Of a DNA stretch of 64,000 nucleotides, positions 1 to 64,000 are shown in pieces; the stretch's first letter is position 1; every line of letters starts with the position of its first letter. The notes below the pieces were generated by a model. That model was not told the DNA's origin and made no database searches. It saw only the letters and a program-made list of their open reading frames with translations. The translations under genes were made by a program, and so were the position numbers. Source of the DNA: Actinomycetota bacterium (GTDB lineage Bacteria > Actinomycetota > Actinomycetes > S36-B12 > UBA5976); assembly GCA_947452765.1 (NCBI GenBank), contig CANGDR010000004.1, forward strand, positions 1,225-65,224. Direction: 5' to 3'.

Positions 1-953
1 CTAACTTCCTTTTCGCGACCTTCAAAGTTTCCGGCGACCTTTTCGATCGTCATTTCTTTAACTCGATCAAGTTCTGATTCGCGCTCTTGTTTACCGGCAA
101 TAGTAAGTGCCTTAGCAAGTGCATCAGAGACTGCAGTTTCAACGGCAGCAAATACGTCTGCTTCGTAGTCGAGGAAGACTGGGAATTCCGCAGTTTCCTT
201 GGCAGCGACCGCAGCAAGTGCGGATTGAGCACGACATAATTCAGCGATGAATGGCTTTGCAGCATCTAGTCCAGCAGCAACAACATCTTCAGATGGTGCA
301 GTTGCGCCACCCTTAATCAATTCGATTGTGTTTTCGGTAGCTTCTGCTTCAACCATCATGATTGCAACGTCACCGTCAACTACCCGGCCAGCTACAACCA
401 TGTCAAACACGGCATCTTCTAGTTGAGTATGTGTTGGGAAAGCGACCCATTGACCCTTGATCAATGCAACGCGAACGCCACCGATCGGACCAGAGAATGG
501 TAAGCCAGCAAGTTGAGTGGACATTGATGCGGCATTGATTGCAATTACGTCGTACAACTCGTCCGGGTTTAATGCCATAACGGTTACTACGACCTGAACT
601 TCATTACGAAGTCCTTTAACGAATGACGGACGCAATGGACGATCAATCAGGCGACAGGTCAGGATTGCATCTTCAGTTGGACGGCCTTCGCGACGGAAGA
701 ATGATCCTGGGATGCGACCAACTGCATACATGCGTTCTTCGACATCAACCGTTAATGGGAAGAAGTCGAATTGGTCTTTAGGTGACTTACCTGCGGTAGT
801 TGCCGAAAGCAACATTGTTTCGTCGTCTAAGTAGACAACGGCAGTTCCATTAGCCTGACGCGCTAAGCGTCCGGTTTCGAACTTGATAGTGCGTTTTCCG
901 AATGACCCATTGTCAATCACAGCAACGCTGGTCTGTACTTCGTTACCCTCCAT
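1..953 (-). CDS. pnp: polynucleotide phosphorylase (polyribonucleotide nucleotidyltransferase), N-terminal part; gene runs off the left edge
   Basis: Absent from the ORF track because it is truncated. My translation of the minus strand from ATG at 953-951 gives [92 protein letters not shown], a canonical PNPase N-terminus. GGGAGG lies 6 nt upstream. It sits downstream of rpsO, as is usual. Confidence 0.93.
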
Positions 954-1169
954 GGGTAACCTCCCTCTTTTTAAGGGACAACACTCGTACACCGAACTTG
1001 TGACTTGCTATCAAGTCTTTTGTGTCGATCTTCGATCGAGAAGCGCGGCTCTTGAGCCGAACTTCACTACCGAGGACCGACCGATCTATTCGAATATGCG
1101 GTGTTATCCGCGGTGCCACCTCGTGGTGGCGGTATCTTGCGATCTTTAGGTTTAGAAATTTTTTGCTAA

Positions 1170-1206
1170 GTCCGACAAGTGCAAGTGAAAACTTGCTCTT
1201 GTCGAC
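1170..1206 (-). promoter_or_regulatory. imperfect long stem-loop in the rpsO-pnp spacer (candidate processing or attenuator hairpin)
   Basis: GTCCGACAAGTGCAAGT-GAAA-ACTTGCTCTTGTCGAC pairs over about 15 bp with two bulges. No T-run follows it on the transcribed (minus) strand, so it is not a classical terminator. Confidence 0.35.
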
Positions 1207-1235
1207 CCAGATCCCCTAGTGAGAACCCAGAAAAT

Positions 1236-1505
1236 TTAGCGACGAATACCAAGCTTCTCGATAATTGCACGGTAACGATTGATGTCTGTCTTGGTTAAGT
1301 AATCAAGAAGACGACGGCGCTGACCTACGAGCAGAAGCAATCCGCGACGGCTGTGGTGGTCATGCTTATGAATCTTTAAGTGGCCAGTTAGATCGTTGAT
1401 GCGCTGTGTCATCAATGCGATTTGTACTTCTGGACTTCCGGTATCGCCTGGCTTAGTTCCATACTTAGCGATGATTTCTTGCTTAACTGATGCTTCTAAC
1501 GGCAT
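1236..1505 (-). CDS. rpsO: 30S ribosomal protein S15
   Basis: 89 aa with the S15 signature [29 protein letters not shown]. Located upstream of pnp. Confidence 0.97.
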
Positions 1506-1637
1506 TGTTTTTCCTCTCGGGCGCGTGAAGGAATGAATAAATCAGTCCGATGAATGGACACGAGATGTGGGGCGCCCGCCCCGCATTCGTCTTAGATAAG
1601 GGTAACAGCCATGTGGGTTAAGTAGAAATCGCGATAT

Positions 1638-2564
1638 CTAGTGACTATTTAAGTAGTTACTGGTGATTTCGCGTGCTTTTGTAACGTCAGAATTCATTGC
1701 AATCAGCAAGTCATCAATCGAATTGAATGCTGCCATACCTCTGATGTGTGCCAAAAAGTCAAGATCTGCAGTTTTACCGTAGAGATCTAGGCCTGCTTTA
1801 TCCAACACGTATGCTTCGACTCTCCTACCGATAACGCCTTCAAAGGTTGGATTCGTACCAATGCTCACAGCGGTTGGATGAACCTCGCCATCGACTGTTA
1901 GCAATCCCGCGTAGACGCCATCTTGCGGTATTAATAGGTCGCCTTCGATGTCCAAATTTGCTGTTGGGTAACCAAGTTCGCGGCCGCGATGATCGCCGTG
2001 AACTACTTCACCAGTTATCCGATGTGGCCGCCCAAGCATTTCTGCCGCGTGGGTGACTTCCCCGTTAACTAGTGCAGTTCGAATTCGAGTCGAAGACCAG
2101 GTTTGAGTATCACCGACTAGTTCGACAACGTGAATTTCAAAGTCATACTTCGTGGAAAAATCCCGAAGAGTTTCTATCGAGCCAGCTGATTCTTTGCCGA
2201 ATCTGAAGTTGCTGCCAACAACTACAACTTTGGCGGCAATCTCCCCGACGATAACATCCTTAATAAACGACTCTGGGGCCATCTCTGACATCTGCTTGTC
2301 GAATTTAAGAATCTTTACTTGATCAGCGCCATTGTCGGAAAGTAATTTCGCCCGCCGACTTGGCAGAGTCAATAACCCACGATAATTCTCTAAATTAAAA
2401 AACTGCTTCGGTGGCGGATCAAATGTCGCGGCCACGAATGTAACGTCTAACTCATTTGCAATACGTCGCCCAATCGCAAGTACTTGGCGATGTCCTGCAT
2501 GTACACCGTCAAATACTCCGATAGTTACAACTACCCTTGAATCTTGGTCACTCATTTGCTGCAA
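1638..2564 (-). CDS. ribF: bifunctional riboflavin kinase / FAD synthetase
   Basis: 308 aa. N-terminal nucleotidyltransferase motif VTIGVFDGVHAGH; C-terminal riboflavin kinase region with GYPTANL and SIGTNPTF. The start could be the internal ATG at 2555. Confidence 0.93.
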   Translation of the reverse strand: MQQMSDQDSRVVVTIGVFDGVHAGHRQVLAIGRRIANELDVTFVAATFDPPPKQFFNLENYRGLLTLPSRRAKLLSDNGADQVKILKFDKQMSEMAPESFIKDVIVGEIAAKVVVVGSNFRFGKESAGSIETLRDFSTKYDFEIHVVELVGDTQTWSSTRIRTALVNGEVTHAAEMLGRPHRITGEVVHGDHRGRELGYPTANLDIEGDLLIPQDGVYAGLLTVDGEVHPTAVSIGTNPTFEGVIGRRVEAYVLDKAGLDLYGKTADLDFLAHIRGMAAFNSIDDLLIAMNSDVTKAREITSNYLNSH

Positions 2565-3429
2565 ACACTACCAATGGAACCAACTCGCCGTCCTTGGTCT
2601 CTGAAATCGAAATTACTTCGCCATTTGAATCAAATACGCCGACTATCCCCATCGGTGAATCGGGCGGCACCATAACGCGAACTCCATTTCGAGCTTTCGA
2701 CGCAGCCTCAGCAGATATCTTCGATTCTGGAAATGCCATGCGTACGGCATCAGATAGTGAAATAAGCTGAGGATTCTCTTGGAGCTGGGCTAGTGGTGTC
2801 ATTTTGGAAAACTGTCCTGACCTAGTTCGCCTGAGGTGAGTTAGGTGGCCTCCAACATTCAATTCGCTGCCGATGTCCCTCGCCAACGCTCGAATATATG
2901 TTCCAGCACTGCAAACTACCCGGATGTCAACGTCTATCAATTTTGAGTCAGGTAATGCACGGATCTCTAAAATCTCCAAGTCTTGAACAATCACGTCACG
3001 CGAAGGAATTTCTATTTCTTCGCCATCGCGTACTCGCGCATAAGCACGACGTCCGTCGATTTTGACCGCGCTGATCTTGCTTGGCTGCTGGCTAATAGGT
3101 CCACGGAAGTTCCTGACGACCTCTAAAATCCCATTTTCCGTTATTGCGGATGCATCCGCCCTGGATATTTCTTCACCAGTTGCATCATCCGTATCAGTGG
3201 CGATGCCCAGCCGCATTGTTGCTAAATATTCCTTGTCATGCGCAGTCAAATATCCAAGGAGCCGAGTCGCCCTGCCAATACCAATCACCAACATTCCAGT
3301 AGCCATCGGATCAAGAGTTCCAGCATGGCCAACCTTGCGCGTATCGAAAGCTTTTCTAATTTTTGCAACTACATCATGCGATGTTGGTCCCTCTGGTTTA
3401 TCAACCAGCACAATTCCTTCAATAGCCAA
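2548..3429 (-). CDS. truB: tRNA pseudouridine(55) synthase
   Basis: 293 aa. Catalytic-Asp motif GHAGTLDPMATGMLVIGIG. Conserved position between nrnA/rbfA and ribF. Confidence 0.94.
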   Translation of the reverse strand: MAIEGIVLVDKPEGPTSHDVVAKIRKAFDTRKVGHAGTLDPMATGMLVIGIGRATRLLGYLTAHDKEYLATMRLGIATDTDDATGEEISRADASAITENGILEVVRNFRGPISQQPSKISAVKIDGRRAYARVRDGEEIEIPSRDVIVQDLEILEIRALPDSKLIDVDIRVVCSAGTYIRALARDIGSELNVGGHLTHLRRTRSGQFSKMTPLAQLQENPQLISLSDAVRMAFPESKISAEAASKARNGVRVMVPPDSPMGIVGVFDSNGEVISISETKDGELVPLVVFAANE

Positions 3430-3431
3430 AA

Positions 3432-4427
3432 CTAGTTACCTGCGACTTCAGCTAACTTGGCAATAAGTTGATCAATTGCGTCAGCCAAAGACGCGCCCGT
3501 GCTGTACCCGGCAGCAAATCTATGGCCACCGCCCCCAAGGCTGAGTGCAACCTCACCTACGCTGAGCAAAGTTTTACTTCGGAGTGAGACATTCCAGTGC
3601 CCATCGTCAGCTTGCTTAAATACAGCCGCAACTTCCGCCTCCGTAGTCCTTCGAATTGCCTCGATTACTCGCTCCATAGCAAGTTCTGATTGATTCCCCC
3701 GTTGTGCAATCGAGATTGACGTATAGACCAAACCTGCACCATTGGCTGCATTCTTGGTAAGGACCGCCCGACCAATCGCTTCACCCATCATGGTTATGGC
3801 GGTCATAGGCTCATCATCAAACAACAATCTAGCTAAGCCACTGTGGTCGATTCCTGCATCTAGAAGTCGAGCCGCAGCACGCATCGTTTCGCTTGTGGTT
3901 GCTTGATACTTGAATGAACCAGTATCAGTCGCCAGGCCCGCATAAATAAGCGATGCAATGTCACCGTTCAACTCGACACCGAGTCGATCAACAAAATTGA
4001 GCACAATTTCGGCAGTCGCAGCAGCATTTGGATCTACCAAGTGAATCAAGCCAAAACCAGTGAATGATGGATGGTGATCGATTGCAATTGATTGTTTTGC
4101 ATTCTTCATTACGCCAGCGAGAGTGCCCAATCGATTTTCCGAAGAAACATCGCAAGAAATAACCAAGTCTGGATAAACAATATTTTCAGGTGAAACTACC
4201 AGATTGACGCCTGGTAAGAAATTCAAAGACTCAGGTGTTTGAAAGCCTTCCTCGCCTACTGATACTTGAACTGACTTATCCAGCTCAAGTAGTGCGTGTG
4301 CGAGTCCGAGCGCCGAGCCGAGGGCATCAGCATCCGGCGTTACATGCGCAAGCAACAACACGGATTTGGACTTGGATACCGCATCCAGGGCAGCATCCCA
4401 GTCTAAAGTCTTAGCAAAATTTGCCAT
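3432..4427 (-). CDS. nrnA: DHH/DHHA1 phosphoesterase (bifunctional oligoribonuclease / pAp phosphatase NrnA type)
   Basis: 331 aa. DHH motif AIDHHPS and DHHA1 motif GGGGHRFAAG. Syntenic with Rv2837c next to rbfA. Confidence 0.85.
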   Translation of the reverse strand: MANFAKTLDWDAALDAVSKSKSVLLLAHVTPDADALGSALGLAHALLELDKSVQVSVGEEGFQTPESLNFLPGVNLVVSPENIVYPDLVISCDVSSENRLGTLAGVMKNAKQSIAIDHHPSFTGFGLIHLVDPNAAATAEIVLNFVDRLGVELNGDIASLIYAGLATDTGSFKYQATTSETMRAAARLLDAGIDHSGLARLLFDDEPMTAITMMGEAIGRAVLTKNAANGAGLVYTSISIAQRGNQSELAMERVIEAIRRTTEAEVAAVFKQADDGHWNVSLRSKTLLSVGEVALSLGGGGHRFAAGYSTGASLADAIDQLIAKLAEVAGN

Positions 4428-4432
4428 TTGAA

Positions 4433-4864
4433 TTACTCGGCAGCCGAATCGGAATTCTTATAAGGGTCGGAATCTCCGGCATAACGCGCGCCAGCAGACC
4501 GTTCATGCAATTCTTTGTCGGCTTGCGCGGCCATATGCAGCAAGTCGTCGATCACGCGCACATTCTCTGGAAGTGCGTCGCGAATGAACTCGACGGTGGG
4601 TGTGAATTTTATTCCGGTTCGCTTGCCAATTTCCGTGCGAACCAATCCCTTGGCCGAGCTCAAAGCGGCAGAAGTACTTTCAACTTCGGCTTCGGAACCA
4701 AATACCGTGTAAAAAACCGTAGCCTCCCGAAGATCTGGAGAGACACGAACACTTGTAACCGTTACAAATCCAAGTCGAGGATCCTTAACTTTCATCTCTA
4801 AAGTTTCCGCAACAATTTCCTGAAACCGTTCACCAAGTTTTCGCGCTCGCGCTGCATCTACCAT
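4433..4864 (-). CDS. rbfA: ribosome-binding factor A
   Basis: 143 aa. KDPRLGFVTVTSVRVSPDLREATVFY is typical of RbfA. Lies immediately downstream of infB. Confidence 0.93.
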   Translation of the reverse strand: MVDAARARKLGERFQEIVAETLEMKVKDPRLGFVTVTSVRVSPDLREATVFYTVFGSEAEVESTSAALSSAKGLVRTEIGKRTGIKFTPTVEFIRDALPENVRVIDDLLHMAAQADKELHERSAGARYAGDSDPYKNSDSAAE

Positions 4865-4899
4865 GTGTTCTCCTAACGAATTGCAAAAATAGTGCGCAC

Positions 4900-7605
4900 C
4901 TAAGCGCGCACTATTTCACGCATTTCAAATGTTTCGATGATGTCGCCAACCTTGATGTCGTTAAAGGATCCAAGTCCGATTCCGCATTCAAAGCCTTCGC
5001 GAACCTCGGTGGCGTCATCTTTGAAGCGACGCAAGGTATCAATTGAGAGGTCAGCTTGAACGACTGCGCCATCACGAACCAATCGCGCCTTAGCCTTGCG
5101 CTTGATCTCGCCGTTGAGAACCATGCAACCTGCAATGTTTCCGAACTTGCTGGAACGGAATACGTCGCGTACCTCGGCAGAGCCAAGAGCAGCTTCTTCG
5201 TATTCAGCCTTGCGCATGCCCTTAAGTGATGATTCGATGTCGTCAATGACGCCATAGATGACGTTGTAGTAACGAATTTCAACATTTTCCCGGTCGGCCA
5301 AATCGCGTGACTTGCCTTCTGGTCTTACGTTGAATCCGATGATCATTGCATCAGATGCGGCTGCAAGCGAAACGTCGTTCTCGGTAATAGCACCAACACC
5401 ACGGTGGATGACACGCAGGATTACATTCTCGTCATCAACATCAATGTTTAACAACGCATCTTCCAGTGCTTCAACCGAACCAGATACGTCACCCTTGATA
5501 ATGATCTTGAGTTCTGCAACTTCACCCTTTTCAAGCGCCTTGAGAACATCTTCGAGGGTGTGACGGCCACGACGAGCGGCTAATTCGGCATTACGTTCGC
5601 GCGCACCACGGGTTTGTGCAATTTGGCGGGCAATACGATCTTCGGCAACTACAAGGAAGGTGTCACCAGCTCCTGGTACAGAAGTTAAACCAAGTACCTG
5701 GACTGCACGTGCTGGTCCAGCTTCGGTTACGGTTTCGCCATTTTCATCGAGCATTGCGCGAACCCGGCCAAATGCGTCACCAACAACTATTGAGTCACCG
5801 GGGCGAAGCGTTCCACGTTGAACCAAAACGGTTGCAACCGGTCCACGACCACGGTCAAGGTTGGCTTCGATGGCGAATCCTTGCGCATCTTGAACTGGGT
5901 TAGCCCGTAGATCAAGTCCAGCGTCTGCTGTCAACAAAATTGAATCAATCAATTCATCGATGTTTAGGCTTGACTTGGCTGATACATCTACGAAGATGGT
6001 GTCGCCACCATATTCCTCGGGCACTAAGCCGTATTCAGTTAGTTGTCCACGTACTTTTGTTGGATCTGCGCCTTCTTTGTCGATTTTATTAACTGCGACA
6101 ACGATTGGCACGTTAGCTGCTTGCGCATGATTAAGTGCTTCGATCGTTTGTGGCTTTACGCCATCATCTGCCGCAACGACTAAAACCGCGATGTCTGTTA
6201 CTTGTGCACCACGGGCACGCATGGCAGTAAATGCCTCGTGGCCCGGGGTATCTATGAACGTGATCGCGCGGTTTATTCCGTCATGCATGTGGTGAATTTG
6301 GTAAGCACCGATGTGCTGAGTAATTCCGCCAGCTTCGCGCTCGAGGACATTTGTCTTACGAATCGCATCCAGTAAGCGAGTTTTACCGTGATCAACGTGA
6401 CCCATAACAGTAACAACCGGCGGTCGGATCACAAGCGCTTCGTCATCACCCTCGTCGCCAAACTCTAGGTCGTAAGACTCAAGTAGTTCACGATCTTCAT
6501 CTTCTGGTGAAATAACTTGAATCTCGTAATTAAGTTCAACTCCAAGAAGTTGCAGAGTCTCTTCGTTGACTGACTGGGTAGCCGTAACCATCTCGCCCAT
6601 CTTGAAGAGAATCTGAACCAGCGAAGCTGGCTCGGCATTAATCTTGTCCGCAAAATCGCTCAACGATGAACCGCGAGTTAGGCGAATAGTTTCGCCGCGA
6701 CCCATGGTTACCGACGAACCACCGGTGACTGGGGCTTGCATGTTGTCGAACTCTTGACGCTTTGCACGCTTTGACTTACGTCCCTTTGATGGACGTCCAC
6801 CAGATTTACCAAATGCGCCAGCCGTATTACCGCGTCCGCCAGTTGCATTCGGACGGCCACCACCTGGACGACCCGGAGGACCGCCCGGAGCACCAGCTCC
6901 ACCACCAGGTCCGCCACTTGGCGCACCAGTGCGAGGTGCGAAACCGCTACCTGCGCGATCGCCACCTGGACCTCCAGTACGCGGGCCACCAAAACTTGGG
7001 CGATCACCGGCGGGACGACCTGGTCCACCCGTACGCTGGCCACCAAAACTTGGGCGATCACCGGCGGGACGACCTGGTCCACCTGGACGTGCGCCGGCAG
7101 GGCGTGGCGCTCCAGTTACTCCGCCACCTGGCCGAGGGCCTGCACCCGCACCTGTTGAGAACGGGTTGTTGCCAGGGCGCGCGGCACGAGGTGCCGAAGT
7201 GAATGGGTTGTTGCCCGGACGAGGGCCGCCTGGACGTGGACCGGGTACTGCACTAGGTGCTGTCGGTGCAGCTGCACTTGATGCATCAACTTGTGGGGCA
7301 ACAGCCTTTGGAGCCGAAGGGACTTCAATTTCTGGTGCAGAAACTTCTGCTGGCACTGCGTCTTCTAGGGTCGCTGATTTTTTAGCGGCGGCTTTCTTGG
7401 CAGGCGCTTTCTTAGCCGGTGCCGGAGCGTTAGCTGCTGCTTCTTTCAGTTCTGGGAACTTCGCATGTAAGCGACGAACTACTGGAGCTTCGACAGTCGA
7501 CGAAGCCGACTTGACGTACTCCCCTACTTCTTCAAGCTTTGCGATGATTTCTTTGCTCTCGACGCCTAGCGCCTTTGCAAGCTCATACACTCGGACCTTG
7601 GACAC
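4900..7605 (-). CDS. infB: translation initiation factor IF-2
   Basis: 901 aa. G-domain motifs [16 protein letters not shown] and NKID. Long Pro/Gly/Ala-rich N-terminal region, as in actinobacterial IF-2. Confidence 0.97.
6977..7084 (-). repeat. two tandem 54-bp in-frame copies (52/54 identical) inside the infB low-complexity region
   Basis: 6977-7030 and 7031-7084 differ at 2 positions. They encode [18 protein letters not shown] / [18 protein letters not shown]. Confidence 0.9.
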
Positions 7606-7842
7606 GTTTCTCCAGTCTGGTCCGAGGACTATTTAGTCGATTCGGACCGTCTTTTGTTTTCTGGCGCTCATTACTGAGCACACTGCCTGTTGGCGTTCAT
7701 ATTTAGAACGCAATCCTGGCGATTGACATAAACACTCCCGTTTTCAGCGGTAGTTAACGGTTACTGACCACAAACCAATGAGGCTTGCGATACCAGTCTA
7801 GCCCAATTCCTAGCGGTGCCCGGGATTCGGCTGAAAATGCCC

Positions 7843-8817
7843 CTATTCGGCAATAACGGCATCAGATTTGATGTCGATCTTGGCTCCAGTAAGGCGAGCA
7901 GCTAAGCGAGCATTCTGACCTTCACGTCCGATCGCCAGTGAGAGTTGGTAATCAGGGACAACTACTCGAACGATTCGATTTTCTTCGTCTATCAACGTTG
8001 CTGAAATTACTTTGGCAGGCGAAAGCGCGTGTTGCACATACTCGGCTAAATCATCGCTGTAGTCAACAATGTCGATCTTTTCGCCACCTAGTTCACTCAT
8101 GACTGCACGTACGCGACCACCGAGCGGCCCAATACATGCACCTTTTGGATTAACTCCTGAAGCTTTGGTGGATACGGCTATTTTCGTGCGGTGGCCAGCT
8201 TCGCGGGCAAGTCCTTCGATAACCACTGTGCCATCAGCAATTTCTGGTACCTCAAACTTGAATAGTTCTTCAACCAATTTCGGATGGCTACGCGACAACG
8301 TAATTACTGGACCCTTAGGGCCTTTTTTAACCGTAACTACGTAACAACGAATCCGAGTCCCATGTGAATAATCTTCACCAGGCACACTTTCTTCGGGTGG
8401 CAGTACGCCTTCAACTTTTCCAAGATTTACAAACACAAGTTGTCGGTCGCTTCCCTGTTGAATCACACCGGAAACTACGTCACCTTCTTTTGCTTGAAAT
8501 TCCGCTACGGTCGCGTCGTCGTCAACCGCCTTAAGTCGTTGTGTGATTACGCCGCGCGCCAACGTAGCTGCTACTCGACCAAAATTCTCTGGCGTGGCAT
8601 CGAATTCGCCAATTTTGTTATCGTCGTTATCCAATTCATCCGCAATTACAACGACGTGGCCAGTCGTTCGATCCAACTCAACTCTCGCGCGCTCGTGTGC
8701 GCCGGGCGCGTGTAAATAGGCAACCAATAATGCTTGCTCAATTGCTTCGACTACAAAGTCAAGTGAAAACCCGCGCTCCCGAGATAACGCCTTTAGTGCT
8801 GAGACATCGATATCCAT
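7843..8817 (-). CDS. nusA: transcription termination/antitermination factor NusA
   Basis: 324 aa. S1 domain (GDVVSGVIQQ) and KH domains (ACIGPLGGRV, AIGREGQNARLAARLTG). Flanked by rimP. Confidence 0.96.
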   Translation of the reverse strand: MDIDVSALKALSRERGFSLDFVVEAIEQALLVAYLHAPGAHERARVELDRTTGHVVVIADELDNDDNKIGEFDATPENFGRVAATLARGVITQRLKAVDDDATVAEFQAKEGDVVSGVIQQGSDRQLVFVNLGKVEGVLPPEESVPGEDYSHGTRIRCYVVTVKKGPKGPVITLSRSHPKLVEELFKFEVPEIADGTVVIEGLAREAGHRTKIAVSTKASGVNPKGACIGPLGGRVRAVMSELGGEKIDIVDYSDDLAEYVQHALSPAKVISATLIDEENRIVRVVVPDYQLSLAIGREGQNARLAARLTGAKIDIKSDAVIAE

Positions 8818-9308
8818 TAGTTGTCCTCTACCAATTCTTCATCGGCCAGCAAAATTGGTTCTCGCTTTTTGAATTCAACTTCAATATTTGCCCGTGATAT
8901 TTCAGCAATGCTTAACGTACGCTCTTTCCCACTGATTTCTAGTGTCACCATCGGATCCTCAAATCCAATAATTCGCCCAGTTGCATTGATTGCGTCACCG
9001 GCTACAACAACTAATCTGCCAACGTTGCGTGCCCAATGAACTGGCTTGATCAATGGGTTATTTACGCCCCGGGTCCCTACTTCTAATGTGTAGGGCAGGC
9101 TTCCCATCACATCTGTTTCATCAAGAACTTCTGAAATAGCGCGTGACACTGCTGCAACTTCATCAAGGTCAACCCCGTTGTCGCCGTCCAGGGTCACATC
9201 CAAGACCCGCCGCTTTCCAGCTTTTGAAAGAGTTAAATCATCCAGATCCACAGAAAATTCTTCGACGACTGGAGTTAGTAATCCAATTAGTTCTTCAATA
9301 GAAACCAT
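8817..9308 (-). CDS. rimP: ribosome maturation factor RimP
   Basis: 163 aa acidic protein immediately upstream of nusA, overlapping it by 1 nt. Length and position are typical of RimP. Confidence 0.85.
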   Translation of the reverse strand: MVSIEELIGLLTPVVEEFSVDLDDLTLSKAGKRRVLDVTLDGDNGVDLDEVAAVSRAISEVLDETDVMGSLPYTLEVGTRGVNNPLIKPVHWARNVGRLVVVAGDAINATGRIIGFEDPMVTLEISGKERTLSIAEISRANIEVEFKKREPILLADEELVEDN

Positions 9309-9419
9309 GGTCGAAACCTTTTCAATTTGGTGGAACAGTTATATGGTCATGCTACTAGTCATTCGCTAAGAACTAAAGGGTCTCAAAATCCCTAGAAATC
9401 ATTACTTCATGACAACAAT

Positions 9420-10196
9420 TTAAGTTGACACAAGAACCAGGCGAATTATGAGCGCCACTAGCATGACAACGAAAATTGCCCGCACAAAACGACTTCCTTT
9501 ATCCAAAGCTGTTCTGGCGCCGATGTATCCGCCTAGCAGATTTAGTGGAGCCATCAATATGACCACGGCCCAAAGTACATGCCCAGAAGGAACAAATATG
9601 CATAACGCGGCCAAGTTAGTAGCAACGTTCACAAATTTTGCGGTAGCAGAGGACTCTAAAAACGATGTCCCCGCAATCGCTACCAAACCAAATAGCAAGA
9701 ACATTCCAGTCCCAGGTCCGATTAAGCCATCGTAGAAACCGATTACCAAACCTAGTGCAGGTGCCGCCCACTTGGATTGAAACTTTTTAGACCTTTGAAT
9801 AGTTCCGAATTCGGGACGCGCGAGAGTAAAAATGCCCACGCAAATCAAAATAAAAATAATTATTGGCTCAAACACAGCACGATCTACTCGAGTCGCCAAC
9901 GCGGCGCCTACTATTGAGCCACCAAACGCAGTCGCCATGATCGGAAGCAACTGCTGTCCGCGTGACTGAACCTTAGTTCTATATGTGGCTGCCGCAGCAC
10001 TTGTTCCAACAATCGAAACAGCCTTATTGCTACCTAAGACACTGGCAAGTGGAGCATTTGGAAATGCAAAGAGCAATGTGGGAAGTTGAATTAAGCCACC
10101 TCCACCGGCTACCGCATCTACAAAACCTGCTGTAAAAGCTCCAACGATAAGTGAAAGAAAAGTTAGCGGCGATAAATCCGACCACAGTGCAAACAT
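9420..10196 (-). CDS. TauE/SafE family sulfite/anion exporter-like membrane protein
   Basis: 258 aa with about 8 hydrophobic Gly-rich helices. The N-terminal GFVDAVAGGGGLIQLP pattern is typical of the TauE/SafE family. Confidence 0.75.
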   Translation of the reverse strand: MFALWSDLSPLTFLSLIVGAFTAGFVDAVAGGGGLIQLPTLLFAFPNAPLASVLGSNKAVSIVGTSAAAATYRTKVQSRGQQLLPIMATAFGGSIVGAALATRVDRAVFEPIIIFILICVGIFTLARPEFGTIQRSKKFQSKWAAPALGLVIGFYDGLIGPGTGMFLLFGLVAIAGTSFLESSATAKFVNVATNLAALCIFVPSGHVLWAVVILMAPLNLLGGYIGARTALDKGSRFVRAIFVVMLVALIIRLVLVST

Positions 10197-10200
10197 TTAA

Positions 10201-10917
10201 CTAAGCGTTCCACGCAGCGACTACGTCCGCTACTTCCGCAAGACGCTGAATCGTTGCTGCTGCCGTGATACCAAGATCAGTGGATTGAGCAGCTGGGATA
10301 TTGGAATGCGGAATCCAAATCCCTTGCATTCCGATGGATTGTGCTCCATGTATATCGTCAAAAAGTCGATCTCCGACAAATGCTGCTTCAGCTGGTTCAA
10401 TATCCAAGTTATATAGAACGTCAGCAAAGACTGAGCGATGCGGTTTCCCTGAATCAGTTTCGCTTGTGAACAGCAGGTAGTCAAAAAGGTGCAAAATTCC
10501 GTCGCGTTCAAGAATTGCTTCATGGTGGTAGCGGGGCCACATTGTGTTAGACAGCACGGCTGTTTTTATTCCTAAGCCACGTAGTTTTTCAAGTAACGTA
10601 ATTGCATCCTCGTCAGCGTAGGTGTGCGGATCCCAGCCAGATAAATAATTTTGTAGTGCTTTTTGGTGCAGAGGAGAAGACGTATCTACTCCGACTTCTT
10701 GAAACAGTTCCTCGAGTACGCCAGTTCCTACTTCACCTGCGGTATCAAACTGGTGTGCCCAGCGTGTCGCCTCGCCCAGATCCAACTTTTCAGCAAGTTC
10801 TCGCGCATTATCTGGATCGTAGATCTGTGTGTAACCCATCCAGAGTTCGGTTAGATCGACATTGTGCCAGGGAGTTAATGTTCCGCCCCAGTCGAAAACA
10901 ACCGCCTTGATTGTCAT
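10201..10917 (-). CDS. HAD-superfamily hydrolase
   Basis: 238 aa. Motif I VVFDWGGTL, a later SNT motif, and VGDRLFDDIHGA (motif IV). Confidence 0.8.
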   Translation of the reverse strand: MTIKAVVFDWGGTLTPWHNVDLTELWMGYTQIYDPDNARELAEKLDLGEATRWAHQFDTAGEVGTGVLEELFQEVGVDTSSPLHQKALQNYLSGWDPHTYADEDAITLLEKLRGLGIKTAVLSNTMWPRYHHEAILERDGILHLFDYLLFTSETDSGKPHRSVFADVLYNLDIEPAEAAFVGDRLFDDIHGAQSIGMQGIWIPHSNIPAAQSTDLGITAAATIQRLAEVADVVAAWNA

Positions 10918-10919
10918 CG

Positions 10920-12686
10920 CTAAATCTTTACTTCAGCGATGACTTCGGATACAAACTGATCGATTGGAATTAAGCTCTGTTCGCCGGATCGTCGATCACG
11001 AAGTTCGATGACACCATCACTTAGGCCCTTGCCAACAACTGCGATGGTCGGGATACCTAACAGCTCAGAGTCATTGAATTTCACGCCAGGTGAGACTCCC
11101 CTGCGATCGTCATATAGGACTCGAACGCCCTGGGCCTCTAAATCTGTTGCTGCGCGTTCGGCAAATTCAAAGATTGCATCATCTTTGCCTGCTGCGATTA
11201 TGTGAATGTCTGCTGGCGAAACTTCCCTCGGCCAGATCAAACCTTTCTCATCGTGGGATTGCTCCGCAACAGTCGCCACCGCCCGAGTAACGCCAATTCC
11301 ATACGAACCCATAGTCACTGTTATGAGTTCGCCATTTTCGTCAAGCACTTTTAGGTCCAGCGCTTCTGCGTACTTGCGACCAAGTTGGAAAATGTGTCCA
11401 ATTTCAATACCGCGTGCAATCTGCAGTTCGCTGCCGCACTCGGAGCACTCGTCACCTTGCCGGACTTCAGCAGCTTCGATAATCCCATCCCAATTAAAGT
11501 CGCGACCTGCCACTAAGTCGTATATGTGATTACCTCGCTTGTTGGCGCCTGTAATCCATCGCGTTCCGACGACCACTCTTGGATCAACTAGGTAACGAAT
11601 CCCAGACTCGGATTTTTCGCCAAGTACCTGTGGGCCGATGTAGCCCTTGACTAGTACTGGGTACTTTTTGAAATCTTCTTCCTCAAAAGCTTCGATAGCC
11701 ATTGGATGCAGCGCAGCTTCAACCCGTTTCAAATCAACTTCACGGTCACCAGGCAAGCCAATGATTAGCGGCGTTCGAGTGCCGTCTAGCGCAACCTGCA
11801 TGACGACAACATTTTTTAGAGTGTCGCTTGCTTGCCAATCTCGATCCGTGCGTCGTAATTCTGTTCTTGCATTTGAAATATCAACTAATGATGCAATCGT
11901 CGGTGTATCAGGAGTGTCTTCGACATGTGCTGCTGGCGTACTTGACACATCAACCTCTGGTGGGACGCGAGTAACGATTGCTTCCACATTGGCAGCCATC
12001 CCACATGTAGGACACTTCACATAAGTATCTTCACCGTATTCGCTAATTGCTAAAAACTCCTCGCTTTTCGAACCGCCCATTGCCCCTGACATCGCAGAAA
12101 CAATTTCGTAATTCAATCCCAACCGATCAAATGTAGAAATATATGCTTCTCGCTGTATTTGATATGACTTCTCGAGACCTTCGTCATCAATGTCAAAGGA
12201 ATATGCATCCTTCATCACGAATTCACGCGCACGAAGTATGCCAGCGCGTGGTCGCGCTTCATCGCGATACTTAATTTGGATGTGATAAATATTTAATGGC
12301 AAATCTTTGTAAGACGAGTACTCGCCCTTAACCATGAGAGTAAACATTTCCTCATGCGTTGGGCCAAGCAGGTAATCTGCTTTCTTGCGGTCCTGGAGGC
12401 GAAATAAGTTATCGCCGTATTCTTCCCAGCGGCCGGTCTTCTCATACGGTTCACGCGGCAACAATGCTGGAAAGTGAACTTCCTGAGAACCAGCCCGATT
12501 CATTTCTTCACGAACGATTTGTTCAATATTTCGATAGACCAAATATCCAAGTGGAAGCCAGGACCAAATTCCTGGGGCTACCCTTCGGACATAGCCACCG
12601 CGAACTAGCAGTCGATGACTAGGCACCTCGGCATCAGCAGGATCCTCGCGCAAAGTGCGAAGGAAGAGGCTAGACATGCGTAACAC
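10920..12686 (-). CDS. proS: proline--tRNA ligase (bacterial type with insertion/editing domain)
   Basis: 588 aa. Class II motif [28 protein letters not shown]-terminal anticodon-binding domain. Confidence 0.96.
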
Positions 12687-12769
12687 TTGGACTCCTAGAA
12701 ATCGTGCTTAAAAGATGACTCAATCGTACTGTCGTCAGTGAAGTTAACCTCGCAGGCAAGGATTTTCAA

Positions 12770-13609
12770 CTAAAACAAGATTGTCGCGAACGTATCTACT
12801 TGCTCAAATCCTGTCCCAAAATAAGTTGCTAACGCAGCCTCGTTGAAATCGTTTACATATAGTGAAGCGACTGGTGCAATGTCATCTAGGACATACTTCA
12901 GTACTGCTGCCATTGCTGGAATTGCAATACCGTTGCCCCGATACTTTGGGTTTACCCAAACCCCTTGAATTTGTGCCACTCCGGCACCGACCGTTCCAAC
13001 TTCAGCCTTAAACATAACTTCATCGCCAACAGTTCGAATGAAAGATCTACGCTGCAAAATCAAGTCACTAATGCGATTGCGATATGACGCACTCGAACCT
13101 CCTACCAGAGGACTTACTCCCACTTCTTCAGTGAACATGGCAATGCAAGCTGGCATTAAAGTGTCTAAGTCTGCGAGGCTGGAATAGCGAACTGAGTCAT
13201 CAAATTGCACGTGCGATCTTTGTTTAGTCGACAGCACTGGTTGATTTTGTCTAATTTCGCGCGCCTTGTCCCAACTAGCTTCTAGCATCGACCAAAGATC
13301 TAATACTTCTCGTGCTGGTCCAACGATTGAAGAGCTGCGGCGTCCGCTCTTTCGAAGCATTTCTGCAATTTCCTTACGTGCGATTTGAGAAGTATTAATC
13401 GGCACTACGTTCGCGCCAACTAGAACCGCTGAAAGCAAGTGTCCGTCGTCGAAGTAACCCAAAATGTCTGGAAATGTAGGTTTAAAAATTCCGCGGGCTC
13501 CCGCGTCCACGCGCGATGCAACTAAACAATGGCGAATTGGGTCGCGTGAAATAATTTCCTGCAACTGAGCTAGTGAATTTACATCGATCGCTCGAATGCT
13601 ATGAGCCAT
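12770..13609 (-). CDS. GNAT family N-acetyltransferase (Rv2867c-like, next to ispG)
   Basis: 279 aa. Acetyl-CoA motif QIQGVWVNPKYRGNGIA in the C-terminal half. Conserved position next to gcpE/ispG. Confidence 0.75.
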   Translation of the reverse strand: MAHSIRAIDVNSLAQLQEIISRDPIRHCLVASRVDAGARGIFKPTFPDILGYFDDGHLLSAVLVGANVVPINTSQIARKEIAEMLRKSGRRSSSIVGPAREVLDLWSMLEASWDKAREIRQNQPVLSTKQRSHVQFDDSVRYSSLADLDTLMPACIAMFTEEVGVSPLVGGSSASYRNRISDLILQRRSFIRTVGDEVMFKAEVGTVGAGVAQIQGVWVNPKYRGNGIAIPAMAAVLKYVLDDIAPVASLYVNDFNEAALATYFGTGFEQVDTFATILF

Positions 13610-13610
13610 G

Positions 13611-14765
13611 CTAAGAAATAGAAACTATCGGTTTGCCTTCAGCATCCATCGAATCCGCTAGCTTCATGGCTTCTTCAATGAGCGTTTCAACAATTTCTGA
13701 TTCTGGGACAGTCTTTATCACTACACCCTTGACGAAAATTTGGCCCTTGCCATTGCCGCTTGCTACCCCAAGATCCGCTTCTCGAGCTTCACCTGGGCCA
13801 TTGACAACACATCCCATAACAGCCACACGTAATGGAACTTCAAGTCCCTGCAAACCTGCAGTAACTTGTTCGGCCAAGGTGTAAACATCAACTTGAGCTC
13901 GACCACAAGATGGACATGAGACGATTTCCAACCCGCGTTGGCGCAAGTTAAAGGATTCTAGGATTTGATTCGCAACTTTTACTTCTTCTACGGGCGGAGC
14001 AGACAGCGAAACTCGTATTGTGTCTCCAATTCCTTCACTCAAAAGCGCACCGAATGCAACCGCTGACTTGATCGTTCCTTGGAAGATTGGTCCCGCTTCT
14101 GTTACGCCTAAGTGCAGCGGATAATCCGACTTAGCCGCTAGTAATCGATACGCCTGCACCATAACGACTGGATCGTGATGTTTGACCGAAATCTTGATAT
14201 CGCCGAAGCCATGCTCTTCGAACAGCGAGGCTTCCCACAACGCGGATTCAACCAAAGCTTCAGGCGTTGCTTTTCCATACTTCTCTAACAGCCGCTTATC
14301 TAGCGAGCCTGCGTTTACACCGATCCGGATAGGAATCCCGGCATCGCCCGCAGCTTTTGCGATCTCTTTAACTTTGTCATCAAACTGTTTGATGTTGCCG
14401 GGATTCACCCGCACACCAGCAACCCCAGCGTCTATAGCTGCAAAAACATATTTGGGTTGGAAGTGAATGTCTGCGATGACCGGAATGCTAGATTTTTTTG
14501 CGATCGCTGGTAGTGCATCGGCATCATCTTGACTAGGCACCGCTACTCGTACTATTTGGCAGCCCGAGGCCGTGAGTTCTGCAATCTGTTGCAACGTGCT
14601 ATTCACATCTGCAGTCAAAGTAGTTGCCATGGACTGAATGCTTATCGGAGCATCACCGCCAACTGAGATCGGGTGGGTGGCATGACGCAAAATGATTTGT
14701 CGGCTTTTGCGTCTTGGCGCAAGGACTGGAGGTGGTAGTTCAGGAAGACCAAGATTAACCGTCAT
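13611..14765 (-). CDS. ispG: 4-hydroxy-3-methylbut-2-en-1-yl diphosphate synthase (MEP pathway)
   Basis: 384 aa. Fe-S cysteines in SCPSCGR and [10 protein letters not shown]. Confidence 0.96.
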
Positions 14766-14830
14766 GCTTCTATTATCCGCCCCTGACTAGAAATCCGCCC
14801 GACCAGTCCAACCAAAGGCAATTTGCAAGG

Positions 14831-16138
14831 TTAGAACGAAAGCGGCTTTATAAAGTCGGCCACGAGCACAATTAGCGACATCGCGATTAAGAAGAGTGAC
14901 ATCGCATATGCAATTGGCAGCATTTTGGCAGTATCCACTGGCCCAGGAAGTGGCTTCCGACGTATTCTCGCTACTTGACGCCGCAAACCCTCATAGATTG
15001 CGCCCGCGATATGACCGCCATCGAGCGGCAAAATCGGAACCATGTTAAACGCAAATAGAAACAGATTGAGCGAAGCAATCAGCGTTATCAGGTCGACAGC
15101 TTTGTATTTCGCAGTGATGTCCTGACTTCCGACAATCTGGCCACTGATCCGACCCACACCCACCACGCTTACTGGGCTCTCTGGATTTCGCGGGGCATCA
15201 GTAAACAGTTGACTTGCTAGTTCGTATACCCGAGCAGGGAAAGACGCCATGGACTGAAATGTCATTGCAGTTAGCGATGCCATGTAACCAGGAACTTGGG
15301 TAACAGGTGCTTTGATAAGTTCAACACTTGGCGAGATTCCAAGGAAACCTCGAGTTTGGTATTTACCAGTCGGCACTCCGTTGCTATCAACAACTGGTAT
15401 CTGAGCAGATGGCGCAATTGCCGATTTAGTTATTTGCTCTCCGTTGTGAATATATGTGACCGAGATATTTTTATCTGCTTTCGAACTTAATGCGGGTCCC
15501 AACTCGGTCCATGAGGAAATGGGTGTCCCGTCAATCGCAATGACCTTATCCCCCGTTGCCAAACCAATCGCACGTGCTGCCGTCACTTTGCCATCACCGC
15601 AACCACCGTTATTTGAAGCTATTCCGGTTGGGTTACTGGTGCTCGGGACGCACGCAACTACTTCGCGCACAGTCGTAGTTACCTGACCGCGACCTATGAC
15701 TGAAAATGCAAATGCAAATAGCACGGTGGCAATAATCAAGTTCATGAATGGCCCGCCGAACATAACTGCTAATTTCTTTGGCACCGAAAGTCGATAAAAA
15801 GTACGTGGCTCATCTTCGGGTGCTATTTCAGATAGGACTTCGCTCCGAGCAGATTCAATCATGAGACCAACTCGACCCAGATCTTTTGTTTGACTATCAC
15901 CATGCGGATTAGGCGGATACATTCCGATCATCCTGATATAGCCGCCCATTGGGATTGCTTTCACACCGTATTCAGTTTCACCTTTAGTGCGCGACCAAAT
16001 GGTCGGACCGAACCCAACCATGTACTGCGGTACCTTCACGCCAAACTTTTTTGCTGGAACTAGATGGCCAATCTCATGCAGTGCAATCGAAGCAAGTAGT
16101 GCGAGTGCAAAAACTAAAATCCCTAAAACTTCTAACAT
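14831..16138 (-). CDS. rip1: M50 site-2 protease (RseP/Rip1 family zinc metalloprotease with PDZ)
   Basis: 435 aa. HEIGHLV (HExxH) near the N-terminus and NMVPILPLDGGH (NxxPxxxLDG) near the C-terminus. Syntenic between dxr and ispG. Confidence 0.9.
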   Translation of the reverse strand: MLEVLGILVFALALLASIALHEIGHLVPAKKFGVKVPQYMVGFGPTIWSRTKGETEYGVKAIPMGGYIRMIGMYPPNPHGDSQTKDLGRVGLMIESARSEVLSEIAPEDEPRTFYRLSVPKKLAVMFGGPFMNLIIATVLFAFAFSVIGRGQVTTTVREVVACVPSTSNPTGIASNNGGCGDGKVTAARAIGLATGDKVIAIDGTPISSWTELGPALSSKADKNISVTYIHNGEQITKSAIAPSAQIPVVDSNGVPTGKYQTRGFLGISPSVELIKAPVTQVPGYMASLTAMTFQSMASFPARVYELASQLFTDAPRNPESPVSVVGVGRISGQIVGSQDITAKYKAVDLITLIASLNLFLFAFNMVPILPLDGGHIAGAIYEGLRRQVARIRRKPLPGPVDTAKMLPIAYAMSLFLIAMSLIVLVADFIKPLSF

Positions 16139-16160
16139 TTGCCCTCTTTACGATCTGTAA

Positions 16161-17381
16161 TTATTCAACTGGAGTTACGAGTGTTCGGCATTTGGATTCT
16201 GCCCAACGTGCAGCAGTTAAAACCTCTTCTATTGTGAGGTCTAGGTCTGACACAAAGTTTGTTACTAGGTGTTCTTCGAGAACTTTCTCAACAAATTCAA
16301 CGATTTGCAGATATCCAATTTTTCCCGCCAGAAATGCTTCTACTGCAATTTCATTAGCTCCATTTAGCACTGCTGGCGCTGTGCCTGACAACTTGCCGGC
16401 GCGCTTGGCCAAATTCAGCGCTGGGAAAACTCCGTCGTCTAGCGGCTCAAACGTCCACGCAGTGGCTGCACTCCAGTCGCAACCAGGCGCAGCGTCAGCA
16501 ATCCGATCTGGCCAAGCTAAGCCCAATGCAATTGGTAAGTGCATATCAGGCGGACTAGCTTGCGCAATCGTGGATCCGTCGCTGAACTCGACCATTGAAT
16601 GTACTACCGACTGTGGATGTACCACTACATCGATTTGTTCAATTGGGATATTGAAGAGCAGGTGAGCTTCGATAACTTCTAGTCCCTTATTCATTAGGGT
16701 TGCTGAATTTATCGTGACAACTGGACCCATAGACCACGTTGGATGATCTAAAGCTTGAGCAGGAGTGACTTCTGACAATTCAGCACGTGACTTTCCGCGA
16801 AATGGACCTCCGCTAGCAGTTAGCACAAGTCGTTTAACTTCACTAGAGCTACCGGAACGTAAACATTGTGCGATAGCCGAATGTTCGGAATCAACTGGAA
16901 CTATTTGTCCCGCTCGCGCCAGGCTCGTGACGGCTCTTCCGCCAATTACTAACGACTCCTTATTGGCTAATGCCAAAGTTGATCCAGCTTTAAGAACTGC
17001 AACGGTGGGTAGCAAACCAACTGCACCGGAAATACTGTTAACTACTACGTCAACTGGAATCGCTGCTAACTCAGTTGCAGCTTGCGGCCCTATTAAAAGC
17101 TTCGGGAGTGTGAAATTTCCTTCCGCGTAGCCGGCACGTTTTGCTTCCGCGTAAAGCGCAAGTTGTACATCTTGGGCTGCAGTTGCCTGCGCTATTGCTA
17201 AATACTCAACGTCAAATTCGATTGCATAAGCCGCTAGTTGCGCTGGGTTAGATCCGTTAGCCGAGATCCCAACAACTTTGAATTTGGATCCTTGATTTCG
17301 AATTATGTCGAGAGTCTGGACTCCAATACTTCCGGTGCAGCCCAGAACGGTAACACGTCGAACGGCACTCACAGGTATCAA
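16161..17381 (-). CDS. dxr: 1-deoxy-D-xylulose-5-phosphate reductoisomerase
   Basis: 406 aa. NADPH motif VLGCTGSIGVQTLD plus DSEHSAI and NKGLEVIEAH. Confidence 0.96.
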   Translation of the reverse strand: MIPVSAVRRVTVLGCTGSIGVQTLDIIRNQGSKFKVVGISANGSNPAQLAAYAIEFDVEYLAIAQATAAQDVQLALYAEAKRAGYAEGNFTLPKLLIGPQAATELAAIPVDVVVNSISGAVGLLPTVAVLKAGSTLALANKESLVIGGRAVTSLARAGQIVPVDSEHSAIAQCLRSGSSSEVKRLVLTASGGPFRGKSRAELSEVTPAQALDHPTWSMGPVVTINSATLMNKGLEVIEAHLLFNIPIEQIDVVVHPQSVVHSMVEFSDGSTIAQASPPDMHLPIALGLAWPDRIADAAPGCDWSAATAWTFEPLDDGVFPALNLAKRAGKLSGTAPAVLNGANEIAVEAFLAGKIGYLQIVEFVEKVLEEHLVTNFVSDLDLTIEEVLTAARWAESKCRTLVTPVE

Positions 17382-18824
17382 CTACAGATCAAGGCCACTG
17401 AGAACCAAGATGCGTTCATGAGTAAAGTCCTGCATTGCGTGACGCAGACCTTCTTTACCGACACCTGAGGCCTTTACGCCACCGTATGGCATCTGATCGG
17501 AACGGAATGTTGGTGCGTCGCCAATAATTACGCCACCCACTTCGAGTTCCGAATGAGCGCGGAAAGCTGCCTGCACGTTATGAGTAAACACGCCAGCTTG
17601 AAGTCCAAACGGTGAGTCATTAACTATTGCGAAAGCTTCGTCAGTGGATGACACCGAGTTCAGCACAATGACAGGACCGAATACTTCATTACATGAAACC
17701 TTCGCATCCTTGGGCACATCAACTAAGACTGTTGGGTCATAGTAGGAACCGTTTCGCGTTCCGCCGGTCAAAATCTTCGCACCAGCAGCAACAGCCTCAT
17801 TGACCCATTCTTCGACTCGCATTGCAGCGGCTTCATTAATCATTGGGCCAACAATAGTTTTCTCATCGCGCGGATCTCCGTTTGGCAATGCCGCTACTGC
17901 CGCCACAATTCGCTTCGAAAGTTCTGGGAATAACGAATCGTGAATCAAAACTCGCTGTACTGAAATACAAGACTGACCAGCTTGATATGTTCCAAAGGTT
18001 GCTATGCGCGAAGCTGCCCAGGTTAGATCAGCTTCGGAATTCCAATCTTCGAGAATTACTGCGGCAGCGTTGCCACCAAGTTCAAGTGTGATGTGCTTAT
18101 GAGGCACCGCTTTCTGAATCTCGAAACCAACTTTGTCTGATCCAGTGAACGAAACCACTGGCAGCCGAGGATCAGCTACAAGTGCTGGCGCATCTGCGTT
18201 ATCAATCGGAAGTATGGACCAAGAACCTTCTGGCAAATTTGCTCCCGCAAGTATCTCGCCAAGCAGCAATGCGCTAAGCGGTGTACTTGGTGCTGGCTTA
18301 ACCACGATTGGTGCTCCAACTGCAATAGCTGGTGCGACTTTGTGGGCAACTAAGTTAATTGGAAAGTTAAATGGTGAAATACCAAGCACCGGACCATGCG
18401 GGAACCTACGAATTAATGCCATCCGACCAGCCGTAGCTGCTTCAGTATCAAGTCGCTGCATTTCGCCTGAGAAGCGACGCACCTCTTCGGCGGCCCATCG
18501 GAAAACCATTCCAGCTCGACTGGCTTCGGAACGGGCCCAAATGAGTGGCTTACCGTTCTCGTCAACGATCAATTGTGCAATTTCTTCAGCGCGATCCGTT
18601 AATTGCTTGGAGACATACATCAAGGCATCAGCTCGTTGCGCTGCAGTTGTTCGGCGGAACTCATGGCGAACATCCCAAGCAGCCTGCACTGCCTGAACCA
18701 CTTGGTCGGAAGTTGGGACGCAGTACTGGCCCACAACCTTCCCATCACCTGGGTGAGTTACGTCAGCTACTTGGGAGCTGGTTGCGGATTTGCCGGCGAT
18801 CCAAAACGGATGAACTGTTGTCAT
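17382..18824 (-). CDS. NAD(P)-dependent aldehyde dehydrogenase, probably succinate-semialdehyde dehydrogenase
   Basis: 480 aa. ALDH motifs ELGGNAA and catalytic Cys in GQSCISVQR. Divergent from gabT, hence gabD-like by context only. Confidence 0.85.
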   Translation of the reverse strand: MTTVHPFWIAGKSATSSQVADVTHPGDGKVVGQYCVPTSDQVVQAVQAAWDVRHEFRRTTAAQRADALMYVSKQLTDRAEEIAQLIVDENGKPLIWARSEASRAGMVFRWAAEEVRRFSGEMQRLDTEAATAGRMALIRRFPHGPVLGISPFNFPINLVAHKVAPAIAVGAPIVVKPAPSTPLSALLLGEILAGANLPEGSWSILPIDNADAPALVADPRLPVVSFTGSDKVGFEIQKAVPHKHITLELGGNAAAVILEDWNSEADLTWAASRIATFGTYQAGQSCISVQRVLIHDSLFPELSKRIVAAVAALPNGDPRDEKTIVGPMINEAAAMRVEEWVNEAVAAGAKILTGGTRNGSYYDPTVLVDVPKDAKVSCNEVFGPVIVLNSVSSTDEAFAIVNDSPFGLQAGVFTHNVQAAFRAHSELEVGGVIIGDAPTFRSDQMPYGGVKASGVGKEGLRHAMQDFTHERILVLSGLDL

Positions 18825-18944
18825 AAGTCCTTACGGTACGCCTCATTAAGGCATCTGCCAAAGTCGGACCCGCCTAATTATGGCTGGCTTCCCTTACACC
18901 CACTCAACTGTGGCCTGCTAGCGAAATAGGTCTACCATTACTCC

Positions 18945-20297
18945 ATGACTGCAAATACTGACCATGAAATGTTTAACGGCCTCGTCCAAGAGCGTCGCCT
19001 AGTAACCGCGATTCCTGGGCCAAAATCTCAGGCCCTCCAGGCTCGACGCACTGCCGCGATTAGCGCAGGTGTGGGTGCCACACTTCCTATCTTTATCACC
19101 AAAGCCGCCGGAGGCGTTGTAGTTGACGTTGATGGCAACTCTCTCATTGATATGGGTTCAGGAATTGCAGTAACCAGTGTTGGTAATTCGAACAAAGAAG
19201 TTGTCGATCGAGTAGTTGAGCAAGTCAATAACTTCACGCACACCTGCTTCATGGTGACGCAATATGAAGGTTACGTTGAGGTCTGCGAAGCTTTGAATCG
19301 CCTAACACCAGGCGATCACGAGAAGCGTTCTGCACTATTCAATACCGGTGCAGAAGCTGTAGAAAACGCAGTGAAAATCGCACGTGTTTATACCAAGCGC
19401 CAAGCAGTCGTCGTTTTCGAACACGGTTACCACGGCCGAACAAACTTGACGATGGCCATGACTGCAAAAGTTGCACCTTACAAGCAGGGCTTTGGACCAT
19501 TTGCTCCCGAGGTTTATCGCATGCCGCTTTCCTACCCATCACATGATGGTCTTAGCGGTGCAGAAGCAGCAGCACATGCAATCAGTCGCATGAACAAGGA
19601 AATTGGCGCAGAAAATATTGCGGCAATCGTAATTGAACCAATTCAAGGTGAAGGTGGATTTATCGTTCCGGCCGAAGGCTTCCTGCCTGCTTTGGTTAAG
19701 TACTCGAACGACAGCGGAATCGTATTCGTCGCCGATGAAGTTCAAACTGGTTTTTGTCGAACCGGAAATTGGTTCGCATCCGAACACGAAGGCATCATTC
19801 CTGACTTAATTACAACTGCCAAAGGTATTGCCGGCGGTTTGCCACTTTCTGCAGTCACTGGCCGAGCTGAAATCATGGATTCAGTTCATGCTGGTGGCTT
19901 AGGCGGAACTTACGGCGGTAATCCTGTGGCATGTGCTGCAGCATTGGGCTCGATCGCAGCTATGGAGGCTGAGGATCTAAATGCTAAGGCAGTGCGAATT
20001 GAAGAAATTATGAAACCTCGACTGGCGCAGATTGCTGCTGATACCGGTGTCATTTCTGACATTCGGGGTCGTGGCGCCATGATCGCGGTTGAAATCATGA
20101 AAAAGGGCACCGACGAACCAGATGCTGAGATGACCAACAAGATTGCCAAAGCCTGTCATGCAAACGGTGTCGTCGTATTAACAGCTGGAACTTACGGCAA
20201 CGTACTTCGTTTCTTGCCGCCTTTGGTAATGCCGGAACATTTACTCGAAGATGCGCTAACCATCATCGAACAACAATTCAAAGAAGCTACTGCTTAA
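18945..20297 (+). CDS. gabT: 4-aminobutyrate--2-oxoglutarate aminotransferase (class III PLP aminotransferase)
   Basis: 450 aa. DEVQTGFCRTG and PLP-lysine region TTAKGIAGGLPL. The overall pattern is typical of GabT. Confidence 0.9.
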   Translation: MTANTDHEMFNGLVQERRLVTAIPGPKSQALQARRTAAISAGVGATLPIFITKAAGGVVVDVDGNSLIDMGSGIAVTSVGNSNKEVVDRVVEQVNNFTHTCFMVTQYEGYVEVCEALNRLTPGDHEKRSALFNTGAEAVENAVKIARVYTKRQAVVVFEHGYHGRTNLTMAMTAKVAPYKQGFGPFAPEVYRMPLSYPSHDGLSGAEAAAHAISRMNKEIGAENIAAIVIEPIQGEGGFIVPAEGFLPALVKYSNDSGIVFVADEVQTGFCRTGNWFASEHEGIIPDLITTAKGIAGGLPLSAVTGRAEIMDSVHAGGLGGTYGGNPVACAAALGSIAAMEAEDLNAKAVRIEEIMKPRLAQIAADTGVISDIRGRGAMIAVEIMKKGTDEPDAEMTNKIAKACHANGVVVLTAGTYGNVLRFLPPLVMPEHLLEDALTIIEQQFKEATA

Positions 20298-20314
20298 CTA
20301 AGCGGGTTTCTCAA

Positions 20315-20827
20315 ATGTCCGACCAGCACGAGCATGCTTCGGTTCGTCGAGTTCGTGCTGCGCTCGAATCTGCGGGAATAGCCACGGACATAAAGCACCT
20401 TGATGAAAGTGCGGGTACCGCGGTACTTGCTGCTGCCGCTCTTGGTGTTGAGGTTGGTCAGATCGCATCTTCTATCGTTTTTAAGGTTTCAACTCCCGAA
20501 GGCGACCGTCCAGTTCTCGTAGTAACTTCAGGCCGCCACCGCGTGGATACGAATTTGGTCGCGGACACCGCGGGTTTGCCAAAACTTGGTCGAGCTGATG
20601 CCGACTTTGTGCGGGAATGGAGTGGCTTTGCTATTGGTGGCGTGAGTCCCGTTGGCTGGATTCACGCAGGAGAATCGTTTAAGCCGATCACAATAGTTGA
20701 TACCGCGCTTGCGGACTACCAGGTTATTTGGGCCGCATGTGGGTTACACGATGTCGTGTGCAGTATGACCTTCGATGATGTCGTTGGCGTTACTGGCGGC
20801 ACTCCACTTGCCGCCGCGATTGACTAG
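20315..20827 (+). CDS. YbaK/EbsC-type aminoacyl-tRNA deacylase domain protein
   Basis: 170 aa. Size and the FAIGGVSPVG motif fit the free-standing YbaK/ProX trans-editing family. Confidence 0.7.
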   Translation: MSDQHEHASVRRVRAALESAGIATDIKHLDESAGTAVLAAAALGVEVGQIASSIVFKVSTPEGDRPVLVVTSGRHRVDTNLVADTAGLPKLGRADADFVREWSGFAIGGVSPVGWIHAGESFKPITIVDTALADYQVIWAACGLHDVVCSMTFDDVVGVTGGTPLAAAID

Positions 20828-20831
20828 AGCT

Positions 20832-21527
20832 ATGTCCGATCCAATAGTCAGACTTGATGTCTTTCAAGTAAGGACTGCAAATATTCCAAAAGCCATTTTG
20901 CTAATGGGAACCCAGCGCCGGGTGTTAAGAAAAAACCCTGACATCAAGTTCTGGAAATTGCTTGGAACTGGCTCCGGCAAAACGTTTACATCTCGAGATG
21001 CCGATCTCCATCATTGGGCTGTCCTCACGGTTTGGGATCAGGAAATCGGTGCTGAAAATTTCGGAGACTCAGTTGCAATTGGTAGTTGGGAGAAGATACA
21101 GAATGAGCATTGTTACCTCATCATGTCTGCACTATCCGCAAGAGGAACGTGGGCAAAAGCCAAGCCTTTCGGTGACCCAGTTCCAGCTAAATGGGCGGGT
21201 ACGACTGCGGCTCTAACTAGGGCTGCCATTAAGCCAAAATTTTGGCGTGAGTTTTGGCGAAGCGTGCCTCCGGTATCAGCTGACTTGAATCAAACCCCGG
21301 GACTGATTACAAGTTTAGGAATTGGTGAAGCACCCGTTGGATTACAAGGAACCTTTAGTATTTGGCGAGATAACGAGAGCATTACGCAATTTGCATCTAA
21401 GCAAGCGCCCCATCAGGCGGTTATAAAGAGGACGCATGAGACTGGTTGGTATTCCGAAGAGTTATTTGCCAGATTCAAAGTTATAAAATCTCACGGATCT
21501 TTCAACGGGATAGATTTATCTTCGTAA
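20832..21527 (+). CDS. CrtA-family (spheroidene monooxygenase-like) carotenoid oxygenase
   Basis: 231 aa from ATG 20832; the ORF-track start at 20775 would overlap ybaK. FWKLLGTGSG..FT, LTRAAIKPKFWREFWRSVP, QGTFSIWRD and WYSEELFARF follow the conserved blocks I recall from Rhodobacter CrtA. Confidence 0.7.
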   Translation: MSDPIVRLDVFQVRTANIPKAILLMGTQRRVLRKNPDIKFWKLLGTGSGKTFTSRDADLHHWAVLTVWDQEIGAENFGDSVAIGSWEKIQNEHCYLIMSALSARGTWAKAKPFGDPVPAKWAGTTAALTRAAIKPKFWREFWRSVPPVSADLNQTPGLITSLGIGEAPVGLQGTFSIWRDNESITQFASKQAPHQAVIKRTHETGWYSEELFARFKVIKSHGSFNGIDLSS

Positions 21528-22312
21528 TGAGACTGAGCAAAATTGGCTATCCCCTTTCGATGCTTGCTGCACTTTTGACGATATTGCTCAACATAATTTG
21601 GACCCTCGTTTCTGGGTCTAGTCGTGATTTTGTGACGATTGCCGGAGTTTTGATGTTCGCCCTTGCTTCGACATTGCATGCCTACACCAGATTTGGATCG
21701 CAGTTTGCAATTAGATTGCTCGCTACTGTGCTGCCACTTACTTTGGCGATCGAAATCCTCGGAGTATCAACAGGATTTCCATTTGGCGAATACAAATACG
21801 ATATGTTGCGCCTAGGTCCTACAGCAGCGGGCGTTCCATTCTTGATTCCATTCGCCTGGATGATGATGATTTATCCAGCTTCATTAGTCGCGCGAGAATT
21901 TAAGCAAAGGCCACTGCTAACTGTTTTTATTGGTGGATTACTTATGGCCACTTGGGATCTATTTCTAGATCCACAAATGGTCAACGAAGGATACTGGACC
22001 TGGTTTAGCGCCGGCAGTCCGGTAAGTGAAATCCCAATTAGTAATTTTCTGGGCTGGTTTACTGCGGCCAGTTTCGTATTGTGGCTTACCTCAAAAACTA
22101 TTCCGGAAAACTTATGGCTCAGCAAACAACCTAGCTCTTACGTTGCGCAAGCCCCCTATGTGTCGATCATGTGGGTTTGGCTAGGTAGCTTCTTGGCAAA
22201 TATCGTTCCAATTAGTCCGTTCTTAGCTCAGCCACTCGTTGCGATTCAAGGTTTTGTGGGGATGGGATTCGTTCTTATCCCGTGGTCGAGGCAACGATGG
22301 TCAGCTCGCTAA
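21527..22312 (+). CDS. cruF: carotenoid biosynthesis membrane protein of the CruF family (carotenoid 1,2-hydratase type)
   Basis: 261 aa from ATG 21527 (TAATG overlap with the upstream gene). Polytopic membrane protein with GFPFGEYKY and DLFLDPQMV..GYWTW blocks characteristic of the Caroten_synth/CruF family. Confidence 0.75.
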   Translation: MRLSKIGYPLSMLAALLTILLNIIWTLVSGSSRDFVTIAGVLMFALASTLHAYTRFGSQFAIRLLATVLPLTLAIEILGVSTGFPFGEYKYDMLRLGPTAAGVPFLIPFAWMMMIYPASLVAREFKQRPLLTVFIGGLLMATWDLFLDPQMVNEGYWTWFSAGSPVSEIPISNFLGWFTAASFVLWLTSKTIPENLWLSKQPSSYVAQAPYVSIMWVWLGSFLANIVPISPFLAQPLVAIQGFVGMGFVLIPWSRQRWSAR

Positions 22313-23397
22313 TTCTAATTGCCACAGTAATAACTTGGCTGCTCACATTACATTCAATACTGAACCAGAGATTCTTAATTTCGGAGCCACCTGAAGTAGT
22401 TTCTGATTCGATAGCGATTCTGATACCTGCACGGAACGAAGAATTAGTCATCGGTGGCGCGGTCAGTGCTGCGCTAGGTCAAGGATTGCTAACAAATTTT
22501 CGCGTCTATGTACTTGACGACGACTCCACCGATGGCACTGCGCATGAATTAACGCATATATCGAGTGCGAACTTAACGGTTATTTCTAGCAAGGTTGAGC
22601 CGCCAAGTGGTTGGCTTGGTAAGCCGTTTGCCTGTCACAGATTGGCACAAAGTGCCGATGCAAAATATTTAGTTTTCCTTGATTCAGATGTGACCCTTGG
22701 CCCCTCTGCGATCGCAAGTGCAATCAAGGCTATGCAGAAATACGATCTGAAGCTGGTCAGTCCCTATCCCAAGCAAATTGCTAACGGTTTACTTAATCGT
22801 TTTATCCAACCGCTTTTGCAATGGTCATGGCTCACCACGGTGCCACTAAGCTTTGCGCGACGATCGAAGCGCCCTAGTTTGGCAGTTGCTAACGGACAGT
22901 TCTTAATTTGTGATGCGGCTGCATATAGATCTGTTGGAGGACACGAGGCGATTAAAAGTGAAGTGTTCGATGACATTGAACTATTGCGCCTATTCCTGCG
23001 GGCTGGGTTGGCAGGCACAGTGATTGACGGCACTGAACTGGCAACTTGTCACATGTATCGAACTAATCAGGAATTGGTATCTGGTTACGCCAAAAGTCTC
23101 TGGCAAGCATTCGGGGGCTGGATGGGCTCGGTGGCAACCCTAGGTTTTCTTAGTTTTGTTTACATTTTTCCGTTGATCGGCTTCAGCACTGGCCAGATCA
23201 GATTGGCTACATTCGCCTACTTAGGTGGCGTTATCGGCCGAGCATTCTGTGCCCAAAAAACAAAAAGTCGGATACTTCCCGATGCGCTGGGACATCCGAT
23301 TTCAGTTGCGTTATTTGTATGGCTAAATGTCGTCTCGTGGCAACGGCACTTGCGAGGAACAATCACCTGGAAAGACCGCAACATAAACGTGTCCTAA
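22297..23397 (+). CDS. family 2 glycosyltransferase of the carotenoid CrtQ/CruC type
   Basis: N-terminal TM helix, then ILIPARNEE, VLDDDSTDGT, GWLGKPFAC and FLDSDV (DxD), with C-terminal TM helices ending in TWKDR. This is the same architecture as staphyloxanthin CrtQ. ATG 22297 has GAGG 5 nt upstream; GTG 22282 is the alternative start. Confidence 0.75.
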   Translation: MVSSLILIATVITWLLTLHSILNQRFLISEPPEVVSDSIAILIPARNEELVIGGAVSAALGQGLLTNFRVYVLDDDSTDGTAHELTHISSANLTVISSKVEPPSGWLGKPFACHRLAQSADAKYLVFLDSDVTLGPSAIASAIKAMQKYDLKLVSPYPKQIANGLLNRFIQPLLQWSWLTTVPLSFARRSKRPSLAVANGQFLICDAAAYRSVGGHEAIKSEVFDDIELLRLFLRAGLAGTVIDGTELATCHMYRTNQELVSGYAKSLWQAFGGWMGSVATLGFLSFVYIFPLIGFSTGQIRLATFAYLGGVIGRAFCAQKTKSRILPDALGHPISVALFVWLNVVSWQRHLRGTITWKDRNINVS

Positions 23398-23406
23398 GGT
23401 GAAGTT

Positions 23407-24900
23407 GTGGCAAAAGTATTGGTTATCGGGTCAGGCATGGGTGGCATGGCATGTGCCGCTCGATTAGCTAGCAAGGGTCATCGCGTTACTGTCGTTGAAC
23501 AGAGCGACACCTGGGGCGGGAAACTTGGCTTAGTACGCCACGGCGAACATGTCTTTGATACGGGACCAAGTTTGTTCACTCTGCCAGCTGTGTATCGCGA
23601 TCTATTTTTAAAAACAGGCGCACCGCTAGAAGATTCAATCGAGATGGTCGACCTAGAAACCGCATTCAGGTATCAATTTTCGGATGGCACGGTTCTGAAA
23701 ATGCCTGGGGTAGGTATTGGTAAGTGTGCCGACGCGATTGGCGATTGCCTGGGTGGAGATAGTGCCGATCAATGGCGCTCATTTATGAAGCGCGCAGCTG
23801 ACGTATGGGCAGTAACGCGAAAGCCATTCCTGGAATCAGAACTAAACGGTATGAAAAGTTTGTTGTCGATGGCTTGGCGGGTTAACGATATAAAAACAAT
23901 TGCACCATTTGCGACGTTACGAGAAATTACTGAAAAATATATTTCTGATCCGCGTTTAATAACTCTGGTTGATCGTTACGCAACTTACACCGGCTCAGAT
24001 CCACGCAAAGCTCCCGCAGCTCTTGCCACGGTTCCCTATATTGAACAAATGTTCGGCGCGTACCACATATCCGGTGGCGTACGTGAACTTGGTCGTGCGC
24101 TATTTGAACGTTGTGAAAAATTAGGTATTGAATTTAGGTTCAACACGTCGATAGAAAATATTTCAGCGACAAGTCGAGTCCACGGTGCGACAAGCTCAAA
24201 TGGTGAATTTTTCGCAGCTGACATCGTTGTAGCAAATGCTGACGCAGCAAATGTCTACGAGCATTTGTTGCCAAAATCTTCAGCAACAAAATCGGCTCGC
24301 AATTCACTTGCCAAATCAACTCCATCGCTTTCAGGATTTGTTTTGCTGTTTGCGCTTTCGGGAACTACACCTGGGCTCGAACACCACAATGTTTACTTCC
24401 CTGCTGACTACGAGAACGAATTTGATTCAGTATTTGGTTTTGCTGGACCTAAAAGGCCCGTTCAAGATCCAACCGTTTATATCTGCGCTCCCAAAGATTC
24501 AAAAATGTCGCCGACAGGTACCGAATCTTGGTTTACGCTCATCAATGCTCCCCGTCACGAACCTGATTCTGGTGTTGACTGGAATGATTCGACCCTGATT
24601 TCAAGTTACCGCAACCATGTCATCGGGACACTTGGTAGGCGAGGATTGAATTTTGAAGAACGAATCAGTTGGGAGCAAGTAATCACTCCAGCCGACCTTG
24701 AGACTCGCACCTACGCTCCAGGTGGATCTATCTACGGAACGTCCAGCAACGGCGTGCGTTCGGCGTTTCTCCGGCCACAAAACGTGACCGCAATTGAAAA
24801 CTTGTATCTGGTCGGCGGATCTTCACATCCGGGTGGCGGACTTCCGCTAGTTGGAATGTCGGCTGAGATCGTGGCTAACCACATTGGAAGGGCTAGTTAG
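23407..24900 (+). CDS. phytoene-desaturase-family FAD oxidoreductase, CrtD-like (carotenoid 3,4-desaturase by context)
   Basis: 497 aa. Rossmann motif VIGSGMGGMACAARLASKGHRVTVVEQSDTWGGK; C-terminal LYLVGGSSHPGGGLP. It is the second CrtI-family gene in the window. The specific reaction is inferred from neighbours only. Confidence 0.75.
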   Translation: MAKVLVIGSGMGGMACAARLASKGHRVTVVEQSDTWGGKLGLVRHGEHVFDTGPSLFTLPAVYRDLFLKTGAPLEDSIEMVDLETAFRYQFSDGTVLKMPGVGIGKCADAIGDCLGGDSADQWRSFMKRAADVWAVTRKPFLESELNGMKSLLSMAWRVNDIKTIAPFATLREITEKYISDPRLITLVDRYATYTGSDPRKAPAALATVPYIEQMFGAYHISGGVRELGRALFERCEKLGIEFRFNTSIENISATSRVHGATSSNGEFFAADIVVANADAANVYEHLLPKSSATKSARNSLAKSTPSLSGFVLLFALSGTTPGLEHHNVYFPADYENEFDSVFGFAGPKRPVQDPTVYICAPKDSKMSPTGTESWFTLINAPRHEPDSGVDWNDSTLISSYRNHVIGTLGRRGLNFEERISWEQVITPADLETRTYAPGGSIYGTSSNGVRSAFLRPQNVTAIENLYLVGGSSHPGGGLPLVGMSAEIVANHIGRAS

Positions 24901-25537
24901 CGCGCAAAACTTTTCTGAAGTGCCAGAAAAGTTGCCCGACACCGATAACTCCAACTACTAGCCAAGCCAAGCCTGCCAAAGTCGTCCACACGTCTGAATC
25001 GAATGGTGAAATAGCGGCCAGCAACATGCCAACGAAACCCAAAATTACTCGAACTGGTTTTTCGGCAACACTTATCAGGCCAACTTCCAAGTAGCCAACA
25101 CCTTGAGCGCGGGCTCGCATATATTCGTGAACCAAGGCAACGGTGACGGCAAGTGCAATGACCAAGGCATTCGCACCAGCTGCAATTAGCACTACTCCGA
25201 TCAAAACGTCGGTTACGCGATCTGCCATTGCGTCAAGGTAAGCGCCCCACTGGGTAACTCGGTTAGTCCGAACTGCAACTATGCCATCAATGTTGTCCAG
25301 TAATCCCACCAACAAAATGGCGGCAGCGCCAGCTAGGTACCACTTCGAACTTGTCGCAACCCCTGCTACGACAACCAAGAGGATCAATATGGGAGTTGCT
25401 GTGATTGCATTTGGAGTTAACCGCAGGAATGGCGTAGACACCCAGAATGCTAATTTTAGCCAAGTCCGAACAAGCCAGCTCGGTTGCGCGCCGCCGTGTA
25501 GCACCTGCCACTGCGCTAAGTAGGACTCAAATGTCAT
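24893..25537 (-). CDS. CDP-alcohol phosphatidyltransferase family protein
   Basis: 214 aa membrane protein. DNIDGIVAVRTNRVTQWGAYLDAMAD fits D-G-x2-A-R-x8-G-x3-D-x3-D, except that the conserved Arg is displaced or replaced. Confidence 0.8.
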   Translation of the reverse strand: MTFESYLAQWQVLHGGAQPSWLVRTWLKLAFWVSTPFLRLTPNAITATPILILLVVVAGVATSSKWYLAGAAAILLVGLLDNIDGIVAVRTNRVTQWGAYLDAMADRVTDVLIGVVLIAAGANALVIALAVTVALVHEYMRARAQGVGYLEVGLISVAEKPVRVILGFVGMLLAAISPFDSDVWTTLAGLAWLVVGVIGVGQLFWHFRKVLRAN

Positions 25538-25628
25538 ATTCCGATTCTCCCGTATCGATGGTCATAACTAAGGCAATCAGGCGCTGGCTGAAGTGCGATC
25601 AGCCATGTGACCCAATACTCTGGATGAC

Positions 25629-26696
25629 GTGAAACAAAATCCACTAGACACTATGGACTTGCGAAATCGAGTTGCCACAGTTCTGACGACCTTTGTTTCC
25701 AGTCATAGGCTGGATATGGAGCAAATTTCAGTGGATACCCTGCCGTTGGTGGATTCCTTGGCTGAGTTACTTGAAGGTGGAAAGCGACTTCGCCCTGCCT
25801 TTGCATATTGGGGCTATCGCGCAGCAGGTGGGAGCGATACTTCGGAAGTAGTTTCGGCGTGCGCCAGTCTCGAATTTCTTCAGGCTTGCGCATTGATACA
25901 CGACGACGTGATGGACGCCAGCGACACTCGGCGTGGAAAGCCCGCCGCTCACAAACAGTTTGAGAATTTACACGTACGAAATCAATGGTCTGGATCTAGC
26001 GTTGACTTTGGAATTGGTTCGGCCATCCTGATTGGTGACCTAGCGCTTTCTTGGGCGGATGAACTTCTGTTAACTAGCGGCCTAGACAACGAGCAAATTG
26101 CGAGGGCAAAAAAGATTTACGACGAAATGCGTACCGAACTAATGGCAGGTCAGTACTTAGATTTGCTTGAACAAGTACGCGGAAACATAACGGTAGAACG
26201 GGCAGCAACCGTAATTAAATATAAAAGTGCCAAGTACACGATTGAGCGACCATTGTTAATGGGGGCTGCGATTGCTGGATCTTCAGAAAGTATTTCCAAA
26301 GCACTGAGTGATTATGGCTTGGCCCTTGGCGAAGCCTTCCAACTTCGCGATGATGTCCTTGGAGTATTTGGCGATCAGGCTACTACTGGGAAACCTGCGG
26401 GTGACGATCTGCGCGAAGGCAAGCAAACTATGTTGGTTGCCCATGCATTCAGCTTGGCAACCACTCCACAATTAGCGCTGTTAAATTCCAGTCTTGGTGA
26501 TGCTGAACTATCAGCTGAATCGATCGAACAATTACAGCAGATGTTGATCACATGTGGATCTCTTGACCTAGTTGAAAAACAGATTTCAGAGAAAACAATG
26601 GCTGCAACAAATGCAATAGAAGTAATTGATATTCCAGATGAGGCGCGTTTTGCTTTGCACGAACTTGCAATTATGGCTACGAGAAGGGCTTCATAA
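25629..26696 (+). CDS. crtE: polyprenyl (geranylgeranyl) diphosphate synthase
   Basis: 355 aa. First and second Asp-rich motifs LIHDDVMDASD and FQLRDDVLG. Positional equivalent of idsA2 (Rv2173). Confidence 0.9.
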   Translation: MKQNPLDTMDLRNRVATVLTTFVSSHRLDMEQISVDTLPLVDSLAELLEGGKRLRPAFAYWGYRAAGGSDTSEVVSACASLEFLQACALIHDDVMDASDTRRGKPAAHKQFENLHVRNQWSGSSVDFGIGSAILIGDLALSWADELLLTSGLDNEQIARAKKIYDEMRTELMAGQYLDLLEQVRGNITVERAATVIKYKSAKYTIERPLLMGAAIAGSSESISKALSDYGLALGEAFQLRDDVLGVFGDQATTGKPAGDDLREGKQTMLVAHAFSLATTPQLALLNSSLGDAELSAESIEQLQQMLITCGSLDLVEKQISEKTMAATNAIEVIDIPDEARFALHELAIMATRRAS

Positions 26697-26709
26697 CTTG
26701 TCTAGCATC

Positions 26710-28230
26710 ATGCGCTGGTTACCAGGCACGCAACGAACTGTTTCGGGAAAGACGGACGATGTGGTTATCGTCGGTGCCGGCCTAGCAGGACTTTCTGCTG
26801 CCATGCGCCTTGCCGGTGCTGGACGCAAAGTAACAGTGGTTGAACGCGAGAGTATTCCCGGTGGACGAGCCGGCCGCATTAGCGATCGTGGATTTGAATT
26901 CGATACCGGACCAACAGTTCTGACAATGCCTGACCTAATCGCTGATGCATTCGATTGTCTCGGTGAAGACATGACCCAGTGGCTCACATTGGATCCTGTC
27001 GCTCCGCTTTATCGTGCTTTCTATCACGATGAGAGCGTGCTAAACGTGCATGCTGATACAAATCAAATGGCTCAAGAAATAGAAAGTGTCATTGGACCTG
27101 GAGAAGCCGCGGGCTACTTAAAGTACGTCGATTTTGTTACCGATTTATATAAGTACGAAATGAAAAGTTTTATCGATCGCAATATTGATTCCCCACTTGA
27201 TCTAATTTCTACTGATTTATTAAAGCTAATTAAATTAGGTGGATTTCGAAAATTAGCGCCTAAAGTGAGTGAGTACTTAAAGGATCCGCGCACTCAGCGA
27301 ATTTACTCATTCCAGTCCATGTATGCCGGGCTTTCACCTTATGACGCGCTAGCAATTTATGCCGTCATCGCGTACATGGATTCAGTTGCAGGAGTTTTTG
27401 CGCCAAAAGGTGGGATGCATGCGCTACCGCAGGCTATGGCATCCGCAGCTGCAAAGCACGGAGTCAAATTCCAATACAACACTGAAGTAACAAAGGTCCG
27501 CATGTCAGGCTCACGTGCAACTGGAGTGGAAACTAGTTCTGGAGAATTCATACCAGCTGACGTAGTTGTGCTTAATCCAGATCTACCCGTCGCCTATCGC
27601 GACCTTCTTGGAGTTCAACCTTGGAGTGTCAAGCGACTTAAGTATTCGCCATCTTGCTATTTAATGCTTGCTGGCTCCTCGATTAAGTACGACCATATCG
27701 CTCATCACAACATTCATTTTGGTGAAAGTTGGTCCGGTGTATTTGATGAACTAATAGATCAAAAAGTACTTATGACAGATCCAAGTGTTTTAGTCACTAA
27801 TCCCACTTTTAGTGATCCAAGTTTGGCTCCGAATGGTAAGCAGGTTTATTACGTACTCTTCCCAACACCAAATCTTGACGCCGATATCGACTGGAAGCTA
27901 ACTGGACCAAGGTATCGCGAGCAAGTAATTTCCACACTCGAAGCCAGGGGCTATACGGGCTTTGGGGATGCCATTGAAGTTGAGCACATAACTACGCCGC
28001 AAGATTGGGCAGATCGGGGCATGGAGCGAGGTGCCCCGTTTGCAGCTGCTCATTCATTTCTGCAGACCGGACCATTCCGGCCCGGCAATATGTATGGGGA
28101 CAACGTTATTTTCACTGGATCCGGAACTCAACCGGGCGTTGGCGTTCCTATGGTTTTAGTTTCTGGGCGACTGGCTGCCGAGAGAATAACTGGACCAGAT
28201 AAAAATTACCGCTCACGCGCCCAGCGCTAA
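26710..28230 (+). CDS. crtI: phytoene desaturase
   Basis: About 506 aa from ATG 26710; the ORF-track start at 26626 would overlap crtE. DVVIVGAGLAGLSAAMRLAGAGRKVTVVERESIPGGRAG at the N-terminus and IFTGSGTQPGVGVPMV at the C-terminus. Confidence 0.88.
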   Translation: MRWLPGTQRTVSGKTDDVVIVGAGLAGLSAAMRLAGAGRKVTVVERESIPGGRAGRISDRGFEFDTGPTVLTMPDLIADAFDCLGEDMTQWLTLDPVAPLYRAFYHDESVLNVHADTNQMAQEIESVIGPGEAAGYLKYVDFVTDLYKYEMKSFIDRNIDSPLDLISTDLLKLIKLGGFRKLAPKVSEYLKDPRTQRIYSFQSMYAGLSPYDALAIYAVIAYMDSVAGVFAPKGGMHALPQAMASAAAKHGVKFQYNTEVTKVRMSGSRATGVETSSGEFIPADVVVLNPDLPVAYRDLLGVQPWSVKRLKYSPSCYLMLAGSSIKYDHIAHHNIHFGESWSGVFDELIDQKVLMTDPSVLVTNPTFSDPSLAPNGKQVYYVLFPTPNLDADIDWKLTGPRYREQVISTLEARGYTGFGDAIEVEHITTPQDWADRGMERGAPFAAAHSFLQTGPFRPGNMYGDNVIFTGSGTQPGVGVPMVLVSGRLAAERITGPDKNYRSRAQR

Positions 28231-28277
28231 TAGCGCCTTATTTTAAACTTGCCATTCTGACAAGTACTGTAAAAGGT

Positions 28278-29834
28278 ATGCAGACCAAAATCGCTGGAGC
28301 AAGCTACCGAAATTGGTTTACTACCGACTTTGGCTGGTTTGGTCAGTATGCGCTTCCAGGATTCGTGGGCTCGCTACTCATGACGGTCGGTGCGCTAGGC
28401 GTGGGCTGGTTTCCCCTCTCCATTAATATTCTGCAATGGAACGTAATTGAATTCCTACAAACTCAAACTTTTGGACTTGCACTAACTAGATCTTTCGTTG
28501 TCGTCGGTGCTGCGCTTCTACTGCAAGCCTGGTTAGTAGTTGGCGTGGACGCATTGCACGAGAAAATATCTGAAACTGGCACCTTGCTGGTAACTTTTTT
28601 TGTTTGGTGCCTGCCAATACTTTTTGCTCCGCCATTATTTAGCCGCGATGTCTATTCGTATTACATGCAAGGACGGATGCAGCTTGCTGGGTTCAACCCA
28701 TACAACTCCGGAGTTGCTGTGCTCGACGGATGGTTCAAGAGCGGCGTTGATCCGCTCTGGGGCGACTCGCCTACCCCGTATGGACCCGCATTCTTACTAA
28801 TTGAACGAATCGTTGCCTACCTATCGGGCGAATCAGCAATGTTAGCCGCCTACTTATTTCGCTTTGCTTCGCTAGGTGGCGTAATTCTGATGTGTTATTA
28901 CATTCCGAAGCTAGCTCGCCAGCATGGCGTTAATCCAGTCACTGCACTATGGCTTGGCGTGATGAATCCACTCGTCATTATGCACTTCATAGCAGGCGCA
29001 CATAATGATGCCTTGATGGTCGGCTTACTTTGCATGGCACTTTCTCTTTCGATTGATCGCAAGTTTTTGTTTGCCATTTTGATTGCCACTTTTGCACTTG
29101 CTATTAAGCCAGTGGCTATTGTTGCATTGCCGTTTATTGCTCTCACTGCGGCCGGAGCTGGGGCTAGTTGGAAAGTTAGAATTCGGTTTGGTGCAATTGC
29201 GGCAACAAGCTCTTTCCTAACCCTTTTTGCGCTTTCCTTTGTCGCTGGCACAGGTCCATTCGGCTGGCTGGCTTCGCTGTCTACGCCTGGAACTGTAAAG
29301 AGTTGGATTTCACCAACTACTGCTGCGGGAATGATTATCGGCGGCCCAATTCGCTTCCTTGGATTTGGAAACCATGTTGATACTGCCATTGCTATCACTC
29401 GCGCGATTGGTTCAGTCGTCCTGCTCATTGTTCTTATCTACTTGATTGCTAAACCTGAAGGCAGAAGTGGTGCACGTGGAACTGCACTTTCGTTAGCCGC
29501 CTTAGTAATTCTCGGTCCGGTTGTCCAGCCGTGGTACCTCCTTTGGTCAATTCCGTTACTAGCTGCAACTGGCTTAACACATCGCCAGGTACGCATCCTG
29601 GTGCTATTGCTGGCTGCGTTTACTGTGCATGCAATAGCTAATTCAAGTGCGACTGCCGACACATTTCTTGAGTTAAGCGATGGCATAGCAATGCTGCTAG
29701 CTGCAGTCACACTTGGCTTTGCGGTAATCGCGTCACCTTCGGAACGAAAGTTAATTTTGGGTGACGAATATGAAATCGACATGCTTCCTAGGTCGCTAGA
29801 CGAACAAGCTAGCGCCGACGCAGTTCAGCTCTAG
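28278..29834 (+). CDS. polyprenol-phosphate-mannose-dependent alpha-(1-6)-mannosyltransferase, MptA/MptB family (GT-C)
   Basis: 518 aa polytopic protein. FSRDVYSYYMQGR...NPY and DSPTPYGPAFLL blocks are typical of MptA/MptB. Positional equivalent of Rv2174. Confidence 0.75.
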   Translation: MQTKIAGASYRNWFTTDFGWFGQYALPGFVGSLLMTVGALGVGWFPLSINILQWNVIEFLQTQTFGLALTRSFVVVGAALLLQAWLVVGVDALHEKISETGTLLVTFFVWCLPILFAPPLFSRDVYSYYMQGRMQLAGFNPYNSGVAVLDGWFKSGVDPLWGDSPTPYGPAFLLIERIVAYLSGESAMLAAYLFRFASLGGVILMCYYIPKLARQHGVNPVTALWLGVMNPLVIMHFIAGAHNDALMVGLLCMALSLSIDRKFLFAILIATFALAIKPVAIVALPFIALTAAGAGASWKVRIRFGAIAATSSFLTLFALSFVAGTGPFGWLASLSTPGTVKSWISPTTAAGMIIGGPIRFLGFGNHVDTAIAITRAIGSVVLLIVLIYLIAKPEGRSGARGTALSLAALVILGPVVQPWYLLWSIPLLAATGLTHRQVRILVLLLAAFTVHAIANSSATADTFLELSDGIAMLLAAVTLGFAVIASPSERKLILGDEYEIDMLPRSLDEQASADAVQL

Positions 29835-29837
29835 CGG

Positions 29838-30281
29838 TTAGGCCAAAGCTAATTCGGAAAGGCCCGGATAACTTCCGCTTGGATCTGAAACAATAACCAC
29901 TATTCGAGAGTTCATCGCACCTAGTTCGAGCGCATCAGCTAACTCAGACGCAGCCGATGGATCCTTTTTTACAAATTCCTGCCAGCCTGAAATCCCAATT
30001 ACAGCGTGGGATTGCGCATCACAAATATCTGGCATCAGCGTGGAGAGTTTTCCTACTGCGCCATCAAAATAACTTGGAAACTGTAAACATCGACCAAACT
30101 CCGAAGTTACTTCTTCTGCCTTGGAAAAGCCGTGCAAGTCAACCCAGTAATTCTTCCAGCCAGCAATTGCCGCCTCTTGCGCTAGTAAATCTTGAGTTAA
30201 AGTAATTTTCCAGCGTAAGACTCCGGACAATCGATCACTCTTTAACATTGCGGCCAAAAGTCCAGAATTAGGGCGAACCAC
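29838..30281 (-). CDS. barstar-like (ribonuclease inhibitor family) protein, orphan
   Basis: 147 aa with a GTG start. VDLHGFSKAEEVTSEFGRCLQFPSYFDGAVGKLSTLMPDI...VIGISGWQEF parallels the barstar layout (L.FP.YFG.N.DAL.D.L followed by a W..F block). No RNase gene is adjacent. Confidence 0.5.
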   Translation of the reverse strand: MVRPNSGLLAAMLKSDRLSGVLRWKITLTQDLLAQEAAIAGWKNYWVDLHGFSKAEEVTSEFGRCLQFPSYFDGAVGKLSTLMPDICDAQSHAVIGISGWQEFVKKDPSAASELADALELGAMNSRIVVIVSDPSGSYPGLSELALA

Positions 30282-30403
30282 GAAACACCTTTCGAGTTGA
30301 GTTGCTAGTGATTCTCACTTTACGCGGTGTGCAAGTAGTTATCGAATCTGCGATCGCCCTCCCGCCCGTGCAGGCTACGGCCAAGTTGCATAGGGTTACT
30401 TTT

Positions 30404-31312
30404 GTGTCCACGCGAGATCTTGATGCTGCCGGTATCACGGAACCAGAACTCAGAGCTTCCTACGAGCTTTGTCGACAGCTAAATGCCAAACATGGCAAGA
30501 CGTATTATTTGGCCACCTTACTTTTGCCCCCGGCTAAACGGCCCTATGTACACGCACTTTATGGATTTGCTAGATATGCGGATGAAATAGTGGATGACTT
30601 AGCATCTACTTTGTCTGACGCCCAGAAAGCGCAAGCCCTAAGCGACTGGGGTCAGGCATTTCTTGATCAGTTCGAATCGGGATCTACTTCTGATCCGGTG
30701 TGCAAGGCAGTCCTTGATACCGTTCGCCGATGGAACATTCCAAAGCAACACTTTGAAGCTTTTCTGCATTCGATGACAATGGATTTAACAATTACTGAAT
30801 ATCAAACGTTTGATGATCTTTATGAATATGTTTATGGCTCGGCTGCCGTAATCGGCTTACAGATGGTACCAATCCTTGATCCTACAAATGAGTTGGCGTA
30901 TGTACATGCCACTGAATTGGGAATCGCATTCCAATTAGCCAATTTTATTCGCGATGTTGGTGAAGATTTGGACCGTGGACGCGTTTATTTGCCTTTAGCG
31001 GAGCTTGCTGACTTTGGCGTAAGTCGAAGTGATCTTGAGAAACGAATAGCTACCCCCGCGGTAAAAGCTGCACTAAAATTTCAGATCGCTCGAGTGCGAG
31101 AGCTAGAAGAAAAATCACGAGCTGGAATCGCCATGCTTGGAATATCCTCTCAGCCATGCATCGAGACTGCCCGAATTCTCTACTGCGGAATTGTGGATGC
31201 GGTCGAAAGTATTGACTATGAGGTATTCGATCGAAGGGCAAGCGTTTCGCTCCCGCGGAGGCTTCAAGTTGCTATTCCAGCGTGGTGGCGTGCCCGTAAA
31301 CTCTGGCGCTAA
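30404..31312 (+). CDS. crtB: phytoene synthase
   Basis: Squalene/phytoene synthase signatures YGFARYADEIVDD and ANFIRDVGEDLDRGRVYLP. I prefer GTG 30404 (VSTRDLDAAGITEPELRASY matches typical actinobacterial N-termini). The maximal ORF from TTG 30302 would leave only 20 nt to the divergent gene. Confidence 0.9.
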   Translation: MSTRDLDAAGITEPELRASYELCRQLNAKHGKTYYLATLLLPPAKRPYVHALYGFARYADEIVDDLASTLSDAQKAQALSDWGQAFLDQFESGSTSDPVCKAVLDTVRRWNIPKQHFEAFLHSMTMDLTITEYQTFDDLYEYVYGSAAVIGLQMVPILDPTNELAYVHATELGIAFQLANFIRDVGEDLDRGRVYLPLAELADFGVSRSDLEKRIATPAVKAALKFQIARVRELEEKSRAGIAMLGISSQPCIETARILYCGIVDAVESIDYEVFDRRASVSLPRRLQVAIPAWWRARKLWR

Positions 31313-31705
31313 TTAATCGAAAAATTTTGCAACCTTACTATGTGGCGGGCCAGATCTGGGCTCGCGCTGGATTCCTAATCCTCCGAGCCAAACCCAGGTT
31401 ACAAGTGTTAGCAACACCAAACTAAAGCCAAAAAAGAGATCTTCAACTGGAGCAAATGCAATCCGACCATCGCCCAAGAAAGCCGGTGCGCGATCAAGTG
31501 GCGTGGAACTTCCGAGAATTGCTTTGCCGTTGTAACGTACAATTCGAAATCCAGTCAAGATGCCATTAGAAACCAATTGGAAAATGATGATGATTGCGTA
31601 AGAGGTCCAGAAAACTTTACGTCGGAGCAACATCGTTCGGAAAATAACTAGATCGAAAATAATTGCAATAATTACGGCCGAAATACTTAGCTGGGTGTAG
31701 GTCAT
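31313..31705 (-). CDS. crtYd: lycopene cyclase domain protein, second subunit of the heterodimeric lycopene beta-cyclase
   Basis: 130 aa, about 3 TM helices, PxE(E/D) motif as FAPVEDLFFGF. ATGA overlap with the upstream subunit gene. Confidence 0.8.
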   Translation of the reverse strand: MTYTQLSISAVIIAIIFDLVIFRTMLLRRKVFWTSYAIIIIFQLVSNGILTGFRIVRYNGKAILGSSTPLDRAPAFLGDGRIAFAPVEDLFFGFSLVLLTLVTWVWLGGLGIQREPRSGPPHSKVAKFFD

Positions 31706-32040
31706 CCTTCAGATCCCTCGTCGCCAACAACCCATCCCTTGGCACTTCGAACTGCCTCCAAAGTGAGTATCGAACAGATTGGAATCACAATAAAAAAGAA
31801 TATTTCCTCTATCGGGATGCCGGAATATGCAATCCACCCCGTCACAAAATGCGTGTCAAAGGTCCAATGGCCCGCCGCGATTGCATAGGAATCCCACATC
31901 GAAAAAATTATCAAAACCGGCAAAATCGCAAGACTAAGGCGAATCACTCGGCGATAGACCCGAGTGCGAAGCAGAAACTCCAGCCAAGCTGTGCCCAAAA
32001 GACAAACTAATAGAACTCCGAAGTATGAGTACTGTGCCAT
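31702..32040 (-). CDS. crtYc: lycopene cyclase domain protein, first subunit of the heterodimeric lycopene beta-cyclase
   Basis: 112 aa, 3 TM helices, motif GIPIEEIFFFIVIP. Confidence 0.8.
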   Translation of the reverse strand: MAQYSYFGVLLVCLLGTAWLEFLLRTRVYRRVIRLSLAILPVLIIFSMWDSYAIAAGHWTFDTHFVTGWIAYSGIPIEEIFFFIVIPICSILTLEAVRSAKGWVVGDEGSEG

Positions 32041-32123
32041 CGAATCGCCTTTCTACCTTGGTGAACAACATACCTTGACGTGGGATAAGCCCCACATTTC
32101 AACCCACGATCTAGACTTGCCTA

Positions 32124-34016
32124 GTGACCACTACCCCACCGAGTGACCCATTCTTAGGGAAAGTATTCGATGGTAGGTACCGTGTTGATGAGTTAATAGC
32201 GCGCGGTGGCATGGCAACCGTTTACCGCGGCACCGATACTCGGCTTGGTAGAACTGTGGCACTTAAAGTCTTAGCTGGTTTGATGGCCAGTGATCCTGAT
32301 TTCGTAGAACGCTTCATTCAGGAAGCTCGAGCCACTGCTGCCCTAACTCACCCAAACGTAGTTGCCGTCCATGATCAAGGAATAGCCGAAGGTTTTCCAT
32401 ATCTAGTTATGGAATTCGTGCAAGGGAGAACCATTCGCGAAATTATGGCGCAAACCGGTCCATTTGCAAGCGCTCATGCCTTAGAAATTCTTTCATCAGT
32501 TCTTGCCGGGCTTAGCGCAGCTCACGAAGCAGGCTTTGTGCATAGAGACATAAAGCCCGAGAATATTTTGATCACGGCAAATGGACACATCAAGGTAACG
32601 GACTTTGGCTTAGCGCGAGTTATTAGCGATACTCCTGTGAGCGACTCAACTGGTGGCGTGCTACTTGGGACGATGGCATACCTATCACCCGAACAAGTTC
32701 AGCAAGCCACTGTTGATCAGCGTTCTGACGTGTACTCTTCCGGCATTTTGCTTTACGAAATGGTAACCGGAAGTGTGCCCTTCACGGGCAGATCGCCACT
32801 GGATGTGGCATATCAACACGTGAATAGCTCTGTGCCTGCGCCGAGTGCACTCCAACATGACATCCCTCCAGCTGTTGATCATTTGGTTCTGTCTGCAACT
32901 CGCAAAGCGCCAAACGAACGGTTCCAGGATGCTAGCGAGTTTCGCGAAGGGGTCCTTCGCGCAATAACTGCGGTTCCTCCTGCTGAGGCATTGACCGCAG
33001 CAATTCCGTTACAGCAAACTCAAATTATTCCGGCCCTGATGCGTGGTTCGGATATTTCAGCCGGAGCACTTCCTGTCACCAAATCTCGATTGACTGAAGC
33101 CTCTGGTGCTGACCTATCTGGAGGTTCAAAAAATCGTATTTCAAAGCGAGTAATTGCAAGTTTGCTAGCTCTTATAGTTTTGGTCGGTGGCGGAACTTGG
33201 TACAAGTTGTCAGGCGGTTACGAAATTGTCCCCGACGTTGTTGGTAAGTCCGTCGACCAAGCACGTGCGCTCCTGAGCCCAAGCAACCTCACAGCAAATG
33301 TGGTTGAGCAATTCTCGGAAGACATTCCACCTGGAATAGTCATCAGTACTGAACCAGCGTCGGGCCAGAAAGCAAGAAAAAGTAAACCAATTACGTTAGC
33401 TATTTCCAAAGGTAAAGAGAGATATATAATTCCTTCGGATTTAGTAGGACAAGACCCAAACGCAGCCAAAAAGATTCTAGAAACTTTGACGCTGGTAGCT
33501 TCTGGAACTAATCAGGTTTACGACGATAATGTTGCCGTTGGCAAGGTTGTTGGAACAGATCCTGCTGCAGGCAAGCAAGTTAAACGAGGAACCCCCGTCA
33601 CCATTTTGGTTTCCAAAGGACCAGCACCAGTGACAGTTCCAGCGCTATTTGGCATCAACATAGCGGACGCCACAACTTCTCTCGCGACGATTGGTCTGTC
33701 ACTAAAAATTACGGATCAAATTTACAATGAAAGTCCTGAAGGCTCGATCATCACGGCCGACCCCGCTCCTGGTGCCACGGTTCCAAAGGGAACCGAAATT
33801 AAAGTGACTGTAAGTAAGGGGCCACCGCTCGTAGCGGTTCCAAACGTGGTTGGAATGGATGTAGCTGCTGCGACCGCGAAACTAACCGCAGCTGGTTTTC
33901 AAGTAAAAACTGTGAATAAGTTGCCAGTTGCAATTTTGAACAAGGTTTATTCGCAAGTTCCCGGAGGTGGTGGCCAAGCACCACGTGGTTCGTTAATTAC
34001 GCTCGAAATTGTTTAA
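32124..34016 (+). CDS. Ser/Thr protein kinase with C-terminal PASTA repeats
   Basis: 630 aa. GGMATVYRG..VALKVL, HRDIKPENIL and DFGLA, then a TM segment near residue 345 and about four 65-70 aa PASTA-like repeats (VPDVVG..., IPSDLVG..., VPALFG..., VPNVVG...). Sits at the pknL position of the synteny block. Confidence 0.92.
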   Translation: MTTTPPSDPFLGKVFDGRYRVDELIARGGMATVYRGTDTRLGRTVALKVLAGLMASDPDFVERFIQEARATAALTHPNVVAVHDQGIAEGFPYLVMEFVQGRTIREIMAQTGPFASAHALEILSSVLAGLSAAHEAGFVHRDIKPENILITANGHIKVTDFGLARVISDTPVSDSTGGVLLGTMAYLSPEQVQQATVDQRSDVYSSGILLYEMVTGSVPFTGRSPLDVAYQHVNSSVPAPSALQHDIPPAVDHLVLSATRKAPNERFQDASEFREGVLRAITAVPPAEALTAAIPLQQTQIIPALMRGSDISAGALPVTKSRLTEASGADLSGGSKNRISKRVIASLLALIVLVGGGTWYKLSGGYEIVPDVVGKSVDQARALLSPSNLTANVVEQFSEDIPPGIVISTEPASGQKARKSKPITLAISKGKERYIIPSDLVGQDPNAAKKILETLTLVASGTNQVYDDNVAVGKVVGTDPAAGKQVKRGTPVTILVSKGPAPVTVPALFGINIADATTSLATIGLSLKITDQIYNESPEGSIITADPAPGATVPKGTEIKVTVSKGPPLVAVPNVVGMDVAAATAKLTAAGFQVKTVNKLPVAILNKVYSQVPGGGGQAPRGSLITLEIV

Positions 34017-34065
34017 GCAGATTTGCGTTAAATACGCTTTAATCGTTCGATCTTTTATTGTCGCG

Positions 34066-35391
34066 CTAACGCTCGGCTAGCATGTCTGCAACTTGAAAAG
34101 CAAGATCTAGACTCTGCACTCTATTCAATCGTGGATCACAAGCCGTTTCATAACGGAACGTAAGGTCATCTTCACTCACGCCACCAATGCCACCAAGACA
34201 TTCGGTAACATCATCGCCTGTCAATTCAATGTGGATTCCGCCAGGATGAGTACCCATCTTGTGGTGAACTTCGAAGAAGCCGCGCACTTCATCAATAACG
34301 TCATCCAAAATTCTGGTCTTATGCCCCGATGCAGTTTCTTGCGTATTTCCATGCATTGGATCGCACACCCAGACCACAGGATGATCAGTTTTCTGCACAA
34401 CTTCAATCAAGTTAGGCAGAATTTCACGGATTTTGCTGGCACCCATTCGAGTAATAAACATCAACCGACCCGGCGTGCAATTTGGATCAAGCTTTTCGAG
34501 CAACCCAAGAATATCTTTTTCGGTCGTGCTCGGTCCGATCTTCACGCCAATCGGATTGCTGATACGGGAAGCAAAGTCGATATGAGCTCCGCTCAGGTCG
34601 CGAGTGCGCTCTCCGATCCAAACGAAATGGCTTGAAACGTCATATAGATTTCCAGTTCGGGAATCAATGCGCGTCAACGGTTTTTCATAATCCAGCAAGA
34701 GCGCTTCATGGCTGGCATAGAAATCTACCCGACGGAATTCCTCGGGATCTGCGCCACATGCAGTCATGAAGTTGAGGGCTTTATCAATATCTTCAGCCAT
34801 CTCGGCATAACGCTTACCTGGTGCAGATGTACTGACGAAGTCCTGGTTCCAGGCATGCACTTGTCGAAGGTCTGCGTACCCACCTTGGGTAAATGCGCGA
34901 ACGAGGTTTAACGCAGCCGAACTCGCGTGGTAGGTCTGCACCAATCGCATCGGGTCAGGTACGCGCGACTCAGCAGTGAAATCTAATCCGTTTACCGCAT
35001 CTCCGCGATATGACGGCAAAGTTACGCCGTCGATCGTTTCTTCATCCGAACTTCGTGGCTTGCCATATTGGCCTGCGATTCTTCCAATCTTCACGACTGG
35101 CATTGATGCGCCGTAAGTAAGAACAATTGCCATTTGCAGCACAGTTTTTAACCGAGCGCGGATCGAATCGGCAGTATTTGCTACGAACGTTTCGGCGCAA
35201 TCGCCGCCCATCAAAACAAATGCATCGCCCGCTGCAGCTTTTGCGAGCTTTTGGGTTAAGTCATCACATTCGCCAGCAAAAACTAACGGCGGCAACGTTT
35301 CAAGGATTGCCTGCGCCCGCGCAAGTTCAGCTGAATCTGGCCATAGTGGCTGCTGAGCGGCCGAAAGATCGGGCCAGGTAATGTTCGACAC
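34066..35391 (-). CDS. aroG: class II 3-deoxy-7-phosphoheptulonate (DAHP) synthase
   Basis: 441 aa. Length and blocks (GQYGKPRSS, WIGERTR, CDPMHGNT) are typical of plant/actinobacterial type II DAHPS (Rv2178c). Confidence 0.93.
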   Translation of the reverse strand: MSNITWPDLSAAQQPLWPDSAELARAQAILETLPPLVFAGECDDLTQKLAKAAAGDAFVLMGGDCAETFVANTADSIRARLKTVLQMAIVLTYGASMPVVKIGRIAGQYGKPRSSDEETIDGVTLPSYRGDAVNGLDFTAESRVPDPMRLVQTYHASSAALNLVRAFTQGGYADLRQVHAWNQDFVSTSAPGKRYAEMAEDIDKALNFMTACGADPEEFRRVDFYASHEALLLDYEKPLTRIDSRTGNLYDVSSHFVWIGERTRDLSGAHIDFASRISNPIGVKIGPSTTEKDILGLLEKLDPNCTPGRLMFITRMGASKIREILPNLIEVVQKTDHPVVWVCDPMHGNTQETASGHKTRILDDVIDEVRGFFEVHHKMGTHPGGIHIELTGDDVTECLGGIGGVSEDDLTFRYETACDPRLNRVQSLDLAFQVADMLAER

Positions 35392-35470
35392 ACCTTTAGA
35401 TTAGTGGCGTTTCGCGACTTTACTAAATTCCCTAACCTGTGCCCAAAGGTGCGCACGATAGATTTGACCC

Positions 35471-36694
35471 ATGCCGATCAAAAAAGTCGCCTTACTTACT
35501 GCTGGTGGGCTGGCCCCTTGCCTATCTTCTGCGGTTGGTGCGCTAATCGAGCGGTATTCCGAAGTAGCGCCGGACGTTGAGATCATTGCGTACCAAGACG
35601 GATATCGCGGATTACTGTTAGGCGAATCCATCACGATTACACCTGACATTCGAAGTAAGGCGCACCGCTTACATGCCTTCGGTGGTAGCCCAATCGGCAA
35701 TAGTCGCGTCAAGTTAACGAACGTAGCTGATTGCGTTAAGCGTGGACTCGTAAAACCAGGACAAGATCCGCGGGAAGTCGCTGCCAACCAGCTGGTATTT
35801 GATGGCGTGGACGTACTGCACACAATCGGTGGAGATGACACAAATACGGCAGCTGCGGATTTGGCAAGCTACTTAGCGGAAAATAATTACGGGCTCGGGG
35901 TTGTTGGCTTACCAAAGACAATAGACAATGACGTTTACCCAATCGCGCAATCTTTAGGTGCATGGACAGCAGCTGACGAAGGTGCAAAATATTTCAGTAA
36001 CGTAGTTTCAGAACACACATCCAGCCCACGCATGTTGATCGTCCATGAAGTTATGGGAAGGCACTGTGGCTGGCTAACGGCAGCAACTGCCGTCGCCTAC
36101 CGGAAATTACTGGATGAAACTACTTGGTTTGGTGAATTTGGAATTGATCGTATTTCTCGCGAAATCCACGCAGCATATGTTCCTGAGCTAGAAATAGATC
36201 TAGAACCCGAGTCTTTGAGACTAGCTAAAGTTATGTCAGAAGTTGGAAATGTAAATATTTTTCTATCCGAAGGCGCGGGAGTCGATTCCATCGTTGGTGA
36301 AATGAAAGCTCGCGGCGAAGAAGTGCCAGTAGATCCATTCGGCCATGTCCAGATCGACAAGATAAATCCTGGTGCGTGGTTTGCAGCACAGTTCGCACCG
36401 ATGATTGGTGCTGAGAAGGTGCTTATTCAAAAGAGTGGATACTTCGCGCGGTCGGCACCAGCCAACGAGCGCGACCAAGAACTAATCCGGCAGTGTGCAA
36501 TCGTTGCGGTTGATGCGGCACTTGCTGGAGTAAGCGGATTAGTGGGGGGGGACGAGAGTCAAAATAATCTCATTCGGGCTTGCGAATTTGACCGCGTGGC
36601 TGGTGCAAAGCCATTCAACACGGAACAAGATTGGTTTAATGAATTATTAGCGGAAATTGGACAACCAAAAGGCCGCAAGAGTTTGCACGCTTAA
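35471..36694 (+). CDS. pfp: 6-phosphofructokinase with PPi-dependent-type signature (pyrophosphate--fructose-6-phosphate 1-phosphotransferase)
   Basis: 407 aa. TIGGDDTNT (Asp where ATP-PFKs have Gly), PKTIDND (Lys) and MGRHCG. Confidence 0.8.
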   Translation: MPIKKVALLTAGGLAPCLSSAVGALIERYSEVAPDVEIIAYQDGYRGLLLGESITITPDIRSKAHRLHAFGGSPIGNSRVKLTNVADCVKRGLVKPGQDPREVAANQLVFDGVDVLHTIGGDDTNTAAADLASYLAENNYGLGVVGLPKTIDNDVYPIAQSLGAWTAADEGAKYFSNVVSEHTSSPRMLIVHEVMGRHCGWLTAATAVAYRKLLDETTWFGEFGIDRISREIHAAYVPELEIDLEPESLRLAKVMSEVGNVNIFLSEGAGVDSIVGEMKARGEEVPVDPFGHVQIDKINPGAWFAAQFAPMIGAEKVLIQKSGYFARSAPANERDQELIRQCAIVAVDAALAGVSGLVGGDESQNNLIRACEFDRVAGAKPFNTEQDWFNELLAEIGQPKGRKSLHA

Positions 36695-36696
36695 AT

Positions 36697-37191
36697 ATGA
36701 CTGAACTATTGATTCAAATCCAACCTGAACAAGTTTGCGCAAGGTTAGCTAAGTCTGAAAATAATGCAATTGTTCCGTTGCAAGTAACCAAGTATGAAGA
36801 TTTTTTTGAGGTCGATCCTCAGGCCATTTGGAACGCTGTTACCAAGTGCATCAAGATCTTACTGACCGGAGCCAAAATTCCTGCCGACCGGATTTCAGCG
36901 GTCGAAATATCATGTGAACTAGACATCACGGTGCTCTGGGATAACGAAACTTTAGGCGCTGTCTGTGCAGCTCGAGGAGACTCAAGTACCCCGACACATC
37001 GATTGGCTTGGTTGATAGAGCACAATCCCGCAGTTGTGGGAACTATGGCTGCCGGCAGGCTAAATTCAGGCTCAGCTGTGGATTATTTAATTTCTCGAAT
37101 GACTCGCGGTTTATTTTCTGATGACTCTGGCATTGGCATGACAACCGAGCCATCGGGTTTCCTCGGTATCAGTGCGCAAATTATTGCTTAG
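36697..37191 (+). CDS. truncated, catalytically degenerate FGGY-kinase (glycerol-kinase-like) N-domain protein
   Basis: 164 aa; ATG lies 2 nt after the pfp stop. It is colinear with the glycerol kinase N-domain: EVDPQAIW vs [30 protein letters not shown] vs [34 protein letters not shown] vs TVDTWLIWKMTQG. The phosphate-1 motif DQGTTS reads IQPEQVC. Confidence 0.5.
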   Translation: [164 protein letters not shown]

Positions 37192-37903
37192 AGCGAGAAG
37201 CGTACTTATCAACATATTCTTGACCCGATAGATCCATGATTTTGTACATAATTTCATCAGTCAAAGATCGAAGTACGAAGCGATCGTCCTCCATCCCGTA
37301 GTACCGGGAAAAATCTAGTGGGGCACCGATCCGAATACCTACCTCAACCCCAAAGTTAGGTCTAGACCTTCCAATGGGCTGCACCATCTCGGTGTTCATC
37401 ATCGCAACTGGCAAAACTGGTACCCGTGCTTCAAGCGCCATTCGAGCCACGCCAGTTTTGCCTCGATAAAGTCGCGCATCAGGCGACCTGGTGCCCTCTG
37501 GATAAATCCCGAGCAAGTGCCCATCTTCAAGCAATCGCACTCCAGTTGAAATTGCGGCAGTACCGGCATTTCCCCCAGTTCGATCAACCGGAACTTGCCC
37601 CGAGCCGCGAAAAAATGCGGCCGTTGCTTTTCCGCGAATTCCTGGTGCTTCAAAATATTCACTTTTTGCCATAAAGGTAATTTTTCTAGGCACAGCAATT
37701 GGCAGAAAAATTGAATCTGAGAAAGATAGGTGATTACTAGCCAAGATTGCTGGTCCTTCCGCTGGAATGTGCTCTAACCCTTCAACCCAGGGATGGAAAG
37801 CTAATTCAATTGCGGGACCAATTGCGATGTTCTTAAGAAACTTATAGAACTTATCGCTGTCAGACACATCACTTACGGTAGTCACCCGACCCCTGTTCGG
37901 CAA
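37181..37903 (-). CDS. plsC: 1-acyl-sn-glycerol-3-phosphate acyltransferase
   Basis: 240 aa. HxxxxD motif NHLSFSDS and YPEGTRS. Syntenic with Rv2182c. Confidence 0.88.
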   Translation of the reverse strand: MPNRGRVTTVSDVSDSDKFYKFLKNIAIGPAIELAFHPWVEGLEHIPAEGPAILASNHLSFSDSIFLPIAVPRKITFMAKSEYFEAPGIRGKATAAFFRGSGQVPVDRTGGNAGTAAISTGVRLLEDGHLLGIYPEGTRSPDARLYRGKTGVARMALEARVPVLPVAMMNTEMVQPIGRSRPNFGVEVGIRIGAPLDFSRYYGMEDDRFVLRSLTDEIMYKIMDLSGQEYVDKYASRSKQ

Positions 37904-37999
37904 TATTCAAAACACCAAATTGGCTAAATTCCTTGAATTAAAGCCCGTTATCGCCATCTCTCGGCTAATCTCGCTTAGAGGCCGAAAGGAGGGTGTGCA

Positions 38000-39796
38000 G
38001 TGCGAGAAATTAGTCAACCGACTCAAATGGCAACAATATCTGACGGAAATCTAACCGACCATATTGAATTTAATGCCACCTACCACCCAAACTTCGAATC
38101 AGCCTCGATCCAGATTGATGGAACCTGGACACCCGTTCGGGCCCTGGAGTTTCGCTCGCTTATTCGCAGTGTGGCGAAAGGTTTAATTGCCGAAGGCATT
38201 AAGTCAGGTGACCGAGTCGGAATCTTTTCTCGGACTAAATACGAATGGACGGTAGCTGACTACGCAATCTGGTACGCAGGTGGTGTAACCGTACCGATCT
38301 ATGAAACTTCTTCACCAGAACAAGTCCAGTGGATTATGTCTGATGCACATGTTGTTGCCACTTTCTTTGAAGCGCAGCGAACTACCCATTCTTTTCAAGT
38401 TATCGCTGAATCTGTCCCGCACATGAAACATAGTTATATTTTTGCCGACAACGCCTTTGATGAGTTGATTCGCAAAGGCTCTGGTATCTCTGACTCCGAT
38501 CTGGATGCGCGTCGAACAATTGCGCAAATCGACGACGTGGCCACAATTATTTACACGTCCGGCACAACAGGTCGGCCAAAGGGTTGCATACTTTCTCACG
38601 GCAACTTTATGACCGAAGTTGAAACCTTAATCTATGGAATTCCAGAAGTATTTGAGCGCGAGGATGCTTCCACGCTGATCTTCTTACCACTTGCACATGT
38701 ATTCGGAAGAGCGATTCAAGTTGCAATGATCCGAGGAAGAGTCACTATTGGCCATTGCCCTAATCCGGTTTCGCTACTTCGTGATCTTGAATCATTTAAG
38801 CCGACCTTCCTGCTCGCGGTACCTAGAGTTTTTGAAAAAGTATTTAACGGCTCCGCGGCTAAAGCGCACGATGCAAGTCCAGCGAAAGGAAAAATATTTG
38901 ATCAAGCGGCAGCAACTGCGATTGCCTACAGTGAGGCAATCGAATTGGGAAGAATCCCGACGTCGCTAAAGCTTAAGCATGCTGTATTCGACAAATTGGT
39001 CTATTCAAAATTACGTCACGCGATGGGCGGTCGAGTAACGCATGCAATATCTGGTGGTGCATCTCTAGGCGCTCGACTAGGACACTTTTATCGAGGTCTT
39101 GGGCTAATAGTTCTAGAAGGTTACGGACTAACGGAAACTACAGCTGGATCGACGATAAATACCCCGTCAAAAATAAAGATTGGAACAGTTGGCCCAGCTT
39201 TGCCGGGCACTGGCGTGCGAATTGAATCGGATGGCGAGATATTGCTGCATGGTGGCCATGTTTTCCAGGGGTACTGGAACAACCCAGAGGCTACCGCCGA
39301 GGTCATGGCCTCTGACGGTTGGTTTCGGACCGGAGACATCGGCGAACTCGACGCTGAGGGCTTTCTGAAGATAACTGGACGTAAGAAGGAAATTCTGGTC
39401 ACTGCAGGTGGTAAAAACGTAGCTCCTGCTGTACTTGAAGATAGATTGCGCTCAAATCCGATTGTAAGTCAATGCGTAGTGGTTGGAGATTCCAAACCAT
39501 TCATCGGAGCGCTGATCACTTTGGATATGGACGCGTTGCCGCAAATTTTGGCCGCAAATGATATCGAATCAGCGCCAATGGAAACTTTGATTATCGACTC
39601 TGAGGTTAGGGCGCTTGTTCAAAAAGCAGTCAATGTAGCTAATGAGGCTGTGTCCAATTCAGAAGCAATCAAGAAGTTTGTGATATTGCCAAGCGATCTA
39701 ACCATAGAAAATGGATATTTAACCCCGAAGTTGAGTATTAAGCGACATGAGGTAGTTAAAGACTTTGCGGCACAAATTGAAAGTCTTTACAGCTAA
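38000..39796 (+). CDS. fadD: long-chain fatty acid--CoA ligase (AMP-dependent synthetase, FadD15-like)
   Basis: 598 aa. AMP-binding motif IYTSGTTGRPKG, plus GYGLTET and TGDIGELD. Confidence 0.88.
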   Translation: MREISQPTQMATISDGNLTDHIEFNATYHPNFESASIQIDGTWTPVRALEFRSLIRSVAKGLIAEGIKSGDRVGIFSRTKYEWTVADYAIWYAGGVTVPIYETSSPEQVQWIMSDAHVVATFFEAQRTTHSFQVIAESVPHMKHSYIFADNAFDELIRKGSGISDSDLDARRTIAQIDDVATIIYTSGTTGRPKGCILSHGNFMTEVETLIYGIPEVFEREDASTLIFLPLAHVFGRAIQVAMIRGRVTIGHCPNPVSLLRDLESFKPTFLLAVPRVFEKVFNGSAAKAHDASPAKGKIFDQAAATAIAYSEAIELGRIPTSLKLKHAVFDKLVYSKLRHAMGGRVTHAISGGASLGARLGHFYRGLGLIVLEGYGLTETTAGSTINTPSKIKIGTVGPALPGTGVRIESDGEILLHGGHVFQGYWNNPEATAEVMASDGWFRTGDIGELDAEGFLKITGRKKEILVTAGGKNVAPAVLEDRLRSNPIVSQCVVVGDSKPFIGALITLDMDALPQILAANDIESAPMETLIIDSEVRALVQKAVNVANEAVSNSEAIKKFVILPSDLTIENGYLTPKLSIKRHEVVKDFAAQIESLYS

Positions 39797-39804
39797 GTGG
39801 CATC

Positions 39805-41001
39805 TTGACAAAAAATTCACGGTTACCGCTGCTGGCTTTCGCTTGGGTTATCACCCGAGTCTGGGCACTATCAAGTGGTTACCAGATTTTGCCTTACCCA
39901 AACTCTCAATACCTGTTCAGTGACGTCCGCCTTTACGACTGGTGGGCCGGCAACATTGCCGATGGCCATTTCCCGATTAATGACCCAATGTGGCAATACC
40001 CTCCCTTAGCAGCATTAGTTTTCTTGGCCGGATATCTAATTGCAGGCAAAACCATAGGCTTTGTATTTCTAGCCTTACTGGCGGATTTTGCCATCTTTGC
40101 GTTGCTGAGCAATCAAGTAATTAAGTCTAGAAATGGAAACGTAATTCCAGTAATGATCTGGGTTGCCACTCCACTATTAATGGGTCCAATAATTCTTGGT
40201 CGATTTGATGTATTTCCAACCTTGGCAGTCGTAGCTGCACTGTTGTACTCCGGATCTCCCCGCGCATTTGGAAGCCTTAGTGCAATTGGAACACTCTTGA
40301 AAGTGTGGCCAGTTTTGAATTTGATTGCCACACCACCGACAAAATTTATTAAATCCACACTTTGGTTTCTGGGTACTTTCTTTTTGGGTAGCGCATTACT
40401 GACAATCTGGTGGCCAAACAGTTTCACATTCATCGCAGGTCAAAAGTTGCGTGGGCTGCAAATAGAATCTGTTGGAGCGTTGCCATACATGATATGGAAT
40501 GCGGGCACGGGTTCGACTACGTCAGCGTTTCAGTTCGGTTCAATTGAAGTTGTTGCGGCTGGGACTGGAGTCGTTTCGCTAGTTATGACTCTGATTGGAA
40601 TTGGTTTACTAGGAACGTTGATCACTTGGCGTTTGACTGGAAAATTAACTAATGTCTCGCCACCCGACATCGTGCTTTTGGCTGTTCTAATTTCAATGTG
40701 CACCAGCAGGGTACTGTCACCGCAATATATGGTCTGGGTTTTTGGAGTTCTGGCCCTATCTGCATTCAAGCCACAACCAAATTTTAAGAAACTGGTTGCC
40801 CTAATTTTTACAAGTGCCTTTATTGGCCAACTTATTTACCCTTGGCTTTACATCGAATTTCAGCAAGGCGAAGTTCTGCCTACAGCCGCTCACTTAATTA
40901 GGGTTGTTGCGTTGCTAGTTGCTACCAAAATATGTTGGGACAACATCAAAGGCGCTCTTAAGCAAGAGCATCCGGATCCTGTCCATGCAGAAGCGAATTA
41001 A
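39805..41001 (+). CDS. GT87/DUF2029-type polytopic membrane glycosyl(mannosyl)transferase (Rv2181-like)
   Basis: 398 aa with more than 9 TM helices. YDWW..N...G.FP near the N-terminus and an LLKVWPV block. Position next to fadD/pimB as in mycobacteria. Confidence 0.65.
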   Translation: MTKNSRLPLLAFAWVITRVWALSSGYQILPYPNSQYLFSDVRLYDWWAGNIADGHFPINDPMWQYPPLAALVFLAGYLIAGKTIGFVFLALLADFAIFALLSNQVIKSRNGNVIPVMIWVATPLLMGPIILGRFDVFPTLAVVAALLYSGSPRAFGSLSAIGTLLKVWPVLNLIATPPTKFIKSTLWFLGTFFLGSALLTIWWPNSFTFIAGQKLRGLQIESVGALPYMIWNAGTGSTTSAFQFGSIEVVAAGTGVVSLVMTLIGIGLLGTLITWRLTGKLTNVSPPDIVLLAVLISMCTSRVLSPQYMVWVFGVLALSAFKPQPNFKKLVALIFTSAFIGQLIYPWLYIEFQQGEVLPTAAHLIRVVALLVATKICWDNIKGALKQEHPDPVHAEAN

Positions 41002-42112
41002 GACGCGCAAAACTGTGATCCCAGGTCCACGATTGGGTTACCCAATCGCGACCTGCCGCACCTAGCTGTTTTGCCAGGCCTGCATCTGAAAGAATTTTAA
41101 TAATTCGACTTGCAACTGCTTCTTGACTATTTCCATCCACCAAGAAGCCGGTCACGCCATCTTGAACGGCGTCCACTGCGCCACCGGAGTCACCTACAAC
41201 GACTGGAAGCCCTGTGGCTGACCCCTCCAGAAATACAATTCCTAATCCTTCTACATCCCATCCGCCCATTCGCGTCCGACAAGGCATTGCAAAGACATCA
41301 CCGGCTGCGTACCAATGAGCCAACTTTTCTTGATCCACTTTCCCCGTGAAATGAACGTCGCCACTTAGATTTAGATGCGAAACCATTTTTTCAAGGTCTG
41401 GCCGATAGGGTCCATCGCCTACGATGATCAAAGCCACATTAGGAATGGCTTTGGCAATTTCTGGCAGAGCCTCAATAAGTGTGTCTTGACCCTTTCGAGC
41501 CATTAAGCGCGACACGCAAACTATTACCGGCCGATTACCCAAGCCAATTTGTTCGCGTAATAATTTTCCTTCAACTTTATTTCGCGGATTGAATTCAGTT
41601 ACGTCAACACCTGGAACCACCGCTCGCATTTTTGCTGCGGCTTCAGGACTTAAGGCTTTCCCAATTTTTGACTTGGTATACCCACTTATATAAGTAAGCG
41701 TGTCTACATCGTTTCCGATTTTCCGAAGCGCTTGTCTGGTCCCAGGAGTCATTGCCCATCCAGTTTCATGGCCCTGGGTCATGCCGACAATGTGTTCCAC
41801 CCCAAGCTCTCGAAGTGGTTTTGCAAGCAATCCAAGCGGGGCTGCTGCCCCAAATAAGACTCGAGTGACATTTCCAGAAAGTACCAATTGGCGTGCCAGG
41901 TGCAGCGTTTTTCTTGTTGGCAACAAGGTTTGCGTACTTGCCCTTACGATCTCGAAACTTTGGGCAGCATCAAATTTTTCGCACTCGTCCCAAGTTGAAG
42001 TCAGGACTGTTACCGATGCTGGATCAAACCGGCGCACCATCTCGAAACCAAATGTCTGGATTCCACCTGGTCTAGGTGGAAAATCATTTGTGATGACTAG
42101 CGTGCGTCCCAT
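40958..42112 (-). CDS. pimB: GT4 glycosyltransferase, PimB'-like (GDP-mannose-dependent phosphatidylinositol mannoside mannosyltransferase)
   Basis: 384 aa. E-x7-E region EGLGIVFLEGSATGLPVVVGDSGG. Syntenic with Rv2188c. Confidence 0.7.
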   Translation of the reverse strand: MGRTLVITNDFPPRPGGIQTFGFEMVRRFDPASVTVLTSTWDECEKFDAAQSFEIVRASTQTLLPTRKTLHLARQLVLSGNVTRVLFGAAAPLGLLAKPLRELGVEHIVGMTQGHETGWAMTPGTRQALRKIGNDVDTLTYISGYTKSKIGKALSPEAAAKMRAVVPGVDVTEFNPRNKVEGKLLREQIGLGNRPVIVCVSRLMARKGQDTLIEALPEIAKAIPNVALIIVGDGPYRPDLEKMVSHLNLSGDVHFTGKVDQEKLAHWYAAGDVFAMPCRTRMGGWDVEGLGIVFLEGSATGLPVVVGDSGGAVDAVQDGVTGFLVDGNSQEAVASRIIKILSDAGLAKQLGAAGRDWVTQSWTWDHSFARLNSLLHGQDPDALA

Positions 42113-42174
42113 GCCTACATCCTGCCCTAATTAAGGCCTCCCCTGTGTTTAGGTATTCCCGGAATATGGGTTTG

Positions 42175-42396
42175 CTATTGGGCAATCACGTTCGAGACCT
42201 TGTCGGTAATTAGGTCTACGTTTTTGCCATCGCCTTTGATCAGTCGTAGCGGAGCAACCAATCCAGAATGAGCCAATACTTCCAAAATCTGTTTGTGGTC
42301 ATCAATGGAATCAGGCATAGGACCCAGCAAGGCTGTAACCACACAGTCCGAACAGGCAATATTTCGCATCACACAAGAATCGCAATCGATCAACAT
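42175..42396 (-). CDS. small Cys-rich protein (CxxC-x6-CxxC), function unknown
   Basis: 73 aa beginning MLIDCDSCVMRNIACSDCVVTALLG. Strong GGAGGA 5 nt upstream of the ATG. Confidence 0.6.
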   Translation of the reverse strand: MLIDCDSCVMRNIACSDCVVTALLGPMPDSIDDHKQILEVLAHSGLVAPLRLIKGDGKNVDLITDKVSNVIAQ

Positions 42397-42586
42397 CTAA
42401 GTCCTCCATAGGGTTAAGCGCTGTTACTAATTACCGTACGGAACTGGTCAGACAGTTCTACTTGAGCACAAAAACCCTACAAACATTGAGAAATTTCCCT
42501 AGCAATGGCTCTCTATTGCCAGAAACTACAACGGTTTTCGCAAAATTAGTGACCAGCTAAACGACGCTTTAATAATAAATATTTAA

Positions 42587-43675
42587 TTAATCGGCAGCCA
42601 GCGCGTAGCGCTGGCTAATAGAGACCCAAACGTCAAGTACGGATTCGGCAGCGCCACTATCTAAAGATTGGTAGGCGACCGGTAGCGCCGCCCAAATTCT
42701 GGAAACGACTGAATTCGATACTGGCCCAAAATTCGGTGATCCAACGGCAGCGTCATACGCAACCATAGTTGCAGCTGAATTCAATGCGACCACATCACGA
42801 ATCGCCTCAAAGTCACCGTCGCTTCGACCAGCAAAAATGGCTCGCGCTACTTCAGCGTTATGTCTGGCATCCCCACCACGCAACTGTTCTAATGTTGCAG
42901 ACTTAATCCTCAATTCAGCTGGATTAAGTTTTTCATGTCGAAGCTCTCCGGAAGTTACATCCCAAATATCGGTAACTGCCGATGTAGAAATTTCATCTAG
43001 CCCATCTTCGCTTCTTACAATTATTGATCTAAATCCGCGATCTAACTGAACTTGAGCAAGCACTGGTGCCAACCGAATATCGGCACAACCCAAAAGGGAG
43101 GCAGCTGGTTGGCCCGGATTCGCTAACGGACCAAGCACGTTAAAAACGGTTGGTACACCAAGTTCCTTGCGAACTCCGGCGGCATTTTTTAATGCTGGAT
43201 GGTGATTTGGCGCGAAACAAAATGCTATTCCAGCTTCAGCGAGACAGGAGGAAAGCAATTTGGCTGGCATGTTTATAGCAACGCCCAACGCCTCAAGAAC
43301 ATCCCCTGTCCCTGACTTTGAGGAAATAGCACGGTTCCCATGCTTTAAAACTGGATACCCAGCTCCGGCTACAGTTAGCGCTGACATTGTCGAAATATTG
43401 ACGGTGTGTGCACCATCGCCGCCAGTACCAACAACATCCACAGCATTGCGATCAAGATTTACTCGGATGGCTGCATCTAACATCGCTTCGACCATGCCAG
43501 TCACTTCTGCGGCTACTTCGCCTTTTACTCGCATCCCCATGACCAAGCCGGCGATTTGCGCATCCGTTGCGGTGCCAGACATCATCGCCGACATTGCCCA
43601 ATGAGCTTGTTCTTTAGTTAAGTCATCTCGAGCGACAATTACGCCAAGAATTTCTTTCCAGGAGTACTCAGGCAT
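42587..43675 (-). CDS. trpD: anthranilate phosphoribosyltransferase
   Basis: 362 aa with VGTGGDG, KHGNRAISS and GPLANP motifs. Confidence 0.95.
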   Translation of the reverse strand: MPEYSWKEILGVIVARDDLTKEQAHWAMSAMMSGTATDAQIAGLVMGMRVKGEVAAEVTGMVEAMLDAAIRVNLDRNAVDVVGTGGDGAHTVNISTMSALTVAGAGYPVLKHGNRAISSKSGTGDVLEALGVAINMPAKLLSSCLAEAGIAFCFAPNHHPALKNAAGVRKELGVPTVFNVLGPLANPGQPAASLLGCADIRLAPVLAQVQLDRGFRSIIVRSEDGLDEISTSAVTDIWDVTSGELRHEKLNPAELRIKSATLEQLRGGDARHNAEVARAIFAGRSDGDFEAIRDVVALNSAATMVAYDAAVGSPNFGPVSNSVVSRIWAALPVAYQSLDSGAAESVLDVWVSISQRYALAAD

Positions 43676-43686
43676 AACGCAGTCGA

Positions 43687-44094
43687 TTAAGAAACGTGAG
43701 CTTGCGTTTGCAGTAACCCAAGAGCGGCACCCACAAGTGCCCGTGGATCGATTGGGTGAGCAACTATGGCATCAGCGCGCGACCAGGTAGCTAACCAGCG
43801 ATCGTCAACTCTGCCCACTAGTACCAAAATCGGCGGGCAGTTATAGATTTCGTCCTTCAATTGGCGGCAAATACCCATGCCACCAGCAGGCGTAGCTTCG
43901 CCATCCAAAATGATCAAATCAAAGGGTTTTTTGTCCACAGCGGCAATCACGGCCGGCTCGGTGGCACATTCTAGGATTTCCACATCGTTAATATCTTCGG
44001 AAGGTCTACGTCCCAAGGACATTCTGACCGATGCTCGAACTGTGGAGTCGTTGCTGTACACGAGCACCTTGAGGGTTCTAGTTGTCATAGCCAC
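43687..44094 (-). CDS. stand-alone response-regulator receiver domain protein (atypical)
   Basis: 135 aa. KVLVYSND (beta1) and DLIILDG (phospho-acceptor Asp) are present. The conserved Thr/Ser (VLVGR) and Lys (AHPID) positions look substituted. There is no output domain. Confidence 0.7.
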   Translation of the reverse strand: MAMTTRTLKVLVYSNDSTVRASVRMSLGRRPSEDINDVEILECATEPAVIAAVDKKPFDLIILDGEATPAGGMGICRQLKDEIYNCPPILVLVGRVDDRWLATWSRADAIVAHPIDPRALVGAALGLLQTQAHVS

Positions 44095-44151
44095 GAGGAA
44101 AGCGTATCTGACTGGCAGGGTTAGGGGTAATCCAAGGTCGCTTAATGACCC

Positions 44152-44817
44152 ATGTCACATCGCCCAAAATATGCCATCCCCGTGGGGTTTTTTGCCCTTG
44201 GTTTGAGTAAACTCGAGACCGTGAGTACAGTTTCCGCAGTCCGTGTCCCAAGCCAAGCCGAACGACCAAATATGGTCTCTGTCGGCACGATCATTTGGCT
44301 ATCCAGCGAACTAATGTTCTTTGCCGCACTCTTTGCTATGTATTTCACACTGCGCTCCGTAAACCCAGGTGTCTGGGCCGAGGAGGTAACAAAACTAAAC
44401 ATTCCCTTCTCTTCAGTAAACACAACAGTCTTGGTACTTTCAAGCGTTACCTGCCAACTTGGCGTATTTGCTGCCGAACGTGGTGACGTAAAGGGGCTTC
44501 GTAAGTGGTTCACTATTACGTTGTTAATGGGTACCTATTTCGTTTCTGGTCAGATTTATGAATACGGCAATTTGGTTCGTGACGGCCTGACCCTTTCCTC
44601 TTCGCCATACGGCACGGCGTTTTACTTAACTACCGGTTTTCACGGTTTGCACGTTACTGGCGGTTTGATTGCATTTTTGTTCGTTCTCGGCCGCACTTAC
44701 AAAACCAAGCACTACACCCACAAACAAGCAACGACTGCGATTGTCGTGTCGTACTACTGGCACTTTGTTGACGTAGTTTGGATCGCCCTATTCGCAACGA
44801 TCTACCTAATTAAGTAA
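44152..44817 (+). CDS. ctaE: cytochrome c oxidase subunit III
   Basis: [28 protein letters not shown] closely resembles actinobacterial CtaE. The coordinates give the maximal ORF. GTG 44221 (198 aa, [23 protein letters not shown]) is probably the true start. Confidence 0.9.
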
Positions 44818-44856
44818 AACTTCACAACACAACAAAGTAGATAAGGGAAGATTTCC

Positions 44857-45633
44857 GTGGCTTTAAGTCGTAGACATCCAGCAGCACTGTTTGCAGTTCT
44901 AGCTGTCGCGCTAGGCACTACTGGCGCTGCATACGCAGCAATTAGTACTGGGACCGCACCAAAAACTGGTGCTGCTTCCCAAACCCAAGTCGAAGAGGGT
45001 AAGTCACTTTTCCTCGAAGGTTGCTCATCATGTCACGGGCTAGCGGCTCAAGGTTCCTCCGACGGCCCTTCACTAATTGGTGTTGGCGCAGCTGCGGTTG
45101 ACTTCCAAGTTGGAACCGGCCGTATGCCACTTGCTGCACCTGCGATACAAGCAATGCCAAAAACCCCCGTCTATAACGAGGAGCAGATTGCGGCACTTGC
45201 CTCCTACGTAGCAAGCCTTGGTCCTGGTCCGGCAATTCCAACCTCCGAAATGGTGGACACCTCAGGTGCGGATTTGGCACTTGGTGGCGAACTTTTCCGA
45301 ACTAACTGTGCTCAGTGCCATAGCGTCTCGGCAAAGGGTGGGGCGCTATCCCAAGGTCGCGCCGCTCCCAGCTTGATGAACGCCCAAGGTAAGGAAATTT
45401 ACGAGGCCATGGTTACTGGCCCGCAATCGATGCCAATTTTCAGCGACAAGATAATGACTTTGCAAAACAAGAAAGACATAATCCGATACCTGCAGGAACT
45501 TCAAAAGAATCAAAGTCCGGGTGGCTTTAGTTTGGGTCGCCTTGGTCCTGTGACTGAGGGACTATTCCTGTTTATCGCAGGTCTTGGCGCACTGATCGTT
45601 GCTGCGATTTGGATTGGAGCAAAGGCTAAATAA
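44857..45633 (+). CDS. qcrC: cytochrome bc1 complex dihaem cytochrome c subunit
   Basis: 258 aa. Signal/TM segment and two haem c sites, CSSCH and CAQCH. Confidence 0.93.
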   Translation: MALSRRHPAALFAVLAVALGTTGAAYAAISTGTAPKTGAASQTQVEEGKSLFLEGCSSCHGLAAQGSSDGPSLIGVGAAAVDFQVGTGRMPLAAPAIQAMPKTPVYNEEQIAALASYVASLGPGPAIPTSEMVDTSGADLALGGELFRTNCAQCHSVSAKGGALSQGRAAPSLMNAQGKEIYEAMVTGPQSMPIFSDKIMTLQNKKDIIRYLQELQKNQSPGGFSLGRLGPVTEGLFLFIAGLGALIVAAIWIGAKAK

Positions 45634-46676
45634 TGAATGAATTAGAACACCACTCAGGTGACCCCTACGGTGCAAAAGACGGCAAAGACTTAGTAAGCGG
45701 CATCACAGTCTTCCCAATGGAAGAACATGTGATGCGTCGGGCTGACATAGACCCGAAAGCCGCAACTCGTGCCGAGCGCCAGGTTGCAACTATGTTTACC
45801 CTCGCGATCCTTTCAGTTTTTGCGTTCGTGGTTTCGTACGTAAAAATCCCGAATACCAAAATGATCGACGTTCCGATCCTTGGTGCAGCCAATGCAAATC
45901 ATGTTGCAATTGGCCTCTTCTTCGGTCTCGCAATTTTGCTAATTGGTGTTGGCGCAATTCACTGGGCGAAAAAGTTAATGCCCGACGTGGAGGTCATCCA
46001 AGAACGTCATGCCCTAACTTCAAATGACACCGAACGCGAGGCAGTTGCCTCAAGTTTCCAGCGCGGTAAAGCAGAGTCTGGGTTTGCCGAACGAAAATTG
46101 ATTCGCCGGACCTTGCTTGGTGCAATGGCGCTATTCCCTATCCCACTAATTGTCATGCTGCGCGACTTAGGTCCGATGCCCGGCACTCGACTTCGCGAAA
46201 CTATCTGGGACAAAGGCATCCATTTAGTTACCGACGTGACCTACAACAAGATCAAGGCTTCAGATATTCCAATTGGTGGACTAGTTAACGCTGTTCCAGA
46301 AAACCTGCTCAAAATTGAAGAAGAAGATGGCAATCTGAACGAGCGCGGCAAGGCTTCCATCATTTTGGTACGCATGGATCCGGCTGAAATCGTCTCGCAA
46401 CAAGGAGAGGCATGGGATTACCAAGGTATCTTGGCGTTCTCGAAGATCTGTACCCACGTTGGATGTCCGATTTCGCTTTACCAACAACGCACTCACCACT
46501 TGCTGTGTCCGTGCCATCAGTCTACGTTTGACCTATCAAACTCGGGCAACGTGGTTTTCGGACCAGCCGCACGTCGCATGCCACAACTTGCGATCACGGT
46601 AGATTCCGAGGGATACCTAATTGCCCAGAGCGGATTTAAAGAACCTATTGGACCTAGCTTCTGGGAGCGCGGATGA
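45633..46676 (+). CDS. qcrA: cytochrome bc1 complex Rieske iron-sulfur subunit
   Basis: 347 aa. Rieske boxes CTHVGCP and CPCHQSTF. Confidence 0.94.
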   Translation: MNELEHHSGDPYGAKDGKDLVSGITVFPMEEHVMRRADIDPKAATRAERQVATMFTLAILSVFAFVVSYVKIPNTKMIDVPILGAANANHVAIGLFFGLAILLIGVGAIHWAKKLMPDVEVIQERHALTSNDTEREAVASSFQRGKAESGFAERKLIRRTLLGAMALFPIPLIVMLRDLGPMPGTRLRETIWDKGIHLVTDVTYNKIKASDIPIGGLVNAVPENLLKIEEEDGNLNERGKASIILVRMDPAEIVSQQGEAWDYQGILAFSKICTHVGCPISLYQQRTHHLLCPCHQSTFDLSNSGNVVFGPAARRMPQLAITVDSEGYLIAQSGFKEPIGPSFWERG

Positions 46677-48361
46677 GCAATTTAGAAACCTCCATTGCAA
46701 CTACTGGACATGAGGCACCTGCAACTAAAGGTGGCTCAGTTGCTGGTTACATTGATGATCGCCTAGCGTCATCAAACTTCACCAAGCGCCTTTTAGATAA
46801 GGTCTTTCCGGACCACTGGTCATTCATGCTTGGTGAGATTGCGCTATACAGTTTTATCATTTTGCTGCTTTCAGGTACCTACCTAACGCTTTGGTTCAAC
46901 CCATCGATGACCGAAGTTATTTACAACGGGTCGTATACGCCACTTAAGGGCATCAAGATGTCTGAGGCTTATTCTTCAACCTTGCACATCTCATTTGATG
47001 TTCGTGGCGGGTTGCTGATGCGCCAGATTCACCACTGGGCCGCCTTATTCTTTGTAGCAGCCGTATCGGTTCACCTGCTGCGAGTATTTTTTACAGGTGC
47101 GTTCCGCAAACCTCGTGAGATTAACTGGGTAATTGGAACTCTCCTACTAGTCCTTGCAATTCTCGAAGGTTTCGCAGGTTACTCGCTTCCGGATGATTTG
47201 CTTTCTGGTACTGGACTTCGAATTGCCGAAGGCATTGTGCAAGCGATCCCGCTTCTAGGCACTTACGTTGCCATGTTCCTATTTGGTGGCGAGTTCCCTG
47301 GAACTGACTTCATTCCACGCCTTTACTCAATTCATATCCTGCTCATTCCAGGAATTTTGCTCGGCTTAGTAACAGTCCACTTGATAATGGTGTTCTACCA
47401 AAAGCACACGCAATTCCCTGGACCAGGTCGCACTGAGAGCAACGTAGTTGGTTTCCGCTTATTCCCGATCTACATGGCAAAAGCAGGCGGCTTCTTCTTC
47501 GTGGTCTTTGGTATTACAACTTTGATTGCTGCTTTGGTAACTATCAACCCAGTTTGGCTATACGGGCCCTATACACCTTCACAGGTAACGGCTGGCTCAC
47601 AGCCTGACTGGTACATCGGATGGCTCGATGGCGCAGTCCGATTGACTCCTAACTGGGAAACAAATATTTTGGGACACACCATCAGTTGGAACTTGCTTAT
47701 CCCCGCGTTGGTAATTCCAGGCATTATGTTTACCGCACTTGGCCTTTACCCGTGGATCGAAGCTTGGGCTACTGGCGATAAGCGCGAGCATCACTTACTA
47801 GATCGGCCAAGAAATGTTCCTACGCGAACTGGTCTGGGCGTAATGTCATTGGTGTTCTACATGATTTTGGTTATTTCCGGTGGTAACGACATAATTGCCG
47901 TTGCTTTCAATTTGTCGATTAATCAGATCACTTGGACGCTACGAATCCTCCTATTCGTGTTACCTCCGCTTTCCTTCGTATTGACCAAGCGTGCCTGTCT
48001 TGGATTGCAACGTCGAGATAACGACAAGTTGTTACACGGATACGAAACGGGCCAGATCCTGCGTCTACCGAGTGGTGAGTTCCTAGAAATCCATGAACCA
48101 ATTACTGATGCCGAGAAGGCAGTAATTCTTGCTAAGCAAGACTTTGCTCCCTTGGCATTGGAATCTGGTGAGGACGCAAATGGCGTTCGCAATCCGAAAG
48201 CCGCCAAATCAGCAGCCCGCGCTCGCCTTTCTGCCTGGTTCTATAGCGACACAATTCCAGTCCCAACTGATGAGGAATTACAGCACGCAGCCGAGCATGC
48301 AGCACATGAATTACATGAGGCACAGGCTCAAGCCAAACAGATAGAAGGCAGCAGCCACTAA
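46673..48361 (+). CDS. qcrB: cytochrome bc1 complex cytochrome b subunit
   Basis: 562 aa. HHWAALFFVAAVSVHLLRVFFTGAFRKPRE and a second His pair. Long actinobacterial C-terminal extension. Confidence 0.95.
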   Translation: MSNLETSIATTGHEAPATKGGSVAGYIDDRLASSNFTKRLLDKVFPDHWSFMLGEIALYSFIILLLSGTYLTLWFNPSMTEVIYNGSYTPLKGIKMSEAYSSTLHISFDVRGGLLMRQIHHWAALFFVAAVSVHLLRVFFTGAFRKPREINWVIGTLLLVLAILEGFAGYSLPDDLLSGTGLRIAEGIVQAIPLLGTYVAMFLFGGEFPGTDFIPRLYSIHILLIPGILLGLVTVHLIMVFYQKHTQFPGPGRTESNVVGFRLFPIYMAKAGGFFFVVFGITTLIAALVTINPVWLYGPYTPSQVTAGSQPDWYIGWLDGAVRLTPNWETNILGHTISWNLLIPALVIPGIMFTALGLYPWIEAWATGDKREHHLLDRPRNVPTRTGLGVMSLVFYMILVISGGNDIIAVAFNLSINQITWTLRILLFVLPPLSFVLTKRACLGLQRRDNDKLLHGYETGQILRLPSGEFLEIHEPITDAEKAVILAKQDFAPLALESGEDANGVRNPKAAKSAARARLSAWFYSDTIPVPTDEELQHAAEHAAHELHEAQAQAKQIEGSSH

Positions 48362-48373
48362 GTTGTAAGAAAG

Positions 48374-48412
48374 GTACCCGGTCCAGTTAATTCTGAGCCG
48401 GGTGCTTTTTTG
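48374..48412 (+). terminator. intrinsic terminator after qcrB, shared with convergent gatD
   Basis: A 9-bp stem (GTACCCGGT / GCCGGGTGC, including two G-U pairs), 14-nt loop, followed by TTTTTT at 48407-48412. Confidence 0.7.
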
Positions 48413-48450
48413 TTGCCTTTAGATCTTGCTGCGTTTGCAACGAAGAAAGT

Positions 48451-49158
48451 CTAAGAGTGAGGCCACAAGGTTTTGCGTCGCTCACTGGCCAAGGCATCAG
48501 CATATGGATCATGAAACTCAACCAAGTCCCCTACTGCACTGGCCAGCAACACGTCAGCTAACTCTGGGTTGCGAACGAGCGCCGGACCATGCATGTAGGT
48601 GCCAATTATATTGCCATGCCAAACACCTTCGGCCCCAGCAAATCCGTTGCCGATTCCACGTTTAACCATCCCGAGTGGTTGCATCTCCGGACCAAGTTCA
48701 GTTAGTCCCTGATGGTTTTCAAATCCGGTAAGTAATGGGAGATGCGATCGAGTCGGCTGACAGACCAATTCCCCAACGCTTCGAGGTGCACTGGTGTAAA
48801 CCGTGTGAACGTCAACGATTCCAAGTCCCGAGATTGTTTCGCCATCGGCACCTGGAAGTGACGAACCGATTAGCTGAAAGCCCGCACAAACTGTAAAGAG
48901 CGCCGCGCCTGAAGTAACCGCCGAATTCAATCCACCGTCAGCGCGAAGTAGTTCCAGTGCAGCAGTCTGCGGGCCATCTTCACCACCGCCTAGTAAATAT
49001 ATATCTCCTGAAGTAGGTACGGTCATTCCAGGAGTTACTTCAACTAGCTCGACAGGGATTTCCCGAGCCTTGGCGCGATGTACTAGAACTTCAGCATTAC
49101 CTTGATCTCCGTAGGTTCCCAAAAGATCGTGGTAAAGACGCACAATGGTCAAGGTCAT
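48451..49158 (-). CDS. gatD: lipid II isoglutaminyl synthase, glutaminase subunit (CobB/CobQ-like GATase)
   Basis: 235 aa. Nucleophile Cys in FTVCAGFQL and a His in TYMHGP. 4-nt overlap with murT upstream. Confidence 0.8.
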   Translation of the reverse strand: MTLTIVRLYHDLLGTYGDQGNAEVLVHRAKAREIPVELVEVTPGMTVPTSGDIYLLGGGEDGPQTAALELLRADGGLNSAVTSGAALFTVCAGFQLIGSSLPGADGETISGLGIVDVHTVYTSAPRSVGELVCQPTRSHLPLLTGFENHQGLTELGPEMQPLGMVKRGIGNGFAGAEGVWHGNIIGTYMHGPALVRNPELADVLLASAVGDLVEFHDPYADALASERRKTLWPHS

Positions 49159-50351
49159 GGCCGACCACCTTGCCTTGCATGAATTCCCAACTGTGCGGCA
49201 GCGAGTTCTTGGAACGCGGTGTAACTTGCTATTCCTTCAACCGGACCACTTCCCGCCTGAGCAATTGCTGCTTCGAATGTCTCGGTAGTTGCTACCTCAA
49301 CTACTCCTTGCACTTTTACCCGGTAAGCCACATCAAGTCGTCTATCCCCCGTGCAAATGACTTTCTTGCCGATAAGTGCCGAGTAATCGATATCCCAAAG
49401 CCAAGACGTATCTCTCCCATCAATACCCCTAGCATTTACCGACAAAATGACACATTTAGCTTCAACCTGAGCCAACGCCTCGCGCCAACTCTCTGGATTT
49501 TTTGCTAACCGGGTAGCGATGGAGTGACCGCCGATTTCAAAGTTTGAGATCCGATCTGGGGCATTCTCGGTTAGTTCAGTTGCTAATTCAATCGGCACTA
49601 TAGCGCCCATTAGGCGGGCTGCTTCAATTGCAAGTACGGCGTTTCGTGCCGGTCCGCGTAACCTTTGATCACCACGCACTTGAGCTAGTTGTGACCCCAG
49701 ACCGCAGGAGCAGAGGTAATCGCCGCTACCCCAATCCAAGAGTTTTAAACAGTTCGGACATGTAGCTGCATCTGGGTGGCGCCGACCACCAAAACTTACG
49801 CGCAAAACATGACCTGCGCTTCCAGCCGCGAACTCTAAAAACGGATCGTCTCGATCGATGACTAATGTGACATCATCAGTTACGAAAGTGTCGCGCCAGA
49901 GGTTGGCAACTTTGCGAACCTCACCCGTTCGATGGAGCTGGTCTCGAGAAAGATTCAACAGAACGATTACTTTTGGTTGCAGGTCTTGCGCCATTGAAGG
50001 TAAGTAGAGCTCGTCACATTCAAGGACAACTAACCTATTTCGTGGGCCTTGCGCTAATGCAGTTGCAATTCCAGCACTCATATTGGCGCCATATTTACTA
50101 GTACTCACTAGTTCGCCCGTAGCAGCTTCTAACATCCGAACTAGGTACGCCGTTGTTGTGGTTTTGCCGTTAGTTCCGCTAACCAGAACCAGCTCTCGAC
50201 CTTTTGAAAGTTTAATTAAGGCCCTTGGGTCTATGGCAAGAATAGTTCTGCCTCGAAGAGTTTCGCCTCGACCTCGACCAGAGATGCGCGATACCCAGCC
50301 AGCAAAATTGCCAACTAGGCAGGCGAACGACAGGCGCATGGATCCGGTCAC
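49155..50351 (-). CDS. murT: lipid II isoglutaminyl synthase, Mur-ligase-like subunit
   Basis: 398 aa. P-loop VSGTNGKTTT and a Cys4 ribbon, CPNC...CSCG, characteristic of MurT. Confidence 0.82.
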   Translation of the reverse strand: MTGSMRLSFACLVGNFAGWVSRISGRGRGETLRGRTILAIDPRALIKLSKGRELVLVSGTNGKTTTTAYLVRMLEAATGELVSTSKYGANMSAGIATALAQGPRNRLVVLECDELYLPSMAQDLQPKVIVLLNLSRDQLHRTGEVRKVANLWRDTFVTDDVTLVIDRDDPFLEFAAGSAGHVLRVSFGGRRHPDAATCPNCLKLLDWGSGDYLCSCGLGSQLAQVRGDQRLRGPARNAVLAIEAARLMGAIVPIELATELTENAPDRISNFEIGGHSIATRLAKNPESWREALAQVEAKCVILSVNARGIDGRDTSWLWDIDYSALIGKKVICTGDRRLDVAYRVKVQGVVEVATTETFEAAIAQAGSGPVEGIASYTAFQELAAAQLGIHARQGGRP

Positions 50352-50369
50352 GTCAGGCGCCCGAACTAC

Positions 50370-50765
50370 TTACTTAACGAATTCGCCGCGATAGTACTCA
50401 AAGACAAATCCGTAGACGGCCATCATGAGTGTGAATAGCCCAAAAACCATCATCCATCGTGCGAATACAAATCCCAGAATAAAAATGAAGGTTGCCAATC
50501 CAATTCCTAATGGCATCCACGAATGTGGCGAAAAGAAACCATAATCAGAATCCACATCACTAATCAATGCCATCTCATTATCTTCGGGTAGTGGTCCAAC
50601 GCGTCTTGACGTAAATAAGGTGTAAAACGCTATCAAGAACGCCAAACCACCAGTGAGCGCCAGCGCCGTTGTTCCGACAACATCACCACTCATAACCCAA
50701 TACACCGATGCCAAGAACAGATAAAGCGCCGTTCCCAACGCAAACATTTTGCCGCCAACAATCAT
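50370..50765 (-). CDS. ctaF: cytochrome c oxidase subunit IV (actinobacterial CtaF)
   Basis: 131 aa with four hydrophobic helices. ATGA overlap with ctaD. Positional and size match to Rv2199c. Confidence 0.8.
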
Positions 50766-52486
50766 GCGCCTGCACCTTTCGAATCTGAGCCAGAAGTTAC
50801 CGATTCAAATACGTCACTTCGTGCACCATGATCTAGGCCTGCAACTTCAGGGTGATGCAAATCAAATGCTGGACGCTCACTTCGAATCCGTGGAATCTCG
50901 ATGAAGTTGTGGCGTGGCGGTGGGCAAGATGTTGCCCACTCCAATGAGGCACCCCATCCCCATGGATCATCACTGGTAACAAGTGGGGCGTATTTGTGAG
51001 TCTTGTAAACATTCCAAAAGAATACAAACGATGAAGCACCCAATATGAATGAACCGATTGTGGAAATAATGTTATAGGTTGTGAAGCCGTCACTAGCCAG
51101 ATAGTCGGCGTAACGACGTGGCATACCTTCAACGCCTAGCCAGTGCTGGATTAGGAATGTGGTGTGGAATCCGATGAAAACTAACCAGAAGTGCAGCTTT
51201 CCAAGTCGTTCGTCCAGCATCTTTCCAGTGAACTTAGGCCACCAGAAATAGAAGCCGCCAAACATCGCAAACACAACAGTTCCAAAAAGTACGTAGTGGA
51301 AGTGCGCAACCACGAAATAGGTATCGCTGACGTGGAAATCAAGTGGTGGGGCTGCCAAGATAACACCAGTTAGGCCGCCGAATAGGAATGTTGCTAGGAA
51401 GCCAATCGACCACAACATCGGAGTCTCGAAACTAACTGAGCCACCCCACATAGTTCCAATCCAGTTGAAGAATTTCACTCCGGTTGGGACCGCAATCAAC
51501 ATAGTCATGAACGAGAAGAATGGTAAGTTTACGGCGCCAGTTACATACATGTGGTGTGCCCAGACAGATACTGACAATCCAGCAATTGCGATAGTTGCAA
51601 AAACTAAACCTTTGTAACCAAAGATCGGTTTCCGACTAAATACTGGAAGGATCTCGCTGACAATTCCGAAGAACGGCAATGCCAAAATGTACACTTCCGG
51701 ATGTCCAAAGAACCAAAACAAGTGTTGCCAGAGGATGGCGCCACCATTAGCCGCATCGTAAACCTGCGCCCCAAATTTTCGGTCGGCTTCGAGCATCAAC
51801 ATAGCCGCAGCAAGAACTGGGAATGCCATCAAAACAAGCACACTTGTTAGCAGAATGTTCCAAGTGAAAATCGGCATTCGGAACATTGTCATACCAGGCG
51901 CACGCATAGTAAGGATTGTGGTGATGAAGTTGACTGCGCCTAAAATACTGGCCATTCCGGACATCACGAGGCCAAGAATCCATAGGTCAGACCCTACGTT
52001 TGGTGAATTAATTACATTCGAAAGTGGTGCATAGGCAAACCAACCAAAACCAGCTGCGCCACCCGGAGTCAAGAATCCAAGCATTACGGTTATGCCGCCG
52101 AATAAGTAAAGCCAGTAGCTAACCATGTTCAATCGTGGGAACGACACATCAGGTGAGCCAATCTGCAATGGCATGATCGCGTTTGCAAATCCAGCAAATA
52201 GTGCGGTGGCAAACAGGAACAACATCAGCGTGCCGTGCATCGTGAATAACTGGTTGTACTGTTCGTTGCTTACGAACTGAAGACCTGGAACTGCAAGTTC
52301 TGCACGCATAATTAGCGCCATGAACCCAGCGATAATGAAAAATGAAAATGAAGTAATCATGTAGAGGTTGCCAATGACCTTGTGGTCAGTAGAGGTAATC
52401 CACTTAACGAACATGCGTCCTTTTTTGGCAGGTGGCTTCATAACGGGAACCTGGGTTTCCAGTATCGGCTTATCTAAAATCGCCAT
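50762..52486 (-). CDS. ctaD: cytochrome c oxidase subunit I
   Basis: 574 aa with [17 protein letters not shown] and HFHYV blocks. Confidence 0.97.
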
Positions 52487-52489
52487 AAT

Positions 52490-53284
52490 CTACTCTCCTG
52501 CTATTTTCGATCGACCATTATCAAGTTTTCCTACTTGACCACGTGCCTTTAGATCTTGCATGTGTGCATCATATTCCGCGCGACTAACAACCTTTACGTT
52601 AAAAAGCATTCGCGAGTGGTCTGTCCCACAAAATTCAGTGCACTTTCCAGCGAACGTACCTTCCTTGTTGGGGGTAACTGCGAATTGATTATGACGTCCT
52701 GGCACTACATCCATTTTCATTAGGAATGCAGGGACCCAAAATCCATGAATTACATCCGGTGATGTCAGTTCAAATTTAACTTTTTCATCAACTGGCAACC
52801 AAAGAGTTGGCCGCTCCCCTGGCGTACCTACGTCGTACACGCCTTCTTCTTCGTAGTTGAATGCCCAGGACCAGCGCCATCCGACAACATTTACGCTGTG
52901 CTTGGTTCCCGCAACACTTGTTAAAACTGTTTGATCTCGTTGCACAAAGTAAAACAAAGCCATGACCATCATTAACGGAACAATTGTGTAAAGGATTTCA
53001 ATTGGCACGTTGTACTTAACTTGCGCGGGTAGCCCGTCGCCTTCTTTTCGCCGATACGCAACGATCGCCCAAATCAACAGGCCCCAGACGAAAAATCCAA
53101 CGATCCAAGCCGCAACCCACGAACCAGTCCAAAGAGAGAGAATTCGCGGTGCCTCTACGGTTGCTGGATCCGGCATTCCCATGCGCGTGAAGCTGTTGTC
53201 TGAAGAGCAGCCAGCCAGTAAAAATGTTCCAGCGAAAGCAGTTAAAACAATTTTTAACCGAAAGCGTCGCACTACAGATTTCAC
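52490..53284 (-). CDS. ctaC: cytochrome c oxidase subunit II
   Basis: 264 aa. Lipobox LLAGCSS and CuA site CTEFCGTDHSRM. Confidence 0.95.
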   Translation of the reverse strand: MKSVVRRFRLKIVLTAFAGTFLLAGCSSDNSFTRMGMPDPATVEAPRILSLWTGSWVAAWIVGFFVWGLLIWAIVAYRRKEGDGLPAQVKYNVPIEILYTIVPLMMVMALFYFVQRDQTVLTSVAGTKHSVNVVGWRWSWAFNYEEEGVYDVGTPGERPTLWLPVDEKVKFELTSPDVIHGFWVPAFLMKMDVVPGRHNQFAVTPNKEGTFAGKCTEFCGTDHSRMLFNVKVVSRAEYDAHMQDLKARGQVGKLDNGRSKIAGE

Positions 53285-53419
53285 GTGAGAGATGTCCTTA
53301 ATTTTTTAGGTCCAAAACAGCGTTTTTGTCTTACCAATAAACACTTTTCTTATTAGGAACTCTACCTCAATGGCTAAGTAAAACTTGGCTTGGCCTGGGC
53401 TTAGGGACGCAAATCACAA

Positions 53420-54175
53420 TTAGGATTTGGCTTGGAAATGCTGGCCCAATGCGGCAGGCTTTGAGATTAGTTCTGGAAGTAGCGAGAGATATTCACGGCG
53501 CAAAATCGTTGAAACACCAAGGGTTTCGAGGTGTTCGGTGGCCCATTGGCTGTCAATCACTCGACCGGTGCCATCGTTAAGCCGCCCTGCTAGGTGCACC
53601 AAAGCTGCTTTCGACGCATCCCGCTGCACATGAAACATGGACTCTCCTGCAAATAATCCACCAAGTTCTAGACCGTACAACCCGCCAGCTAGATCACCTG
53701 ATTGGTCCCACACCTCAACTGAATGGGCTAATCCAAGTTCATGTAATTGGCCATATGCTGCTTTTACGGATTCATTGATCCAGCCTTGCGCCCTACTTGG
53801 GTCACCACACGCCGCGACTACATCAGAAAAGCAAACATCAATCGAGAATGTGAATTCTCGCATCGAACGCTTTAATGACTGGCTGATTCGAATTTGATCC
53901 GGATGGAAAATTGCTCTTGGTTGTGGCGACCACCATCCAATTGCTACTTCATCGCCATCGATTTCGTATGGCATCGGAAATAGTCCACGTGAATATGCTG
54001 CAATCAGGACTTTTGGATCCCAGGTACTACCGAAAACTGTTGCTTTTGGCCATTCAATATCTGGATTGATTTGTAATTGCGAGCCATCCAATGAATGGGC
54101 GCTGATGGCCAAAAAATCAACATCATCAGGAGCATGATTCGGATCCGGAAAATCTATTGCAAATTTTTCGGACAT
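53420..54175 (-). CDS. aat: leucyl/phenylalanyl-tRNA--protein transferase
   Basis: 251 aa. RGLFPMP...WWSPQPRAIF and AHSVEVW....LAGGLYG...G.LFAGESMF are colinear with E. coli Aat. Confidence 0.88.
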   Translation of the reverse strand: MSEKFAIDFPDPNHAPDDVDFLAISAHSLDGSQLQINPDIEWPKATVFGSTWDPKVLIAAYSRGLFPMPYEIDGDEVAIGWWSPQPRAIFHPDQIRISQSLKRSMREFTFSIDVCFSDVVAACGDPSRAQGWINESVKAAYGQLHELGLAHSVEVWDQSGDLAGGLYGLELGGLFAGESMFHVQRDASKAALVHLAGRLNDGTGRVIDSQWATEHLETLGVSTILRREYLSLLPELISKPAALGQHFQAKS

Positions 54176-55158
54176 CAGATCTGCTTGGAAAGATGCTCCC
54201 GCACATCGGCTGCGCAGTCTTTGCCATAGGCCGATTCAAGCCTTGCGAGGAATTCAACTTGGTCTAAATCAAACTCTTGGGTCCCAATAGTCTCGATCAC
54301 ATAAGTTGCCAGTAACGATCCAACTTGCGCGCAACGCTCAAGCGTAAGTCCCCAACCTAATCCAGTTAAGAAACCTGCTCGAAATGCGTCGCCGACACCA
54401 GTTGGGTCCTTTATGACCTTTTCCTGTGCGACTGGCACAGAAATGTCGATGCCAGTATTTGATGTAATCCGAGCACCGTTCTTTCCCATTGTTGTAACGC
54501 GTACCCCAACGTGGTCAAGCACTTCATCGGCAGACCATCCGGTGCGCTGTTCAATTAAGGTCGCCTCGTATTCGTTATTAAAGAGGTACGTAGCTCCGTC
54601 AATCACGTCAACGGTCTGAGGTCCATCGAGTCGTGGGAGTTGTTGAGACGGATCAGCCACAAATGGAATTCCTAAATCTTTGCAAATTTTTGTGTGTTTC
54701 AGCATCGCAGCAGGATCGTCAGCGCCAATCAAAACAAGTCCAAGTCCGCCAACTTTTTCACCTACTTCAGCCAAATTGAGTTCAATCGACTCTGACATCG
54801 CTCCTGGATAAAAGGATGCGATCTGGTTCTGCTCTTGGTCGGTGGTGCACATAAATCTTGCAGTGTGCTGGGTGGTCGATACATGTACATGCCCACAGTC
54901 CACGCCGTGAGCTTCGAGCCAGCCTTGATACTCTGCGAAATCTGGGCCCACCGCAGCTACTAATAACGGTCGCTCGCCAAGTACGCCCATCCCAAAGCAG
55001 ATGTTGGCTGCTACTCCACCACGCCTAATTTGCAAATCATCTACGAGGAAAGAAAGTGACACATTGTGGAGTTGGTCAGCCATCAACGAATCATTGAACA
55101 AGCCCGGGAATGTCATAAGGTGGTCAGTTGCAACTGAGCCGGTGATAGCAATACGCAC
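54175..55158 (-). CDS. adoK: PfkB-family adenosine kinase
   Basis: VRIAITGSVATDHLMTFPG...DPTGVGDAFRAGF is colinear with M. tuberculosis AdoK (Rv2202c). I place the start at GTG 55158 because the TTG-extended ORF (to 55227) runs through the erpA terminator. Confidence 0.85.
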   Translation of the reverse strand: MRIAITGSVATDHLMTFPGLFNDSLMADQLHNVSLSFLVDDLQIRRGGVAANICFGMGVLGERPLLVAAVGPDFAEYQGWLEAHGVDCGHVHVSTTQHTARFMCTTDQEQNQIASFYPGAMSESIELNLAEVGEKVGGLGLVLIGADDPAAMLKHTKICKDLGIPFVADPSQQLPRLDGPQTVDVIDGATYLFNNEYEATLIEQRTGWSADEVLDHVGVRVTTMGKNGARITSNTGIDISVPVAQEKVIKDPTGVGDAFRAGFLTGLGWGLTLERCAQVGSLLATYVIETIGTQEFDLDQVEFLARLESAYGKDCAADVREHLSKQI

Positions 55159-55204
55159 AATTGATGAGCCTACGACAAATTCCTGTGTTCGGTAGCACTG
55201 GATA

Positions 55205-55240
55205 GAAAAAATACGCCTGCTACCCAAAGGCAGCAGGCGT
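55205..55240 (-). terminator. intrinsic terminator after erpA
   Basis: On the minus strand: perfect 9-bp stem ACGCCTGCT / AGCAGGCGT, 10-nt loop, then A-TTTTTT. It begins 16 nt after the erpA stop. Confidence 0.8.
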
Positions 55241-55255
55241 ATTAAGAATACTTAT

Positions 55256-55603
55256 TTAGTGGAAAGAGTCGCCACAGGCGCACGATCCCGATGCATTCGG
55301 ATTATCAATAGTGAATCCTTGCTTTTCGATAGTGTCCACAAAGTCAATAACCGCTCCGCCTAAGTACGGCACGCTCATGCGATCTACTACAACGCCGACG
55401 CCATTAATTTCCTGGCGCACATCGCCATCAAGACTGCGGTCGTCGAAGAATAATTGGTAGCGAAGTCCCGAACAGCCACCTGGCTGAACTGCGATTCGCA
55501 AGTTCAAGTCATCACGACCTTCTTGGTCTAAAAGTGACTTAACTTTGCTCGCAGCTGTTTCAGTAATTACTACGCTTGATTCGGTAGCTACTTCAGTCGT
55601 CAT
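55256..55603 (-). CDS. erpA: HesB/IscA-type iron-sulfur cluster insertion protein
   Basis: 115 aa. GGCSGLRY block and C-terminal SCACGDSFH. Syntenic with Rv2204c. Confidence 0.9.
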   Translation of the reverse strand: MTTEVATESSVVITETAASKVKSLLDQEGRDDLNLRIAVQPGGCSGLRYQLFFDDRSLDGDVRQEINGVGVVVDRMSVPYLGGAVIDFVDTIEKQGFTIDNPNASGSCACGDSFH

Positions 55604-55681
55604 TTCGCTCCTAGTTTCAGTTGCTTTCGCACTGCTTACACCAACGTAACATGCGTCAACGTTATTCCAAGGCTACGCCAA

Positions 55682-55708
55682 GCCTCCCAAATGTGCCATT
55701 TAGGAGGC
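55682..55708 (-). terminator. hairpin directly after the glycerate kinase stop (weak terminator candidate)
   Basis: On the minus strand GCCTCCTAAAT-GGCAC-ATTTGGGAGGC forms an 11-bp stem with one G-U pair. Only TT follows, so termination efficiency is uncertain. Confidence 0.4.
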
Positions 55709-56820
55709 TATTTCCTACCCCAGGTCCTAGCAATCCGAGCAGCCACCTCAGTAGTCGCCGAGATTGGCTCCGCCAAAGATCGCTCACTACCGACTATTTC
55801 AGACATTGAGTATGCCGAGTCAATGCCAGCGGCAGCACACTCCCGCTTCCCTAGCCGAACTACTCCTGCAATAACTACGCACGGCTTACCTAGGGCTGCT
55901 GCGTGACTTGAAACGCCCGCTACAACTTTTCCATGAAGGCTTTGATCGTCCAGGCAGCCCTCTCCAGTTATAACTAGATCTGCCTGACTGATCGCAGCAT
56001 CGAGTTCGACTATTTCCATTACGGTTTCAATTCCAGCAACCCGCGTTGCGCCTAAAAGCAACAGTCCATAACCCAGTCCGCCAGCTGCACCAGCACCAAG
56101 CGCAACGGCAGGATCTTTGCCATCGGATCTGCGACCACACTTCAATGCAAAATTTTCTAATGCACCTTCAAGTTCCATGATGGCAAAATCGTCGGTTCCT
56201 TTTTGTGGACCAAACACGGCAGTCGCACCGCGTAATCCAAGCAACGGATTGTCTACATCACTAGCAACTATTAATTCAACGCCTTTGACTGCCTTTAGGG
56301 CTGAACCCAAATCAATTTTCTCAATTTGTTTGAGTTGCACCCCACCTTGATCTAATGCGCCACCATGTGCAGTTGCTCCTAAGGCTGACAGCATTCCAGC
56401 ACCACCGTCATTGGTCGCACTGCCACCCAAGCCAATTGTTATTTTTTTAGCGCCTAGCGAAATAGCACTATTGATGAGTTCGCCAACGCCGTAAGTGGAA
56501 GTTAACTTTGGATCGCGTTGTGCAGCATCGATTAGAGCCAAACCACAAGCTTGGGCCGACTCAATCCAAGCTTCGGAATCCCTTAACAAATAGACAGCAG
56601 GCGTTTGAACGCCTAACGGTCCGCGAACAATAATAGAAATAAGTTCCCCGCCGAGGATCTGGTGTAAGCCGGCAACAAATCCCGGCCCACCATCAGAAAG
56701 TGGAGCTATCACAACATCATCAGCTGGATGCTCGGTAAGCCAGCCCGCTCGAATTGCTTGGGCGCATTCAACTGCGGTCATTGTCCCGGTGAAACAGTCG
56801 GGACTCACCAATACACGCAC
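55708..56820 (-). CDS. glxK: glycerate kinase
   Basis: 370 aa. N-terminal DCFTGT (the usual DSFKGS type) and the GGSATNDGGAGM block. Syntenic with Rv2205c. Confidence 0.88.
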   Translation of the reverse strand: MRVLVSPDCFTGTMTAVECAQAIRAGWLTEHPADDVVIAPLSDGGPGFVAGLHQILGGELISIIVRGPLGVQTPAVYLLRDSEAWIESAQACGLALIDAAQRDPKLTSTYGVGELINSAISLGAKKITIGLGGSATNDGGAGMLSALGATAHGGALDQGGVQLKQIEKIDLGSALKAVKGVELIVASDVDNPLLGLRGATAVFGPQKGTDDFAIMELEGALENFALKCGRRSDGKDPAVALGAGAAGGLGYGLLLLGATRVAGIETVMEIVELDAAISQADLVITGEGCLDDQSLHGKVVAGVSSHAAALGKPCVVIAGVVRLGKRECAAAGIDSAYSMSEIVGSERSLAEPISATTEVAARIARTWGRK

Positions 56821-56871
56821 ACCTGCACGTTAGCATTAGGAAACATTAGATATACGGAAGAACTGAGTTTG

Positions 56872-57441
56872 ATGAGCACTGACGAAAACAACGCCACCGA
56901 GACTGGCAAAGGTCGCCCGACACCAAAGCGCAAGGATTCTGAGTCTGCTCGCAAGCAAGGAATCACCGTCCCGAAAGATCCTAAAGCGGCTCGGAAAGCT
57001 GCGCGCGATCGCGATCGCGAAGCAAGGTCCATTGCCCGTGCCGGACTGATGTCAGGTGACACAAAATATTTCCCAGTTCGCGATGCCGGTCCTGTTAGGG
57101 CCCAAGTTCGCGACTACATTGATTCACGTCGGACCGTTGGTGAACTCTTTGTGCCAGTTGCTTTCATAGTTTTGCTACTTGGTCTAGTAAAGAATCCGAC
57201 GTTACAAAAAATTGTTGTGTATGTCTGGACAGTTGTTCTAATACTTGTTGTATTAGATACGATCCTGGTCGGAATTCTGCTAACCACTTCGCTCAAGAAG
57301 TCATTTCCGACAAAGTCGGAGCGAAAAGGATCTGTCTCATACGGCGTTTTACGAGCGCTGCAAATGCGACGTTTTCGCATTCCCCCACCGCGACTTCGTG
57401 CTGGTGGCAAGCCGTTTAAAGTCAAGGCACCAAAGCCGTAA
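56872..57441 (+). CDS. DUF3043-type membrane protein (Rv2206-like)
   Basis: 189 aa from ATG 56872; the ORF-track start at 56728 would overlap glxK. Basic N-terminus with KGRPTPKRKDSE, followed by two TM helices. Confidence 0.75.
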   Translation: MSTDENNATETGKGRPTPKRKDSESARKQGITVPKDPKAARKAARDRDREARSIARAGLMSGDTKYFPVRDAGPVRAQVRDYIDSRRTVGELFVPVAFIVLLLGLVKNPTLQKIVVYVWTVVLILVVLDTILVGILLTTSLKKSFPTKSERKGSVSYGVLRALQMRRFRIPPPRLRAGGKPFKVKAPKP

Positions 57442-57475
57442 CGCTTGGTTGCTAATTCCCTACTAAGGTCGAGTT

Positions 57476-58477
57476 ATGGAATTTAGATACCTTGGTAATA
57501 GCGGTCTACGGATCTCTGAAATTTCTTACGGCAACTGGATCACGCACGCATCCCAGGTCGCGGAAGACACTGCAAAAGCATGTGTATCTGCTGCCTTAGA
57601 TGCTGGCATCACAACATTTGATACCGCAGATGTTTACGCAAACACCGAAGCCGAAGCTGTGCTCGGTCGGGCGCTAGTCGGTCAACGGCGTGAATCTTTA
57701 GAAATCTTCACAAAGGTTTACTTTCCAACCGGTCCCGGTAAGCACAACGACAGTGGTCTATCGCGCAAACACATAATGGAGTCATGCAATGCATCGTTGA
57801 AGCGACTCCAAACTGACTACGTAGATTTGTATCAGGCGCACCGATTCGACTACAACACCCCTCTTGAAGAAACTCTGCGAGCATTCGACGACCTAATTCG
57901 TGCTGGCAAAGTGCATTACATCGGATTTTCGGAGTGGGATTCAACTCAAATTGAAGCTGCAATGACTATTGCAAAAGACATGGGACTTGATCGATTCATT
58001 TCAAGTCAGCCACAGTACTCAATGTTATGGCGAGTAATCGAAACTGAAGTTGACCCAACTTGTCGCAAACATGGCATCGGCCATATTGTTTGGTCCCCAA
58101 TGGCGCAAGGCGTATTGACTGGAAAATACTTGCCGGGTCAACCTTTCCCCGCTGACAGTCGTGCTGCTACCGACAATGGACATTTCTTAGTGAATCGATT
58201 TATCAAAGATGACTTGCTTGAAGCGGTCCAAGAATTGCTTCCAATTGCAGATCAAGCCGGGCTAACTATGGCCCAGTTGGCCGTTGCCTGGGTGCTACAA
58301 AATGACAACGTTTCTTCAGCAATCATTGGCGCTTCACGACCAGAGCAAGTTACCGAGGCTGCTGCTGCTAGCGGTGTGGTCCTTGAGCCGGAAATAATGT
58401 CAGCCATCGATAAGGTTCTTAAAGAAGTAATAAGTAGCGACCCACGCTTAACTGTTTCACCGGAAGGTAGGCCTTAA
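57476..58477 (+). CDS. aldo/keto reductase (Kv-beta-like subfamily)
   Basis: 333 aa with FDTADVY, LQTDYVDLYQAHR and IIGASRPEQ blocks. Confidence 0.88.
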   Translation: MEFRYLGNSGLRISEISYGNWITHASQVAEDTAKACVSAALDAGITTFDTADVYANTEAEAVLGRALVGQRRESLEIFTKVYFPTGPGKHNDSGLSRKHIMESCNASLKRLQTDYVDLYQAHRFDYNTPLEETLRAFDDLIRAGKVHYIGFSEWDSTQIEAAMTIAKDMGLDRFISSQPQYSMLWRVIETEVDPTCRKHGIGHIVWSPMAQGVLTGKYLPGQPFPADSRAATDNGHFLVNRFIKDDLLEAVQELLPIADQAGLTMAQLAVAWVLQNDNVSSAIIGASRPEQVTEAAAASGVVLEPEIMSAIDKVLKEVISSDPRLTVSPEGRP

Positions 58478-58479
58478 AA

Positions 58480-58692
58480 GTGTCTTGGACTTGGATTTAT
58501 CAAAATGCAGATGGCTCGCCAACTTCGAAGCTGCCAGAATCTGCAACCTTGGAATCATTTCCTACGCGTGAGGCTGCCGAGGAATACATTGGTGACACAT
58601 TTCAAGACCTGCTAGATGGTGGAGTTGAAGCTGTGACACTTTACGAAGATGAGAAAGAAGTCTTCGGGCCAATGTTGCTAAGCCCTTCTTAG
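58480..58692 (+). CDS. small acidic hypothetical protein
   Basis: 70 aa; GTG lies 2 nt after the AKR stop (translational coupling). No recognisable motif. Its last codons lie inside the first copy of the 36-nt repeat. Confidence 0.5.
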   Translation: MSWTWIYQNADGSPTSKLPESATLESFPTREAAEEYIGDTFQDLLDGGVEAVTLYEDEKEVFGPMLLSPS

Positions 58693-58770
58693 CAACATCA
58701 ATAAATACAGTTCGTAAGCCCTGCTTAGCAGCATCAATAAGTACCGCTCCTAAGCCCTGCTTAGCAACAT
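58679..58770 (+). repeat. 36-nt direct tandem repeat, about 2.5 copies
   Basis: Copies at 58679-58714, 58715-58750 (30/36 identical) and 58751-58770 (partial). Each contains a (C)TAAGC-CCT-GCTTA(G)-type 5-6 bp inverted repeat. Confidence 0.9.
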
Positions 58771-58960
58771 AGAACCCTGTGCTACAGTCGCATCACCGTG
58801 TTACCAGCGAAGTTCGGTGAAATTCCGACGCTGTCCCGCAACTGTGAAGTGATTTTCGGATCATAAGTCAGGTCGCCTGGGAACGTGGTTTTCGTTAAAA
58901 CTCTCGAGGAAGAGTTCGCCGAACCACACTTTGTGTGTTCCGTCGGATAATTTTTCGACC
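58771..58960 (+). ncRNA. cobalamin (B12) riboswitch
   Basis: The core GAAGTTCGGTGAAATTCCGACGCTGTCCCGCAACTGTGAAG matches the GGTGAAATTCC...CCCGCAACTGT consensus. B12-box-like AAGTCAGGTCGCCTGGGAAC follows downstream. Located directly 5' of a btuF-like gene. Boundaries are approximate. Confidence 0.85.
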
Positions 58961-58976
58961 ACACAAGGAGAACTAA

Positions 58977-59903
58977 ATGTTCAAAAAGCTCCCAGTGGTC
59001 GTGGCAGTAAGCGCACTATTACTTACCGCATGTGGCCAAAATTCCAATACTGCTACGTCTGCAACTCCAGCAGTTGCTAGCTATCCCATGACTATTCAAA
59101 ACAATGGCGCTTCGATAACTTTGGCGGCAAAACCAAAGAGCATAATCTCGCTCTCGCCTAGTGCAACCGAGATGTTATTCGCTATCAATGCTGGTTCCCA
59201 GGTTATTGCGGTAGATGATCAATCAAACTTCCCAGCAGAAGCACCGATCTCTAGTTTGTCTGGTTTCACCCCAAACCTAGAAGCAATAGTCGCCAAGAGC
59301 CCTGATCTTGTTGTAGTCAGTAACGACATTGGCAATATCGTGGCTTCGCTTACTGCAGCCAAAATTCCAGTTTTAGTTGAACCAGCTGCCGTGACGCTTA
59401 CCGATACCTATTCCCAAATCATGGAGCTTGGTAAGGCAACCGGACACAGCCCAGAGGCTGGAAAGCTAGCAGATTCCATGAAGACCGAAATCGCATCGGC
59501 AATTTCATCGCTGCCAAAAACAAAGACTGCAATGACCTACTATCACGAATTGGATAACACACTTTATTCAGTCACTTCGACCACTTTCATTGGTTCGATC
59601 TACAAGTTGGCGGGCTTAACGAACATTGCTGACTCGGCAGCCGATGCATCCGGTGGCTACCCGCAGCTCTCACCAGAATTTATTATTAGTGCAGATCCCA
59701 ACTTGATCTTCCTGGCTGACATAAAGTGCTGCTCTCAAAATCTTGCAGCACTAGCAGCAAGGCCAGGATTTGCTGGGCTATCTGCAGTCAAGAACGGGAA
59801 TGTCGTTGAACTTAATGACGACATCGCGTCGCGCTGGGGTCCAAGGACCGTTGACTTAGTAAAAGCAATAGTTGCGGGCGTAAATAAGGCAACTGTTAAG
59901 TAG
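58977..59903 (+). CDS. btuF: ABC transporter periplasmic-binding lipoprotein, cobalamin/siderophore (BtuF) type
   Basis: 308 aa with lipobox LLTACGQ. Class 8 binding-protein layout. Its B12 riboswitch leader supports cobalamin specificity. Confidence 0.8.
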   Translation: MFKKLPVVVAVSALLLTACGQNSNTATSATPAVASYPMTIQNNGASITLAAKPKSIISLSPSATEMLFAINAGSQVIAVDDQSNFPAEAPISSLSGFTPNLEAIVAKSPDLVVVSNDIGNIVASLTAAKIPVLVEPAAVTLTDTYSQIMELGKATGHSPEAGKLADSMKTEIASAISSLPKTKTAMTYYHELDNTLYSVTSTTFIGSIYKLAGLTNIADSAADASGGYPQLSPEFIISADPNLIFLADIKCCSQNLAALAARPGFAGLSAVKNGNVVELNDDIASRWGPRTVDLVKAIVAGVNKATVK

Positions 59904-59905
59904 TC

Positions 59906-60946
59906 ATGATGACTAGAACTACGACAGTGCAAAGGTTGCCACGTTGGGCGTGGCCACTTAGTGCTGTCGTAGTTCTGGTAGCACTAACTCTTGGGGTCAG
60001 TATCGGGGCCGTAAGTATTGCCCCTAGTGCCGTATTCCAGGAAATTACCAGTCACATTTTTAATTTTACTTCGCATCAGACGTCTGCTCAATCGGCGATT
60101 ATCTGGCAACTCAGGCTGCCCCGAGTTTTGTTGGCTTTCGTAGTCGGTTCGATGTTAGCTAGTGCCGGTTGCGCCTATCAGGGTACCTTTCGCAACCCGC
60201 TGGCAGATCCTTACTTGTTAGGTGTGTCTGCGGGTGCCGGCCTCGGAGCAACTATCGCAATTATCAACAGCATTTCTGCACCGCGCTGGCTACTCCCCTT
60301 AGCGGCATTTATTGGTGCCCTTGGTGCAGTTTCTCTTACTTATACTTTGGGAAGATCGGCAATTGCGGGACGCTCTTCGACATCACTGATTCTTGCTGGC
60401 GTGGCTGTCGCAAGCTTGCTTACGGCTCTGCAAACTTTGCTACAACAACAGAACACCGAAAAGATTCGAGAAATATATTCCTGGGTCCTTGGTCGGTTGT
60501 CGACTTCTGGCTGGAGTGACGTTGCCTTGGTTACTCCATATATCGCCCTATGTATTTTGATTTTGCTTAAGTACCGACGCGTGCTTGACGTATTCGCGGT
60601 AGGAGACGATGAAGCACTAACGATGGGTTTGCCAGTCGCTCGTGCTCGCGGAGCAATAATTATTGCTGCCTCATTGGGAACAGCTGCTGCAGTTTCGGTA
60701 ACTGGACTAATTGGTTTTGTTGGAATTATTGTGCCGCATACTTTGCGTTTAATTGTTGGCAATAGCTATCGAATCCTGTTACCACTTTCGGTTATTTATG
60801 GCGGAGTTTTCTTGGTGTTGGCTGACATTATTGCTCGCACTGCTTTGGCGCCACAGGAGATTTCCATCGGTGTTGTTACCGCGCTGTTTGGCGCGCCATT
60901 CTTCCTCTTTGTACTTGGCTCAAGTCGAAATGGATCAATCTCATGA
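59906..60946 (+). CDS. btuC: FecCD-family ABC permease (BtuC-like)
   Basis: 346 aa, about 9-10 TM helices. Blocks typical of FecCD: LRLPRVLLAFVVG and GFVGIIVPH. Confidence 0.85.
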   Translation: MMTRTTTVQRLPRWAWPLSAVVVLVALTLGVSIGAVSIAPSAVFQEITSHIFNFTSHQTSAQSAIIWQLRLPRVLLAFVVGSMLASAGCAYQGTFRNPLADPYLLGVSAGAGLGATIAIINSISAPRWLLPLAAFIGALGAVSLTYTLGRSAIAGRSSTSLILAGVAVASLLTALQTLLQQQNTEKIREIYSWVLGRLSTSGWSDVALVTPYIALCILILLKYRRVLDVFAVGDDEALTMGLPVARARGAIIIAASLGTAAAVSVTGLIGFVGIIVPHTLRLIVGNSYRILLPLSVIYGGVFLVLADIIARTALAPQEISIGVVTALFGAPFFLFVLGSSRNGSIS

Positions 60947-61713
60947 CTCGGCTTGAAGTAACAAACTTGCACGTGAAATTTAATGGCAAAGAAGTTGTAA
61001 AAAACTTTAACATCGACATTTCTGTTGGCGAATGGGTCTGCGTAATTGGGCCAAATGGAGCTGGTAAATCGACTTTACTCCGCGCCCTCGTCGGCATAGT
61101 TAAGTCGACAGGTGAAATAAAAATTGATGGCTCTGACATTTTTTCCCTGTCAGATCGAGATCGGGCGTGCTGGATTGCATACGTAGCACAGGAACCAGTC
61201 ATGCCAAAGGGGATGAAAGTTTTTGACTACGTCCTACTAGGGCGTACCGCGCACCTGCGGATGTTGGCGACTGAATCCAAACTCGACCTTGATATCGCGC
61301 ACTATGTCCTTGCGGAACTTGGACTTTCGGAATTCATAGACCGAGATGTCGCTAATCTTTCCGGCGGTGAGCGGCAGCGAGTTGCGATTGCTCGCGCGCT
61401 AACCCAGGCAAGTCCAATAATTTTATTAGACGAGCCAACCACCGCTCTCGATGTTGGTTACCAGCAGGAGGTTTTAGAACTTATCGATCGCTTGCGGAGT
61501 GAAAAGAAGATTGCGGTGATTTCTACGATGCATGACTTAACAGTCTCGGGTCTCTACCCTGATCGCCTAATGCTCCTCGCTAATGGAGAAGTGGTTAAAT
61601 CTGGTTCAGCAACGGAAGTTTTAACGACAGAAAATATCGCCGAATACTACGGCGCAAAAGTCAAGATCATTTCCGATAATAACGGTCCAATAGTGATCCC
61701 CGAACGGTCCTAA
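60943..61713 (+). CDS. btuD: ABC transporter ATP-binding protein (BtuD/FepC-like)
   Basis: 256 aa. Walker A GPNGAGKST, signature LSGGERQRV, Walker B ILLDEPT. Confidence 0.88.
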   Translation: MTRLEVTNLHVKFNGKEVVKNFNIDISVGEWVCVIGPNGAGKSTLLRALVGIVKSTGEIKIDGSDIFSLSDRDRACWIAYVAQEPVMPKGMKVFDYVLLGRTAHLRMLATESKLDLDIAHYVLAELGLSEFIDRDVANLSGGERQRVAIARALTQASPIILLDEPTTALDVGYQQEVLELIDRLRSEKKIAVISTMHDLTVSGLYPDRLMLLANGEVVKSGSATEVLTTENIAEYYGAKVKIISDNNGPIVIPERS

Positions 61714-61774
61714 AACCCAAATCCCGATGGTGTTCTCTATCGGTATTTCAGCTTAATAAACCGACTCGCCGTAG

Positions 61775-61800
61775 CCGCCTAACTATTAACAGTTAGGCGG
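61775..61800 (+). terminator. hairpin after the btuFCD-like operon
   Basis: Perfect 10-bp stem CCGCCTAACT / AGTTAGGCGG with a 6-nt loop, followed by TTGATATCGTT (a poor T-run). Confidence 0.5.
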
Positions 61801-61880
61801 TTGATATCGTTGAAATTGCTCGCCCGCAGGCGTGCAAATATTTCAACGTCAGTAAGCGACGAAAATAAGGAGTTATCCCA

Positions 61881-62528
61881 ATGAAGAACGCACCAGCACG
61901 ATTGCTCGCCGAATTTCTCGGAGTCTTTTTCCTCTGTCTATTCGGCATCGGCGCAATTACTAATGATGCAGGCTTAACCGGCGTTGCACTTGCACACGGT
62001 TTCGCAATTTTTATTGCAATCAGCGCTTTCGGACACATCTCGGGTGGACATTTCAATCCAGCGGTAACAATTTCATTAGCAGTAACTAAGCGGATCGCCG
62101 CAGTAGATGCAAGTGCCTACATTGTTGCCCAACTTATTGGTGGCGCAGCAGCGGCAGCCGTTGCCAACTTAGTTTTTGGTTCGTTTGCTGGCGTACCTGC
62201 ACTCGGAGACGGCATAAGCGTCACAACTGGAGTAGTCATCGAACTCATCGCAACATTTATTCTGATGATCGTCATCATGGGATCAGCGGTTGACTCCCGC
62301 GGATCCTTCGCAGTCCTGGGTGGGCTGCCAATTGCTATGGCAATAGTTGGCGATATCTACTGGTCTGGACCAGCAACTGGCGCTGCCATGAATCCGGCAC
62401 GTTGGTTTGGCCCGGCACTCGTAGCGGGAGACATGAGTAATGCGATCGTTTGGATTGTCGGTCCAATTGTTGGCGCGCTGCTTGCGGTATTCGTCTATGA
62501 CTTGGTTATGAAACCAGAAACTGTTTAA
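61881..62528 (+). CDS. aqpZ: MIP-family channel (aquaporin Z / glycerol facilitator type)
   Basis: 215 aa with two NPA boxes, HFNPAVT and AMNPARW. Confidence 0.9.
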   Translation: MKNAPARLLAEFLGVFFLCLFGIGAITNDAGLTGVALAHGFAIFIAISAFGHISGGHFNPAVTISLAVTKRIAAVDASAYIVAQLIGGAAAAAVANLVFGSFAGVPALGDGISVTTGVVIELIATFILMIVIMGSAVDSRGSFAVLGGLPIAMAIVGDIYWSGPATGAAMNPARWFGPALVAGDMSNAIVWIVGPIVGALLAVFVYDLVMKPETV

Positions 62529-62535
62529 TGCAAAA

Positions 62536-62575
62536 TAGAAAATCCCCGGTCAAGCTACCGGGGATTTTCTATTTA
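62536..62575. terminator. bidirectional intrinsic terminator between aqpZ and gcvT
   Basis: Perfect 15-bp stem TAGAAAATCCCCGGT / ACCGGGGATTTTCTA with a 6-nt loop. U-rich flanks are available in both orientations. Confidence 0.85.
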
Positions 62576-62578
62576 AAC

Positions 62579-63664
62579 CTATTTTGGTTGTGCATTAACA
62601 AATGGTGGCTTGGTAACTTGTACTTCCAAGTCTCTACCGCGCACATCAATTACTAGTGAATCGCCTTCGTTGATTGACTGTGAAAGCAATGCTAGGGCAA
62701 TTCCCTTTTGCAGCGTCGGAGAAAAAGTGCCGCTCGTTGTCTCCCCTACAATTTCACCATTCAAATTCTTAACTTGCATGTGAGCGCGCGGGATGCCGCG
62801 CCCGGTCGCAGCTAAACCCCAGGCAACTCGTTTTGGTCCGGCTTCCTTTTCGGAAACTAGTGCCGACTTGCCGGCAAAGTTCTCTTTCTTCCAGCCAACT
62901 GCCCAGCCAGTCTTTGCTTGAACTGGTGAAATGTCAGGCGAAATATCTTGGCCATGGAGAACGTAACCCATCTCAGTGCGCAAGGTATCGCGCGCACCTA
63001 AGCCACATGGGAGGATTTCAAAAGCAGAGCCAGCTTCAAGCAGTGCATTCCAAAGTGGAACCAACGCATCGTTTTCGACAACTAGTTCATAGCCATGCTC
63101 ACCGGTATATCCGGTGCGGCAAATCGAAACGGCAAACCCATTCCATGTCGCATCAACAAATGCCATGTATTCATGGTCAGTTGGCAAGCCCAAAGCCTGC
63201 ATTACTTCAATTGATTTAGGACCCTGTACTGCAATGATGCCTTGAGTGAGGTGATTATTTTCAATTTTGATACCAGCCGGTGCAAGTTCTTCCAAGACGC
63301 TCACGACCTCTGCGGCATTTCCAGCATTCGGTATGAATCGAACTTCTTCAGAGCCGACCAAATAAACAATCAAGTCATCGATGATGCCGCCTGCTTCGTT
63401 ACAAAGCATCGAATATTGGGCAGACCCTGGCTGGATTCGATCAATGTCATTTGCGAAAACGCTATTTGCAAATTCGTAAGCACCCGGGCCAAGGATTCGA
63501 ACTTTACCCATATGGGACACATCAAAAATTCCCACTGACGTTCGCACAGCGGTGTGCTCAGCAACCGTTCCTGCGGTGTATTCGATTGGCATATCCCAGC
63601 CACCGAATGGACCCATTTTCGCGCCAAGGGATAGATGAGTGGAATGCAGAGGAACTTCAGCCAT
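62579..63664 (-). CDS. gcvT: glycine cleavage system aminomethyltransferase T
   Basis: 361 aa. [14 protein letters not shown] and FDVSHMG are typical of GcvT. Syntenic with Rv2211c. Confidence 0.95.
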
Positions 63665-63666
63665 AT

Positions 63667-63701
63667 GAATACCGTACTAGTACGGTTAGCAGTACGTATT
63701 C
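63667..63701. promoter_or_regulatory. nested palindrome in the gcvT-pepA divergent spacer (candidate operator)
   Basis: Perfect 16-bp palindrome ACCGTACTAGTACGGT (63671-63686), nested within GAATAC...GTATTC (63667-63701). It starts 3 nt from the gcvT start codon. Confidence 0.35.
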
Positions 63702-63749
63702 ACTAGTGTGCAACCTATGTCTTATCGGATTGCGACCGAAGGAGTCCCT

Positions 63750-64000
63750 GTGACCACAAATGCCCAGCCAAAAATTGCCACCCTGTCTTTAAAGCCCGGC
63801 AATCCCCTAACAGCTAAAGCGGATGCCTTAGTTGTGGCAACTACTTCAGATGGCAAATTTTCGATTGTTTCAGAACTACCAAAAGGCGCTGCGGCAAAAC
63901 TTCTAAAAGCGTTACTTGCTGTGAATGCAACTGGGAAAAAGGATGAAGTTGTGCGAATTCCCGCAACTGGGATCGCGGATGCCCAAGTAGTTGTCGCTGT
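63750..64000 (+). CDS. pepA: leucyl aminopeptidase (M17), N-terminal part; runs off the right edge
   Basis: My translation from GTG 63750 (GAAGGAG 5 nt upstream) gives VTTNAQPKIATLSLKPGNPLTAKADALVVATTSDGKFSIVSELPKGAAAKLLKALLAVNATGKKDEVVRIP. This is typical of the M17 N-terminal domain. Syntenic with Rv2213 next to gcvT. Confidence 0.75.
   Translation, partial: MTTNAQPKIATLSLKPGNPLTAKADALVVATTSDGKFSIVSELPKGAAAKLLKALLAVNATGKKDEVVRIPATGIADAQVVVA

Follow-up and report, generated by a model that had tools for sequence, protein, structure and literature searches.

Which carotenoid would be made by four tightly packed tailoring genes in an uncultured, low-GC freshwater actinobacterium, and how far does this gene string extend? 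The four genes (crtA-like, cruF, a GT2 glycosyltransferase gene and crtD) are co-directional, overlap or nearly touch one another at positions 20832-24900 of the window (the whole 64-kb stretch of DNA that was analysed), and form a real operon in the core chromosome of the organism, whose closest relatives carry the label Nanopelagicales. The operon and its neighbours are as follows:

18945-20297, plus strand: gabT (4-aminobutyrate transaminase); NF004714, 765 bits, over cutoff
20315-20827, plus strand: ybaK/ProX-like gene for a free-standing aminoacyl-tRNA editing domain; PF04073 (tRNA_edit), 63 bits
20832-21527, plus strand: crtA-like gene (231 aa), predicted CrtA-family haem-type carotenoid C-2(') oxygenase
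21527-22312, plus strand: cruF (261 aa), predicted membrane carotenoid 1',2'-hydratase
22297-23397, plus strand: GT2 glycosyltransferase gene (366 aa), CruG/CruC/HpnB-like, predicted carotenoid glycosyltransferase
23407-24900, plus strand: crtD (497 aa), predicted CrtI-family 1'-hydroxycarotenoid 3',4'-desaturase
24893-25537, minus strand: CDP-alcohol phosphatidyltransferase paralog; PF01066, 47 bits
25629-26696, plus strand: crtE/idsA-type polyprenyl diphosphate synthase (GGPP supply); polyprenyl_synt, NF042416, 336 bits
26710-28230, plus strand: crtI, phytoene desaturase; crtI_fam, 499 bits, over cutoff
30302-31312, plus strand: crtB, phytoene synthase; SQS_PSY, CrtB NF045686, 204 bits, under equivalog cutoff
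31313-32040, minus strand: crtYd (31313-31705) and crtYc (31702-32040), heterodimeric lycopene cyclase, convergent on crtB

Checked base by base, all coordinates and junctions of the four genes agreed with the initial annotation: the crtA-like gene and cruF share TAATG at 21525-21529 (1-nt overlap), the GT2 ATG at 22297 precedes the cruF stop (22310-22312; 16-nt overlap), and the GT2 stop (23395-23397) is separated by 9 nt from the crtD GTG at 23407, before which stands AAGGTGA; the crtD stop is at 24898-24900. The upstream gaps were likewise as described, with 4 nt between the ybaK-like stop (20825-20827) and the crtA-like ATG at 20832, and 17 nt between the gabT stop (20295-20297) and the ybaK-like ATG at 20315. 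The crtA-like start was backed by the N-termini of homologues, and the crtD GTG retains the N-terminal GxGxxG motif (VLVIGSGMGG); the start of the 487-aa gene call in public records falls within that motif. No terminator or promoter enrichment was found within the co-directional gabT-to-crtD string. The ybaK-like gene is probably co-transcribed with crtA; the string begins with gabT after a divergent 120-nt gap (18825-18944), a possible site for the start of the operon, and the order gabT-ybaK-crtA is kept in the closest relatives (L005-L013). The GC content of the operon is usual for the surrounding chromosome, so the operon is not an island.

Profile searches assigned all four proteins to the families named earlier, with matches far beyond chance, so the initial annotation withstood the refuting check that it had set for the 231-aa and 261-aa proteins; the translations contained every peptide block that had been quoted (FWKLLGTGSG, LTRAAIKPKFWREFW, QGTFSIWRD, WYSEELFARF, GFPFGEYKY, IPARNEE, DDDSTDGT and FLDSDV). 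CruF, which has multiple hydrophobic segments, matched Pfam PF04240 (Caroten_synth; E=4e-38, 132 bits, cutoff 25) and, under their equivalog cutoffs, the CruF models TIGR03460 and NF045693 (105/155 and 71/400). CrtD, a second CrtI-family desaturase as proposed, exceeded the crtI_fam cutoff (TIGR02734; 336 bits, cutoff 238) and matched the CrtD model NF045637 (E=9e-105); its scores on CrtD models were 351 and 303 bits, under the equivalog cutoffs (351/580), and only 49 bits on the CrtO ketolase model. The glycosyltransferase matched PF00535 (Glycos_transf_2; E=2e-14, 54 bits), with HpnB as the top NCBIfam match (95 bits, cutoff 379) and CruG, a 2'-O-glycosyltransferase, at 78 bits (far under the equivalog cutoff of 600). 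In its predicted layout, a TM segment at the N-terminus (4-22) is followed by the catalytic domain (~37-270) and, from 278 on, by one or more hydrophobic segments at the C-terminus. The protein would best be called CruG/HpnB-like and membrane-anchored; its GT2 membership was upheld, but the proposed CrtQ-type affiliation was not, as no CrtQ model matched. Since all four proteins score under NCBIfam equivalog cutoffs, exact substrate and regiochemistry are not transferable from those models. Downstream, profile matches sustained the assignments of crtE, crtI, crtB and crtYc/crtYd, with crtE under the equivalog cutoffs of NF042416 and all GGPP synthase models, and with crtYd and crtYc, each carrying several hydrophobic segments, at 35.5 and 71.9 bits on the lycopene cyclase domain TIGR03462.

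The crtA-like protein matched the spheroidene monooxygenase model NF045923 over positions 4-225 of 226 (E=6e-54), its 183 bits being under the equivalog cutoff of 300. It is 35-37% identical to CrtA from roseobacter photosynthesis gene clusters and has the conserved residue at each of the 35 positions that do not vary among CrtA of actinobacteria, Deinococcus and purple bacteria, the single invariant His of the comparison (His194) being retained. Its AF2 model (pLDDT 80) has a tandem ferredoxin-like/ABM repeat and resembles anthrone oxidase-like monooxygenases and the haem enzyme aldoxime dehydratase. CrtA contains a 5-coordinate haem and uses O2 and reduced ferredoxin; its homologues perform one hydroxylation (CrtA-OH) or two (ketolase), the ketolase mechanism being hydroxylation repeated (PMC10604819). 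Sequence alone does not separate hydroxylase from ketolase among these homologues.

The colinear order crtA>cruF>GT2>crtD was present at 45 of the 64 actinobacterial species loci that were informative (those with at least 5 kb of sequence downstream of crtA). These loci span Nanopelagicales-labelled MAGs, Kineosporiaceae, Kineococcus, Nocardioides, Quadrisphaera, Motilibacteraceae and Acidimicrobiia; many soil actinomycetes carry the module. In Nonomuraea gerenzanensis the same four genes lie beside crtE/I/B in another order, and their staying together in altered order marks them as a functional module. Linkage of crtYc/Yd to the cluster is kept in several lineages.

The genes flanking the operon were also compared. 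The closest structure to the YbaK-like protein is TTHA1699, a putative trans-editing enzyme. Of 40 loci, 22 have a ybaK gene on the plus strand in the 6 kb preceding crtA, and in 11 of these, genomes of ~75% GC included, the two genes are direct neighbours. The CDP-alcohol phosphatidyltransferase paralog, which scored under the cutoffs of the AIP/PIP synthase models, runs towards crtD, the two 3' ends overlapping by 8 nt; 34 of 42 actinomycete loci carry it no more than 6 kb from crtD and on the other strand, and in Nocardioides (L076) it is co-directional with crtB-crtI. Its signature DGxxAR reads DGxxA[V/I/A/S] in 37 of 37 orthologues, the Arg being kept in distant homologues.

We consider it likely that 20832-24900 is a psi-end carotenoid tailoring operon, crtA-cruF-GT2(cruG-like)-crtD, whose product would be a non-acylated glycoside of the phleixanthophyll/deoxymyxol type. 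In the proposed pathway: i) crtE, crtB and crtI would lead to lycopene; ii) CrtYc/Yd would close one ring to give gamma-carotene; iii) CruF would hydrate the 1',2' bond of the open end, creating the 1'-OH; iv) CrtD would introduce the 3',4' double bond, giving 1'-hydroxytorulene; v) the haem-type CrtA homologue would add oxygen at C-2', most likely by a single hydroxylation yielding deoxymyxol (plectaniaxanthin); and vi) the membrane GT2 would transfer a sugar onto the 1'- or 2'-hydroxyl, the end product having a mass of ~730 Da if a hexoside. The aglycone would be C40H56O2, with a monoisotopic mass of 568.43, and the hexoside would have one of 730.48. We infer this order of reactions from the heterologous reconstitution of the Nonlabens spongiae enzymes, which when introduced stepwise in E. 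coli added the 1'-OH (CruF), the 3',4' double bond (CrtD) and the 2'-OH (CrtA-OH) to give deoxymyxol (PMC11855829). The profile families and the downstream crtE, crtI, crtB and crtYc/crtYd thus support the route to a 1'-hydroxy-2'-oxygenated-3',4'-didehydro glycoside predicted by the initial annotation. A search of every window ORF of 150 aa or more gave no match to Bac_rhodopsin, blh, CrtZ/W/O or P450, and the earlier statement that ring hydroxylase, ring ketolase, opsin and blh are absent held for this set; the alpha/beta-hydrolase (putative acyltransferase) and DUF4126 gene of relatives are missing from the operon. Because neither a ring hydroxylase or ketolase nor the alpha/beta-hydrolase is nearby, the glycoside is expected to be non-acylated and of the phleixanthophyll/deoxymyxol type, although other parts of the genome may hold a gene for an acyltransferase or for a ring hydroxylase or ketolase.

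Were the CrtA homologue of this operon a 2'-ketolase (hydroxylating twice with elimination of water, as the purple-bacterial enzyme does), the operon would yield a 1'-glycosyloxy- or 1'-hydroxy-2'-keto-3',4'-didehydro carotenoid, and the sugar would have to sit on O-1'. The purple-bacterial ketolase is the only NCBIfam model matched, the identity to CrtA from photosynthesis gene clusters is 35-37%, the residues invariant between ketolases and actinobacterial proteins are all common to both, and the mechanism is simply hydroxylation done again (PMC10604819); we nevertheless regard a ketolase as unlikely, given a score well under the ketolase cutoff, the 2'-hydroxyl rather than 2'-keto group of known actinobacterial carotenoids with such an end group (phleixanthophyll, PMC5884252), and the hydroxylase activity of the characterised homologue from a non-phototroph CruF and CrtD context (CrtA-OH, PMC11855829). 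It is improbable that both lycopene ends are modified to an acyclic, oscillol-type 1,1'-dihydroxy-2,2'-oxygenated tetradehydro diglycoside, the cyclase serving a retinal branch only. Lycopene had been raised as an alternative backbone before, expressed CruF hydrates both of its ends when cyclase is absent (PMC11855829), and purple-bacterial CrtA, CrtC and CrtD work on each end independently (PMC10604819); but co-expression of CruF with a cyclase gives mainly the monocyclic 1'-OH-gamma-carotene (PMC11855829), known actinobacterial relatives of such chemistry are monocyclic (PMC5884252), and crtYc/Yd shares the neighbourhood here as in several lineages. The top HpnB match of the glycosyltransferase could point to a non-carotenoid isoprenoid, e.g., a hopanoid or other polyprenoid, yet its score is far under cutoff, the window holds no squalene-hopene cyclase or other hpn genes, and the gene is flanked by cruF and crtD with crtE/I/B/Y downstream, which makes this extremely improbable.

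A functional unit larger than four genes, in which the YbaK-like protein and/or the variant CDP-alcohol phosphatidyltransferase help to make or modify the carotenoid (for example by an ester or phospho-alcohol modification), is hardly probable. The transferase gene does adjoin crtD in most loci, stays linked to the module where other genes have been reshuffled and, in Nocardioides, comes after crtB-crtI in the same orientation; its DGxxAV motif, specific to the clade, points to a changed substrate, and crtA is directly preceded by ybaK in 11 distant lineages. On the other hand, the YbaK-like translation, read by eye, appears to carry the usual editing-domain motifs and may represent a deacylase with a housekeeping function in a streamlined genome; near the Nonomuraea module neither gene was detected (tblastn, E<=1e-5), the region is largely ancient conserved actinobacterial synteny, the transferase gene is convergent here and hence on a separate transcript, and we found no literature tying its family to carotenoids. 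We know of no phosphorylated or aminoacylated carotenoid. As for physiology, the preferred phleixanthophyll/deoxymyxol-type glycoside may act in photoprotection or membrane function, or as a rhodopsin antenna. That it mainly harvests light for actinorhodopsin (ActR), as salinixanthin does for xanthorhodopsin, was rightly marked as speculation in the initial annotation and seems quite unlikely. Actinorhodopsin genes occur in all cultured Nanopelagicales (PMC12817590), the glycine 'fenestration' residue is present in acI ActR (10.1101/367102), and ActR of 'Ca. Aquiluna' IMCC13023 binds a native carotenoid of undefined structure that accelerates initial pumping (PMC8113403). However, neither opsin nor blh occurs in the window or in the few kb recovered past one of its ends, characterised antenna binding is described as needing a 4-keto ring (Balashov 2010; 10.1101/367102), and the cluster has no ketolase (CrtD scoring so low on CrtO). 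Moreover, the presence of the module in many soil actinomycetes means that its general role cannot be that of an ActR antenna.

The operon is a further example of a known system and has been interpreted in this way before: an identical operon, with its pathway, was predicted in freshwater acI Actinobacteria as the 'actinoxanthin' operon, which was shown to be transcribed as a unit (Dwulit-Smith et al. 2018, bioRxiv 10.1101/367102). The copy described here is the minimal four-gene form of that system, stripped down relative to the operons of relatives by lacking the alpha/beta-hydrolase ('acyltransferase') and DUF4126 genes. The predicted chemistry also has precedent, as actinobacteria make exactly such an end group in phleixanthophyll and its palmitate (PMC5884252; PMC11425705): with its unsubstituted beta-ring, the predicted product corresponds to phleixanthophyll or a deoxymyxol glycoside, a chemistry that Mycobacterium phlei and Nocardia have long been known to use (PMC5884252).

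The psi-end carotenoid tailoring module (a crtA-like gene, cruF, a GT2 glycosyltransferase gene and crtD, 20832-24900) lies on the forward strand behind gabT and a ybaK-like gene:

18945-20297, forward strand: gabT, with a 17-nt gap to the ybaK-like gene
20315-20827, forward strand: ybaK-like gene (YbaK/ProX-like free-standing editing domain), 4 nt upstream of crtA
20832-21527, forward strand: crtA-like gene, 231 aa
21527-22312, forward strand: cruF, 261 aa, with a TAATG junction with crtA at 21525-29
22297-23397, forward strand: GT2 gene, 366 aa, with a 16-nt overlap with cruF
23407-24900, forward strand: crtD, 497 aa, with a 9-nt gap after the GT2 gene and a GTG start preceded by AAGGTGA

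Both the ORF listing and base-level reading bore out this string of nearly unspaced, co-directional genes as the initial annotation had described it, and all eight peptide blocks cited there were found in the window translations. The crtA start at 20832, rather than that of a longer ORF from 20775, was backed by the N-termini of homologues. For crtD, the GTG at 23407 preserves the FAD-binding VLVIGSGMGG (residues 4-13), i.e., the N-terminal GxGxxG motif; with this motif intact and AAGGTGA upstream, it is the better start. Public crtD calls on identical contigs (487 aa; 23437) begin 30 nt too late, inside the GxGxxG motif. Several metagenome assemblies carry the identical sequence, as does the MAG GCA_947450265.1. 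GC content was flat (~0.48) over the module region and a promoter/terminator scan of the region revealed no enrichment over shuffled expectation, therefore the operon structure rests on gene overlaps and synteny. Horizontal acquisition as an island was rejected on the strength of the flat GC and the core genes on the flanks.

Profile searches placed the four proteins in the families named in the initial annotation (CrtA, Caroten_synth/CruF, GT2 and crtI_fam/CrtD). CruF, which has several hydrophobic segments, matched PF04240 (Caroten_synth) over residues 41-232 with 132 bits against a cutoff of 25, and scored under all equivalog cutoffs (105 against 155 for TIGR03460, 71 against 400 for NF045693 and 57 against 300 for NF041333), models that represent characterised CruF (cyanobacterial gamma-carotene 1'-hydroxylase or haloarchaeal hydratase). 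The GT2 protein matched PF00535 (54 bits), carries the acidic DXD-type motifs DDDSTDGT and FLDSDV in its translation, and has an N-terminal transmembrane segment (4-22), a cytoplasmic catalytic domain and hydrophobic C-terminal segments from residue 278. Its top specific models were HpnB (95 bits, under the cutoff of 379) and CruG NF045692 (78 bits, under the cutoff of 600); gene context alone points to a carotenoid as its acceptor. CrtD passed the crtI_fam TIGR02734 cutoff of 238 with 336 bits. Two CrtD models gave it 351 and 303 bits (under cutoffs of 580 and 500 respectively), the CrtO ketolase model just 49; the window CrtI reached 256 and 206 bits with these two CrtD models and 499 with crtI_fam. 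The higher scores on CrtD than on CrtO count against the CrtO alternative left open in the 2018 paper on acI Actinobacteria (10.1101/367102).

The 231-aa CrtA-like protein had no Pfam match, and matched the NCBIfam spheroidene monooxygenase model NF045923 (E=6e-54) over model positions 4-225 of 226. Its score of 183 bits was under the equivalog cutoff of 300 and thus speaks for family membership only, not for a function shared with the Rhodobacter ketolase. Judged by its sequence, the protein is a member of the family of carotenoid C-2 oxygenases that comprises CrtA and its 2-hydroxylase form CrtA-OH: it is 35-37% identical, over ~97% of length, to CrtA in roseobacter photosynthesis gene clusters, and it keeps all 35 invariant columns of an 11-sequence alignment from actinobacteria, Deinococcus and purple bacteria. 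The sole invariant His in that alignment, His194, is a candidate ligand of a 5-coordinate haem. Because a PDB sequence search with the CrtA profile gave nothing significant (IsdI on top, E=0.36), the fold was taken from prediction instead. The AlphaFold model (pLDDT 80, pTM 0.81) shows a ferredoxin-like/ABM unit repeated in tandem. Among PDB entries it best matched anthrone-oxidase-like monooxygenases, PenE and aldoxime dehydratase, a haem enzyme (TM ~0.6 for the last). CrtA has been described as a non-P450, 5-coordinate haem monooxygenase using O2 and ferredoxin (PMC10604819), and the predicted fold agrees with that published haem monooxygenase nature. By analogy with the published mechanism, O2- and ferredoxin-dependent C-2 oxygenation of a 1-hydroxy or 1-methoxy psi-end is predicted for the window CrtA. 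The enzyme would probably be a hydroxylase rather than a ketolase.

A plausible order of reactions can be borrowed from the reconstitution of flavobacterial enzymes in E. coli (PMC11855829): i) CrtY and CruF yielded 1'-OH-gamma-carotene; ii) addition of CrtD yielded 1'-hydroxytorulene; iii) CrtA-OH then yielded deoxymyxol. In the window module the GT2 enzyme would act after the deoxymyxol step and, in the absence of a nearby enzyme that modifies the ring, a deoxymyxol glycoside would result, that is, phleixanthophyll if the sugar is placed on O-1'. Which sugar is attached, and where, is likewise a prediction; the substrate would be monocyclic rather than acyclic, and the product presumably non-acylated. 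The initial annotation had proposed a 1'-hydroxy-2'-oxygenated-3',4'-didehydro carotenoid glycoside, and this pathway is supported by the protein families and the synteny; it is not new, as the same operon and pathway have been published for acI Actinobacteria (10.1101/367102). The analysis supports the module as a new minimal member of that published operon type with a predicted product.

A CrtA scan with one genome per species returned 584 relatives, and the best 80 of the 584 loci were examined. Where at least 5 kb lay downstream of crtA, cruF, the GT2 gene and crtD were found near crtA in 45 of 64 loci, and in all 45 the genes were colinear on the same strand. The low-GC carriers are freshwater MAGs labelled Nanopelagicales, whose CrtA is 62-65% identical to that of the window and whose loci are the nearest species loci to it; the high-GC carriers are Kineosporiaceae, Kineococcus, Nocardioides, Quadrisphaera and Motilibacteraceae, plus one Acidimicrobiia MAG. 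Nonomuraea gerenzanensis (NZ_LT559118.1, 6.28-6.30 Mb; locus L086) has the genes in the order cruF-crtD-GT2-crtA, beside crtB/crtI/crtE on the opposite strand, and this reshuffling argues that the gene association is functional and not merely inherited order. That 11.85-Mb chromosome is entered as a 'plasmid' in PLSDB and is nearly unannotated. In Streptosporangiales, CrtA homologues are common under the name 'spheroidene monooxygenase', and the best 120 matches to the Nonomuraea CrtA all came from that order, none from Mycolicibacterium or Actinoplanes.

Two further genes accompany the module elsewhere. An Abhydrolase_6 gene lies immediately upstream of crtA in 13 loci (~9181-9992 in L062 and L080, 1025-1912 in L040, and 10 more), including both of the acI-type loci L062 and L080 (GC 43%); it was found neither in the window nor in its closest relatives (L005-L013). 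A gene for a DUF4126 membrane protein sits between crtA and cruF in about eight loci from several high-GC lineages (L039, 10703-11308, among them), and was not found in the window. With neither gene, the window module is the minimal version.

CrtA homologues also occur in other settings. None of cruF, the GT2 gene and crtD lies within 10 kb of crtA in eleven Geodermatophilus/Blastococcus loci (L021, L026, L028, L034, L041, L045, L047, L048, L050, L055 and L084) or in L065, a Frankiales-labelled MAG. In L065 and six further MAG loci, which carry neither the name Geodermatophilus nor Blastococcus, crtA adjoins another CrtI-family oxidoreductase gene (~536 aa). CrtA may be put to a different use in these loci. 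The 386-kb plasmid p_TS293_5 of Deinococcus taeanensis (L085, 117961-118746) encodes a CrtA homologue of 40% identity, annotated as hypothetical, which sits among PAS/response-regulator genes with no carotenoid genes nearby.

Downstream of the module the window continues as follows:

24893-25537, reverse strand: CDP-alcohol phosphatidyltransferase gene, convergent with crtD, 8-nt 3' overlap
25629-26696, forward strand: crtE/idsA, by profile matches
26710-28230, forward strand: crtI, 499 bits on crtI_fam
28278-29834: MptB/MptA-like GT-C mannosyltransferase gene (TIGR03459 'crt_membr', formerly 'carotene biosynthesis associated membrane protein')
within 28278-30281, reverse strand: ORF147, 147 aa, matching no family
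30302-31312, forward strand: crtB, between ORF147 and crtYd/crtYc
31313-32040, reverse strand: crtYd/crtYc, convergent on crtB
beyond crtYd/crtYc: PknB-type kinase gene, then class II DAHP synthase gene

Pathway membership was considered for the two genes that part crtI from crtB, the MptB-like gene and ORF147, and rejected, for they match a conserved core gene order. The succession of idsA, an mptA-like gene, a small reverse ORF, a pknL-like Ser/Thr kinase gene and a class II DAHP synthase gene (aroG) is one which we take to be the Rv2173-Rv2178c order of M. tuberculosis. Because the window mirrors this order, and metF precedes crtE in 23 distant loci, the position of the MptB-like gene and ORF147 is probably ancient core synteny.

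The gene 24893-25537 encodes a CDP-alcohol phosphatidyltransferase paralog. Of 42 actinobacterial loci, 34 have it no more than 6 kb from crtD, and in Nocardioides sp. 1609 it comes after crtB-crtI, on the strand that carries them. In its DGxxAR...G...D...D signature the Arg is replaced by V, I, A or S in all 37 orthologues (L005-L083) and kept in distant homologues. A literature search found no papers linking such transferases to carotenoid clusters. On the other flank, ybaK adjoins crtA (<100 bp upstream) in 11 distant loci, genomes of ~75% GC included, and other lineages have an alpha/beta-hydrolase gene between the two. The conserved unit might on this account exceed the four or five published genes, with the clade-specific variant transferase (DGxxAV...G...D...D) and/or the YbaK-like esterase-fold protein modifying the carotenoid glycoside. 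We regard this as improbable, and the YbaK-like gene may be merely a co-transcribed housekeeping gene. If true, a carotenoid lipid with a phospho-alcohol or ester modification, of a kind so far undescribed, would be made by a very abundant group of freshwater bacterioplankton and by many soil actinomycetes.

The remaining window holds actinobacterial housekeeping genes (ribF, truB, infB, nusA, proS, ispG, rseP, dxr, qcrCAB, ctaCDE and others). An Actino-pnp RNA motif (1024-1081, reverse strand, 61.6 bits) confirms the actinobacterial origin. An AdoCbl riboswitch (58782-58921, forward strand) precedes a periplasmic-binding-protein/FecCD/ABC-ATPase operon (58977-61713), which is probably for cobalamin uptake. 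The 164-aa ORF at 36697-37191 (forward strand) is possibly truncated, as it matched only a short stretch of the FGGY_N kinase domain; no Pfam match was obtained for the 398-aa ORF at 39805-41001 (forward strand).

It is tempting to speculate that the glycoside serves as an antenna of actinorhodopsin (ActR), a role proposed for the product of this operon type in the dominant freshwater bacterioplankton and discussed for the acI operon product alongside photoprotection (10.1101/367102). Every cultured member of Nanopelagicales encodes ActR (PMC12817590), and one actinorhodopsin binds a native carotenoid of undefined structure (PMC8113403). However, characterised antennae depend on a 4-keto ring (10.1101/367102), the window cluster has no ketolase gene, and soil actinomycetes commonly carry the module. 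The window ORFs of at least 150 aa included no opsin, blh, CrtZ/W/O or P450, so that for such ORFs the initial statement that the window has no opsin or blh gene and no ring hydroxylase or ketolase held. Exact-protein matches of the edge genes were used to look for opsin and blh genes beyond the window: one protein had no record, and the other occurred on short housekeeping-gene contigs only.

Conceptually the window copy adds little and its interest is modest. It is the smallest version in this comparison, four tightly coupled genes with neither acyltransferase nor DUF4126 genes, and therefore a convenient construct for heterologous expression.

The closest known system is the 'actinoxanthin' operon of acI Actinobacteria, first noted by Ghylin et al. 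2014 and described as (acyltransferase)-crtA-cruF-cruG-crtD upstream of crtE-crtI-crtB (Dwulit-Smith et al. 2018, bioRxiv 10.1101/367102; AEM 84:e01678-18), which by metatranscriptomics is transcribed as a unit and is predicted to make a gamma-carotene-derived glycoside ester, 'actinoxanthin' (10.1101/367102). The window shares with it the same four genes in the same order, contiguous on one strand upstream of crtE-crtI-crtB, crtYc/Yd convergent on crtB, and the same proposed hydroxylated gamma-carotene glycoside. The acI operon is 'most often' headed by a putative acyltransferase gene, whereas the window has the YbaK-like gene there, 4 nt from crtA, with no alpha/beta-hydrolase between ybaK and crtA or among window ORFs of at least 150 aa; the wording 'most often includes' (10.1101/367102) implies that the acyltransferase is not strictly defining for the operon type. 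The published acI 'acyltransferase / CoA methyl esterase' is probably the Abhydrolase_6 gene. Moreover the window CrtA is just 45-46% identical to those of the acI-type L062 and L080, and the MptB-like GT-C gene and ORF147 part crtI from crtB in the window.

The flavobacterial myxol pathway (Flavobacterium P99-3; Nonlabens spongiae, PMC11855829) modifies the psi-end of gamma-carotene by CruF, then CrtD, then a CrtA homologue, as proposed here, and its intermediate deoxymyxol is the aglycone expected for the window. It differs in having CrtZ (3-hydroxylation to myxol), a CrtY-type cyclase where the window has heterodimeric CrtYc/Yd, and no clustered glycosyltransferase. The salinixanthin pathway (Salinibacter/Rhodothermus; CrtO, CruC, CruD) shares the monocyclic 1'-glycosyloxy-2'-hydroxy-3',4'-didehydro end and the possible role as rhodopsin antenna, but CrtO gives salinixanthin a 4-keto ring and CruD acylates its sugar, and neither CrtO nor CruD is in the window; Rhodothermus is without recognisable CruF, CrtD and CrtA homologues (PMC5822342). 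The purple-bacterial spheroidenone/ketospirilloxanthin branch (CrtC-CrtD-CrtF-CrtA) follows the same logic of 1-hydroxylation, 3,4-desaturation and C-2 oxygenation with homologous CrtA and CrtD; there, in contrast, an unrelated hydratase, CrtC, is used, CrtF methylates the 1-OH, which receives no sugar, acyclic carotenoids are the substrates, and CrtA is a ketolase inside the photosynthesis gene cluster. The cyanobacterial myxol 2'-glycoside pathway (CruF and CruG, Synechococcus PCC 7002) has in common with the window a CruF-family hydratase, a CruG-related membrane GT2 and a product that is a glycoside of a 1',2'-dioxygenated 3',4'-didehydro end group, although the window CruF and GT2 are far under the cyanobacterial equivalog cutoffs; we know of no cyanobacterial CrtA homologue for the 2'-OH.

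With regard to the product itself, the predicted compound with the sugar on O-1' has the structure of phleixanthophyll (unsubstituted beta-ring, 1'-O, 2'-OH and 3',4'-ene), which, with its esters, is known from Mycobacterium phlei, Nocardia and, in unpublished work, Actinoplanes (PMC5884252, PMC11425705). The colinear module, widely distributed across actinomycetes, is a plausible genetic basis for phleixanthophyll-type pigments, known since the 1960s.
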